Positions 1-64,000 of a DNA stretch of 64,000 bases are shown here, piece by piece. The translations under genes and the position numbers were made by a program. Numbering within the stretch: the first letter of the stretch is position 1; each line of letters begins with the position of its first letter. The notes below the pieces were generated by a model. That model did not search any database. It saw only the letters and a program-made list of their open reading frames with translations, and had not been told where the DNA came from. Source of the stretch: Malacoraja senta (lineage: Eukaryota); contig CM075990.1 of assembly GCA_038087875.1 (NCBI GenBank), positions 4,404,001-4,468,000 of the forward strand. Reading direction: 5' to 3'.

Positions 1-599
1 CCTAGAAAAGAGCTACCCCAATTTATAAATAGATTTTATTGGACATTAATTGCATTGGGGTAGTCAGTATGACTTCTTAACCCTGCATTGCTAAAATGGA
101 GTCTAATTTACATCAGATTTTAACAAAGGGGAAATCAGTACATTGAAAATACAATTTCCATTAAATGCGATGATTCAACTTCAAAAAGAGAAAAGAACAT
201 GACAGAATATAGTCTAATGTATATTCTGTTGAGCCAGGGTAATGGGGAATTGGCAGAACCTTAATATAACCGACACATGAGCTTATGTTTGACATTTGGT
301 GTGTGGACCAATTTCAAAGTTAGTTTTAGGTGGTAGGGAGAAGGAGGGGTATAGAGAACAAAAGGAATGTCTGTAATAGGGTGGAGACCAAGAGGCTAAA
401 TGAGACAAATCATGAGAGTAGTGTTGGTTGAGAGAGGATCGTGAAGGCTTGTTTATCAAAGTTGGTCTGTATGGAGGCGACGGAGGTGGAAAGTGGTGGA
501 TCAGAACAAAGAATAGAAAACAAAACCAAGGCTAATATTGTGAATACCAAACACTGCTGTTTCTGGAAATCTGAAATAAAAGAAAAAAGATCACCTGGC

Positions 600-1010
600 T
601 GCCAATCCATCGTTCACTCTTCCAACTCCACAATCACTTCCATTTTTTTGCTCCCTACAACTGCAGAAGGTGTAATACTTGTTCTTTTTACCTTTTCTCC
701 TCGCACCATTAACAACCCAAGGAGAAGCACTACCTTCAGTTTAGTGTACTACAAACTCACAATATCATCTCTAGATTGGAAGAAAATGCATGCAGATTAG
801 GTGACTGCTTTGCAAAATACATTCATTTGGTCCACAAAGATAACGTTGAGCTTCTAGCTACATATCTGTACCATTCTCCATCTCATTCCTGTTTTGTGCT
901 CTCTCTTTGGCCTGGTACTGTTCAAGCAATTCCCAACATTAGGTCGATGAAAGCGTCTGATTTTTCAAATAGCCGCATAACCGTTTTAAGGGCTGAACAT
1001 GAAACCTTGA
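600..1010 (+). mobile_element. Highly degenerate Penelope-like fragment (GIY-YIG/3' region)
   Basis: Weak resemblance to the Penelope copy at 27085-27850 (e.g. 'agattaggtgactgctttgcaaaatac' ~ RLGDCFAKY vs RLGDRFAEH). Confidence 0.4.
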
Positions 1011-1288
1011 AGTTAGATAGAGTGGTGAAGGTTGCATGGAGGTTATGGTGCAATTCAGATCAAATTATTATGTTTAAAGGGCATTTTTGACTAACACTGA
1101 AATAGGTAAGGAATAAAAGAATTATGGTGCGAATGCGGACAAATATGATTAAAGTAGATGGGAATATAGTTTGACATGGATGTAATGTCCCAAAGGTTAT
1201 TTCGTGTCTATGCTGTACACTCCATGACTCTATTAAATTCAACGATATCAGATTAAATTGGCCAGTTTTGGTAAAAGGTCATTTTTAG

Positions 1289-1460
1289 GTTTATTATTGT
1301 CACGTGTACCGAAGTACAATGAAAAGCTTTGTTTTGCATGCTATCCACTGAGATCAGATGATACTATGCATTGATACAACCATGTTAAACTCAAGTACAA
1401 TCTGGGAAGATGCAGAGTGCAGAATATAGTTCTCAGCATTATAGCACATCAGTTCCATAT
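1289..1460 (-). mobile_element. Rex1/Babar-like LINE 3' end fragment
   Basis: 'tttattattgtcacgtgtaccgaagtacaatgaaaagc' matches the 3' terminus attached to Rex-like coding remnants at 34570-34900 and 23690-24050. Confidence 0.5.
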
Positions 1461-2482
1461 ACATAAATCTGTAACTTTAACTCTTTTTTTCTCTCTCCAC
1501 AGATGCTGCCTGACCTGCTGATTATCCCCAGCATTTACTATTTACCTTCTTGGTAAGTTATTGATATGACATGATAACAATCTACTTCCTCACTTTGCTA
1601 ATAAAGATTGAAAGCACTCATTGGCATTAAATGGTTATATTGGATTTATTACTCGTTTTATGAATAGAATTTATGGATAACTTTGGCAAACCAGTATTGT
1701 AGGCAGAGTAGCCTAGCTGATGGTGCTAGGAGCACAGATCTTCAGCACAAATGGTGGGTAATCTGGATATGGAGGGTGATTAAGAACTGTCGATACATTT
1801 CCAAGTCCGGATGTTATTCTCGGAGGGGACCCTGCAGGAGTTGATGTTTCCATGCACTTGCAGACCTTGTCTTGCTGGAAAAGGTTGAGCATTTGGGAGA
1901 TACCTGGCTACTCTGACAGCAAGTAACTGTGGGACATTTTGTGGATGCTACATCTACTGTGTGCTAGTGATGGACGGTGTTCTAGTCCTAGCTGAATTTC
2001 CTGAGAGTTGTTGTTGTTATTGCGGTCATGGAGGCACGTGGAGAGTATTCGACCGCACTCAGGATTTGATGGTGGAGATGCTCAGTGTTGCAAACTTGCA
2101 ACATCCCACAGCACTCCTGACTACATAACACTGCTCTTGGCTCTGGAAGGTGGCTCTTGCTGGTAGATTTGGATATACCAAGAGACGGTAATGGTGAAGT
2201 CTGGGATGTTGGTTGAAGGATATATTTCTGAGATTATGAGAGACCATGCTAGACTGGACTGATTACCCAATTTTGACGTATTCACAATTGATACGAAGCT
2301 CAGATTTTCTGGGTGGATAGAACAGGGTTTGCCTTCCTCTCTCTGCTAATTAAATTGATGTTTGTATTGTTTCAAATTGTAATGTTGAACAGTCCAGTGC
2401 AATTGAGTGGTTTGTTAGACGTTTCCGAGCTCAGCTTAAAATCAATCGTATTGTTTGGGCGTGGAATCACAAATAAGCCAGG

Positions 2483-3070
2483 CATAGAAACATAGAAAAT
2501 AGGAGCAGGAGTAGGCCATTCGGCCCTTCAAGGCAGCACCGCCATTCAATATGATCATGGCTGATCATCCTAAATCAGTACCCTGTTCCTGCTTTCGCCC
2601 CATATCCCTTGATTCCATTAGCCCTAAGAGCTAAATCTAACCCTCTATGGAAAACATCCAGTGAATTGGCCTCCACTGCTTTCTGTGGCAGAGAATTCCA
2701 CAGATTCACAACTCTCTGCGTGAAAAAGTTTTTCCTACTTCTTAGTGCTAAATGGCCTATCCCTTATTCTTACACTGACCCCTGGTTCTGGACTCCCCCA
2801 ACATCGGGAACATTTTTCCTGCATCTAGCCTGTTCAATCCCCTAAGAGTTTTATATGTTTCTATAAGATTTACTCTTCATCCTTCTAAATTCCAGTGAAT
2901 ATAAGCCAAGTCGATCTATTCTTTCATGCTGGGAATTAACCTGGTGAACCTACGCTGTAATCCCTCAATAGCTAGAATGTCCCTCCTCAAATTAGTAGAC
3001 CAAAACTGCACACAATACATCCAGGTGCTGTCTCACCAGGGCCCTGTACAACTGCAGTAGGACCTCCTTG
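2483..3070 (-). mobile_element. CR1-clade LINE (HER1-like), 5'-truncated 3' fragment
   Basis: Minus strand has degenerate CR1 RT C-terminus (RVVNLWNSLP motif), 3' UTR 'gaagggccgaatggcctactcctgctcc' and (TTTCTATG)n tail; similar to 12533-13143 and 49236-49872. Confidence 0.9.
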
Positions 3071-3519
3071 CCCCTTTACTCACTCGCCTGATCATAAGAC
3101 CGGACTTCCTGACAGACATTGGTGACTCCGATTAGTTTTTTAGGGTAATTGAGAATTTTAGAGACTATTTTTTTTATTCCAGATTTATTTAATCCACTGA
3201 ATTTTCACCCAAATGCCATAATGAGATTTAAACTTTTGACATATTTATTAGTCCAAATGTCTGGATTTCCAGTTTATTGTTGTAATCACTTCACACTGTA
3301 ATTGTGTTTGGAATATTGAATACACAAGTCAACGTTTGTTTCTCTTTAATATAGGAGCACCAGTACCTAATTTGAGGTTAATATAGTGGGTAATATAGTG
3401 GGTTAATTTAGTGGGTAACTAGACTAAGTGGGACCCGTTGGGTCCCAGCTTCACACGGGAGGGCTGGTCCCCCAACGTAATATTCCACATCTCCACCAAT
3501 TCCAATATACTCACAGACA

Positions 3520-3746
3520 CGCTCACGCGCACGCTCTCGCACACTCTCCCTCGCGCACTCTCCCTCGCGCACTCTCCCTCGCGCACCCTCCCTCGCGCAC
3601 CCTCCCTCGCGCACTCTCCCTCGCGCACTCTCCCTCTCGCACTCTCTCTCTCGCGCTCTCTCTCTCTCTCGCGCTCTCTCTCGCGCATCTCTCGCACTCT
3701 CTCTCTCTCTCGCACTCTTTCTCTCTCTCTCTCGCGCATCCTCTCC
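3520..3746. repeat. Compound (CT)n/(CGCGCACTCTCCCT)n microsatellite inside the Helitron
   Basis: Directly visible; produces the spurious RE/SL-rich ORFs at 3408-3928. Confidence 0.95.
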
Positions 3747-3873
3747 ACTGTGGGGCTTCCGCAGTCAGCTGCACTTCCGTAATCAGCGCGACCTCTGCAC
3801 TCACTGGAAATTTTGCCATCAGCGCGACCTGTCCACTAAGCGGAAGTCACGAAATGAGCGGGACTTTTGGACT

Positions 3874-4043
3874 AAACACAGTCGCACCTAATAAAGCATT
3901 TATTCCTTCCAAACACAGTCGGACCTAATAAAGCATTTATTCCTTCCAAACACAGTTGGACCTAATAAAGCATTTATTCCTTCCAAACACAGTCGGACCT
4001 AATAAAGCATTTATTCCCTCCAAACACAGTCGGACCTAATAAA
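3874..4043. repeat. 37-bp minisatellite, ~4.6 copies
   Basis: Unit aaacacagtcggacctaataaagcatttattccttcc starts at 3874, 3911, 3948, 3985 and 4022 with no spacers. Confidence 0.95.
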
Positions 4044-4255
4044 GTATTGCAGTTTCAAGCACAGGCAGGGCAGCAGGCCAAACAACTCATGGTATTGTCA
4101 TTTCATTTCATTTCCAATTAAGCATTGCACTTTCAAGCATAGGCAGGGCAGCAGGCTAAACAACTCATGGCATTTTCATTTCATTTCCAATTAAGCATTG
4201 CGCTTTCAAGCACAGGCAGGGCAACAGGCCAAACAACTCATGACATTGTCATTAA
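4044..4255. repeat. ~73-78-bp tandem repeat, ~3 copies
   Basis: Unit gcattgcactttcaagcacaggcagggcagcaggccaaacaactcatggcatt... starts at ~4044, 4122 and 4195. Confidence 0.9.
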
Positions 4256-4353
4256 GGGCTAACATTTATTGCAAGTACATTGCAGACTCACAGTTCAGTT
4301 GATTCACAGCTTAGAATGACAGTCGTGTCCTCTCCCTCGTGATCTTGCAGAGT

Positions 4354-4460
4354 GACTGACTCACGTCCAGGCATCCGGGGTTTTATAGTCCTGCCCCCGC
4401 CCCCCCGGAAGGGGCGTTACCTTCATCGCAGTGATTGACAGGCGAAAGGACCAATCAGCT
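4354..4460 (-). promoter_or_regulatory. Pol II core-promoter-like module inside the Helitron
   Basis: Minus-strand order: ATTGG (CCAAT box, ~4451-4455), GC box (GGGGCGGGGGC, ~4393-4403), TATAAAA (4387-4381) and Inr-like TCAGTC with its A at 4357, 30 nt from the TATA T; overlapping TGAGTCA (AP-1). Confidence 0.5.
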
Positions 4461-5116
4461 GATCTCAAGGATTTTTAAACACCCATAACTTTTTTATTTT
4501 TCATCGATGGGAAAAATCCTTGGGGTTTGCTCAGCGGAGGAGAACTGTGCGTAAGACGGACAAAAATCATAGCGATACAGGATAGCGTTTTTTCTAAAAT
4601 TAATATACAGTGCAGACAGGAAATGGTCAAGATGAGACTTTAAATTATGTAGATATAAATTTGTTTCCAGGCTGAGCTATTCATTGGGCAATTCTTGCTC
4701 ACAGGGAGTAGTCAGAGAGGAGTTTCTTTTGGCATCTGCTATTTTTTCTCCTCTGCTTAATTCCAAAACTTCCGTCTCACCTGCCTTAGCAATTGTCTGC
4801 AAAACAATGTGGCACTACATTTATACCCATCTGAAAATTGCAGAGATGTATATAAAATGAAGTATGATCAAGAAAATTTAACGCAAAAGATGAGCATGAA
4901 GGAACAGTTAATAAGCAAAAGAAGCAGGAGAATGACATTGCTTAATTTAAAATATTTTCCATAGAATGGTAATGCATATCTACAAAGAAACCCCCTTTTT
5001 TATGCAACTTCCTATTCAACAACCTGATATAATAAAGAACAGCAGTAATGGAAATCAACACCATTGCATTAGATGTGGTTAGGTAAAATAAATGCAACAT
5101 TAAAATAGGAATGTTA

Positions 5117-5413
5117 AGCCCCTGTCCCACTTTCCCGAGTTACTCACGAATTCTCCCGAGTTTTCCCCTTGATTCAAACTCGGAGATGCCAGCCGTAGGT
5201 ACTCGGGGTTATTTTTTTTACTCATGGACATTTTTCAACATGCTGGAAAAATGTCCCGACTTACCCGATGCCACAATTACCTACAGCTGGCATTACGAGC
5301 TGCTACGAAATATCTACGGACTCCCTACGGACTCGCTACGGACATTCTCCGAGTGAATCAAGGGGAAAACTCGGGAGAATTCGTGAGTAACTCGGGAAAG
5401 TGGAACAGGGACT
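5117..5413. mobile_element. PIF/Harbinger-type MITE
   Basis: ~70-bp TIRs (AGCCCCTGTCCCACTTTCCCGAGTTACTCACGAATTCTCCCGAG... / ...CTCGGGAGAATTCGTGAGTAACTCGGGAAAGTGGAACAGGGACT); TTA on both sides (5114-5116, 5414-5416). Confidence 0.85.
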
Positions 5414-7388
5414 TTACTGTTGATGTGGAGTCATTGAAAAGAGTCAAATGTCAAGAATGATCATTTGACATATGTACTGAAAGGAAACAATGAAATTCTT
5501 TCTTGCAGCAGCGCATCTGGTTTGTGGACGCTGTACTCTGTAGATAACATAATAAACAAATAGAAAAGTTCAATAAATAAAGAGCCTAATATAGTGCAAA
5601 ACAAAGCCCAAAGATATTTCCCCTCCACTTAAATCATGCTTACATTGTTCTTTTGTTTTTCTGATTGTAGAGAATAATGGATCAATGGATTGCTCGGTGT
5701 GTTATGATGTAGAACTGTTTCTCCCCACTATTGCTGGTTGGAAAACGGTTTTATTTAATTAGCCACTATTTCTTCTTAAAGATAACTTAATAGTACAACC
5801 TGAAGAAATGTAGTATTATTTGATGCAGTATTGACCAGGAAACTCAATCTGCTTTTGTCAATCAGCAACAATGCTAGCTATTTAATTGAGTCATTGGGGT
5901 TGAATCAAACTTCGCATTTTAGCCATTAATGATGAGTCATTAAAGATGAAATGGGCTTAAAAGATTGTAGTTTCAAGTAAAAATAATCTTGAATCCATTT
6001 TATATTTCGCAGATAATTGTCAAAGCAAAGGCTGTTTATGCCCCTGAAACTGTCAAACCCAGTTACACGTCTCCTCCAACAACACTCTTCCATCAACTCT
6101 TACACGGTCATGTTATCCCCATAAGTCCTATCTCCACCCCACACTCTGGAGTTACCACCTCGGGTGTTTGCTTCTCCCTATCTCCATGAAACATTTTTTG
6201 ATCAAATTCTTGCCGCCCTCTCAGGATGTTCATTTTTATTTTATAACACATTTGGTGCTTTCTTTCACATTGAAGTCCCATGTAAATGGAATTTTATTGA
6301 TATGGATTTGGGGGAGGGGGGGAAACAGCTGAGAAATCTCTGATTCCTCTGGGAGTGAACAGGTTTAATATTATTGCCAAATAGAGGGAGAATCTGGTTG
6401 AATACATATTCTGAAAGAGATTATTGTTCTTGCACTCATGCTACCAAATTTACAAATTCTATAATCTAATAAAAATTGTTGATATATTGCCGCAGATAAA
6501 AGAATAATTTCCACTTTAATAACTCCTGTATTGCACTGGGTTATTTGTGAGGATTCAACCTTAACTTCATGAGATAATTTAAACTGCTTACATTTGTTCG
6601 ATGCTAATCACTGTAGATACTAATTGTAGTTTACTCCAACTGCTCATTTACTTTGCAATTAAATCTAGTGTTTCATAAAATACACCTAATGTATACTTAA
6701 TATAGATTGTTTTATTAATTTATTCTTTAAATTACAAAGTACTTTAAGAGCACTCGCATCTAACCGGCACAGGGCACGCATCTCCAGAGACTACTTTGTT
6801 GTTCTCAGACAATGCTAAAAAAATGGAGCAGTAAATAGTACAAGCTTTTAAGTGATGACTAATGGTGATGTAAGACAGGATTGCACGGACCATTTGAGGT
6901 GCAGTAGAGAATGGACTGGTGACTGAGAGTCTGGGCGGAGGAAAGCATCAGCCTCTGCAGAGTTGAATTAGAGACGCTTGAGAATGGCAGTATGTTGAAC
7001 TAAAATGCATTAGTTTTCAAAAAGTAATCTTTGTACTTTCTGGTCAGCATGTAGGTGTGTGCATGTAATTACTGCTGACCAGAAAGCAAGGGAAGACTAT
7101 GAAGGGTGGATTGATCAGTTTTATTTTCCTCCTGCATGGCTTCTTGGCAGTGAAAGGTACAGCTTGAAAGAGTGACAAATTTGGTTAATGGAAATCTGTT
7201 AAACTTGTACATTCTCCCGAAGATAAGCTGTAAATACTCTTGTTATCTATGATGCAACCAGTGCTTTTTTAAGATGTTATGCATTGGAAGCATGCAAGTA
7301 AAACATCAAATGTTATTTTGCACCATAGCTCAAAATAATTTATGAATCTGCTCTGAATCAGAAGGTGCACTATCTAATTCCAGCATAT

Positions 7389-7540
7389 TCCAAAGACGTT
7401 CAAGTTTTTAGGTTAAATGGCTTCAGTAAGAATTGTAAATTGTCCCTAGTGTGTAGGATAGTGTTGGTGCACGTGATGATCGCTGGTCAGCGCGAACTCA
7501 GTGGGCCGAAGGACCTGTTTCCGTGCTGCATGTCTAAATT
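7389..7540 (+). mobile_element. HE1-like V-SINE, 3' part
   Basis: 'ttccaaagacg...aaattgtccctagtgtgtagg...gggccgaaggacctgtttccgtgctg' matches the 3' half of 41791-42108. Confidence 0.75.
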
Positions 7541-7889
7541 AATTATTGCAAAAGTTGATAAAAATCAAATTATCTTATCCCTGGTATTCAACTAATGTCA
7601 GCCATCAAAAATAAAAAAAGCCTTCCTCAGGCAATTTTTGAAGAATGTAATTAGTTTGTAGGCTGCTCAGTTGGCAGACTCTTGTAAACACGGTGGTATT
7701 AAAGGACATCTTGTGCGCATCTTTCAGTCAAGAAAAATAGCAAATGTTGTGCTGCAGCTTGAGATATGCAAATTTCTAACAGTACAATCTTAGGTTTTGT
7801 AGGACATCCATGGACCTTGAAGATGTGTGCATTTCTCTTTTAGCGCAGTTTTTGAAAATAACAATCATAAGGGGATTTCAGAGGGTGTC

Positions 7890-8180
7890 CCTCCCTCACC
7901 CAAGTTGTATTAGTTTCAGTCGTCTTGTTGAGTCTCATTGTCTGTAACTCGTTTTCACCTAGCCCACAGCTAACAATGGTCTGTTTCCTTTATCCTTTAT
8001 TTACTTTTTTTGCATATCTTTCATTCATTTGTTCTGTATCTCTGTATATCACCGTCTATATCTCTAGTTTCCCTTTCCCCTGACTCTCTGAAGAGGGGTC
8101 TCGACCCGAAACGTCACCTATTACTTTTCCATTGAGATGCTGTCTGACAAGCTGAGTTACTCCAGCTTTTTGTGTCTATC
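7890..8180 (+). mobile_element. Penelope-like 3' terminal fragment with hammerhead core
   Basis: Similar to 45010-45360 and 27850-28170; contains CTGAAGAGGGGTCTCGACCCGAAACGTC at 8088-8115. Confidence 0.8.
8088..8115 (+). ncRNA. Minimal type I hammerhead ribozyme core (Penelope-associated)
   Basis: CUGAAGA, stem II GGGU-CUCG-ACCC, then GAAACGUC; conserved CUGANGA/GAAA/UH boxes present. Confidence 0.65.
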
Positions 8181-8302
8181 ATTAGGGTTTATTTTTGCTC
8201 TCACTGTCCCTTTCCAGTAAAGCATCTTATTGTTCATTTGGATGACCTCGCACCATCTGAAGCTGCCCACCATGATCTTCCTGGCTTTCAATTTTGGCAA
8301 AA

Positions 8303-8398
8303 AGATAGACACAAAATGCTGGAGTAACTCAGCGGGGCAGGCAGCAACTCTGGAGAGAAGGAATGGCTGATGTTTCAGGTCGAGACCTTTCTTCAGAC
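8303..8398 (-). mobile_element. Short Penelope-derived hammerhead unit
   Basis: Reverse complement of ctgaagaa..gtctcgacc.gaaac..cattccttctctccagag..ctgagttactccagcattttgtgtctatc; flanked by aattttggca / atttttgca (possible TSD). Confidence 0.8.
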
Positions 8399-9186
8399 TA
8401 ATTTTTGCATCTCCTTGTTGTTTTAGGTTCTATATATTCATTGATAAGTTAACCCTATTGAGTCTTGCATGTCCTTTGCAATAAAATGAAATATGTAGTT
8501 GATAGAATCGGATGTCAACTTTTAAGGTAGTGATAAATGGTAAGCACATTTTCAAATTAAGTATGGGAATCAGAGGGGAAAGTTAACTCCATCACGAAGC
8601 CCCACAAACGTAATGATGTGTGGGGCCCGGGAAAGTCTAACTTCCAATATTAAGTGCATGTTCCTGGACAATTCCAAGTCAGTCACCCATAACTAACACG
8701 TACTTTGGATAAAGCAATAAATCTGTATTCCATCTGCTCTCCCAGACAGAAGAATTTAATGGCGCTATTATGAAGAAATATCGGGGATATATCCGCCAGA
8801 GTCCAGGCAAAGGGTATCCCTAATCAACAACGTAGAAAAGAGGTGATGTTTTTAATCATCATCCTACTCATGGGAGCTTGCTATGTGCATACATTCCTAT
8901 ATTCGTTTCTCTATAACAACATTTCAAATTGTATGTAATTTGCTCTACAGTTCTTTAAAGTGCCCTAAAATTGTCAAGAATAATTTACTTCCAAAGTTGG
9001 AAAGTTGGCATTTTGGGAAGTTGGATAAGGGAGATATTTTTTCAAAAATGATTAAGCTATAGATAAATAAGGTACAAACATCTACTGCAAGAGCACTTTA
9101 GACCCCCAGTGATGAGTATCCCAGCATGGCTCGTATTGTAAATAAACATGATGGGAAGAGTCCATTGTAAAAATGTTATAAATTGT

Positions 9187-9317
9187 CTGAAGAAGGGTCT
9201 CGACCTGAAAAGTCACCCATTCCTTCGTTCCAGAGATGCTGCCTGTCCCGCTGAGTTACTCCAGCATTTTGTGTCCATCTTTGGTTTAAACCAGCATCTG
9301 CAGTTCCTTCCCACACA
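9187..9317 (+). mobile_element. Short Penelope-derived hammerhead unit
   Basis: Starts at CTGAAGAAGGGTCTCGACC and ends at gcatctgcagttccttcccacaca. Confidence 0.85.
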
Positions 9318-9517
9318 TAATGCATATATCTGTCTTAAGCTTTAAAAAGAAAGTCTGATACTTTCCATAAAATGTACCCTTGTCTGACTTTGTTTCCCAT
9401 TCTCTACTGAGTTGACTGACTTAGGGCACTTCCTCTCATTCTCATTAAGTCATTTGGGAAATGTCAAAATATATTCATGTTTCCCATCATCCTGCTTCTG
9501 ATTATCAGATTACCACC

Positions 9518-10441
9518 GTTTGTCATATATATCAATGATCTGGATGATGGTGTGGTAAATTGGATTAGTAAGTATGCAGATGATATTAAGATAGGTGGTG
9601 TTGTGGATAATAAAGTAGATTTTCAAAGTCTACAGAGAGATTTAGGCCATTTGGAAGAGTGGGCTGAAAGATGGCAGATGGAGTTTAATGCTGATAAGTG
9701 TGAGGTGCTACATCTTGGCAGGACAAATCAAAATAGGACGTACATGGTAAATGCTAGCGAATTGAGGAATGCAGTTGAACAGAGGGATCTGGGAATAACT
9801 GTGCATAGTTCCCTGAATCAGAGCATTGAGTATAGAAGTTGGGATGTAATGTTAAAATTGTACAAGGCATTGGTGAGGCTAATTCTGGAATATGGTATAC
9901 AATTCTGGTCGCCAAATTATAGGAAAGATGTCAACAAAATAGAGAGAGTACAGAGGAGATTTACTAGAATGTTGCCTGGGTTTCAGCACCTAAGTTACAG
10001 AGAAAGGTTGAACAAGATAGGTCTTTATTCTTTGGAGCGCAGAAGGTTAGGGGGGGGACTTGATAGAGGTCTTTAAAATTATGAGAGGGATAGACAGAGT
10101 TGATGTGGATAAGCTTTTTCCATTGAGAGTAGGGAACATTCAAACAAGAGAACATGATTTGAGAATTAAGGGACAAAGGTTTAGGGGCAACTTGTGGGGG
10201 AACTTCTTTACTCAGAGAGTGGTAGCTGTGTGGAATGAGCTTCCAGAGGAAGTGGTGAAGGCAGGTTCGTTTTTATCATTTAAAAATAAATTGGATAGGT
10301 ATATGGACGGGAAAGGAAGGGAGGGTTATGGTCTGAGTGCAGGTAGATGGGACTAGGTGAGAGTAAGGGGTTCGGCACGGACTAGAAGGGCCGAGATGGC
10401 CTGTTTCCATGCTGTAATTGTTATATGGTTATATGGTTATA
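9518..10441 (+). mobile_element. CR1-clade LINE 3' fragment (family with (TTATATGG)n tail)
   Basis: RT motifs FVIYINDLD, KYADD, WAERWQMEFNADKCEV and ERVQRRFTRM; frameshift near 10050; internal deletion relative to the 26368/42347 copies; tail gttatatggttatatggttat. Confidence 0.95.
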
Positions 10442-10764
10442 TTATTAAGGTGAGGTTTTTGACAGTGGGCACAGGTAAGTGCTAGTGCCAGCCTGGTATT
10501 AAAATGAATCGTAAACAATTACTTTTATCTCAGTTATCTAACTTTCTTTGAAACATTTTCTCAACTTGGCTTCAATGGCCACTCACAGTAATACATTCCT
10601 TGTTCTGATAATAAGAGGAATGTGTTACTATGTTTATTTAGTATATTATGTGTACATTAATTCTTCTCATCCTTGATTTTTTGCTGATCTTAAATTAGAG
10701 GCAACCATTTGCAATTTTGTTGCATAATATTTGTATGGATTTTTGTTTTAACTGGCATGCATGC

Positions 10765-10934
10765 AGACACACGCAGACGCACACGCGCACAGACACGCAC
10801 ACACAAGCAGATGCGCACACGCGTGCGTACATGCACAGACACGCACACACAGACACGCGAGCGCGCACACACAGACACACAGACACGCACACGCGCGCGC
10901 ACGCACACAGACAGACACACACACACACACGCAG

Positions 10935-10977
<43 letters not shown>
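10765..10977. repeat. (CA)n/(CG)-interrupted microsatellite
   Basis: Directly visible; source of the HT/CV-rich ORFs. Confidence 0.97.
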
Positions 10978-10978
<1 letters not shown>

Positions 10979-11721
10979 CCTTTTACACAGTCATAACTTT
11001 GTTTCTGTTTTCGCTAACTATAGAAAGCCAAGAATTCAACTTTTCTGTCAAAGGCCTTTCTTAGCTGCAGCTTTGCTTGTCATGTTCTCGGGTGACTATA
11101 TTCCTTTATTCTGCTCTTAATGATAGATTTCATTCTACTTTTACCCAAAAATGTACTCATTTACAAACAACTACATTCAGTTCGCTTTGCCTTTTCTACA
11201 GATATTTGTGTGCTCACCCAATCAACTTGCTATTTCGTCTTGACTCCCTGAATTTGGGAATTGTTGGACTATATTCACATTCCCCATTACTTCGCCGATA
11301 TTCTTAGCTTTCTTCATCAGTCGACATCATTAATTTTAGTCATCATCTAATTAGTTTTTAAAAAGACCGTTCATTGTTGGCCTCTGGCTTAAGCTATCGT
11401 TCTATTTAAACCGTTAATGTCTTCCTATTACTGATGCAGTTTGGGGGAATAAAAATTAAATTTTGTTTTAAAATTTATTAAAACAAAATGTTTGAGTATA
11501 AAAGCAGGAATAATAATATGCTTGACAAACATAACTTGTTTGCATCTTGTGTATTCAATGATAAGTTAACCCTTTTGAGTCTTGCACGTTTACATGAAAT
11601 ATGTAGTTGATAGAATCAGATAACAACTTTTAAATCCACTACACATTAGTCTACAATTAATCTACATCCTATTTCCAGCTCTTGCACAATAAACATCTAC
11701 TGATCTTGAAATTGGCAGGTT

Positions 11722-12018
11722 TTAATTTTAGTTTAGAGATACAACATGGGAACAAACCCTTCGGCGCACCGTTTCCACGCCGTCCAATGATCACCCGTAC
11801 ACTAGTTCTATGTGATCCTATACATGGGAGCAGTTTGTAGAAGCCAATTAACCTGCAAGTCTTTGGAGAGTGGGAGGAAACCGGAGCACCCGAAGCAACC
11901 CACGTAATCACAGGGAGAACGTGCAAACTCTGTACAGACAGCACCCATAGCCAGGATCAAACCCAGGTCTCTGCCGCTGTAAGGTAGCAACTCCACTGCT
12001 GCACCACTGTCCCGCCCA
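11722..12018 (-). mobile_element. HE1-like tRNA-derived V-SINE, full length
   Basis: Minus strand: tRNA-like head (gggcgggacagtggtgcagcagtggagttgc; gggtttgatcc B-box), V-domain (gagtttgcacgttctccctgtg...gctccggtttcctcccac), CR1-like tail and (taaaa)n end. Confidence 0.88.
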
Positions 12019-12454
12019 CATTTTTCTGTTTTATTAAGGGCAAGCTTTCAATTTTCTATTCCTCTCTATAAAGAAATACTTCCTGGTTTCATTCCATTAA
12101 ATATATAGATGGCCAATCCACATATATTCATGCAAGTTCTCATCAGTTTGCTCAATGGCAGAAGACTGAAGATGTAATGGTTCCATATGTCATTGTTTCT
12201 TTTGTGAGAAAAGTGGACAGAGTAGAGTAAGCAATGTATTGGTGTACTGTTCTTTCATTCTGTAACTGCTAATGTTTGCATTCAACCGTATCAACAATAA
12301 GAACAATTAAATATAAACTCACTGCCAATGTCATCTTAATGTTTAACATTCTGCAACCTTTAACAGTTACGAATTACTGGTCTTAAAATGTTGGCATGAA
12401 AATGGCACTGATAATGTAATTTAAATCAAACAACAGATCTCAGGATAGTGTTTA

Positions 12455-12534
12455 AGAAAGAACTGCAGATGCTGGAAAAATTGAAGGTAGACAAAAAAGC
12501 TGGTGAAACTCAGCGGGTGAGGTAGCATCTATGG
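12455..12534 (-). mobile_element. Penelope terminal-repeat fragment
   Basis: aagaactgcagatgctgg...gaaactcagcgggtgaggtagcatctatgga; same subfamily as 60329-60430; inverted partner of 13302-13340. Confidence 0.75.
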
Positions 12535-13143
12535 AAACATAGAAACATAGAAAATAGGTGCAGGAGGAGGCCATTCGGCCCTTCGAGCCAGCACCGCCAT
12601 TCATTGTGATCATGGCTGATCGTCCCCTATCAATAACCCGTGCCTGCCTTCTCCCCATATCCCTTGACTCCACTAGCCCCTAGAGCTCTATCTAACTCTC
12701 TCTTAAATCCATCCAGTGACTTGGCCTCCACTGCCCTCTGTGGCAGGGAATTCCATAAATTCACAACTCTCTGGGTGAAGACGTTTTTTCTCACCTCAGT
12801 CTTAAATGACCTCCCCTTTATTCTAAGACTGTGGCCCCTGGTTCTGGACTCACCCATTATTGGGAAATGTTTTCCTGCATCTGGCTTGTCCAGTCCTTTT
12901 ATCATTTTATATGTTTCTATAAGATAACCCCTCATCCTTCTAAACTCCAGTGAATACAAGCCTAGTCTTTTCAATCTTTCCTCATATGACAGTCCCGCCA
13001 TCCCAGGGATCAATCTCGTGAACCTACGCTGCACTGCCTCAATCACAAGGATGTCCTTTCTCAAATTAGGAGACCAAAACTACACAATACTCCAGATGTG
13101 GTCTCACCAGAGCCCTATACAACCGCAGAAGAACCTCTTTACT
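12533..13143 (-). mobile_element. CR1-clade LINE (HER1-like) 3' fragment
   Basis: ORF 12630-13064: EAVQRRFTRLIPGMAGLSYEERL...RVVNLWNSLP; (TTTCTATG)n tail. Confidence 0.95.
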
Positions 13144-13157
13144 TCATTGACCTCATA

Positions 13158-13520
13158 CTACCTAATTGAGCCAAATATGCGCTAAAATCGTTAAACAGTC
13201 AGTCGAAGTGAAAATAAAATCCTTGGCTCTTAACCAGAACAGTTTTGGGTCCCTTTCGAGACCCTTCTTCTCGACCCGAAACGTCGCCTATTCCTTCGCT
13301 CCATAGATGCTGCCTCACCTGCTGAGTTTCTCCAGCTTTATTATCTACCACATGATAGTTAATGTGATCTTTTCAACAATTTCGATCAATCTTCCCCTTT
13401 TATATGGCAGTTTAATGTTGACAAACAATTGCTTACTGTTCTGGTTAGGAGCCAAGGATTTTATTTTCACTTCGACTGACTGTTTAACGATTTTAGCGCA
13501 TATTTGGCTCAATGAGGTAG
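13158..13520. repeat. 86-bp inverted repeat of non-repeat-looking sequence (13158-13243 vs 13435-13520)
   Basis: ctacctaattgagccaaatatgcgctaaaatcg...taaccagaacagt is the reverse complement of actgttctggtta...catatttggctcaatgaggtag; 2 mismatches by eye. Confidence 0.93.
13254..13340 (+). mobile_element. Penelope hammerhead unit, rearranged
   Basis: tcgagacccttcttc (minus piece) joined to tcgacccgaaacgtcgcctattccttcgctccatagatgctgcctcacctgctgagtttctccagc. Confidence 0.8.
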
Positions 13521-14039
13521 AATACTAATACTTGTGTGTTAAACTATTTCTAGTTATTGTGATAAAACAACTATTGAGCATTTCCTTCATTTATCATATG
13601 ACATAGAGGAAAGCCTATCAAATCGATATGAGGTCTCAGAGCGTTCTCATTAGTTTCCATCCCTTCGCCAAACCCAATCTCTGACTCCCCCACCCGCTGT
13701 ACAATTATTTATATTTATTTGGTGGTCAGTTTTATGTACATGTGGAAAGTTGAAAACTTCCCTGTTATTTGCCATGGTTAGTTCCAGATCGTAATATTTG
13801 CAGAGTAAATTATCTCCATTTTTGGTAGCTAACCTGCTGTAGTCATGTCGTCAGAAGAACATTTCTCACATCGACATTATTACCAAGATTACATTTGTGA
13901 TTAATTTTATGTAATTAAAAAAAGTCTTGCTTATTTTGGATCAGCTCCACCACACCCCCAACTGACTTAGTAGGTACAAGGGTCCAGCAGGTACCAGTTC
14001 CCCCACTCTCAACCCCCTTCCCCTCCTCTTCCTGCAATA

Positions 14040-14332
14040 TCCCTTCCCTTGGCTTTACATTTCACACCTTTTCTCTCCTTGTCTCACAACCTTTTGGATT
14101 CTGGTCTTTGCCCTTTGTCCAACCATCTCCCAATCAAAATCCCTTCACCTCGATCTACCTATCATTTGCCTGGCTTTCTCCGGCGCCCAGCTTTCTCCCC
14201 ACCATCTCCCCCCCCCTCCCCCCCCCCATTACAATTATTCTGAAGAATGGCCCCAACCCAAAACTTCGCCTATTTATGACTTTCAGAGATGCTGTCTGAC
14301 CCACTGAGTTACTCTAACATTTTGTGTCTGAT
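14040..14332 (+). mobile_element. Degenerate Penelope 3' fragment
   Basis: ctgaagaatggccccaacccaaaacttcgcc...agagatgctgtctgacccactgagttactc. Confidence 0.6.
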
Positions 14333-14469
14333 TTTAAGTAGGGTTCATTTAGCGGTATGAACATATTTTGGTTAAATGGTTTCTTGTTTACAAATGTGAT
14401 TCCGTTTTCCCAATATGCATCTGCACAGCACTGTTATATAGACTTTGAATGGATTGCAGTTCAGGGTCA

Positions 14470-15060
14470 TAGTGTTAAACAGCATGGAAATGGTCCTTTT
14501 GGCACAACCTATCCATGCCAACCAAGATGCCTTCCTGAACTTGCCCCATTTGCCAGCATTTGGCCCATATACCCCAACCTTTTCTACCCATGAACCTGTC
14601 CAAATGTCTTTTAAACATTGGCATTTTATCTGCCTCTACTATTTTCTCTGGCATATTGTTCCACATGTCCCTTAGGACCCATTGAAATCTCTCCCCTCTC
14701 ACCTTCAACCTATGCCCTCAAGTTGGTAGACTCCCATACCCTAGGGAAAAGTCTGCGATCGTCCACCTTGTCTTTCCTCTCAGGATTTGATAAACCCATC
14801 CTCCTTCCAGCCTCTCCTGGTAACTCAAGGCCTCCACTCCCGGTTACGTTCTTGTGAATTTTTTCTGCACGCACTCCAGATTAATCAGTTTCATCCTCTT
14901 CTAACTATTGTGGTGTTCAGAACTGCACATAATATTCTTTTCCAGCTGAAACATAATGCTCAACCTCTTTAACTCAATGTCCTGTATGAAAGTGTGCCAT
15001 CTCCCTTCTTCACCACCTTTTCTAGCCAGGTTGCTACTTTCAGGGAACAATTTATTTGCA
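14470..15060 (-). mobile_element. Degenerate CR1 LINE 3' fragment
   Basis: Minus ORFs: KVRGERF...MWNNMPEKIVEA...FKRHLDRFM; sequence also matches SLKVATWLEKVVKK. Confidence 0.8.
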
Positions 15061-15202
15061 TCTCTGGGTCTATTTCTTCTACAATGAAAGTCCATTGTAC
15101 GTTTGTAATGTTGGTGTATGTGTTTTGCAGTTTGTTTCCTTCAGGAATCAAAATTTGTGTTCCCTGTCAAATGCTCTTGAAAGTTGCATCTGAGTGCTAG
15201 AA

Positions 15203-15551
15203 GGTGAGGTCTATAAGATCATGAGGGGAGTAGATGGGACAGAGTCTTTTACCCGGAATAAGGGATAAAAAAACTTGGGGACATAGGCTTAAGGTGAGAG
15301 GGGAAAGATTTAATAGGAACCTGAGGAGCAACTTTTCACAAGAGGGTAGTAGGTAAATGGAACAAACTGACAGAGGAGGTAGTTGAGATAGGTACTATAG
15401 CAACGTTTAAAAGCCATTTGGACAGGTACATAGATAGGTGAGGTTTAAACGGTTCTGGGCCAAATACTGGCAGGTGGGATGTGTAAGTGGAGGATCTTTG
15501 ATGGTATGAGCAAATTGGGCCGAAGGAGGCTGTTTCCGTGATGTATGACTC
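15203..15551 (+). mobile_element. CR1 LINE 3' fragment
   Basis: gaggtctataagatcatgagggg...gggacataggcttaaggtgagagggg...gggccgaaggaggctgtttccgtgatgtatgactct. Confidence 0.85.
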
Positions 15552-18439
15552 TGCCTTAAGTCTCCCAGTGGGAGATTGAGCTGTTCAAACAAAAATCTGC
15601 ACATGCTACAAATCGGCAGGGTGTCTGATTCCTTATTACATAGCTTGGTGTTGTTTTAAAAAATGTTGGTACACTGTGCACTAGCACCTCGCATAACATT
15701 CAGGATGTGTTTCCTGGAACAAGCACACTAATCAGTGCTGTAAGGAATAATTATAGCATTATGCAGACAAAGGTGCAGTTCCAGACTCCACGCCAATAGC
15801 TGTGCCAGGGATCTGACCTTCAACTTTCTGTACTATGCATCCTGACACCATTCAAGCAGTGAGTTGCCCCATGGCTTGGTGTGCAACAGTGACCTCTGAG
15901 GACTGGCATTCAGTGGTCCACTGTGAGCAATGCGATCGCTCAATGCTGACGTGTGGGGCTCGGTACTGCATCCTGGCCAGTATCCTGGCAGCATATCTCC
16001 ATCCTGGCACATCCTGGCAGCACATCTCCAAGTGTTACACTCTCTATACCAGCCAGGGTGCAACCCTCAAACCTGCTTCGCAGTACTAAACGCCCATAAA
16101 GTTGCTGCAGCTTGCCTGAAACTGACCTTCAGGGACACCCTTCCACCCACCCACCCTTCCCTTCCTGTGGTGATACTTTGCTGTATGAACGTGCGATGAA
16201 CACTATAGGCATAGCAGCATGCACCATAAGTAGATGTCTTTAGTGAAGTACAGCAGGGCATAAGAGTCTTTAGATTGGAGGATGAAAAACACTGTAATGA
16301 ATCAATACTTGGTACCAATTCAACTTAAAAATTGCCTCTTGTCAAAACTTAAAATCAAACAATTTTAATATGTGATCCTTTTAATTATTGGAAGCATTCA
16401 AATCTAGTTACTTCTAAGTTATTGATTAAAGAAAACAATAGTAGGTTTCTATTTGATTGTGTTTTATTTAACTTCCTTTGAACTCTTAATTTCTATGCCA
16501 GTGCCATATTAATTGAACAAAGTTCATTGTATTAAATCATTTTGTCAATCTAACTTGTAAAGGCTACTTTAAATTCAATTTCATTTAGTGAGTTTGTATT
16601 TTGTAACCTATTCTGTTTTTGTTTGGTGACCCCTTTGATCTGCAATTTCAATACTAGTTCCATATTAACTCTGAACACAAGCTTCACCAGTCATTTTTCA
16701 ACTAGTAACCCCTTTCTGGATTCAATTTAATTATTTTGTTCAGCAAACGTGTTCTGTATGTGTAACATTCTGGTTCTAAATTATTTGAGTGGCTCCTCTT
16801 GGATGACTGGACTTAATATTCTAAAATTACTGCATCATTAAATTAATTTAGTTTTGATCTGGCTTACTATACTTCCATGTGCAGTCTCATGTTTTTTCTC
16901 GTGTACATTTGAATTCCACATATGATGACCCTATCCAGAGATTCCAAGGCTGTTGATTTGCACCAGTCATTCACATAGAAAACGTTGCTGTTCTGTTTAG
17001 GCCTGAGCAGAGACTGCCGAATGGGAGTTACATGTCTCTTGAACATTTGATTGAGTTGCAGGGTCCAGGAACCTCATTGCTCACTCAGAGGATCGTTGGA
17101 TGATGTGGCGAGTGGTGGGGTCACGTTGGAGATGTGGCGAGTGGTGGGGTCACGTTGGACCTATTGCTAGTTTTGGTCCGTGGAAAAATGTTCTAAATCT
17201 GCCCCCTTGTTTTAGTTTCTCTCTTTCGAGCACTTCCACTCGTAGAATATTGAAATTTTAAATTCAATGAGCCCATATTGCAGAGGATAGGACTTCAGTT
17301 TGAGTCATCTTTCCTCATGATTTAATACCTTGGAGTCCAAGTATAATTTTAGTAAATCTACACAAACTATATTCCTTCTGAGCGGTGCCGAAGACTTTTC
17401 TCAGTACTCCAGGTGTGGTCCATTGTTTCTAGCTTTTCATTGTTTGGAAAGCTCTATCTTCTTTGTGTAAAATAGATGATCGCACGTGTACCTGACTCAA
17501 AATTTAATTGGCACTTTTTTGCCATTCATTTAACTGATGAGTATCCTGCAACAAATGTTTCACCTCCTGACTCTGCGATCTTTTCCAAAACCTACAAAGC
17601 AGAGATTTCTGTTCCCTTCCATAAATGAACGCAGCTCTTCAATGCTATCCAGGCGTTGCAGTTCATTGCCATCCAGAAAAAAAAATACACTTGACAAATA
17701 CATTTATACAATTATTCCTTGTGCCAACGGGTTCTCTGGCTACATTGTCTACCCGTTGCAAAATGCACTCACTACAACCATTCAACATGTCTGCTTCCAC
17801 AGCACCTTCCAAATCCAAATCTCACCATCTCAAAGGGCAAGGGAACAACTGCATGGTGCGTGGGAACAGCGATATCTGCAAATTCTCAACCTGTTTAAAA
17901 AAATATTTCCATTCCTTCATCATGCTGACTTTAAATACAGGAACTTCCTGTCAAGCAGTATTGTGAGATTACCGCAATCTCCTGGACTGTAGGGAGTTCA
18001 ACAGGCACATCTGCTTGAAGGAATATATGCTAGTTTTGCCCTCTTCGAAAAGAGGATCCTGAAAATTGTCTTGTAAATTTAGGCTTCCATCCATACAGCA
18101 ACCCTGCACATATTTCTTTCTTTGTTATTTAAGTCTTTAGCAAATATGACACAAGTTGAGACACTATGGACATTTTTGTAGGGTTCCATTTCACAGAGAA
18201 CCTTAACATCTGCCATTCAGCCAGTTTCCAAAGCATTTAGTAAATTGGTTTGAAATCCACGCAGCCACCCTAGATGAGTACACCACAGTCATCACAAGAT
18301 TCATCAGTCGAAGATAGAAATGCGTACCATAGAACTAAATTTGGGTGTCCCCCAATGGGAAACCATGCAACCTCTCCCTATAGAAGTCCAAATCGGGTGA
18401 CCCTGACCTATACAGGAAATCAAAGTATAGAAATCCAAG

Positions 18440-18680
18440 AAACACCTTTGCAAAGCCATCAAGGCCAAGAAACAATGCCAATCCATGCTAGAGTCCGAGA
18501 CTAACCACACGCACACATACCGGTGGATTGTGGCAAGGCTTGTATGATATTATGGGCTACAATTTGAAGGCGGGCTGAATCAATGGCAAGAACAGATATC
18601 TCTCAGACGAGTTTAATACATTCTATGCTCGTTTTGAAAGGGGGGCCAGCGAAATGACATCACCATCCCAACAACCTCCT
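18440..18680 (+). mobile_element. Degenerate Rex1/Babar LINE internal fragment
   Basis: gacgagtttaatacattctatgctcgttttgaa = DEFNTFYARFE; tgtggcaaggcttg = LWQGL. Confidence 0.6.
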
Positions 18681-18845
18681 ACCACAAGACTCAAGCAGGT
18701 ATCTCTAGACTTCTTTCCCGCCGTTATTAGACTCTTGTGCGTTCTGCTCACACACTAAGATTAATTCTTGATCTACTAACCCACCTCACTGCAACCCTTG
18801 CACTTTTTAGATCTGCACTTTGCCTGCAGCTGCAACATTGTATAT
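18680..18845 (+). mobile_element. Rex1-like 3' UTR remnant, resuming at ~19430-19555 after the CR1 insertion
   Basis: ttctttcccgccgttattagactc...; ends ttttcactgtgtcttggtatatgtgacaataataa at ~19550. Confidence 0.5.
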
Positions 18846-19399
18846 AGACAAAAGGTGCAGGAGTAGGCCATTCAGCCCTTCGCCAGTACTGCCATTCACT
18901 GTGATCATGGCTGATCATCCACATTCAGTACCCCGTTCCTGCCTTCTCCCCGTATCCCCTGACTCTGCTACCTTTAAGAGCTCTATCTAACTCTCTCTTG
19001 AAAGCATCCAGAGAATTGGCCTCCACTGCCTTCTGAGGTAGAGAATTCCACAGATTCACAACTCTCTGGGCAAAATAAGTTTTTCCTTATCTCCTTTCTA
19101 AATGGCCTACCCCTTATTCTTAAGCTGTGGCCCCTGGTTCTTGACTCCACCAACATCGGGAGCATGTTTCCTGCCTCTAGCGTGTCCAATCCTTTAATAA
19201 TCTTATATGTTTCAATAAGATCCCCTCGCATCCTTCAAAATTCCAGAGAATACAAGCCCAACCGCACCATTCTATCAACATATGACAGTCCCGCCATCCT
19301 ACACTGGACTCCCTCAATAGCAAGAATGTCCTTCCTCAAATTTGGAGACCAAAACTGCACACAGTACTCCAGGTGTGGTCTCACCAGGGCCCTGTACTA
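18844..19399 (-). mobile_element. CR1-clade LINE (HER1-like) 3' fragment with internal deletion
   Basis: ORF MRGDLIETYKIIKGLD...RTRGHSLRIRGRPF; LVRPHLEYCVQFWSP motif at ~19340-19390. Confidence 0.92.
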
Positions 19400-20464
19400 C
19401 CTTATGATTTAAAAAAAATCTTTAGTACTATCTTGATATATGAGTGTACTTGGGTAAGGTATGATCTGCCTGGATGGAACACAAACTAATTTGACTGGAG
19501 ACCACACAAACAAGGATTTTCACTGTGTCTTGGTATATGTGACAATAATAATAATATTAAAATGAACTTTGAGGGGGACTTTCCCAAATATTCCAGATGC
19601 CTATGTGTACAGCATCCATGGACATTTTACTGTCCATTCTTTAGTCAGATTTTAAAGAAATCAATGTTTTAAACTTGACCAAACCCTTTTGAAATCAATA
19701 ATCTAATTTATTTAAGTGTAAATGAAGAGGTTCTGGATGTGAACTGTTTTTCAAAGCCTGTCTTAATGTATTTACTTTATATTTGAAAGTATGGAATGGT
19801 AATTGTTGAAGTGAATTTTATATCCAGCTTTTAAGCAGGACTAATGTCTGAAAATGATGCAAATGTGCAGGAAATAACATCATCTCAGTGGGGAAAGGCT
19901 GGCAGCCACAGAGTCAATGTGGCCAGTCTAACTTAAGCAAAAGCAGGCTTTTTCATCCAGGAAATAATCACATTGAAATAAAAGCCATCTGGAAAACATT
20001 TTCAGCAAAGACAGATGTGGGTAGCAGGCATAGTGTACGTTTCTGGTTTGCACGTGGCTCTAAGGCAATAAGCATCCATTTTTCCCCAATGCTGAACTGA
20101 AATGTGCACTTGTCATGCAACTACCCAATGAGAAAACCATTCAACATCATATGGTATCAAACTCCTCCCTTTAAAGACTCCTTGTTATTAGATGATGACA
20201 ATATCGCAGCGACTTGCTAGTAACATATTAAATATTAATAATGCAGCTGGAATGTTCATATTTATTGCATTACATTTCTATAATCATTTTTGTAAAGTAT
20301 TTTCTGTTGGCTTAGAACTTAACTGTAAATGGAAATTGAACCTAACTCCAGACTATTCAGGTCTGTACAAAATAGGCTCCGGTTCAGTGTCACTTGGCAT
20401 TTAAGAAAGAAGGCCTGTGTCCTCTGGTCAGTTTATTTCTATTCGTCAGTATCTTGCCTTGTGA

Positions 20465-21270
20465 TAAGAACCTATGAATTAAGAGCAAGAGTGGGCCACT
20501 TGGCCCCTTAGGACTGTACTATCGTTTTACAAGATCATTGTCAATCTGACTGTAATCTCAATTTCACGTTCCTGGCTACCTGAGATACTCTTCCACCTCT
20601 TGCTTGTCGGGCATCCTTTTAACTCTGCCTTAAAAATATTCACCGAATCTGCTTCTTGCCCTATGTGGAAGAGAGTTCCCAGGAAATCCAACCTTCTGAA
20701 ATAAAAGAATCGCCTTACCAGTCTGAAGAAGGGACTCTATCTAAAATGACATCTGTCCATTCCCTCCACAGATACTGCCTGACCCACCGAGTTATTCCAA
20801 CATTTCATATTTTGCTCAGGATATCAACATCTGCAGTTCCTTATGTTATCTCATCTCTTTGTAGAATAAATGAATCCTTAATTTTAAACAGACAATTTTA
20901 AACAGTGACTTTGTTGAATAAATGACTCCTTAATTTTAATTTACAGTGTTGCCATACTCTCCCACAAGAGGAAGGATCCTTCCAGTCTTCAACCTCCCAA
21001 GACCCAATCAGAATCATATGTATTTCAATCAAGTTGCCTCGCCCTCTTGTTAACTCTGGTGAATTCAGGCCTAACTTGTCCAATCTATCCTCATTGGACA
21101 ATGCAACAATTTCAGATATTAAACCTCTTCTGAGCTTCTTCCAGCACATTTACGTCCTTAAATAAAGAGATAAACGTTACCACGTGAGGTCTCAAAATGC
21201 CTTGTATAACTGAAGTACAAGCTCTGGGATTTTGTATTCGAATGACCAGCAATACATGATAACATTCGGC
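20465..21270 (-). mobile_element. Degenerate CR1 LINE 3' fragment interrupted by a Penelope unit (~20722-20845, +)
   Basis: Minus ORFs: LRPHV...LEEAQKRF and DRLDKLGLNSPE...RGNLIE; 'gtctgaagaagggactc...acatctgcagttcct' inside. Confidence 0.7.
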
Positions 21271-22221
21271 TAATTTCCCAAAATAGAAATTTTGCATTTT
21301 GCCCTCACTAGATTACCATTTGTCAGAACTTTGCCCACTCACTTAACTTACCTCGATTCCTTTGTAGCCCCCTTATGTCATCTTAACAACCTCCTTTCTC
21401 TCTATCTTTGTGTCGTCATAGCCTTTTCTTACTTTTCTTGGCAGCGGATTGATGAATATTATAAAGGTGAGATCAATTGTACATGATAAAACATGTAAAT
21501 GAGGGGACCAAAGCTTACCGTGAATTTCAATACATTTCAGTAAATTCCTCCAATTATTAAGAATATGAAGCATGTTACACCATTATTAGACCACGTTCAC
21601 AAATTACAGAAATCCCTATAACAAGTTGGCTCTAATGATAGAGAGAATTCTATCTTACTCCACCTGTTTTCTACACCAAATATATGCATGCAGCTTTCTC
21701 ATCGAGCAAGAGGTCAGAAACTTGATCTGCTACTTTATCCAACTCTTCGTGCCCCAAAATTGACCAGTCAACCTATCAATTAAGTGTGGTTCGGTCTCTA
21801 AACGTCAAGCTCAAGCAACTGCCAGCCTTCTGTATGTACGTGAATGAAAGCCATTCCATGGTGTGAATGTTTACTGGAATATTCTAATAAATATCTGCCA
21901 TCTGACACTTGTGTAAACCGGAGCAATCCTTTTAAGGATAGGCATTTCTACTGAATGTATTCCTGTAATGTGCGTGCACTGGAGTTTAACTATTTGGAGA
22001 AAATTTTTAATTTAATAGCAACTTAATAAATTTCCTAAAATTCCTTCATGGTCAAATGATTAAACATCTTTGAATTGTAGTATCTGAATTTAGAGTTTAT
22101 ACAGTTCTTGTCATCATATTGAAATTATAATATTGTGCTTATTTTAATTTCACCTATGATTGTAGACTTTAGGAGAGCTCCCACTCCCCCTCTCCCCACT
22201 CACCATCAACAACACCATCAC

Positions 22222-22430
22222 AGTCACATCTGTGGAGTCATTTGTTCCTTGGAACCATCATCTCCAGGGACCTTAAATGGGAGGCCACCATCGACTCCAC
22301 ATTCAAAAAGGCCCAACAGAGGATGTACTTCCTGCGGCAGCTGAGAAAACACAATCTGCCACAGGCAATGATGGTTCAGTTTTATACTGTCATCATGCAG
22401 CGTGCCCTCATCTTCTCCATCATGGTCTAG
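22222..22430 (+). mobile_element. Rex1/Babar LINE RT fragment
   Basis: FLGTIISRDLKWEATID...KKAQQRMYFLRQLRKHNLPQAMMVQFY. Confidence 0.85.
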
Positions 22431-23143
22431 GTACTTGTACATATGGCAACAAATTCTACTTGACATAAGTATTAACGTTTTCTTGAGAAAAAGGTCAACA
22501 TGCCATTTCCTCTCTAATTGTGTGCTATACCTACACAAAACTTCCATTGAACCATATACGACTCCCAGGTTCCAACAAACACCATCACTTTTCTCTTCCA
22601 CCAAAGGAAATTATTTCATATCCACATCCACTTATATCTGGTAGAGCCTTTATACATCCTCCTCACGTCGCATTGCCACCCAACTTGTATCATCAGAAAA
22701 CATAGATGTGTTACATCAGGCCTGCTTATCTAAGTCATTACGACAGATTGTGGACAGATGCGGTCCCAACTCTAATTTCTGCAGCTTTCAAATCTAGAAA
22801 TGACTTACTCATTCCTAGTTTGTTTTTTGTCCATTAACCAATCCTCCAATCCAAGACAGTGTATATTATTTCCATACCAATGCTCTATAATCTCACATGG
22901 GTACCTTATCAAGGATATCTGAGCGTCCAAATACATCATCCACGGATTTCTGCTGATTAATTCTGCTACTCACAACTTCAAAAAACAATCCAATTGTTTC
23001 TCAGACATGATTTCCTTTTTATAAATCCATGTTGACTTTGCTTGATCTTTTTTTTCTGATTGACTTGTTTTCATTTCCTTTCACTTTACTGTTATGCCAG
23101 ACTAATCGGGCTGCAGTTCCTTTTTTTTCTCTTTCCTCCCTTA

Positions 23144-23660
23144 AGGGCCTATCCCACCAGCATGCGACTGCATGCGTCTAGCGCGACCAAACGTGGTGGC
23201 TTGAGGCGTACGGCCTCGCGGGGCCGGTCCCACTTCCAACTGTGGAGCCGTATGGAGCTGGTCCCGACATCATACTCACCAATCAGCTGGGCAGAAGGCG
23301 GGCCGACTGAATTTGGACGTCGCACGGCGTTGGGCGGTTACGCCATCACGCAACGGCACGCCGGGCGGTGACGTCATCACGTAACGCCACGCGCTAGGCG
23401 TACGGCATCAAGACGCTGCGTTCGGCGTCGAGGTGGTGTGTGCGGCCTCCATGCGGCAGTGGGCCGGCAGGCCTTTGCCACGCGGAATTTTTGAACACTG
23501 TCAGTTTTTCGGAGCCCCGCGCGATGTCGGGACCAGCTCCGCACAACTCCATGCGGCTCCGGCGATTGTAGTGGGACCGGCCCCGCGAGGCAGCATGGCT
23601 AGCGCGACCACGTTAGGTCGCGCTAGCCGCATGCAGTCGCATGCTCGTGGGACAGGCCCT
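23144..23660. mobile_element. PIF/Harbinger-type MITE, GC/CpG-rich family, copy 1
   Basis: TIRs AGGGCCTATCCCACCAGCATGCGACTGCATGCG... / ...CGCATGCAGTCGCATGCTCGTGGGACAGGCCCT; flanks TTA / TAA; reverse-oriented relative of 38169-38694. Confidence 0.85.
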
Positions 23661-23689
23661 TAATAGAATTGCAATTCCCACCTTCCAAT

Positions 23690-24052
23690 TCTAATCAACA
23701 TAATCAAGGACCATATTCCTCCCAATCATTCCCTCTTCACCCCTCTCCCGTTGGGCAGATGATTTAAAAACTTGAGAGCACGTACCACTGGATTCAGGAA
23801 CAGCTGCTTCTCCCTGTTATCAGACGACAGAATGACCCTCCCATAAACTAAGGTGTAGCCGTGATCTTCCAACCCACCTCATTGTGGACCTTGGACTTTT
23901 TCCTTTGTAATTGTAATGCTCTAATGCTACATGATGCACTTTTCTTTTCTCTTTGCCCTACCTGCTGTATGACTTGATTGTACTCATGCAGTATGATTTG
24001 ACTGGATAGCATACAAACACAGATTTTCACTGTACCAAGACACAATAATAAG
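23690..24052 (+). mobile_element. Rex1/Babar-like LINE 3' end
   Basis: cataatcaaggacc...cctctcccgttgggcaga (IIKD...PLPLGR)...ttttcactgtacc..acaataataa. Confidence 0.7.
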
Positions 24053-25649
24053 CTAGTACCAATAATTAAACTAGTTGAATCTGCATGAACTGTTGTTCCT
24101 TCAATGGATTTTGGTGGATGGCAGCCAGTACATCCTCTATTTCCAGAGTCCTTTCAAAATCCTTTGCTGGATCAGTAAATCCTGGGGATTTATATTTATT
24201 TTCTTGTTTGTTCTCCTACATATTTTAACTAATGATGATTCCTTTTCAAGACTCGAGAGTCAAGATTGTTATATTGTCATCTGCCCCAAAACGGACCAAT
24301 GAACCCCATTATTCTCTTAACTTAACTCTCAAGATCTGTTGTTCTCCACTATTTCTGGAAATACCATGTGGCTTCCACAAAGGCACACAATATATTTGTT
24401 TAATTTCTTTGTCATATCTTTATTTTAATCGGGCTTGTAAAGGTCCTAGATGGAATTCCATCCCCAGAAATGTATGTTGCCTTATTCACCGTCCTCATGC
24501 AGTTGCTCTACAGATCTTGAGTAACATCCCTTACCCATAGTTAGGAGGCAACATACCAACCGTGATTGTAACTCTTTTCCCTGTCCCCAACTTATTGAAG
24601 CCCCTTTCACATAAGATTTCCTGATCTCTGTCCCCATCCTAAATGCATTACTTCACTGTAACATGGATTGAATTTCATTTTACTTTTTTTGTGCATTCAA
24701 TCAGGTCACTGAACTTTCCTGCAATGGACAACTTTCTTCCTCATTATTACCATCATTGTCATTTTTGATTTGCAATCACTTCCTTTTTAGATTGTCATTT
24801 TTATTCTTACTACCAAAATAACATTTTCCTTCATTATATTCCTTTTGCCCAGTTATTTAATCTGTCTTTATCTTTCTGGAATCTTGTTTGTGTCTTCCTT
24901 GCTACTTTTGTCCAGTCCCTTCAACAAAATTATAAATAGAAACTGTAAATAGTTGAGGCTCCAGTGCTTGTGGCATTCCACCAACATGTTCTTTAAGGTA
25001 AGCATCAATCTTTCTGCATATGCCATGTGTGTTGACTGATCAGGTTATCAAACTCATTTGTAAAATTTGACAATATTTTTAGTTTTAGAAAACAGAATAT
25101 TATAACATTTTTTGTTGTGCAAGTAGTCACTGATTTATGATCTGCTTAATGGCTTTGACATTTTGGGTACATATTGGTTTACAAATCTATTTTTTGTGTA
25201 ACTATGCACAAATTGATGCCCAAGCTTGTCACTGTAGTAAAATCCCGGGAATGTATTTAAGCCCAGTCATCTACATTTACAAAATTGCACTTAATGCAAC
25301 ATTTTTCAGGAGCGCATCCCCTTCATAAATTGAAGATTATGAAGTTTGCCAAATGTACATTGCGTTTCTCAATGTACTAAAATATAATATATAGTGTGCA
25401 TGTAACCTCAGCGCTGGATCAGCTGTAAGATCATAACTAAACAGTTTTCATAAAACTATGAATCCTCCTGACTTGAAATGCTAGGATGACCATATTTATG
25501 TAGTGTTACATCAATGTGGAGCTACTTTAATATTGTTGATCCAAGAAAATTGCCCACAGATGAAGGCTTATAGTCTCAAGAACTGCTTTTAAATTTTAAA
25601 TCCCATTTTTAGGAACATATATACGAGTATTAAAAAAATAAAAATAAAA

Positions 25650-26150
25650 CAGTAGGCTAAACACTACTGCAGCTGGTCTGATCCATGGCCACAATTCCAC
25701 TTTCATGCATGGTCCATGTAACCCCTGATTCTGTCCAGCAATCTATCTTCTTCATAATTCAGCATCCATTGCTCTGTGGGTTGGAAAATTAATGATTTGT
25801 TGTCAGCTCAATTGTACGTGCCATCCCACTTTTCCTGAGACTGTATGTCTGTGACAATCCCCACCAGATGAAACATTCTCAAAGCATTCACATATCAGAC
25901 ATTTTGAATCTTGATGAGATTACTTGCAGGCCCATTTGTTCCTCATTCAGACATCTTCTCCCAGTGATCAATCCAGTCAACTGATCCATTTCCAAGACAA
26001 GTATATCCTTCCTTAAATCAGGGCACCTGAACTGAACTCAAAACCCCAGATATAATTTCACAAAATCCCAGCAGTTTTAGCAAGACTTGCTTATTTTTAT
26101 ACTCCATACTCATTCTGATAAAGCCCAACATTTCATCAGCCTTCCTAATT
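25650..26150 (-). mobile_element. Very degenerate CR1 LINE fragment
   Basis: Remnants such as tatccttccttaaatcagggcacctgaactga and agcccaacatttcatcagccttcctaat resemble the CR1 RT minus strand. Confidence 0.5.
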
Positions 26151-26235
26151 ATTTGCTGTCATAGAGCATAGATTAATGGAAATAGGCCCTTGAGCCAACT
26201 TGCCTTCACCGACCAACATGCCTCATCTACACTAG

Positions 26236-28170
26236 TCCAAGATAGACTTTCGACTGATATATATTATAAACCCACTGACTCCCACAGTTATCTAAACTAC
26301 ACTTCCCACTCAGCTTCCTGTAAAGACTCTATCCTCTACTTCCAATTCCTCCATCTACACCGCATCTACATGGTAAATGGTAGCGAATTGAGGAATGCAG
26401 TTGAACAGAGGGATCTAGGAATAACTGTGGCATAGTTCCCTGAAGGTGGAATCTCATGTAGATAGGGTGGTAAAGAAAGCTTTGGTGTGCTGGCCATTAT
26501 AAATCGGAGCATTGAATATAGAAGTTGGGATGTAATGTTAAAATTGTACAAGGCATTGGTGAGGCCAATTCTGGAGTATGGAGTACAATTTTGGTCGCCT
26601 AATTATAGGAAGGATGTCAACAAAATAGAGAGAGTACAGAGGAGATTTACTAGAATGTTGCCTGGGTTTCAGCAACTAAGTTACAGAGAAAGGTTGAACA
26701 AGTTAGCTCTTTATTCTTTGGAGCGCAGAAGGTTAAGAGGGGACTTGATAGAGGTCTTTAAAATTATGAGCGGGTTAGACAGAGTGGACGTGGATAAGCT
26801 TTTCCCATTGAGAGTAGGGAAGATTCAAGCAAGGGGACATGACTTGAGAATTAAGGGACAGAAGTTTAGGGGTAACATTAGGGGGAACTTCTTTACTCAG
26901 AGAGTGGTAGCTGTGTGGAATGAGCTTCCAGTGGAAGTGGTGGAGGCAGGTTCGATGTTATCCTTTAAAAATAGATTGGATGGGTATATGGACGGGAAAG
27001 GAATGGAGGGTTATGGTCTGAGTGCAGGTAGATGGGACTAGGGGGAAGTTTCCGTGCTGTTATGGTTATATGGTTATATGGTTATCTGCGCCCAGGATGA
27101 GGTGTTCCACACCAGAACATCTGAGATGTCCCCATTCTTTAGGGAACGGGGGGTTCCCCTCTTCCATCAGAGACGAGGCCCTCACTAGGGTCTCCTCGAT
27201 ATCCCGTAGCTCTGCTCTTGCTTCCCCTCCCCCAGTCACAACAGGGATGGAGATCCCACTAGTCCTCATCTTTCACCCCATCGTCCGTCGCATACAGAAC
27301 ATAATCCTCCGACATTTTCGCCACCTCCAACGGGATCCCACTATTAGCCACATCTTCCCATCTCCAACCCTTTCCGCTTTTTGCAGACACCAATCCCTCC
27401 GCAACTCCTTGCTTAATTCAGCCCTTCAACCCAAACTACCCTTTCCCAGGTATTCCCACCCCCTGCAACTGCAGGAGATGCAACACCTGTCCCTATATAT
27501 CCCCCCTCGACTCCGTCCAAGGACCCCGACAGTCTTTTCAGGTGAGGCAGAGATTCACTTGCACCTCCTCCAACCTCATCTACCGTAACCGCTGTTCCAA
27601 GTGAGGACTCGGCGAGACCATGCACAGGCTTGGCGATCGTTTCGCTGAACACTTCCGCTTAGTCCGCCTAAATCTACCTGATCTCCGTTTGCTTAACACT
27701 TTAACTCCCCCTCCCATTCTCATACTGACCATTCTGTCCTGGGCCTCCTCCATTGCAGAGTGAGGCCCAGTGCAAATTGGAGGAATAACTCCTCATATTT
27801 CGCTTGGGCAGCTTACAACCCAGTGGTATGAATATTGACTTTTCTAACTTCAAGTAACCCTTGCTCTCCATCCTTCCCCCTTTCCCAGTTCCCCGACCAG
27901 TCTGACTGTCCTCGATTACATTTTATCTGTTTGCTTTGTTCTTACATCTATTCTACATTTTCCTTTAACTGCATCCTCTTTGTCTTGCTTTCACACCTTA
28001 CACTTCCTCATCTCTGTATCTCCCTCTCCCCTTACTCAGTTTGAAGAAGGGTCTCCACCCGATTCGTCGCCCATTCCTTCTATCCAGAGATGCTGCCTGT
28101 TCCGCTGAGTTACTCCAGCATTTTGTGTCTATTTTTGGTTTAAACCAGCATCTGCAGTTCCTTCCAATAC
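26236..28170 (+). mobile_element. Penelope-like retroelement, 3' part (RT thumb + GIY-YIG endonuclease + terminal repeat), interrupted by CR1
   Basis: DRLSTDIYYKPTDSHSYL..CKDSILYFQFLHLHRI|CAQDEVF; IPLVLIFHP..HLQRDPT; CNCRRCNTCPY; FTCTSSNLIY..GET..RLGDRFAEH; degenerate hammerhead at ~28041-28068; frameshifted. Confidence 0.9.
26368..27083 (+). mobile_element. CR1 LINE 3' fragment ((TTATATGG)n family) nested in Penelope
   Basis: ORF 26487-27041 is a CR1 RT C-terminus; ATCT duplicated at 26364-26367 and 27084-27087; removing the insert restores Penelope ...cgcATCTgcgccc. Confidence 0.95.
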
Positions 28171-28660
28171 ATAGAAGTTGGGAGGTTTTGTTACAGTTGT
28201 AGAAGACATTGATGAGGCCAAATTTGGAGTGTTGTGTTCAATTTTGGTCATCCTGTCATTCCAATTTTGGAAAGATGTTGTTAAGCTGGAAAAGATGCAG
28301 AAAAGATTTAGCGGATGTTGCCAGGATTCGAGGACCTGAGCTATAAGGAGAGCTTGAGCAGGCTAGGCTTGGAGTGTCGGAAGATGAACGATGATCTTGG
28401 AGAAGTATAATGAGAGATTAGTAGGATAAATGCATAGTCTTTACCCAGAGTAGGGAATGAAGAACCAGAGGACGTAGGTTAAGGTGAGGGAAGGAAAATG
28501 TAATGAACCTGAGGGGCATTTTTGTTACACAAGGGTTGGTGGGTGTATGGAACAAGTTGCCAATGGAGGTAGTTGAGGCTGGTACTATCACAACGTTTGT
28601 AAGACATTTGGACAGGTACGTTGACAGGATAAGTTTAGAAGGGTATGGACCAAACACAAG
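28170..28660 (+). mobile_element. CR1 LINE 3' fragment
   Basis: LMRPNLECCVQFWS-like sequence; VGVWNKLPMEVVEAGTITTFVRHLDRY. Confidence 0.85.
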
Positions 28661-31459
28661 CTGGTTCCTTTGCTGGCAAAAAAACCTACTCCAATCAACT
28701 TGAGCAAGTTCCTGTCTAATACCATCAAAGTTAGACTTGCTCCTATTCAGAATTTTAACTCGTAGGCATAACTATCTTAAAGCTAATAGATTAGTGATTG
28801 CTGGTCCAAAAAGTTCACCCACCAACATTTCAGTCACTTGTCCTTCCCAATTGCCTATGAGTAGATACAGCCTTGCCCTCTCCCACGTAGAGCATCTTCA
28901 TATTGTGTGAGGGCACTTTCCTGAGCACATTTCACAAATTCCACCTGTCCAACCCTTGAATTATGACAGTCGTAACCTATATTGGGAAAGGTAAGAATCC
29001 CTCACTGTGACTACTTTATTAGCCTTCCAAGCCTGCAATCTCTTGGCATATTTTCTTCTCCAATTCCCACTGACTATTTGTGGGCCTGTGGTACACTCCC
29101 TACAAGGTGATCATCCTCTTTTTATTTCTTAGCTCCACGCATACAGACAGAACATCAGTAATAATCCTTTCATACTAACCCATGTTTCTTGTTAGACACT
29201 ACCAAAGTATAATTATCCCACATTATTTAAATCATATGTTTTCTGTCCTTCTTGACATTATGGGTAACCTCACATTTCTTATCTTACATTTTTGGTTCTT
29301 CATCTAGTCTACATCCTTTTGCAGGGTCTTCTGTCCTGCCCTCAACCTACTTTTTCACTACTAAATTTAAATCTAAAGTCACTGCTAAATTTATATCAGT
29401 CGTCCCATCATCTACAATGTAAGTATATATAATGTAAATACGTGAAACTCCAACAGCGATCTCCAAAATACCTCATCAGCTGCACCGTATCAAATTTAAA
29501 ATTATTATTTTAATTCCCACCGTTTGTCTCCTCTATTGACATATTCTCTATCCATGTAAAAATTCATTCAAAAATCATGCTTCTTCAGGCTGGCATCTTG
29601 GGCTAATTACACTAGAAATGATCTTGTTTCTATCCTTGGGTGCAATGTGCACCAAAATAGCATTTCAACAACTGGGCCTTATATTTTAGTTGTCATCGAC
29701 ATTTGAGCAAAGATACTATCGTATCTTTGGTTTTGAGTGCTCAGTTAACCCTGTTGTGGTGTTGGGGATTCCAGATACTCTGGAGCTACCAAAAGCGTAG
29801 GACGGTTGCTGAATGATGTGCCTGCTCTTGCTGTGCCTTGGCAGCAATTCTTCTTGGTCAGACATGTGAAGATGATGCGAAACCGAACACCGGTTTTACC
29901 CAGCTGAACACAACAGCTTATTTTTACATAATGATGTTAATGTAGTCTCTGGTATCACTTTGGCAAATTTCCTATTCAAAACACACCTGCATCGTGGTTT
30001 TAAAAAAAAGGAACTTTTGTGCTGCCTGATTTTGCAGCGGTGTAAAATAGTACAGGGCTTCACTGTTTTATGCTCTCTCACTTAATGCTGTTAATAACGA
30101 TGACTAAAGTTAGAAACCTGATTCTGGGTATGAATGTCGTCTGGACATTAAATGGACTTCAGTTTAAACTTGTGTTGGAAAATAATTTGTTGAAAACTTT
30201 CTAAGTACACATCTTTTATGAAAGAAATAAAATACTCTTTTCTCCGTTGAAGTTCAGCAGCTAAATGGTTAACTAATCAAGATTCAAAGCTGGTCTGAAT
30301 TCTTTCTTGTTGCTGTTGTCAAGACTTGTTGACGGTAAACCAAATGCAATAAAGTGCCAGATTTTGGTTATGTAATTGTCTGCCCTGCTTTGACTATATA
30401 TTTAATAAGAGACTATGATACAGGATTGTCAGTGTGCAGAACAACGGTAAAGGAATGGAGGTATTTAAGCAGCGAAGATGTGAGCTGAGATTGCTTGCTG
30501 GAGATGCCAATATTCTTATGCTAATCAAGGCCCGAATGTGTGGCGGAGCAGCCGAGCAAACAATAGTGCTGGAGCCAGAAAGTCTGTGCTACAGTCTAGC
30601 AGTGCTTAAAAGGCATGTCAGCTTGGGCGCCTAGGGCAGCTTTGGAGGAGGGGCCTGCGGAAAAGGAGAATTTATCCTCGACTCCTTCAGCCTTCAGTGT
30701 AATGGGAGGTGGCAAATAGCCAACAGTCTGTAAGGCTTGCTGCACACGATGAAAGAGAGGGGGGGGGGGGGGGTGGGGGTGGATGGAAGGGAGATGCAGT
30801 CTAGGCATGCTTTCATTAGAAGGCCATTTGTTTAAAAAAGTCTCCGATCACAGCTTTAAAAACATTGGTTTGGCCGCCAGACATCTTTCTTGGTATGTGC
30901 TTTTACTTAACCAAAAGAGTGGTGTTGTGAAAGTTGGTCCCTTTACATTATATACTCTTATTGCAGTTATTGGAGTCAGAATAATTCTGGTACTTAATGG
31001 GGGTAAAAAAGTGAATGAATGTGTTAGCTATACAAATGGGTTTTCAAATCATTGATACCAAGGAATAGTGGTTTGTTTTTCAGACTACGTATTTCTGCAT
31101 TTTAATAGAAACCAATTGTGTTTAATTGAGCTGCCATCCTTTAAAGGTGTTTCTTAATCCGCTCAATTAGATTTACTTTCAATGTGAAGGGTTATTTTTG
31201 TCCCTGGTTTTAAGATAATATATTTATCTTCCTGATCAAGCTCTGTATCCCCAGTGATCTGCATTTTACGTCAAAAGCCATTGACTTGCTTGATAATTTA
31301 CCTAGATGTTGAGGAAAGTTTCATCTCCATGACCATTAAATGACTTTTTTTTAATTGTACAGTAATGCACTGCACCTGGGAAACTTTAACTTGCTTTAAT
31401 ATAAACTGAAATCCTGGCCACTAGGACAAACAGAGGGAATGGTAAATAAATACGGGTTA

Positions 31460-31980
31460 TAACAGTGCAGCACAAGAACAGGATCTTTGGCCCACAATGT
31501 CTTTGCTGAATATGATGCCAAGACTAACCCATATCTACCTGTACGTAATCCATATCCCCCCCATTCCCTATATATTCTTTGCCTATCCAAAAGTCTCTTA
31601 AATAACTCGATGATATCTGCCTCAACCACTAGCTCCAGCAACAGGCATTCACCACACCCTGTATATATATAAAGAAATAATTGCCCCCCCCCCCCCTTAA
31701 ACTTTGCCCTCTTACCTTGAAGCAATGCCCTCAAGTATTTGATTTTTCCATCCTGGGAAAAAGGTTCTGACTGTCTGCCCTATCTATGCCTCTCATAACT
31801 TTGTCTACTACTATCAGGTCTCCTCTGGCATTCCAGAGAAAACAATCCAAGCTTGTCCAACCTCTGCTTGTAGCTAATATCTACTAATCCAGGCATCATT
31901 TGGTAAATCTCTTCTGCACCCTCTCCAAAGTCTCCACATCCTTCCTGTAATGGGGCCACTAGAATTGTACACAATATCCA
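31460..31980 (-). mobile_element. CR1 LINE 3' fragment
   Basis: Minus ORFs: MPGLVDISYKQRLDKLGLFSLE and LVVEADIIELFKRLLDR. Confidence 0.85.
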
Positions 31981-32837
31981 AAAGTGGCCCCAGGAAAATA
32001 TTTTAGAGTTGTGTCATGACCTTTGACTCTTATACACAATGCCCTGACCAATGAAGGCAATGGTAATAAACCTAACCTAGGTTTTCTTATTGCTGAGATG
32101 GTCCAGAACTGAATGTAATGGAAGAGAGATGCCGTTTCTGGTGACCTATTTTTACTGCGTGCAAATTGGAGGGGGCCTAGATTGTCCAGAAGACTGGCAC
32201 AAATGTAGGCCATTGCCAATCGTACAGGCATTGCACCCATCTGGTAGAAGTGCGTGGTGCCAGAGATTGCCCTCAGTGTGTGATGGAATTCATCCCTTGC
32301 CACAGTCGCCTAACTCTTGATTGAAATTAACCTCCTGCTTGTTTTGGAAATCTACTTTGGCATCCTGATAAGCCTTGTCGAGGTCATACTTGGCCACCTT
32401 GTTCAATGCAGATTGCCCTCCTTGAAACCCTCTGATCTGGATTTTAGCAGAGTATGAGTCTCCCTACTCATCCAAGGATTCACCTCAGGATCAACCCTAA
32501 TTGATGTACGGCAGAATGCAGTTGTGTACACATTTCATGATGAAACCGATGGCAGCTGAGGCATCAGGCTGGATGAAGTGGTCTTGAACATGTTCCATCC
32601 AGTCCTTTGACTCAAGGTAGTCCTGAAGCAAACCTTCAGCCTCCTCAGACCTCTGCTGTATTATTCTTTTCGCCACTGCCTCACGCTTCGGATCCTGTCT
32701 GTAAAGCTGGCTGGAGCAGCACCGATGGGTGATCAGTCTAGATAAAATGAGGGTGAGGGATGGAGTAAAAGGTGTACTTGATGGTGTTGTCGCAGTGGTC
32801 AAACGTGTTAACAAAGGAGACATGCTGATGGCATTTA

Positions 32838-34110
32838 GTTCAAGATTCAAGAGAGTTTATTGTCATGTGTCCCAGATAGGACAATGGAATTCTTGCTTTG
32901 GTTCAGCACAACAGAATATAGTAGGCATAAATAAATACAGAACAGATCAGTGTATCCATATACCATTGAATATATATATATACACACACACACACACATG
33001 ACCTGAAAGTGGCGGCGCTGCCTTGCAGCTGCGGCTCGCCTGCAGTCCGTTTGTCTTTTCATTTTTTGTTTTCTTTTGTCCCGTTGTTACAGTTTATTTC
33101 GGTTTATTTTAGTTGTGTATTTGTGGGGGGGGTGGGAGAAACATGTTTTTTTGACTCTTCCTTCGGGGGGGATGCGACCTTTCTTGCCGTATCCCCCGTC
33201 TCCATCTGCGCTGAGGCCTATCGCGGAGCTGGCGGCCTCCAACTGGAACCGATCTCGGGGCTCCGGAGGCAGAGCCAGGACTTACCAACGCGAGGCTGGT
33301 CGACTTCGGGGCTGTGGTGGTGTTGCGACCCGACTTCCGACCCGACTTCGGAGCCTCGGAGGCTCGGCCGCGGGCCAGTGGACGACATCGTCGGGAGCTC
33401 GCAGGTCACAGGTTGGTGACCTGTTTTTCCGGAGCTCCCGCAACAACAGCTTTGTCCGCTGGACTGGAGGGCGGCAGCTTCGGCAGCTTCGACCGCCCCG
33501 GGCCGCGGAGTTTGAACCAGCCCGTTCGCGGAGCTCGGATTCAGCCGCGGGACTTGCTTACCATCACCCGGCGGGGTCACAACATCGGAGGCCTGGATCA
33601 CCTCAGCCCAGAGGGAGAGCAAGGAGGGAAGAGACAAGGACTTTGGGACTTTTTGCCTTCCATCACAGTGAGGAGGTACCTGGTGGACTCACTGTGGTGG
33701 ATGTTAAACTGTGTTGAGTGTGTGTTTTGTTATTTATTCTATGTTATGACTGCAGGCTAAACCATTTCGTTGCACTGAAAAGTGCAATGACAATAAAATT
33801 GAATATCAATATCAATATCAAATAAGCATATAATGTGCAATAGGCTATTAAAGTTCAGATTTTTGTTTGAGTTGAGTTTAATAGTCTGATGGCTGTGGGG
33901 AAGGTGCTATTCCTGAACCTGGATGTTTCAGATTACAGGCTCCTGTACCTTCTACCTGAAGGCAGCAGAGAGATGAGTGTGTGGCCAGGATGGTGTGGGT
34001 CCTTGATGATGCTGCCAGCCTTTTTGAGGCAGCGACTGTGGTAGATCCCCTCGATGGTAGGGAGGTCAGAGCCGTTGATGGACTGGGCAGTGTTTACAAC
34101 TTTTTGCAGT
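32838..34110 (-). mobile_element. Younger Rex1/Babar LINE 3' fragment, split by the 33005-33820 insert
   Basis: KRLQKVVNTAQSINGSDLPTIEGIYHSRCLKKAGSIIKDPHHPGHTLISLLPSGRRYRSL; 3' end gacaataaactctcttgaatcttgaa at ~32838-32865. Confidence 0.85.
33005..33820 (+). mobile_element. Non-autonomous GC-rich retroposon with LINE-like 3' tail
   Basis: Starts aaagtggcggcgctgcc, CpG-rich non-coding body, ends catttcgttgcactgaaaagtgcaatgacaataaa + (AATATC)3; interrupts a Rex1 3' UTR. Confidence 0.65.
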
Positions 34111-34569
34111 CTTTTGAGTACCTTCCTGAAATTAGCTTGATTGACATCACCGGCGAAGATGCATAGGGCATCACGTTTTACTGCCGTCAAAAGTTAATGA
34201 CTGCTTAATTTGTCCAGTGCCAATTTAGCGTTACCGTTGGGCGATATGCAAACAGCCAACAAGATGGTAGAGGGGAATTCCTTTGGTAGATGAAAGCAAT
34301 GCCATGAACAGGTATTCCTGGTCAGGGAAGGAAATTGAGTTACGACTATCACATCAGTATACCATGATGCATTGACTAAAAATGGGATACCTTTGTCCCT
34401 TTCCCCTTGTGTGAGGATTCCGTACGATGCATAGGATAAATGGAGAGACTCTGAGGTGATAAACCTATGTCAGGTGTGAGCCATGTTTCAGTGAAACAAA
34501 GAACACAGCATTCCCTGATTTCTCCTTGAAATTACAGACTTGCTCGATGCCCTTCAAGCTTGTTATTGC

Positions 34570-34900
34570 TTTATTATTGTCACGTGTACCGAGATACAGT
34601 GATACTTTGCGTCCTAACCAGACAAATCATGGCATATGAGTACAATTAAACCATACACAGCTACAATGTTAGTGCAAAAAGAGAAAAGGAACAGAGTGCA
34701 AAATGTAGTTTTACAGCAACTGGAATAGTGCAGTTAAAATAAGTGCAAGAGACGCACTGAAGTAGATTGGGAGATCGGGACTTCATCCTCAGCATATGAG
34801 AAGCCAGTTCAATAGTCTAATAAGGGAGGAAGCTGTTCCTGAAGTTGGTGTGGTACGTACTTTCAAACTTGTGTATCTTCTGCACGACAGAGGGGAGAAA
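34570..34900 (-). mobile_element. Rex1/Babar-like LINE 3' end
   Basis: tttattattgtcacgtgtaccgagatacagtga...; minus ORF FLPSVVQKIHKFESTYHTNFRNSFLP. Confidence 0.7.
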
Positions 34901-35741
34901 AGAGAGAATGACTAGTCCTTGGGCTGCTTTCAGGAGGCATTGTGGGGTGCAGATGGAGTTGATGTGGGGGGGGGGGTGTACAGCAGGGCATCTAGATTGC
35001 ATGATGGACAGTTTTTTGCTCAACCAAGTTGTGGTGCATTCTGAAGGGATGTTTGTGTGAATCAGCATTAGAAGTATATTGGGGTAGGGCTGGACCAGAA
35101 TCCCCAATGTTTCAGCTGCACCTGACCCCCCCCCCCCCCCCAGATGGAGTAAAGGGAATAGGTAAAATGGACTGTTGTGATTGTGTGCTTGCAGCTTTGC
35201 CCGTAGTGTCAGATCCAGTATAGATCGGTAGCTCAGAGAGTTCCTTTGAAATAGCGACGATTGTCAGGAGACTTTCATCGCTGGAACTAATTACTTTCTT
35301 AGCGCTGTTATGGATGGATGGTAAGGAGGAATAATCATAACAAAATTATTCAATTGTTTTCAGAGGAGCTTCATGTGAAATGTCACCAATGTCCAGCACC
35401 ATTGGGCAAAGATTGTATGGGCCTGGATGAGCTGATTACATGAAAGGATCTTGAATGGTAGGTTTGTGAAAAGACAACTAGTCTGCATGAGGGAAGTTGG
35501 GAGGAAAATGACAATGTTTTGGTCACAATCATCTTATTGCCTTAGATATGGGAGTCATGCCCAGAGGGCCAGAGGAAGGCAAATTTGAAATACTTTTCGA
35601 AGAAGGAGGATTAAAATGAGAAATTTGTTCTTTGAAATTATGAGTTAATTAAGGTAGTGAGTAGCTACTTAAAAGAGGTTTTTGATAGAGGGGGAAATAT
35701 TAGACGTTGGCGAAAATGAAGCGTGTAAAAGGGTTTGTGAA

Positions 35742-36110
35742 ATGATGCTGGTGTAAACCGAAGATAGACATAGAAAGCTGGCAGCATCTCTGGAGAGAAG
35801 GAATGGGTGACCTTTTCGGGTTGAGACCCTTCTTCAGGCTGGTTAGGGATAAGGGAAACGAGAGATATAGATGGCGATGTGAAGAGATAAAGAACAATGA
35901 ATAAAAGATATGCAAAAAAGTAAAGATGATAAACGAAACAGGCCATTGTTAGCTGTTTGTAAGGTGAAAATGGGAAGCGAGTGCAACTTGGGTGGGGGAG
36001 GGATAGAGAGAGAGAGGGGGAGGGATAGAGAGATGGGGGGGGGGGGGGTGCCGGGGCTACCTGAAGTGAGAGAAATCAATATTCATACCACTGGGCTGTG
36101 AGCTGCCCTT
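35742..36110 (-). mobile_element. Penelope 3' fragment with degenerate hammerhead
   Basis: Minus: gggcagctcacagcccagtggtatgaatattgatttc...cctgaagaagggtctcaacccgaaaaggtcacc. Confidence 0.85.
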
Positions 36111-36639
36111 GGGATGTAAACAGCAGTGGTTTTCAGATTGTACAATGTCAGTGCAGGATCGCTCAATTTGCTACAATCTGGATGGGGCAATTTAGAAGAT
36201 TTTGTATATCAAAAAAAAATCTGATCTGGAGGATAACAGACTATTGAAAAACATAAGGGAAAGGGCAATATGATTCATGGGGTGATGGTGGAGAGATAAC
36301 ATGACTGTTGACTGGAAAAAGCTCCAAATGCTGGAAATTTGAAATAAAAACTGAAAATGCCCGAGGCATTCATCGGGTCAGGTGAGAGAAGCAGAATCAA
36401 CACTTTGAGTCAATGATCCTTTGTCAGAACTGAATAACTGACAAAGGAACCTTGTTTTGAGTTAACCAGGAACAAAAAACATCTGTGATGTCAAGGTAGC
36501 CATAAAATTAAATACAGTTAAGATAGAAAAGTAAAGGAACAAATTAAAATATGAACCAATGTCACTCAAGAGAAGGAAAAGTCAGACTACCCACTATTGA
36601 GACCGAAGGGTACAACATTCTCAAAGATTGATAATGAGA

Positions 36640-37400
36640 TACTCGAACTTATGTTTGGCTTTGTTGGTACAGTATAAGATGTGAAATTGAGAATAGGTGG
36701 AGAATCAAAGTGTCAGGCAACTGGAAGCTTGGGATCAACCCTGTGTGCTGAACAAGGTATTCCACAAGAATGTTACCCAAACTGTGTTTAGTTTCTCTGA
36801 TGTAGAACAGACTTCATGAGCCCCAAATTCTCTGAACTATATTGGAAGAACTGCAAGTGAATGACTGTTTCACAAGGAAAAATCATTTGATTCCCCAGAT
36901 GCAGGAAAGGGAATAGGTAAAAGCACAAGTGTTGCATCTGGTGTGGTTGCATGGGATACTGTGAGAAGGGGTGTGGTTGATGGAGATAACCAGGGAGTTG
37001 TCCTCTTGGAATGTGGAGGGGAAGATATGTCTGGTGAGGAATCATCTTGAAGGATGCATTTAACTATGGAGAATGATCAGTTGAATATGGAGGATATTGG
37101 GGGGGGGGGGAAGGGGGGAGGAGGTGGAGGATAAAAGGACCAGGGAAATTCTATTTTGGTTGCAGCTGAGAGAATATAGAAAGAAAGTATGTATTAGAGG
37201 GACTGCAAACGAAACTTCCATTAATAAAATGGCAGACCAAATGGTTGAAGAAAAACCCAAAATGTGGAAAGATTCAACAGATGAAGATGAAGAGACTGGG
37301 AGCATGGAATAAGATTTGTACATGGAATAGGATGGAAGGAGATACAGTCAAGATAGCTGTGGAAGTTTGTGTAATTACAATGGATATTGGCAAATATTTT
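36640..37400 (-). mobile_element. Degenerate Penelope coding remnant
   Basis: Minus-strand traces of YTNFHSYLD, ISLVL and PCNHTRCNTC; similar to 26236-27850. Confidence 0.6.
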
Positions 37401-37414
37401 ATCTGGATATAGGC

Positions 37415-37578
37415 ATAAAATGCTGGAGTAACTCAGCGGGACAGACAGCATCTCTGGAGAAAACGAATAGGTGACGTCACCAATTCCTTTTCTCCAGAGA
37501 TGCTGTCTGTCCCGCTGAGTTACTCCAGCATTTTGTGTCTATGGTTTAAACCAGCATCTGCAGTTCCTTCCTACACAT
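37415..37578. mobile_element. Inverted pair of Penelope terminal units
   Basis: aaaatgctggagtaactcagcgggacagacagcatctctggagaaa ... tttctccagagatgctgtctgtcccgctgagttactccagcatttt; near-perfect hairpin with TGACGTCA in the middle. Confidence 0.88.
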
Positions 37579-38168
37579 TCCATCTGATTTGCTGTTCCAT
37601 CTCCACCAACCTCTCCCCTTCACATGCCGCTTTTCCTTTCATCCATGTGAGATGCAAATTTTGCTGAGTTCCTCCAGCAGTTTTTTGTTTTGCTATATTC
37701 TTCCCTCTTTCATGTATGCTGCCAGACTGGCGATTGCTCCAGCATTTCCCATTTTGTTTTGAACACTTTTGGCTTGACTATTTGCTTCATTTTCTTTACT
37801 TCTCTATCTCCATCAGAGGGGATAGGTTAGCAACCTGCATCCTGTATGTACAGATGGAAGTAGCCGGCTTCATGGGTCTAATTATATGCACTTTGTGAGG
37901 AAACGGCTGCTAATTAAACATGATGGTTTGATGGAACTAATTTTGTAGATGGATGTCCTATGACGGGAAACAAACCACAAAATAATTGGACTTTATATTG
38001 TCCAGTGTGTGGGGTGTTTTAAGTTGTTATCATGGGCTTTTTCCAAAGTTGCTTTGATGGTTTATGTCATTTTTTTTAATCCACTTTTCTTTTAAACATG
38101 ATCACTCGCCTTGACTAGATAAAATACATTTCCAAAAAATCGGTGGGCTGAAAAATACCTCTGAGTAA

Positions 38169-38694
38169 AGGGCCTGTCCCACGAGCATGCGACTGCATGC
38201 GGCAAGCGCGACCTAACGTGGTCGCGCTAGCCGTACGGCCTCGCGGGGCCGGTCCCACTTCGATCGCCGGAGCCGTATGGAGTTGTGCGGAGCTGGTCCC
38301 GACACCGCGCGGGGCTCCGAAAAACTGACACTGTCCAAAAATTCCGCGCGGCAACGGCCTGCCGGCCCGCTGCCGCTTTGAGGCCGTATGCACCGCCTCG
38401 ACGCCGTACGCACCACCTCGACGCCGTACGCAGCGTCTTGACGGTGAACGCAGCGTCTTGACGGTGTACGCCTAGCGCGTGGCGTTGCGTGATGACGTAA
38501 CCGCCCGACGCCGTGCGACGCCCAAATTCAGTCGGCCCGCCCCCTGCCCAGCTGATTGGTGAGTATGATGTCGGGACCAGCTCCATACGGCTCCGCGGTT
38601 GGAAGTGGGACCGGCCCCGCGAGGCCATACGCCTCAAGCCACCACGTTTGGTCGCGCTAGACGCATGCAGTCGCATGTTGGTGGGACAGGCCCT
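38169..38694. mobile_element. PIF/Harbinger-type MITE, GC/CpG-rich family, copy 2
   Basis: TAA|AGGGCCTGTCCCACGAGCATGCG ... CGCATGTTGGTGGGACAGGCCCT|TAA; 3-bp TSD; internal 20-bp tandem duplications. Confidence 0.88.
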
Positions 38695-40216
38695 TAATAG
38701 TGAGGATTTATTCTCTTCCACTTCTTCCCCCATTAAATTCAAGACAAATGAGGAAAGGACTAAAATGGAAATTGCACTCTTTTCTAACCTGTATGTTGAG
38801 TCAGTAATCTGCATTTGGTGTAAAGGATTAAACAAGAATAAAAATTTAAATGTACATGCTGCTGAGTATATAATTTCCATTAGATTATATGATTAGAGCG
38901 ATTCCTGTTCTATCCCCATAAATAAAAATGATCTGCCCCTTTCTATAAATGAACTATACCAATCAAGCCCTAACTTACATTTGCCTCAATAGCTTAATTT
39001 TCCCCCCTTAAGAGATCTCACTGGTGCTAAACAACCACACATACTTGCCACATTGCCATTCATGCTTAAGCCTTAAAAAGAGTGTTGGCAGCTGTCTTAT
39101 TTTTGCAGGTGACATATCCAAAAGCTTTAACTCTGGTCTGCTCCGAGAAGTGGCCATCGGACAATGGATCCATTTCATCAAGAGAGACAGTATCAATGCC
39201 CTCCTATCTGAAAGGGGCAACTTTCACCTTGCATTTTCAAAGAAATGAAACTAGTAATGCAGTTGCAAAACTTTATTTTGACTAGATTGGTTGAATATAT
39301 TCCTTTTGGGCAGAATAAAGTGCTTGTCAGTAATTTATTATCAAACTTCACGACCAATCTGCGGTATAGCCATGCCACGTGACCCATTACGTTTTTTTTA
39401 ATGCCATGTCAGGCCAAAGGCTCTATCAGAATGACCTGTTTCACTCTGCACTGATGCTGCCTGTCCTGTTTGTTTTGAGCATTTTGTTATTATTTTCAGA
39501 TTTCCAGCATCAAATAATCAGAGGGCTTAGAATTAAAGTAATTGGTAGAGGTCAAATATTAAAGAAAAATATGCAATGTTGCAAATGTAAAATACTCTAG
39601 CTGCTGGAAATAAAAACAGAAAAATCGGAAATGCTTAGCAGTTCAGACAACTACTGTGAAAATAGAACTGGCTGATGTTAGAGTTAAAGAGATTTTGGAT
39701 GCACAGAAAGGGAAGCAGAGAGCAAAATGGTGGCGTGTTCGGGTTACCTCGATTTCTCTCCTTTGAAGCTACCCAGTCTGCTGAATGTTAACAGCATTTT
39801 CTGTTATTTACGGTGTTGCAATTTAGAATAAACTACTTGAAAGGGCAATAGAAGCAGATTCCATAATAATAACTTTCAGAAGCATTAGATACTTTCTCAA
39901 GGCAAAAGTAAGTTGCATTCTTTGGATAGTTCTGTGGGTCAATAAGACTTATCCTACCATACTCTTCGCAGGTACTGTCAACAATTAACAATTTATATGT
40001 AATGCCTTTTCCCCCTCTTTATTTACTACCTAAGGTCTTTACAATTGTTTTGTTTTTACTTTGATTCAGCCTGATGTTACATTACAGTAATATAAAGGTA
40101 AAATAGAAATACACATTCTGCCAGTAATTGGGAAGATGAAGAGAAAGTCTTAAATTCTGAAGCTCATTCTATAAGCTATGATATATTTCCCTGCACCCTG
40201 GGACTGAAAACCCCCG

Positions 40217-40313
40217 AGATAGCCACAAAATGCTGGAGTAACTCAGCAGGACAGGCAGCATCTTTGGAGAGAGGGAATGGGCGACATTTTGGGTCGAGAC
40301 CCTTCTTCAGACT
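40217..40313 (-). mobile_element. Short Penelope-derived hammerhead unit
   Basis: Reverse complement of agtctgaagaagggtctcgacccaaaatgtcgcccattccc...ctgagttactccagcattttgtg. Confidence 0.85.
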
Positions 40314-41790
40314 GTATAATGCCTGCTTTATTATATACTCCCTATATACTGTACAGAACCACAAACACCATGTTTATTGTACATTCAGTTTAACATGCTT
40401 TATTAACTGCACTATAAGTGGGGAGGCAAAATGTAGATTTGTGATCCCTTTCTTAAACACATCTAATCAGCCTGCAACTTCGACTCGGAGCTACCAATTT
40501 AATTCTCTGCTTTCACTGTAACCTTTTTGCTTTTGGCCTCTGACTCTATTTTAATGCAGGTCAACAGAAGTTCAAGGGTTACAGCACCTTACACTTTTTA
40601 CCTTAGAACACGTTCAACCGATTCAACAATTTGAAATCCCAACCAACACCACCACAGTTTCTGAATTAATCATTTCCATGCTGCCATTTGCAGTATTCCC
40701 AAAGCTAATCTTTTATTTCTTATTCCCATTCCCATCTCCGTTAGCCCTGTTGGCATGCTAACTCTTTTGGCATTTAATAATTCCTTCTACCTGAGAACAG
40801 ACCTTTTATTCAATCTTCTATTTCTTCAACACATTTTTGTCGGAGTACTTAATGGCTGTGTACTATCCAGTTCTAACAAATGGTCTCCAAGTTAAAGTGC
40901 TAACTCTTGTCCTCTTCTCACAAATGCCGGTAAGTATTACTAGCAGTTATATGATGGTACTTCTGAGGTGCTTGCTTAGATAATTAGATAATATCCATCT
41001 TCAGAATCTGAAGTTATGTTTGTGAGTTGAGACTAACAGTGCCTGTATGTTCTTAATCTGTTGTGATCGCAAACAGCGTGAGCACTTGCTCTGATTTTAA
41101 TCACGAAGTACTATGCGACTAACCCCGCAGTTCTAATAATTAATATTAGAACTCTTCTGTCTTTACTATGTGGAAATAGCTAGAAATGTCAATATCAATC
41201 CAGGGCATCCTGCTCAAGTAGTCCTTGGTAGTGGTTTCCCTCCTAAACTTGTAAAGTAGCCACTCAAACTTTACTGAGGTGTGCAGTGATTGTCAGCAAA
41301 CATTTTGCAAAAATGAGCTCAGTTTTTCCTCCTGCCCTTTCTTGTCATGTGCTGCTGTTTGGATCCACAAACCAATGAAAAGTTCTGTTGTAAATAGAAG
41401 TGAAAATAGCCCAAATATTAAAACGGAATGGGAACAAAGCGCTGATCTTATGATGTAAAAGACACAAACACTTGAAGTTCAATGAAAAGTAGGAATTTTT
41501 TTAAAGCGCTGAAGGCAGCTGGAAAGAAGAAAAACATAACAATGTTTCTTAATAAACATAAGTGGGGAAGTTATAGCATTAATGATAAAGATAATAATTG
41601 GCCTATATACTAATGCAGAGAGCATAACAATAAATAAAGCAAGGGTATTCCAAGAATGTAGTGCACTGATTTGGAAGAGATGCAAGTGAATTACTTCTTC
41701 ACCTGGAATAAATGTCACTGCATGCTGCAAAGGAGAAAGGTAACACAGCAGGTGTTGCATCGCCTGTGGCAGCATGGGAAGCTGCCCTGT

Positions 41791-42108
41791 GGGCGGCACG
41801 GTGGCACAGCGGTAGAGTTACTGCCGTACAGCGCCAGAGACCCGTTTTGATCCCGACTACTAGCGCTGTCTGTGCGGAGTTTGCATGTTCTCCCTGTGAC
41901 CACGTGGGTTTTGTCCGGGTGCCTCAGTTTCCTCCAGCATTCCAAAGAAGTGCAGGTATGTAGGTTAATTGCCGTCTGTAAATTGCCCCTAGTACGTAGG
42001 ATGCGTAAGTGGGGTAACAAAGAACTAGTATACGGTCATAGACCAGTATCGTTGGACAGCGTGGATTTGGTGGACCGAAGGGCCTGATTCCACGCTGTAT
42101 TGTCTAAA
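41791..42108 (+). mobile_element. HE1-like tRNA-derived V-SINE, full length
   Basis: gggcggcacggtggcacagcggtagag (A-box), ttttgatccc (B-box-like), V-domain ggagtttgcatgttctccctgtg, tail ccgaagggcctgattccacgctgtat. Confidence 0.9.
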
Positions 42109-42346
42109 TGAGTGGTGATTGGTAGAGATAGAACAGGGAAGCAGGGTGTTATGGAGGGAATGGTTATTTTGGACTGCTAAGAAGAAAGGGAGTGGGAAAG
42201 ATGTGTCTAATGGGTATGTTTATCAGAAATTACAGGATGTAATCTATAAAATTTCAAAACTGGTGAGTGCAAGGTGAGACTACAAGGGGAACCATTACTT
42301 ACAATGGGGAGGTACAAGGCGGCTTTTAAGAGAACATGTCCAATAA

Positions 42347-43135
42347 CATGGTATTGGTAGCGAATTGAGGAATGCAGTTATATGGTAAATGGTAGCGAAT
42401 TGAGGAATGCAGTTGAACAGAGGGATCTAGGAATAACTGCATAGTTCCCTGAAGATGGAATCTCATGTAGATAGGGTGGTAAAGAAAGCTTTTGGTGTGC
42501 TGGCCTTTATTAATCAGAGCATTGAGTATAGAAGTTGGGATGTAATGTTAAAATTGTACAAGGCATTGGTGAGGCCAATTCTGGAGTATGGTGTACAATT
42601 TTGGTCGCCAAATTATAGGAAAGATGTCAACAAAATAGAGAGAGTACAGAGGAGATTTACTAGAATGTTGCCTGAGTTTCAGCACCTAAGTTCCAGAAAA
42701 AGGTTGAACAAGATAGGTCTTTATTCTTTGGAGCGCAGAAGGTTAAGGGGGGACTTGACAGAGGTCTTTAAAATTATGAGAGGGATAGACAGAGTTGACG
42801 TGGATAAGCTTTTTCCATTGAGGGTAGGGAAGATTCAAACAAGAGGACATGATTTGAGAATTAAGGGACAAAAGTTTAGGGGTAACATGAGGGGGAACTT
42901 CTTTACTCAGAGAGTGGTAGCTGTGTGGAATGAGCTTCCAATGGAAGTGGTGGAGGCAGGTTCGATTTTATCATTTAAAAATAAATTGGATAGGTATATG
43001 GACGGGAAAGGAATGGAGGGTTATGGTCTGAGTGCAGGTAGACGGGACTAGGTGAGAGTTAGTGTTCGGCAAGGACTAGAAGGGCCGAGATGGCATGTTT
43101 CCATGACGTAATTGTTATATGGTTATATATGGTTA
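42347..43135 (+). mobile_element. CR1 LINE 3' fragment ((TTATATGG)n family) with 5' duplication
   Basis: Open ORF 42455-43051 (198 aa) near-identical to the 9518 and 26368 copies; tggtagcgaattgaggaatgcagtt occurs twice at the 5' end. Confidence 0.95.
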
Positions 43136-44261
43136 ATAAGTGGACTGTGAAATGTGATCCTTGTTAACATTTATGGATGGAAAGGCATGATGAGGGAAAG
43201 AGGACATCTTGGATGACAACTGTTATTGTCATCACAATAAATATGATGGAGGTAACAAAAATAAAATGTAGATCTACAGGAACGATGCAATGGGAAGCGG
43301 TGAACTATGTGTGCATGTAGATAGTTTTTGCACTTCTTTGAAAAGAAGACTTGCGTAATTAAACAAATTTCTTTAATAATTCATGTGAAATGTTATTTTA
43401 AGACCAAAATGGAGGTCTTGAATAAATGAAAGGAGGCAAAATCTGTGGTGATGTTAAGAAAAAGCAACGGAACACACACACACAATGGTTTCATTGGACT
43501 TCACCTTTTATGAAGAGTTTAAAGTACCAAAACTACGTAAAATCTATAAATAAAGGAACTTAATTATAATACCGTAAGGAAATTACTTTACTCCTGAGTA
43601 ATTTAGAAAGCAGTAAATCTCCCAGATATGATGATTTATATCCTGGGGTTTTAAAGTCAGTGTGGAGATTGTAAGTCATTCTTTTCACAACATTCCAAGA
43701 CACTGATTCAACTTTGTCCTTGCATTGTAATTGTAAATGTCTCTCTTTCTATTTGTTAGGAGTGAATACGGAAACCAAGTTGATTGTATGTATGCTGCAG
43801 GGAAGCTGCTGGAATCTCTCATTGGTGACATGATAACAAAGCCCTTGGACTAACATGATCAGAGAACCAACATTGATTTGACCATGTTAAACTTTTCATG
43901 TTAAACTTAGTTTAATTTTTTGTTTTGTGTATGGAAAGGAATGTCAACAGATTCTGGAAGGCATTTACAAGGAAATGGCAATAGAAAAGGATTAAGTCAA
44001 CTCTTTGCCCTACGAGTTTTTCCTTTTTAAATATATACTTAATTACTTAAAATTTGGTGTTGAATCTGCTTCCATCTTTACAAACACTGCACTTTAAACC
44101 ATCAAAACTCACAGAATAAAAATATTTCCACTCCAGTTCTATTACCACATTTTATATTTTGTTCTCTCATTACTAACTCTCTCATCAGAAATAATTTCCA
44201 TTAGCTCTGACAAAGCCCCTCATAATTTTGAACACATTAGGTTTTCTACTTTCAAACTTTA

Positions 44262-44733
44262 AAGTCATAAGGTCATAATTGATAGGAGTAGAATTAGGCC
44301 ATTTGGCCTATCAAGTCTACTCCACCATTCAATCATGTCTGGTCTATCTCTCCCTCCTAACCCTATTCTCCTGCCATCTCCCCATAACCTCTGACACCTG
44401 TACTAATCAAGAATCTATCTATCTCTGCCGTAAAAATATCCACTGACGGCCTCCACAGCCTTCAGTGGCAAAGAATTCCACAGATTCACCACCCTCTGAC
44501 TAAAGACATTTTCCCTCATCTCCTTCCTAAAAGAACGTCCTTTAATTCGAAGGCAATGGCCTTGAGTCCTAGATTCTCTCATTAGTGGAAGCATTCTCTC
44601 CACATCCACTCTATCCAAGTCTTTCACTATTTTGTATGTTTCAATGAGGTCCCCCCTCATTCTTCTAAACCCCAGCGAGTACAGGTCCAGTGTCGACAAA
44701 CGCTCATCATAAGTTAACCTACTCATTCCTGGG
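44262..44733 (-). mobile_element. CR1 LINE 3' fragment
   Basis: PGMSRLTYDERL...MRGDLIETYKI...SQRVVNLWNSLP. Confidence 0.9.
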
Positions 44734-44759
44734 ACCCTAAATGCCATTGTCCATAATGT

Positions 44760-45360
44760 AGATGCAAGGAACTGCAGGTACTGGTGTACAGAAAATGACA
44801 CCAACTGCTGGAGTAACTCAGCAGGTCATGGAGCATCTTTGGAGAAAAAGGATAGGTGACGATTTGGGTTGTGATCTTTCATGGAAACGTGATGGTTGTC
44901 AGTGTAATAGTGAGCTGGAAATGATCAGGAGCCAAACAACTAAGGATAGGTGTGTAGGAAGGAACTGCAAATGCTGATTTAAACCGAAGATAGACACAAA
45001 CAGACACAAATTGGAGCATCTCGTATTTCACTTGGGCAGTCAGTTTACAACACAGTGGTATGAATATTGATTCTTCTAACTTCAAGTAACCCCTGCATTG
45101 CCACCCTCTCTCTCCATCCCTCCCCCACCCAAGTTGCACCAGCTTCGCATTCTCACCTAGCAATCAACCAACAATGGCCTGTTTCCTTTAACAACGTTAC
45201 TTTTTTGCATATCTTTCATTCATTTGTTCTACATCCCCGTGCATATCTCTCGTTTCCTTTTCCTCCAACTCTCAGTCTCAACCCGAAACATCACCCATTC
45301 CTTCTCTCCAGAGATGTTGCCTGTCCCGCTGAGTTACTCCAGGATTTTGTGTTTATCTTC
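44760..45360. mobile_element. Cluster of Penelope 3' fragments (minus at 44760-44875 and 44950-45010; plus at 45010-45360)
   Basis: ttggagcatctcgtatttcacttgggcag...gtggtatgaatattga...cagtctcaacccgaaacatcacccattcc. Confidence 0.8.
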
Positions 45361-45894
45361 AGGTACGAATAGGGCCATGTTAATCCCGCTGGATCGAACA
45401 AATAGGGCAGTGCTATATGGCAGATAATGGGTCTGCCTGAATGGAATGGATAAATGTTAGAATGCAGTCTTCTAAATCCTTAAACCCCAAAACCTTTGGG
45501 AAGCCTGCATAAAGTTTGTTTAACCTGATGGTCTTTGCTGAAGAAAAAACATCCAAATCCCTTTCCTGGAATAAGAGACCATGTGACCTGTTTATTGCTA
45601 TCGTGTGCAGAAAGTTCTGAAATATGGGATTGATTAGCTGCCACTGCTTGGTAAGATGCTGAGTCAAAGTTGTCTTGGCGTCAACAGGCAGAGATGTTGT
45701 AGCCATGGTTCTTGCTGTAAAAAGTGAGCATCACCTCAGCGTAACCTTGGAGACCTTTTCCTTGGAGTCTATGATGAATTGGACACAGATGTGTGCAATA
45801 GCGTCTTTAAATGTGAGCTCTTTGCCAGCCATGTTTGCTCTGGTTCACCTGACCTATCATTCTTCCTCACAAAATACATGGTTCAGTGTCATGT

Positions 45895-45988
45895 CTGAAG
45901 AAGAGTCTCGACCCGAAATGTCACCCATTCCTTCTCTCCAGAGATGCTGTCTGTCCTGCTGAGTCACTCAGCGTTTTGAGTGTATCTT
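45895..45988 (+). mobile_element. Short Penelope hammerhead unit with TSD
   Basis: CTGAAGAAGAGTCTCGACCCGAAATGTC...; flanked by tggttcagtgtcatgt (45879-45894) / tggttcagtgctgtgt (45989-46004). Confidence 0.85.
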
Positions 45989-48577
45989 TGGTTCAGTGCT
46001 GTGTTCTTGTTACATTGGGTGTCCTCCTGACTTCAGATGAGTGGTTCTTCTTCTCATAATTATCCAATCTGTTAGAAGCCATTTTGTCCCTGCAGTTGCT
46101 CAGCACTCAGCTCGCGTTCCACATTTCTATTGCTCAGCTGCAAATTGAGTGGTTGTTTTAAGGACTCTGCCAAAGTTAAATTTTGCTTGCAGTGAATTTA
46201 AACAAATTTCTTTCCAATTAAACTACATGTTTGAAACATTGATGTTTGTTGAGTCTTTCTTTCAGTTGGCTACAAAATAAAATACTGAATGATTTATATT
46301 AGCATATAATATTGTATAAAAGTGCCAGCATGATAGGTGACATCTTAGTGAGGAAAATATATGATGTGATCATATTCAGAGGAAAATCTATATCTTTCGC
46401 TCTCTTTACAATGTTCCCACCTGTTCTTTATTTTCGCACATTTTCTTTATGCCTATCGACTTTGTCAGTTTTCAGAGCAATCCTGACCTCCCACATATTT
46501 CCAGGTAACTGCTCTATAGCTTGCTTATAAACTTCATCCCTGTTTTTCTACTGCCTACCTAAACCAGGGATAATTTGTTGCAGCCAAAACCTAGAAAATC
46601 CCAATGTGTGGATGGAAACTGGAGCACCTGGAGGAAACCCACACAGTCAGGTTAGGATCTTACCTAAGTGGCTGGAGCTGTGCGAATGCAGCAAAGCTTT
46701 ATTAACTTGCAGGGGGGGGAGTGATTTAAATGCTCAAGCCAAAAGAAAACAATGATATACAAGCTGGGGGAAAGGGAATTGCAATGGAGAACCCTTGATG
46801 AAATAAAAACCTTGAGTTAGAGGATCCTGTTGAAGCGTTAGTCATTTTATAATTTCTCTACTTTTTAATCAAGGAACTGAGGGTCTGGGAACTGGTACAG
46901 AAGAGGAGATGAGGCCTAGGGCAGATCAGCCATGAATAAGGAGGTAGGCTTGAGGGGCAAGTGACCTCCTCCTGCTCCTATTGTCTTATGTTCTTATACA
47001 TTTTTTATTAAAGAAGCACTGTGCCTCGCTCATAACTTAAATTACCAATTGACAAATGACAAATTTAATATTTTGACAATATAGTTTCTCTACTAGATCG
47101 AAATACTTGTATTTCTCTTGAATCTCAGCTCTCAAATTGTTCAGTAGCTGTTTAACGTGGGTGGAGCGATTATGCTTGTTAAATAGTGGTAGAATTACAA
47201 GCAGGTCTCCACAGCGAATCCTCGATTGAAACATTTTCGAGGGTTGCAACTCTGCAGAACCTTTTATGAATTACAAATTCAATTGAAAACGTAAGTTAAA
47301 CATTACATGCACTTTGCTGAACCATATGTTCCTGTAATTGCATTGTATTGTATTACAATTCAGAGCAGGAAGGGGAGAGAGTAATTGTTGCACAAATGTC
47401 TGCTTGCACGCAGAGACAAAAAAAGTCAATAGATTGACCCAAGCTTGGAATGTGGTGTGCCCTGCTGCCAGATAGTAGTGTGATTGGTTCATAGTGCTGT
47501 GTGTGTGTTAACCTTGGAAATGGTCCAACACCCTGTAGTCTCAAGTGGCTGACATGGGAATCTGTCACTGCCTTCATTTGAGGCACTGACTTTGTTCTCC
47601 CCTCCTAAGATGTTTGTTGTCGGTTCTTTGCAGTAAGGAGCTTTTCATAATCCGAGAGTCATGGATGTGTGAAAAGCAGGCCACAGGTCCCGGGTTGTTT
47701 CCCCTTGTGAAAATAAGATGTGACATGAGCCTCCCCTCTCTCCCACTAATTTGTCGTCCTCATGAATGTTGTTCAGAACAACAATTAAAATAAAATTCGC
47801 CAAGGTCCCAAGGAACACGCAGATCAAGTTATTAATGGTGGAAATGACTACTGATGATAATTACAGCTCATCCTTTTACAAATGCCTTCGACATGTTTAG
47901 CCATTCACGAATAATAGCACCGGGTCAGTAGGTCAAATCCCCAGAAACAAGGGGCCAAAGAAAAGCAATGCTAGTCTTCTATTCATCTGAGCACAAATCT
48001 GATTTGTGTCGCATTGATATTTTAATTACAGAGGTTATTTCACCAGCCTTGTAGCATCTAATTTATTTGGGGACACCCTAATCCTGACAACCCATATTAT
48101 TGTAATGACAGAACCTGATTGAAGTAGGATTATCCATTCTTCTGAGTGAATTAATTGAAATGCACCAATGAATGTGCATTATGGAAAGATGGAAGTTACC
48201 CGTACTACTTATTGTTTGGAATAAATTGTCGGGCTTTACATTTTTTAAAAAAGTGAAAATTAAGTCTATACACATTGTTCATGCGCTGCAACTTAAAAAT
48301 AAATCACAAGAATGTGCTTTGAAGGGTATAATCTTGTGTCAAGACTTGAATTTGGTTAATTACTGTTTAGTTGTTTGGTCTCCAGTTGTCTGTTGGCATT
48401 TGATTTACGGATGCTTAACACAGACACCTGAATGAATGTGAGAGCATTGAATTTATTGGACTGTTTCTCCGCTTTGCTTTTCAACACACTTAAATACTAC
48501 CGGTACCTTTTTTAAAACAAAATGTAATTGGTTTGCGAAGCAAATCTATTTGCAAGTTCTGCTACTTGTGTTACCTG

Positions 48578-48783
48578 GAGTAACTCAGCGGGACAGGCAG
48601 CATCTCTGGAGAGAAGGAATGGGTGACATTTCGGGTCGAGACCCTCCTTTGGAGTCTGAAGAAGGGTCTCGACCCGAAATGTCACCCGTTCATTCTCCCC
48701 AGAGATGCTGCCTGTCCTACTGAGTTACTCCAGCATTTTGTGTCTATCTTCAGTTTAAACCAGCATCTGCAGTTCCTTCCGAC
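48578..48783. mobile_element. Inverted pair of Penelope hammerhead units with 14-bp TSD
   Basis: Minus unit 48578-48645 and plus unit 48653-48783; acttgtgttacctg at 48564-48577 and 48784-48797. Confidence 0.92.
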
Positions 48784-48859
48784 ACTTGTGTTACCTGTGT
48801 ATTTCTGAATGCCAATGACATGATGGGGATAAATCGTTGCCGTTTCATGGTTGGAGTGG

Positions 48860-49170
48860 TGAATATGAGTCAGAGAGATGCAGCACGGAAACGAGCACAT
48901 CTGACCACAGAGGCCGCCCATCGACGCCTACCCCAGCCTATTTTCTCGACGCATATAACAACACATGTACGCACAAGAAGCAATTTACAGTGGCCTTTTA
49001 ACCCACAGACCTGGACATTTTGGCGGAAATTGGCGGAAACTGGAGGACTTTGTAAAAATCATACAGACATGGGAAGAATATGCAAACTCTTTGTAGACGG
49101 CACCATAAATGTGGATCAAACCCAGATCTCTGGATTCTTGAGGCAGCTGCTCTACTATCCATGCAGCTGT
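48860..49170 (-). mobile_element. Degenerate HE1-like SINE
   Basis: agagatgcagcacggaaac...gcaatttacagtggcc...gggaagaatatgcaaactc...ggatcaaacccagatctctgg. Confidence 0.65.
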
Positions 49171-49235
49171 GTGTCAGTGAGACCCGGCTACTGACGATTG
49201 CGATTGATTAATGCCGGGTTTGTGTTGAGTGAATG

Positions 49236-49872
49236 AAAACATAGAAACATATGAAATAGGTGCAGGAGGAGGCTATTCGGTCCTTCGAGCCAGCACCGCC
49301 ATTCATTGTGATCATGGCTGATCGTCCCCTATCAATAACCCATGCCTGCCTTCTCCCCATATCCCTTGACTCCACTAGCCCCTAGAGCTCTATCTAACTC
49401 TCTTAAATCCATCCAGTGATTTGGCCTCCACTGCCCTCTGTGGCAGGGAATTCCACAAATTCACAACTCTCTGGGTGAAAACGTTTGTTCTCACCTCAGT
49501 CTTAAATGTCCTCCCCTTTATTCTGAGACTGTGGCCCCTGGTTCTGGACTCGCCCAACATTGGGAACATTTTTCCTACATCTAGCTTGTCCAGTCCTTTT
49601 ATAATTTTATATGTTTCGATAAGATCCCCCCTCATCCTTCTAAACTCCAGTAAATACAAGCCTAGTCTTTTCAATCTTTCCTCATATGACAGTCCCGCCA
49701 TCCCAGGGATCAATCTCGTGAACCTACGCTGCACTGCGTCAATCACAAGGATGTCCTTCCTCAAATTAGGAGACCAAAACTGTACACAATACTCCAGATG
49801 TGGTCTCACCAGTGCCCTATACAACTTTCAGAAGAACCTCTTTATTCTTATACTGAAATCCTCTTGTTATGA
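49236..49872 (-). mobile_element. CR1-clade LINE (HER1-like) 3' fragment
   Basis: ORF YRALVRPHLEYCVQFWSPNLRKD...; very similar to 12533-13143. Confidence 0.95.
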
Positions 49873-50339
49873 AATATTTAAATATTTTTAAAAATATTTA
49901 AATTAAGAATTTTGGCAAAAAAAAATTGAAATGCCAACGTGTTTTGCCCTCACGAAACCATGTTTGTGGTCTCAGTCACCCAACTATAACCGAAAAGCAA
50001 TGTTGTGCAGATGCTGGAAAGTTGAAATAAAAATCAGAACGTTCTGGGTTTACTCAGCAGGTTGGACTGAGTCTGTGGTGAGAGAAACAGCTACTTGGTC
50101 ATTAATCTTAAATAAAAGTTTTTTTTTAATGGGCACATCAGATTGCAGCAAGCACGGAAATAGAGGGAAGAGAGAGAGACTGAAAAAACAAGTAATGTTT
50201 GTGACCACAATGAAGACTGGCAGGATTGAAAATCAAAAGGAATGACTGATGTGAGAGAGGATTGCAAGAGAGGGTAAATATAGTACTTGTATCAGAATAA
50301 GTTGTATGTAGCCAAAGCAAATAAATTTGAACGACTCAA

Positions 50340-51295
50340 AGCAAAAAACAGAGTGCTGGAGCAACACAGCAGGTCAAGCAGCATCTCGAGGAAACATAGA
50401 TAGGTGATGTTTTGGATCGGGACACTTCTTCAGACTAGGATCTTTGCAAGAGGCAGGATGGGAAGAGGTGAGGTCCGGATGACCAAGGGGGTCAGTGTTT
50501 ATAGTAGATGCCAGTTGATAGCCTGTCCCCTGTTGGGGAGGCAGAGAGATTGAGAAAGGGGAGAGATGTATCAGAGATAGTCCAAGTAAATTTGAGGGCA
50601 GGGTGAAAGTTAGTGGTGAAGTTAATGAAATCAATCAGTTCTGCATAGGTGTAGGAGTCCGCCCCAATGCAGTCGTTGATGTAGTACTGTAAAAGTTTGG
50701 GGATGGTGCCAGTATATGTTTGGAACAAGCATATTCAACATAAAGGCAACAAGCAAAAGGCAGGCAAAGCTGGGGCCCATGCGAGTGCTCATGGCTACAC
50801 CTCTAACTTGAACAAAGTAAGAGGATTCAGAAGATTAGTTGCTGAGGACAAGTTCCATCCGCCGCAAGAGAGTGTTAGTAGAGGGGAACTGATTAGGTCT
50901 CTGTTCAAGGACGAACTGGAGGGTCCTGAGACTTTCCTTGTGGGGAATGGAGATGTAAAGGGACTGGACATCCATGGTAAAGATGAGGCGATGGGGGGCC
51001 TAGCAATAGAAAGTTATTGAAGTGTTGAAGAGTGTATGAGGTGTCTCAGATGTTAGACATGGGGTTGGGGGGGACAAGAAAGAATCAATGTAGTTAGTGA
51101 TGAATTCTGTGGGACAGGAGCAAGCAGAAACAATGAGTCTGCCAGAGCAGCCCTGTTGGTGGATTTTGGGAAGGAGATAGAAGTGGGAAGTACAGGGCTG
51201 GGGAATTATACGGTTGGAAGCTATGGAGGGAAGATACCAGAAGTGATGAGATCAGTTACGGCCGTTGAGATGGTGGGCTGGTGTTCACGTATGGG
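50340..51295 (-). mobile_element. Penelope RT fragment fused to terminal repeat (internally deleted)
   Basis: GVAMSTRMGPSFA, YYINDCIG (RYIDD-like), NFHPALKFTWTISDTSLPFL, HPASCKD joined directly to agtctgaagaagtgtcccgatccaaaacatc. Confidence 0.85.
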
Positions 51296-51403
51296 TTCAG
51301 CATTTTGTGCTTTTTGCTCCAGATTCCAGCATTTGAAGTTCCTTGTGTGTAATTTTGAACGACTGTCCAACACCGACATACATGTTTGTAGACATTCTGA
51401 CAA

Positions 51404-51550
51404 ATAATAGACAATAGGTGCAGGAGTAGGCCATTCGGCCCTTCGAGCCAGCACCGCCATTCAATGTGATCATGGCTGATCATCCCCAATCAGTACCCCG
51501 TTCCTGCCTTCTCCCTATATCTCCTGACTCCGCTATTTTTAAGAGCCCTA
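51404..51550 (-). mobile_element. CR1 (HER1-like) extreme 3' end
   Basis: aataatagacaataggtgcaggagtaggccattcggcccttcgagccagcaccgcc. Confidence 0.85.
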
Positions 51551-51571
51551 TGATATTGTAGATGCCAATAA

Positions 51572-51727
51572 ACTTACAAACCCGCATGTCTTTGGAATGT
51601 GGGAGGAAATCCTCGTGGTCATGGAGAACGTGCAAACTTCACACCGACTGCACCGAAGGTCAGGATTGAACTCTGGTCTCTGGCGCTGTGAGGCAGCAAC
51701 TCTACCAGCTGTGCTACCGTGCTGCCC
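51572..51727 (-). mobile_element. HE1-like SINE, 5' half
   Basis: Minus: gggcagcacggtagcacagctggtagagttgctgcctcacagcgccagagaccagagttcaatcc plus V-domain. Confidence 0.85.
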
Positions 51728-52065
51728 ATGTAGTTTAACGTTATAACATCTCAGCCGCTGCGGTCAGTCCAACAGACTATGATAATGTTTAGCTCTTGAA
51801 AAATTCAAGCAAAATTCATCATCAGTTATCTTAAAACACTGTCAGTCCTCTGTTATGTTTGATCTTTTCTGGATGTCAATAGATAGTCTCGGATTCTGCC
51901 ATAAAAAAAGTTGAATGCAGTTAGTTTTATTTGATTTCCCAAAATTAATAAGTACTAATATTAAAGCTTTTCCATTAAAATACTTTTCCATTGCTGGTGT
52001 ACATACAATCTGCACAGCACTTTTATCAGGATTGAGGATTTTGATGTTTTCCCGGCTAACTCGTT

Positions 52066-52150
52066 TTGTAAGTAAGTTTTATTTATATAGCACATTTTAA
52101 ATCAACTCGCATTGAAACCAAAGTGCTTTACATAAAATAAATAATAAGTT
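52066..52150 (-). mobile_element. L2-like LINE 3' end
   Basis: gtaagtaagttttatttatatagcacatttt...caaagtgctttaca resembles the fish L2 terminus (recognition from memory). Confidence 0.55.
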
Positions 52151-53389
52151 TCCGTACATCCATAGAAAAAGATTAAAAAAAGAAAAATTGAATCAGCCAA
52201 AGTGAATCTCTCTGAGGTATCAAGTTGATATTCGCTTCTCAACTATATAGATGCCATACTGCTATGATGGAACTGCACTAAAGGTTTAACCTGAAATAGC
52301 TGAATAATAGAAGAAAATCATGTTTTTCCTAGCTATCAATTTGTTCTGTTGCCATTTCTCAATAATTCAATTCTCACTGCAAAAATAAAGATCTAGTTTT
52401 TCCTACAGTTACTGCTCTATCTGTAAAAGTTTTCTTATCTCCTATTTGCCTGGGATCATCCAATCTGAATCTGAATTTACATTGAAAGTAAAATATTTCA
52501 GCATTTCAAACCCGTCTTTCCTTCCAAAGGTTTCAAGGGTTTTTTATCGTCACGTGTACCAATTAAGGTACAGTGATATTCGAATTCTTGCACACCATTC
52601 CATTTTAATTCATGTTCCTTACATATTCTTACACCATAAAGCTTGCAGCTTACAACCTACTTCTTGTCTTGGTTTATGACATCAGACATAATTGTGGATA
52701 GCACAATTGCAGAATTACCTGATACGTCACCTATCCATGTTCTCCAGAGATGCTACCTGACCCGCTGAGTTAAAACTGTATGACGTACAAATGGGTGTAC
52801 AAAGACACGTGTCTTTTTTCGTAAACCAGCATCTGCAATTCCTTGTTTCTCTCTAGTACAGTGATGCCTGTTTCAAATCAGCATGATACTCCTTTTGAAC
52901 TACTAATTGATTTCTTCCTTGGTGTACACTCAAACACTCTGTTGATATGAACAGGTTCATGGTGGTTAAAGGTTGATTTAATTGATATTTTTTTAATTGT
53001 GAAATTAACTATAAGTGCAAAACTAATATTTACCAACACCAGATGTAAAAAACAATTGGGCCAAGAAGATATTTGTAGCATTTGTGTGAAATGATTTAAA
53101 GGATAACTCCATCCTCACTTGTGAGCTATATGTGCTTCATTGCAATGTGACTTGAAAAAATATTTTAATCCCATACAAGAACTTTTATGAAGGAATGGTT
53201 TATGATTCCGCGAGTGTATGTGAAAAGTCAAATGTAAACCAGTTCAGTAAATTTCAGAATCAGAAATTGCTTGCGACATTTGATAGTCTAATTAATCTTT
53301 TAACATGGAAGATGGTGACAGAGTTGGGCTATTTCAGATATCATCTCCATTAAATCCCTGACGAAAATAAAAAACCCAAGTCTGCAGGC

Positions 53390-53700
53390 AGTAAGACCTA
53401 GACATTGTTCAAGGCATGAGATGATAGGTGGCAATGTCCACAGCCATCAAAGAATCAAACCATCTATCCTGGGTCAATGTTATCATCATACCCAAGTCAC
53501 GTCGATCAGAAATATATGTGGATCAGATAAGGCTAAGAAAGTGGGTCAGAACTTCCTAAAGTAACTCACCTGAATCCGCAGATTCTTTCCACCATCCACA
53601 ACGCATATAAGGAGTGTGGTGAAATATTTTCCATTTGCTTGGATGAGAGCTACTCCAGAAATCCTCGATGTATGGTGCCATCCAGCACAAAGCCAATACA
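53390..53700 (+). mobile_element. Old LINE RT remnant (CR1/L2 group)
   Basis: accatccacaacgcatataaggagtgtggtgaaatattttccatttgcttggatg ~ TIYKAQVRSVMEYSPLAWM-type motif. Confidence 0.5.
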
Positions 53701-54194
53701 TTACTTGGCACCGTATTTACAAATCTAATGCTTTATTCTTGTATAGTTTTATGAATATCTTCCCACTTGGGACCAATTGCTGCCACACACAAAATGCCAA
53801 ATTTGACCTAACGTGCAAATAGTTTTATAATGTTCATACATAAAACTAGTGGCGCAATTTTCCCACCCACAGAAAGGTAGGAAATTATATTTTTCAATTT
53901 CTGTCTTCTTCCCCTTAAAGAAATTGTAATCCAGTTCTTTAAAAATGACTTGATTCATGGGGGAAAAAAGTACAATATAAAAAAAACACAATCTAAGTTA
54001 ATACATTACAGGGTATTAACTTTTTATGGGAATGGTAGTGGGACAACATGAAGCTTGATCATGAGAGGTGTGGCTTCCAATTGAAAGTGCAGAGCAGTAG
54101 TCTCAAATTGTTTGTTCTCATTAATTGTAGGACTTGTAATTCTCCAGAGATGCTGCCTGACCCGCCGAGTTACACTGGCATTTTGTGTCTATCT

Positions 54195-54352
54195 AACATT
54201 AAGTTAGATGTATTCAAGAGAGAGTTAGATATAGCTCTTAGGGCTAACGGAATCAAAGGATATGGGGTGAAAACAGGAACGGTGTACTGATTTTGGCGGT
54301 GCTGGCTCGAAGGTCCGAATGGCCTACACCTGCACCAATTTTATATGTTTCT
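54195..54352 (+). mobile_element. CR1 (HER1-like) 3' end, preceded by a Penelope piece (54140-54192)
   Basis: LDVFKRELDIALRANGIKGYG..GTVY*; ggctcgaaggtccgaatggcctacacctgcacc. Confidence 0.85.
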
Positions 54353-54794
54353 CAGTTATAGTTTATTATTGTTACTGTTATTATTTATCATTTTGTAGGG
54401 TGTGTAATGTTGATGGTACAGCAGTGAAATTAGCTATATTGCTACATTTGTTTGCCTGTGCTGCAGGAAAATAACAGAGGTAATAAATTATGTTGGAAAT
54501 CTGATGGTTGCGGTTAATTTGCAGTGAGATGGTTATTTATAAATTTAACATTTGCTTTCAGTTGAATCCTTCTGGAAATTAAAACGCATTACATTTTCTG
54601 AGCATGTAATTGAAAGTGTCAATTCATTTTTAATGAAAATTCATCTAATTTTTATTATCGGCCTGCTTTCTTTCAGAATAGTTAACAACCAAACGAAGTA
54701 TACTTTGTGTTGGTCGACCGTTCCTCCTGATCTGATTCCCAAGAACATATACACTTGCAACTCGAGAGCTGAGGAGGTTGTAACAACTGCAGGA

Positions 54795-54861
54795 ATGACT
54801 GTCCACAGAGTTGCGGTTCCTGTTTTTGGAACATACATACTACTGATTCTACAGATTCAAG
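54795..54861 (+). CDS. Candidate first coding exon of a host gene (exon 54677-54861), signal-peptide-like MTVHRVAVPVFGTYILLILQIQ(G)
   Basis: Acceptor ctgctttctttcag|A at 54676/54677; ATG 54795 with a purine at -3; 22 codons + 1 nt then donor CAAG|gtaaat (phase 1); basic N-region then hydrophobic stretch; lies in repeat-free sequence. The frame is also open from the acceptor. Confidence 0.55.
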
Positions 54862-56357
54862 GTAAATCCTGTACTGTCAGATTTCTTTCATATTTTCAGT
54901 GAACATCCATTTGCAGTTACTAATTCAGCTTCCAGCTCAAAATCTAGAATTCGATTTCTAAACCGTTCTGTCCATTGCCTCTATACCATTCTCCTCCTTC
55001 AAGGTTCTTTAACCAAGCTATTAATCATCTAACATCTCCTTATTTGACAATATCAAACTGTTTTGAAATGTTCCTGAGAAACAATATCACAAAAGCTGTG
55101 TAAGTCTGTTGTTTTTAAATGTTTCAATTTTTAAATTTCACCTTAATGCTAAAGCAGGGAATTGAATTTACTGTTTTTTTATATTTTGAGAGAAGTAAAT
55201 ATGTTTTGGTGATTTCATTTAAACCCATTTTCACCCTGCCTCCATCATATTTAAGGAGGTAGGGGTATCGTGTTGAGGAAAGTTGTGAAATATACAGTGC
55301 CCTCCACAATGTTTGGGACAAAGACTCATCATTTATTTATTTGCCTCTGTACTCCACAATTTGAGATTTGTAATAGAAAAAGATCACATGTGGTTAAGTG
55401 CACATTGTCAGATTTTAATAAAGGGTATTTTTTTATAAATTTTGGTTTCACCATGTAGAAATCGCAGCAGTGTTTATACATAATCTCCCCCCTTTCAGGG
55501 CACCATAATGTTTGGGACACAGCAATGTCATGTGAATTAAACTAGTCATGTTTAGTATTTTGCATATCCTTTACATGCAATGAATACTTGAAGTCTGTGA
55601 TTCATAGACATCACCAGTTGCTGGGTGTCTTCTCGGGTGATGCTCTGCCAGGCCTGTATTACAGCCATCTTTAGCTTATGCTGGTTTTGGGGGCTTGTCC
55701 CCTTCAGTGTTCTCATCAGCATATAAAAGGCATGCTCAATTGGGTTCAGATCGGGTGATTGACTTGGCCACTCAAGAATTTACCATTTTTAGCTTGGAAA
55801 AACTCCATTGTTGCTTTAGCAGTAAGTTTGGGATCATTGTCTTGCTGTAGAATGAACCATCGGCCAATGAGTTTTGATGCATGTGTTTGAACTTGAGCAG
55901 ATATGATGTGTCTAACTTCAGAATTCATTTTGCAACTACCATCAGCAGTTGTATCATCAATGAAGATAAGTGAGCCAGTACCTTCAGCAGCCATACAGGC
56001 CATAACACCCCCACCACCGTGTTTCATTGGTGAGATGGTATGCTTTGGATCTTGGGCATCTTCTTCTCTTATCCATACTTTTGCTCTTGCCATCACTCTG
56101 ATATAATTTAATCTTCGTCTCATCTGTCCACAAGACCTTTTTCCAGAACTGTGGTTGCTCTTTTAAGTACTTGGCAAACTGTAACCTGGCCATCCTATTT
56201 TAGCAACTAATCAGTGGTTTGCATCTTGCAGTGTAGCCTCTGTATTTCTGTTCATGAAGTCTTCTGCGGACAGTGGTCATTGACAAATCCACACCTGACT
56301 CCTGAAGAGTGTTTCTGACCTGTCCGACAGGTGTTTGGGGATTTTTCTTTATTATAG

Positions 56358-58756
56358 GATCAAGTACGCAGGACAAGATGTTAAAAAGTCCCTTGTGCCA
56401 ATAGGTGGGGAGCATTTCACGACATTCGTTGATTGTTGAGAGTGGTAGACGCTCAACATCGGGGGGGGGGGGGGTAACCTTCAGGACAGTTGGGCACAGG
56501 ACACATCATCAGTAGTGTACCTTGCATCACTGGGTGTTTCGGCCTTTTAACACTATACACCCTCCACAAGGGCGGCCCGCTGCAGGATGATCAACCCTCA
56601 GCGCGTGTCCCATATCAAACCGTCCCAAAGATTCACCCCAACATACTTGGGGCCCAGCATGGGTCTTTCCGCTTGAGCCAAATCCACCGGCTGCTTCTTT
56701 CAGCAGCCTCTGAGAGTGATCTTATGGTCTTCCGCAGAGCCTGACCGTGGATTCCAAGCTCCTTCAGTAGTCTTAAGATGACGCAACAAATCCTCTGCAT
56801 CCCACTTCAACTGGATAGACTTTGGTGTTCCAGCCACGCTGCGTTGCCTCTGCTGCAAGCTCTGCGTAGCGCAGCTTCTTACGCTCATAGGCCTCCTCAA
56901 CGGAGTTCTCCCATGGAACTGTGAGCTCTATGATGTAAGCAGTCTTCTGTGAAGGGGACCAGAACACCAAGTCTGGCCTGAGGTTGGTGGAAGCAATTTC
57001 AGGTGGAAAAATTAGTTGTCGGCCGATGTCCGCCAGCATCCTCCAGTCACGGGCCCTGCATAGGTTTCCTTCTTCTGATCTGGTGGAAGGAAATTTAGAT
57101 GTTTTCTGTCCTTCTCGGACAAAGGTTGTTACCCTTGGGGGGTGGAGGGTTGCTTGCTTTCGGAGGCAAGGAGTTGGTCGCACACCGCCTGTTCTCAAGG
57201 GCTGATGCCAGGCTTTTTAGTACCTGATTATGCCGCCACGTGTATCTCCCTTGCGTGAGGCTGGTCTTGCAGCCTACCATGATGTGTTTGAGGGTCGCTG
57301 GAGTTGGGCAGATGGCACAGGTTGGATCCTCGCCCTACCACTGATGGAGGTTCTTTGGTGATGGAAGCACGTCATATGTCGCTCTGATGATGAAGCTGAT
57401 CTTGCTTGCTTCCATTTCCCATAGTTCTTTCCAGCTGATCTGCCTCTGCTCCACACCTTCCCACTGCATCCATTGCCCCTGTTTGGCAAGAGAGACCGCC
57501 TTTGCACTTCTTGTGGCCTCCTCCTGTCGCCGCACCTCCTCAACCACCAACGTCCTCCGCTCTGATGTTGTGGCCTTTCGCCAAGTTGGTTTACTTGTCG
57601 TAAGGCCAAAGCCTCCTCTTCCCTGCTGGACTTGCCCCACTATGTCTTTGTGCCTCAGGGCTGATGAAGCTTGCTGTACTGCATCAGATGGTGTCCACTT
57701 CCGGCCAGTTGCTAGGGGCGGCGCAACAGCACTGATGGTCTTGTCTCTAGAGTCCCTCAGTGTCATCTGGAGTCTTACTTTAGAACACTTATATTCCTCT
57801 GTTAGACTAGTGAGAGGTAGTTCCAGGACCCCTTTGCCATAGAGGCCGATGTTAGTTAGACATCGTGGGACACCGAACCATTTCTTTGCGTATGAAGTTA
57901 TGGTTCGCTCCATCTTCTCCACAGTTGTTATTGGGGCTTCATAAACGGTCAATGGAGGAAGGAGTCCAAACTGTAGGCACCAGAGCTTCAGTTTCCCAGG
58001 CAGTAGGGTCTGATTGATGTTCTCCAGGCCGTTGACAATTTCTTGCCTTAGTTGTTGCACCTGCTCTTTGTCCTTGAGACTTGCGTTGTACCATCTGCCC
58101 AGGCTTTTAACTGGCTGCTCAGACACTGTTGGTATTGGGTCGTCACCGATACAGAACCTTGTGTCTCTAAGCACCCCCTTGACTATGGAGATGCTTTGAG
58201 ATTTACTTGGTTTGATTTTCATTCGGGCCCACTTGATGTTCTCCTGCAGCTTTCCAAGTAGCCGCTTGGTGCATGCTGCAGTAGTGGTTAGTGTTGTCAT
58301 GTCGTCCATGTATGCACTAATGGGTGGCAGACGGAGCCCAGCCCTGGTTCGTTCACCGCCCACCACCCATTTTGAGGCCCTCATGATGACTTGCATGGCC
58401 ATTGTAAAGGCCAAGGGTGAGACTGTGCAGCCTGCCATGATGCCTACTTCCAAGCGCTGCCATGTTGTACTGAAGTCAGCTGTTGTGAAGCACAGCTGCA
58501 GGTCTTGGTAATATTTCTTAACCAGTGTGGTGATGAGCTCTGGTGCATGGAAAAAGGCAAAAGATTCCCAAAGGAGTTCATGGGGAACTGAACCAAATGC
58601 ATTGGCCAGATCGAGGAGGATCACATGTAGGTCTCTCTTGTCCTTCTTAGCTGCTTGGATCTGGTGCCAGATCATGCTTGTATGCTCCAAGCAGCCCGGA
58701 AATCCTGGAATTCCTGCTTTCTGTACAGATGTATCAATGTACTTGTTTGTTATCAG
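56358..58756 (-). mobile_element. 5'-truncated HERO-like (R2-group, RLE) non-LTR retrotransposon nested in Tc1
   Basis: YIDTSVQKAGIPGFPGCLEH; LDLANAFGSVPH; GIMAGCTVSP; AYMDD; CAICPTPATLKHIMVGC zinc knuckle, RHN, RPDLVFWS..IIELTVPWE..K RLE; ATAG at both junctions. Confidence 0.88.
56650..58756 (-). pseudogene. RT + zinc knuckle + restriction-like endonuclease pseudogene
   Basis: 451-aa open stretch 57335-58690, an in-frame TAG before GEDPTC, frameshifts near 57140 and 56775. Confidence 0.88.
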
Positions 58757-59687
58757 ATAGAGATAATTCTTCTGTCATCAGCTGTGGAGGTCTTCCTTGG
58801 CCTGTCAGTCCCTTTGCAATTAGTAAGCTCACCAGTGCTCTCTTTCTTCTTAATGATGTTCCAAGCAGTTTATTTTGGTAAGCCTAATGTTTGGCTGATG
58901 TCTCTAACAGTTTTATTCTTGTTTCTCTATCTCATAATGGCTTCTTCGACTTTCATTGGCACAACTTTGGTCCGCATGTTGATAAACAGCAATATAAGTT
59001 TCCCAAGGTATTGGAAAGACTGGAGGAAAGACTAGGTGCTGAGAGCTCTCTGATACCTGCATTAAGGAGGCATTTAAACATACCTGAGCAATTACAAACA
59101 CCTGTGAAGCCATGTGTCCCAAACATTATGGTGCGCTGAAATGGGGGGACTATGTATAAACACAGCTGTAATTTCTACATGGTGAAACCAAAATGTATAA
59201 CCTTTAATAGAAATAACCTTTAATAGAATCTAACAATGTGCACTTTAACCACATGTGATTTTTTTTCTATTACAAATCTCAAATTGTGGAGTACAGAGGC
59301 AAATAAATAAATGACGAGTCTTTGTCCCAAACATTATGGAGGGGACTGTGAACAGTGTATATCATGTTATTTTTGATGTGTGTCATTATCACTTTATTTG
59401 TCTGGAGTGTAAGAGCATTGTCTGTAGTGTAAGCATTTGAGGTTCATCTTAACATGTAAAATGCTGCAATGTTGGTCTTCGGCATCTGACTCCAATAATC
59501 TTGAATTGGATTGTTCATAATTTGTTTTCATTCAGTTGTCTTGTGCATGTAAAATGGTAGAAAATTAACTAACTTGCTCCTTCAGGAAATTTGCTTTGTT
59601 TGGAAGCTACGCTGATTGTATCTTTTTATTAGCATGCATAGATGTAAAGGATCAAATGGATTCATTCGATCATGTAACTTCTTTTGA

Positions 59688-59855
59688 AGATAGACACAAA
59701 AACCTGGAGTAACTCAGCGGGACAGTCTGAAGAAGGGTCTCGACCCGAAACGTCACCCATTCCTTCTCTCCGGAGATGCTGCCTGTCCCGCTGAGTTACT
59801 CCAGCTTTTTGTGCCTATCTTCGGTTTAAATTCGCATCTGCAGTTCCTTCCTACA
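59688..59855. mobile_element. Penelope hammerhead unit with inverted 5' piece and 17-bp TSD
   Basis: Minus piece 59688-59725 plus plus-strand unit from 59727; catgtaacttcttttga (59671-59687) / catgtaatttattttga (59856-59872). Confidence 0.9.
59727..59754 (+). ncRNA. Minimal hammerhead ribozyme core, best-preserved copy
   Basis: CUGAAGA-A-GGGU-CUCG-ACCC-GAAACGUC; palindromic ACGU forms an abbreviated stem III. Confidence 0.7.
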
Positions 59856-60328
59856 CATGTAATTTATTTTGATCACTTTGTTTGGCATCTCAGTAGCTGA
59901 GTTAAATAAATGCATGCAGTTGCTCTAAATCTTGCGCATCGACTTATGGGCTCATTCTTCTCCTATTACTGTGCATTGTGCATCATTTGTTTTATGTACC
60001 AGAACTAAGCATTGAACATATTTTTGGGGGTTGCAAGGAATTTTCAGTGCCTAGCACAATTACAACAGACTATATTTTTGAAGTGAAGAGCTGCTCCAAG
60101 TCTGATACCAAACAAAGTTAGGGCTGCTAATGGTTGGGAATCATCTTTGCATTGACTTTGAGAACTGAGAGAGTGTGGTTTTCCACTTGGATACAAATCA
60201 TTCCCGTTTAAATTAAATACATAGATTACCTTGGAGTTTGCATAAAGAATGCTAAAGTGTGAAAACTGGTGTAACTTTCTCTCAGAAGTATTTCTAAAAG
60301 GGTTGTAAACAATTGTGTAATCATCATA

Positions 60329-60430
60329 GGTAGACAAAAGTGCTGGAGAAACTCAGCGGGTGAGGCAGCATCTATGGAGCGAAGGAAATAGGCAACGTTT
60401 CGGGCCGAAACCCTTCTTCAGACCTTCTTC
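60329..60430 (-). mobile_element. Penelope hammerhead unit, second subfamily, with 10-bp TSD
   Basis: Minus: AGGT-CTGAAGAAGGGT-TTCG-GCCCGAAACGTT-GCCT; aatcatcata at 60319-60328 and 60431-60440. Confidence 0.9.
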
Positions 60431-60477
60431 AATCATCATAATTGTCTTGTAATATTGGCATCAGGTGCTTTATGAAT

Positions 60478-60745
60478 TTAATTTAGTTAGAGATACAGCA
60501 CAGAAACAGGCCTTTCACCCCACTGAGTCTGCTCCAACCAGCGATCCCCGTTAGACTAGCACACACTACACACGAGGGAGAATTTACTATTTTTACCAAA
60601 GCCACATAACCACCGTCTTTGGAGTGTGGGAGGAAACTGATGCACCTGGGGAAAACACACAGGGAGAACGTACAACCTCGATACAGACAGCACCCATAGT
60701 CAGGATCGAGCCCAGGTCAAGGCAGCAATTCTACCATGCCACCCC
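60478..60745 (-). mobile_element. HE1-like V-SINE
   Basis: tttagttagagatacagcacagaaacaggcc...ggagtgtgggaggaaac...gacagcacccatagtcaggatcgagccc. Confidence 0.85.
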
Positions 60746-62525
60746 CATTGTTCCTGTTCAGATCTTCATTTTGTGAAGGTATTTGTTTTGTTCTAAATTG
60801 TCTGTGAGAATTTGGCTTTCAAACTATCGCAGCACTAAATGGTCAAATCAGCCTTCATGGTAAATGGAAGAACTTAAAACATGAATGGTGTTTAAAGCAT
60901 ACTGGTAATTATAAACAAATGGCACTATTGGCATACACCTTTTGCCTCTGCAGATGGTGCCTAACGTACCAGGTTATCTCAGTGTTTGCCTTTTAGTTCT
61001 AAATTCCAGCATCTGCCTTATCTTTTGTCCTAATAATTATAAAATCCACATGTGCTATAAATCGTAAATAGTGCAATTACTGATGTTGTTGAAGCAAAGT
61101 ATTGAGCTAAGTGCATATTTCAGCACAGCTTGTACAATTCATAAATTTCAGCCGGTAGACCTTGCATGGCAGAGATCCAAGAGGCTTTGTTTCTACAGTA
61201 GCAACATTGAAAGTATTTCCTGTCAGTGGGAAATATTTTTGTATTTGATACTTAAAGAATTGAAAATATTTTCTGACTCGAGGGTTTTCATTTTGGGGGA
61301 AAAAATATGAATAGTCATGATTTTTAATGGGGCCAATACGATTCTGTGCCAAACGCGGGAACCATAATGTGACGGAAGTATAGATACTAGAATCCCAGTG
61401 AGTTTGAAGACAGTGGGAACCAGGGTTCCTATGAATTTGAATAAAGAATGGGAACTGGAGCGTTTGAAAAAGATTATGGAACTGGGGTCTCAGTGAGTTT
61501 GAAGAGGGCAGAGGAACTGGGGTCCCAATAACTTGGAAGGGAACACGGGAACCAGGGTGCTGTACATTAAAGAGAGTGTGCAAGTCAACACCTGTTGAGT
61601 CAAATGCTGAATCATCCAGATTTCCTACGTTGGCTAACAGATCAACTGAATTTTACTATACTGCTGAGAATAGAAATCTTAATATAAAATTTAAAAATAT
61701 CTGTAATAATCAGCAGGTGGGGAAACATCAGAAGAGAATTTCTGCAGTTGCAATAAAAAGTCGCCACCATGAATCAACTGTGTGTCCCAACATTTTCTGT
61801 TCTTCAGATTTTATTGCTGCTGCTTCACTTTTGATAAATCTGTTGGTTTCTAATGTTTAATGTTTTCATTGTTGAAAGGGTGAGAAAAGGAAATTGTGTG
61901 GTCATCAATGGTTTTGACTGTTCAGTTGCCAACAGCAAATGCTCTATGCTTTTATTTTCAGCTTACTCCTAAAGTGTAGAAGTTAATGGGTTAGTGATAT
62001 GGCCCAAATGAGGGAGTTAAGAGGTAGTGCAAAACACAAAGTTTTCTCTGAAGGACATGAATAGGCAACATTTTGGTCAGGACCCTTCTTCTGACTGGAG
62101 CATACAGTGTGAAGAATGGTCCCAAAATGCATTGTTTTGGGTTGGGGGTAGGAATTGGGAGGAATTGGGTAGGATTGTGATGGTATCTTAAGGAAATGGC
62201 AAAACTAGGAGACGGGAGCAATGAGATACCGATGTGAAGGTTAGGGAGAGGGAAGCTAAAGATGAAGAACAGGGAAGGAGGGAAGAAATTAAATATAAAG
62301 TTTGATTATGCGGTTTGCTCTACATATTTTACATGTTGAAGAAGGATGCCAAGCCTAGTTTCAATGTGAGTGATCCATGCTAAGCTCAGAAGCAAAGTAC
62401 ATGAGTATATTTAGGTTTCAATTTTAATTTGTGGTATTTTCTCCTCTCCATTTGATCACAGCCCCGTCAGAGGGAGTTTGTGATTTTCGAAGCTCTGCCA
62501 CTGTGCCACTAGGCATATTCCAAAT

Positions 62526-63456
62526 TAAAAAAAAAAAAAAATTTAAATTATTTTTATTAGAAGTACGGTAAATTACAGTAATACACAACACATATATCTT
62601 AATACATTTTTTGTACCGCTTCATTTTTTTGAGCTTTAAAAGAAAGATAGAAGTAAGAAAAGTAAAGAAAGTGCGCAAGAGTCGTGAAGTGCAAGAGAGT
62701 TTTGGGAAAAGAAAGCCCCTTAGAAAAGAAGTTAGAGAAGGAAGTAAAGTAAGAAAGTAGACCCTAGAAAAGAAAGAAAAAGAAAGTAGGAACAATTGCA
62801 GAAAGGGACTACCAACCAAGTCTGTTTTTGTTGTTTTACCTCCCATTACCAGGTCCTGATACCATTTATTTATTTATTTATTTATTAAATTACTATTGCA
62901 CCTCATGCTTGTAATAGGTTCAGAAACGTAGACCACGTCTTTTGGAATTGGTCTGCTTTACCTGCTAAGAGGAATCTCATCTCTTCCAGATGTAATGTTT
63001 CAAACATATTTGATGTCCACATTTTTATTGTTGGTGTGGGCGCATTTTTCCAGAATTTAAGTATGAGCTTTTTTCCCATTATTAGCCCGTAATTGAATAA
63101 ATTCTTCTGATACACGTTTAATTCAGGGATACCTTCCGATATTCCAAAAATGATCCATTCTGGTTTTGGTACCAGTTTTATTTTAATTAATTTTGAAAAA
63201 ATATCAAATATTTCATACCAGAATTTTTGGATTTTTGTACAAAAAACAAAAGAATGCGCTATGGTAGCTTCTTGACATAGACATTTATCACAGATTGGTG
63301 AAACATTAGGAAAGATTTTATTTAATTTAGTTTTTGAATAATATAGTCTATGTAATGTTTTGAATTGGATAAGCGTATGTCGTACGTTGATCGAACATTT
63401 ATGCACCTGTAGTAAATGATTATCCCAGCTCTCTTTTGAAATTTTTATAGCTAATT
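62526..63456 (-). mobile_element. L1-clade LINE, 5'-truncated (ORF2 C-terminal zinc domain + 3' UTR)
   Basis: IQFKTLHRLYYSKTKLNKIFPNVSPICDKCLCQEATIAHSFVFCTKIQKFW; AATAAA near the end; 12-bp TSD CATATTCCAAAT at 62514-62525 and 63457-63468. Confidence 0.92.
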
Positions 63457-63504
63457 CATATTCCAAATATTTAACGCGGGTGATGTTTCCCCTACCCATC
63501 TGTG

Positions 63505-63660
63505 AAGCTTACTAGGGCCCTGGGTCTAAGACTTACCTGGAGCTCAGCAGGGCCCTGGGTCACACACTTCCCTGAAGTTTACCAGGGCCCTGGGTCACAT
63601 CAGAGCCCTTGGTCCCTCCCTTGTCTGAAGCTCACCAGGTTCCGTGAAGCTCTCTGGGGC
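63505..63660. repeat. Degenerate ~35-bp minisatellite
   Basis: Recurring (gaagct/ggagct)..cagggccctgggtc core, 4-5 copies. Confidence 0.7.
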
Positions 63661-64000
63661 ACTTGAATCCTACACACTGTTTTAACTTACAGGGTTCACT
63701 GGGACATTTATTATAATATACTGTAACATTTACAAATAGTGAATTTGAAGATTGTTGGGTTATTAATGGGGAAAACATCCAATAGTCCAGAAAATCTGCC
63801 CATCCAGTACAGCCAAGATCCCAAGCATGCTGGATTATTGGTTGCACTGTATTTTTTTAAAGCGCCTTACAGACGGAGCACGTCAAATACTTTCCCTGCA
63901 AGATTGTGCTGATGCAAAGAAGATTCACTTGAAAGGGAAATAAATGATAATTAAAAAAAAAAAAAGGTTTTTAGTTGCATAAAATTAATATCTGAAAACC

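Follow-up and report, generated by a model that had tools for sequence, protein, structure and literature searches.

Solo Penelope end-pieces with a hammerhead motif and a fixed 5' boundary in a 64-kb stretch of Malacoraja senta DNA

A stretch of 64,000 nucleotides from contig CM075990.1 of Malacoraja senta, here called the window, contains many short units with a hammerhead-like motif. Their presence raises the question of whether they form an independent mobile family or are pieces of a larger element, and why so many of them begin at the same base. The window consists of animal DNA rich in repeats, with a GC content of about 41%. The 28-mer motif of these units has 8 matches at up to 3 mismatches in the window, compared with 0 in 100 shuffles. 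With the copy at 59727 as the query, blastn and nhmmer find 27 arms of the module, spread over 22 sites at an average spacing of about 2.9 kb; a weak 28th match at 39453 (E 0.08-0.37) is left out of this count. All arm statistics given below have this one 64-kb window as their sample. A preliminary description had named about 15 recurrences, and pattern search, blastn and nhmmer find the module at all 15 positions. Three of these copies are incomplete or changed: the one at 13271 is a fragment in inverted orientation next to a copy whose start falls within helix II, 12 nt of the hammerhead core are missing at 45275, and 28041 has TTGA in place of CTGA. The same description spoke of units of about 100-210 bp. 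Units of about 100 and about 135 nt do exist, and the module length is two-valued rather than continuous; the supposed single units of 170-210 bp do not stand, as 59686-59857 and 48575-48785 are head-to-head inverted arm pairs. Altogether, five inverted pairs of adjacent arms occur among the 27 arms.

The origin of the module is indicated by a decayed Penelope-like element at 26236-28170, behind whose GIY-YIG region the motif had already been noticed; the module (28038-28172) indeed ends this element. The copy is split by another repeat at 26367-27050, and a CX4CxxC linker is found in its frame 27071. Pfam gave a domain match for 0 of 4 decayed Penelope frames of the window, and a word-indexed protein search with these frames gave no match. 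With phmmer, they retrieved 337 relatives, one of which (P0006) spans all three window pieces of the Penelope. Of seven relatives scanned, three long ones (P0037, P0051 and P0117) contain RVT_1 followed by GIY-YIG. A CX2-5CxxC linker ahead of the endonuclease is described for Neptune and Nematis and as absent in Poseidon (PMC8557442). On the strength of its domains and linker, with the reverse transcriptase (RT) core lying outside the window, the parent is classed as a Neptune-type EN+ Penelope-like element; the linker points to Neptune or Nematis, not to Poseidon. Further decayed Penelope coding fragments without an adjoining module lie at 650-853, 17098-17140, 36670-36976 and 41661-41822.

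The motif of the module at 59727 consists of a 2-bp helix I, CUGAAGA, a bulged A, a 4-bp helix II, GAAA and the palindromic ACGU. Minimal type I hammerheads are characterised by the core, a bulge after A9, the G10.1-C11.1 pair and a palindromic 15.2-16.2 (PMC4209133). Comparison by hand with this published form finds the CUGANGA/GAAA core, all of these features and an NUH site in both the 59727 and the 60421 copy, in agreement with the earlier assignment to the Penelope-type minimal hammerheads. The Hammerhead search that had been proposed alongside did not bear it out: with Rfam, no hammerhead appeared at the gathering score in the window, nor at E up to 10 in 59650-60460. The weak Rfam matches that do occur are attributed to the inverted arms. 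The core is intact in 8 of the 14 copies with a full head, and the 15.2-16.2 pair is likewise preserved in five of these eight. Differences at non-CpG core positions number 5/140 compared with 101/763 elsewhere (p = 5e-4), a figure biased in favour of core conservation by the choice of the 14 copies for a recognisable head.

Helix I of the window family comprises only 2 bp, U-A and G-C. Among 105 related loci from other sources, three helix I positions, which the search pattern left free, pair in 96-98 cases, with A-U and C-G; the difference between the window family and these loci is a predicted double compensatory change. Neither for the monomer nor for the dimer does the predicted minimum-energy fold take the active shape, and the fold stability of the module is nothing unusual (z = -0.22). 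In the reading favoured below, cleavage by the hammerhead would require a dimer or the help of a protein. Further downstream, 59770-59777 and 59834-59841 can form a long-range helix (AGATGC/GCATCT) that, together with a hairpin at 59787-59804, is conserved about as well as the core. This helix and hairpin are candidates for an RT-binding signal around the two RT start sites discussed below.

The most distinctive property of the module is its 5' end. Ten arms end 1-3 nt before CTGA, namely those at 8396, 9187, 20723, 40310, 45895, 50433, 59727 and 60421 and both arms at 48656. The 5' ends of the 27 arms are thus divided into 10 at this boundary, 6 that run upstream into the 3' UTR (4 by alignment; 14240 and 62093 are assumed) and 11 inside the module. 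The statement that many copies begin at or just before CTGAAGA is therefore correct, with 10 of the 16 arms that reach the 5' edge of the hammerhead falling within 3 nt. Against a rate of 0.005 ends per nt, this accumulation in a 5-nt window has P = 6e-13, and the harshest test, which drops two dependent arms, raises the hazard fourfold and allows for 50 windows, still gives P = 7e-4. The boundary is seen in at least three subfamilies of different age and is common to short-ended and long-ended copies. Both arms of 48575-48785 reach it, and other Penelope sequence is joined exactly to it at 60424-60430 and 50436; at the latter junction, an RT-thumb fragment meets the boundary, and more than 1 kb of the element is skipped. 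The boundary lies ahead of the catalytic core and not at the cleavage site, which implies that it is not made by ribozyme cutting. A boundary at the cleavage site was considered as a candidate and ranked low; among the 27 arms, none has its start at the predicted cut.

The 3' ends are equally regular. Thirteen of the 27 arms end at a short site about 97 nt into the module, ten at a long site at about 134 nt and four elsewhere. The two sites are some 35 nt apart, which agrees with the optional tail of 30-40 bp described for PAc, a Poseidon element of the green anole, where it lies between two internal RT start sites on unprocessed RNA; in this element, both target strands are nicked and extended (PMC11167929). 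Contigs from 4 of 23 listed public runs were aligned on 27760-28220 (at least 16,502 to at least 210,603 records per run). Among the rows listed, the most frequent loose 3' ends in all four runs are 28130/28132 and 28163/28165, and in run X1 the two sites account for 701+1128 and 1125+1493 contigs. These ends fall a few bases short of the true ones because the reference copy differs there. Loose ends are also found at 28065-28085, where private hammerhead changes of the reference blur the boundary. The depth of the module in these runs is 12-42 times that of the ORF end, a figure that is no copy number.

In the same contigs, short and long 3' ends are also joined tail to tail on opposite strands (309 contigs in X1, 305 in X3, 280 in X5 and 30 in X15, the last perhaps an RNA run, among the rows listed). 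These joints connect 28128-28132 with 28163-28172; no short-short or long-long joint is present among the 15 rows listed, and the window contains no case. The endonuclease may produce them by cutting existing copies at the short site.

Copies that begin at the boundary, called stubs here, appear at least partly as insertions in their own right (Table 1). The direct repeats reported to flank 48564/48784 (14 bp), 59671/59856 (17 bp with 2 mismatches) and 60319/60431 (10 bp) are all present, the first and last being exact. The repeat of 10-16 bp reported at 45879/45989 is exact over 10 bp, and its extension to 16 bp requires three adjacent mismatches. Target duplications scoring at least 10 flank 4 of 19 insertions tested, compared with 3 of 300 random site pairs. 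The claim that the stubs are retrotransposed with duplications of their own is right, with clear duplications of 10-17 bp at these four; one further insertion has a borderline duplication, and 14 have none. The repeat at 8290/8400 (10 bp with 1 mismatch) is inside the chance range. At 48784, 59856 and 45989, the right duplication overlaps the last 2-5 bases of the element, which suggests pairing of primer and template at the start of reverse transcription. The extra bases at 60424-60430 are likely due to a template jump after run-off, and the pair at 37396-37578 was likely joined by annealing at the ACGT palindrome, not by cleavage.

Table 1. Coordinates of modules, flanking duplications and related features in the window
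Feature	Position	Strand	Remark
Left target duplication	59671..59687		17 bp, 2 mismatches to 59856-59872
Inverted arm of 40 bp whose outer end is the short 3' site	59686..59725	-	Joins the direct arm via shared 2-3 nt (CAG/AG)
Direct arm, whole module from boundary A (59724) to the long 3' site	59724..59857	+	
Minimal type I hammerhead motif, intact	59725..59756	+	Predicted cut after 59754
MTE-like (9/12), Bridge part I (5/5) and DPE-like (5/6) bases	59741..59756	+	+18 to +33 from boundary A
Right target duplication	59856..59872		First 2 nt common with the element end
Target duplication pair	60319..60328 and 60431..60440		10 bp, exact
Second-subfamily stub, boundary G to short 3' site	60329..60423	-	Intact hammerhead core
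Seven extra bases	60424..60430	-	Copy the element's own GAAGAAG
Near-palindromic arm pair, both arms at the boundary	48564..48797	48575-48653 -, 48653-48785 +	14-bp exact duplication
Boundary stub 45893-45988, short-site end	45879..45998	+	Duplication of 10 bp; 5' junction with 4 additional bases
Boundary stub 8300-8399, short-site end	8290..8409	-	Possible duplication abutting boundary A
Boundary stub, long-site end	9185..9318	+	Duplication search: none found
Boundary stub, short-site end	40216..40313	-	Duplication search: none found
Older boundary stub, end near the long site	20720..20850	+	
Older stub, boundary (50436) fused directly to a Penelope RT-thumb fragment (50437-50560)	50346..50560	-	
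Truncated copy, ORF end, 3' UTR and module	35743..36143	-	
Inverted pair; the minus arm stops at the long site, and the plus arm spans ORF end to short site	44951..45362		Core of the plus arm short of 12 nt
Truncated copy, about 200 nt of 3' UTR ahead of the module	7888..8181	+	
Inverted pair centred on the palindromic ACGT of the hammerhead	37396..37578		Short site left, long site right
5'-truncated, decayed Neptune-type Penelope with RT thumb, CX4CxxC linker, GIY-YIG, 3' UTR and module (28038-28172)	26236..28172	+	

The boundary coincides with an initiator-like sequence, YCAGT, directly ahead of the hammerhead. When the A at -3 is taken as +1, the ORF-linked copy at 28041 fully matches TCAKTY, YYANWYY and BBCABW. 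At the spacing tabulated in PMC4581360, bases similar to the downstream promoter elements MTE, Bridge and DPE follow inside the hammerhead; only 2-3 of 4 bases of Bridge part II match. Among 767,492 shuffled positions, 7 show a full YYANWYY combined with MTE 9/12 and DPE 5/6, and when the bases of the element itself are shuffled, the combination turns up 15 times in 200,000 trials. Of 14 offsets compared, -3 fits best; the consensus motifs are loose, and the match was spotted after the fact. The MTE-like bases coincide with those demanded by helix II and GAAAC. A promoter role of 59741-59756 would be in line with the internal, TATA-less, DPE-containing promoter of D. virilis Penelope (PMC2377424) and with the Inr-like site of the rotifer pseudo-LTR, which also has an inverted arm, a tail and duplications of 8-10 bp (PMC3846280). 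In D. virilis, the start is about 120 nt upstream, with 46 nt and a 75-nt intron preceding the intron end that abuts helix I (PMC2377424, PMC4209133).

Taken together, the stubs are somewhat more plausibly than otherwise solo pseudo-LTRs, products of an RT that primes in the module copy at the 5' end of an uncleaved transcript and runs off where that transcript begins. Transcription would start at the initiator A directly before the hammerhead, with the downstream promoter bases inside it, and the full transcript would carry the module at both ends; the window has no full-length element, and this terminal arrangement is presumed. The endonuclease would nick both target strands, and the RT would start at two internal sites of the unprocessed RNA, as in Poseidon (PMC11167929). 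Priming in the 3' copy of the module would yield ordinary truncated elements, and priming in the 5' copy a run-off cDNA of 100 or 135 nt, that is, a solo pseudo-LTR. Priming on both nicked strands would produce the head-to-head arm pairs. The stubs would likely be dead ends, because the RNA that the anole element requires extends past the two sites of RT initiation (PMC11167929). Stubs of the main subfamily are 85-91% identical to each other and 83-92% identical to ORF-linked copies, an equality that by-products should display. This run-off reading is opposed by the more upstream start in D. virilis, by the fact that the mechanism was worked out on Poseidon and not on Neptune, and by four related families without a pile-up.

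The preliminary description had left two options open, extremely truncated Penelope insertions or a non-autonomous retrozyme- or SINE-like family. Neither option fits in the form given; the Penelope origin assumed in the first is upheld. Ordinary random 5' truncation is scarcely conceivable as the source of the stubs: it cannot crowd 10 of 16 arms into a 5-nt window, even though most Penelope insertions are described as truncated single terminal repeats (PMC4209133; 10.64898/2026.07.22.740005) and 11 of the 27 arms end inside the module and 6 upstream. The second option lacks support on several counts, with 0 tandem arrays in the window, 0/9 permuted copies, no tRNA head and stubs no closer to each other than to ORF-linked copies; this last relation leaves a separate SINE-like family unsupported. 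A tRNA gene search for a SINE-type head found none, and an ordered pair of A and B boxes is present in 0/7 units, with only overlapping one-mismatch matches near the 3' end. A variant driven by Pol II, in which each stub is expressed from an internal promoter of its own and copied back in trans by the Penelope RT, is unlikely. In its favour, boundary A is kept at 6/9 stub sites along with all downstream promoter-like bases, three stubs have regained a full YYANWYY from the flank, the density and the excess depth of the module are as noted above, and the 60421-type subfamily has 3 copies in the window, none of them linked to an ORF. The equal identities given above speak against it. Moreover, the minimal RNA of the anole element extends past both RT starts, so that a stub, by analogy, lacks part of the protein-binding signal (PMC11167929), and short-ended stubs, if transcribed again, could not give rise to long-ended copies. 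It is also rather doubtful that the hammerhead, as DNA, serves as a core promoter and each stub of 100-135 bp as a portable Pol II start, recopied by the Penelope RT as a SINE-like partner and scattering start sites every few kb over a vertebrate genome.

Similarly unlikely is an RT stop. Here a longer RNA would begin upstream, and reverse transcription from the 3' copy would halt or jump to another template directly beyond helix I owing to RNA structure or bound protein, so that the stubs would be hot-spot truncations. This would fit the position of the boundary at the outer edge of the 2-bp helix I and the 6 of 16 arms that read through into the 3' UTR, as with a leaky stop, and no 5' copy of the module would be necessary. 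However, the module has no stable fold, related loci with the longer helix I show no stop, and the Inr-like match and the unpaired CA kept before GT would be left unexplained. Far less probable is an origin from small RNA circles that dimeric hammerheads of tandem arrays cut and ligate, as in non-LTR retrozymes. Retrozymes are reported to derive from pseudo-LTRs (10.64898/2026.07.22.740005), the core is often intact, and 32 head-to-tail contig joints occur in X1 among the rows listed; these joints nevertheless make up less than 1% of the 3' loose ends among those rows, a tandem module array is absent among the 25 TRF rows of the window, none of the 9 boundary sites has the unit's own 3' end before it, and the short-ended copies show no permutation. 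The chance is just as slight that the boundary is a 3' splice site and that the stubs copy spliced RNA whose shared first exon was lost or never present. A pyrimidine tract and CAG do precede TCTGA in ORF-linked copies, and the D. virilis intron ends at helix I (PMC4209133). Against this, the 9 boundary sites have no exon in common upstream, and target sequence begins 0-7 nt away from them. A GT donor is missing at the RT-thumb junction (50436), as is an AG at the boundary position in related loci.

Pieces of this kind are already known as Penelope pseudo-LTR end-pieces, and the fixed 5' boundary is a new detail that can be tested. The pseudo-LTR has been described as a truncated second copy of the element (PMC8969392). 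Those of EN+ Neptune-type elements (Craig 2021, PMC8557442; Arkhipova 2013, PMC3846280) resemble the window family in the C-terminal GIY-YIG with its CX2-5CxxC linker, the inverted arm, the optional tail of 30-40 bp, the short duplications and the solo copies. Their second copies, as described there, are variably truncated, whereas the modules in the window share one 5' end. Solo copies in rotifers lack duplications and are ascribed to recombination or deletion (PMC3846280); solo modules in the window can have duplications and occur at SINE-like density. PAc (Frangieh 2024, PMC11167929) is alike in its two 3' sites one tail-length apart downstream of the hammerhead and, as far as may be presumed for the window, in the uncleaved RNA template and the extension of both strands. 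It belongs to another clade, and the available account of it mentions neither a fixed 5' boundary of genomic stubs nor a site of transcription initiation. Metazoan minimal hammerheads (Cervera and de la Pena 2014, PMC4209133) share the core, the A9 bulge, G10.1-C11.1, 15.2-16.2 and a mostly single, dispersed occurrence. Helices I and II have 2 and 4 bp here, compared with 4-5 and 7-8 bp in Schistosoma; D. virilis likewise has a helix I of 2 bp (PMC4209133). An overlap of the hammerhead with core-promoter-like bases is not mentioned in the accessible text of that study. Non-LTR retrozymes (Cervera 2020, PMC7229834; Li 2026, 10.64898/2026.07.22.740005) are also non-coding, hammerhead-bearing and derived from pseudo-LTRs, and dispersed monomers exist. 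They are defined by tandem repeats of 150-450 bp, each with a hammerhead, and by circular RNA, while the window module shows no array, a minimal instead of a canonical hammerhead and no permuted copies. In the literature covered, which excludes subscription papers, Lunse 2017 and Frangieh figure S2 (genomic ends), a 5' boundary fixed at an initiator next to the hammerhead is not described.

The formation of Penelope pseudo-LTRs and the role of their hammerhead are the questions on which these stubs bear. If the boundary is the transcript start, the stubs would be natural strong-stop products that mark this start and both RT starts in one unit of 135 bp. They would then also be an in vivo sign of an uncleaved RNA template, and the excess of hammerhead-bearing end pieces over coding copies would be explained. 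A promoter role, if true, would provide a second reason to conserve hammerhead bases that cut poorly. If the boundary is a mere RT stop, the stubs would be an abundant but ordinary Penelope remnant.

Outside the window, exact family patterns found no match in viral, metagenome and genome contigs. A looser pattern retrieved 121 loci of other Penelope families, 28 of which have a protein match to the window element; 105 distinct loci from metagenome contigs serve for comparison only. BBCABW is present at the same offset in 37 of these 105. In the four larger related families, none of the 69 copies has its end at 10 nt or less from the motif, a count from local alignment, which can over-extend in AT-rich DNA; three loci (L003, L080 and L099) appear by eye to be joined near -3. 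One family of metagenome loci (among L001-L120) has clustered long 3' ends at 113-120 nt in 9 of 21 cases. A further locus (L121, from genome contigs) consists of an animal-type Penelope end with a hammerhead in a record titled as a bacterial MAG and likely represents host contamination.

The window harbours other repeats as well. Truncated LINE-like copies, 93-96% alike and ending in short TATGGTTA repeats, are located at 9741-10440, 26367-27050 and 42379-43135, the second of them inside the Penelope copy. A stop-free frame of 479 aa on the minus strand at 57335-58774 matches RVT_1 (E 4.6e-19) and belongs to a non-LTR retrotransposon unrelated to the module. On the same strand, a 200-aa frame at 62903-63508 has a weak zf-RVT match and is probably an L1/Tx1-type fragment.
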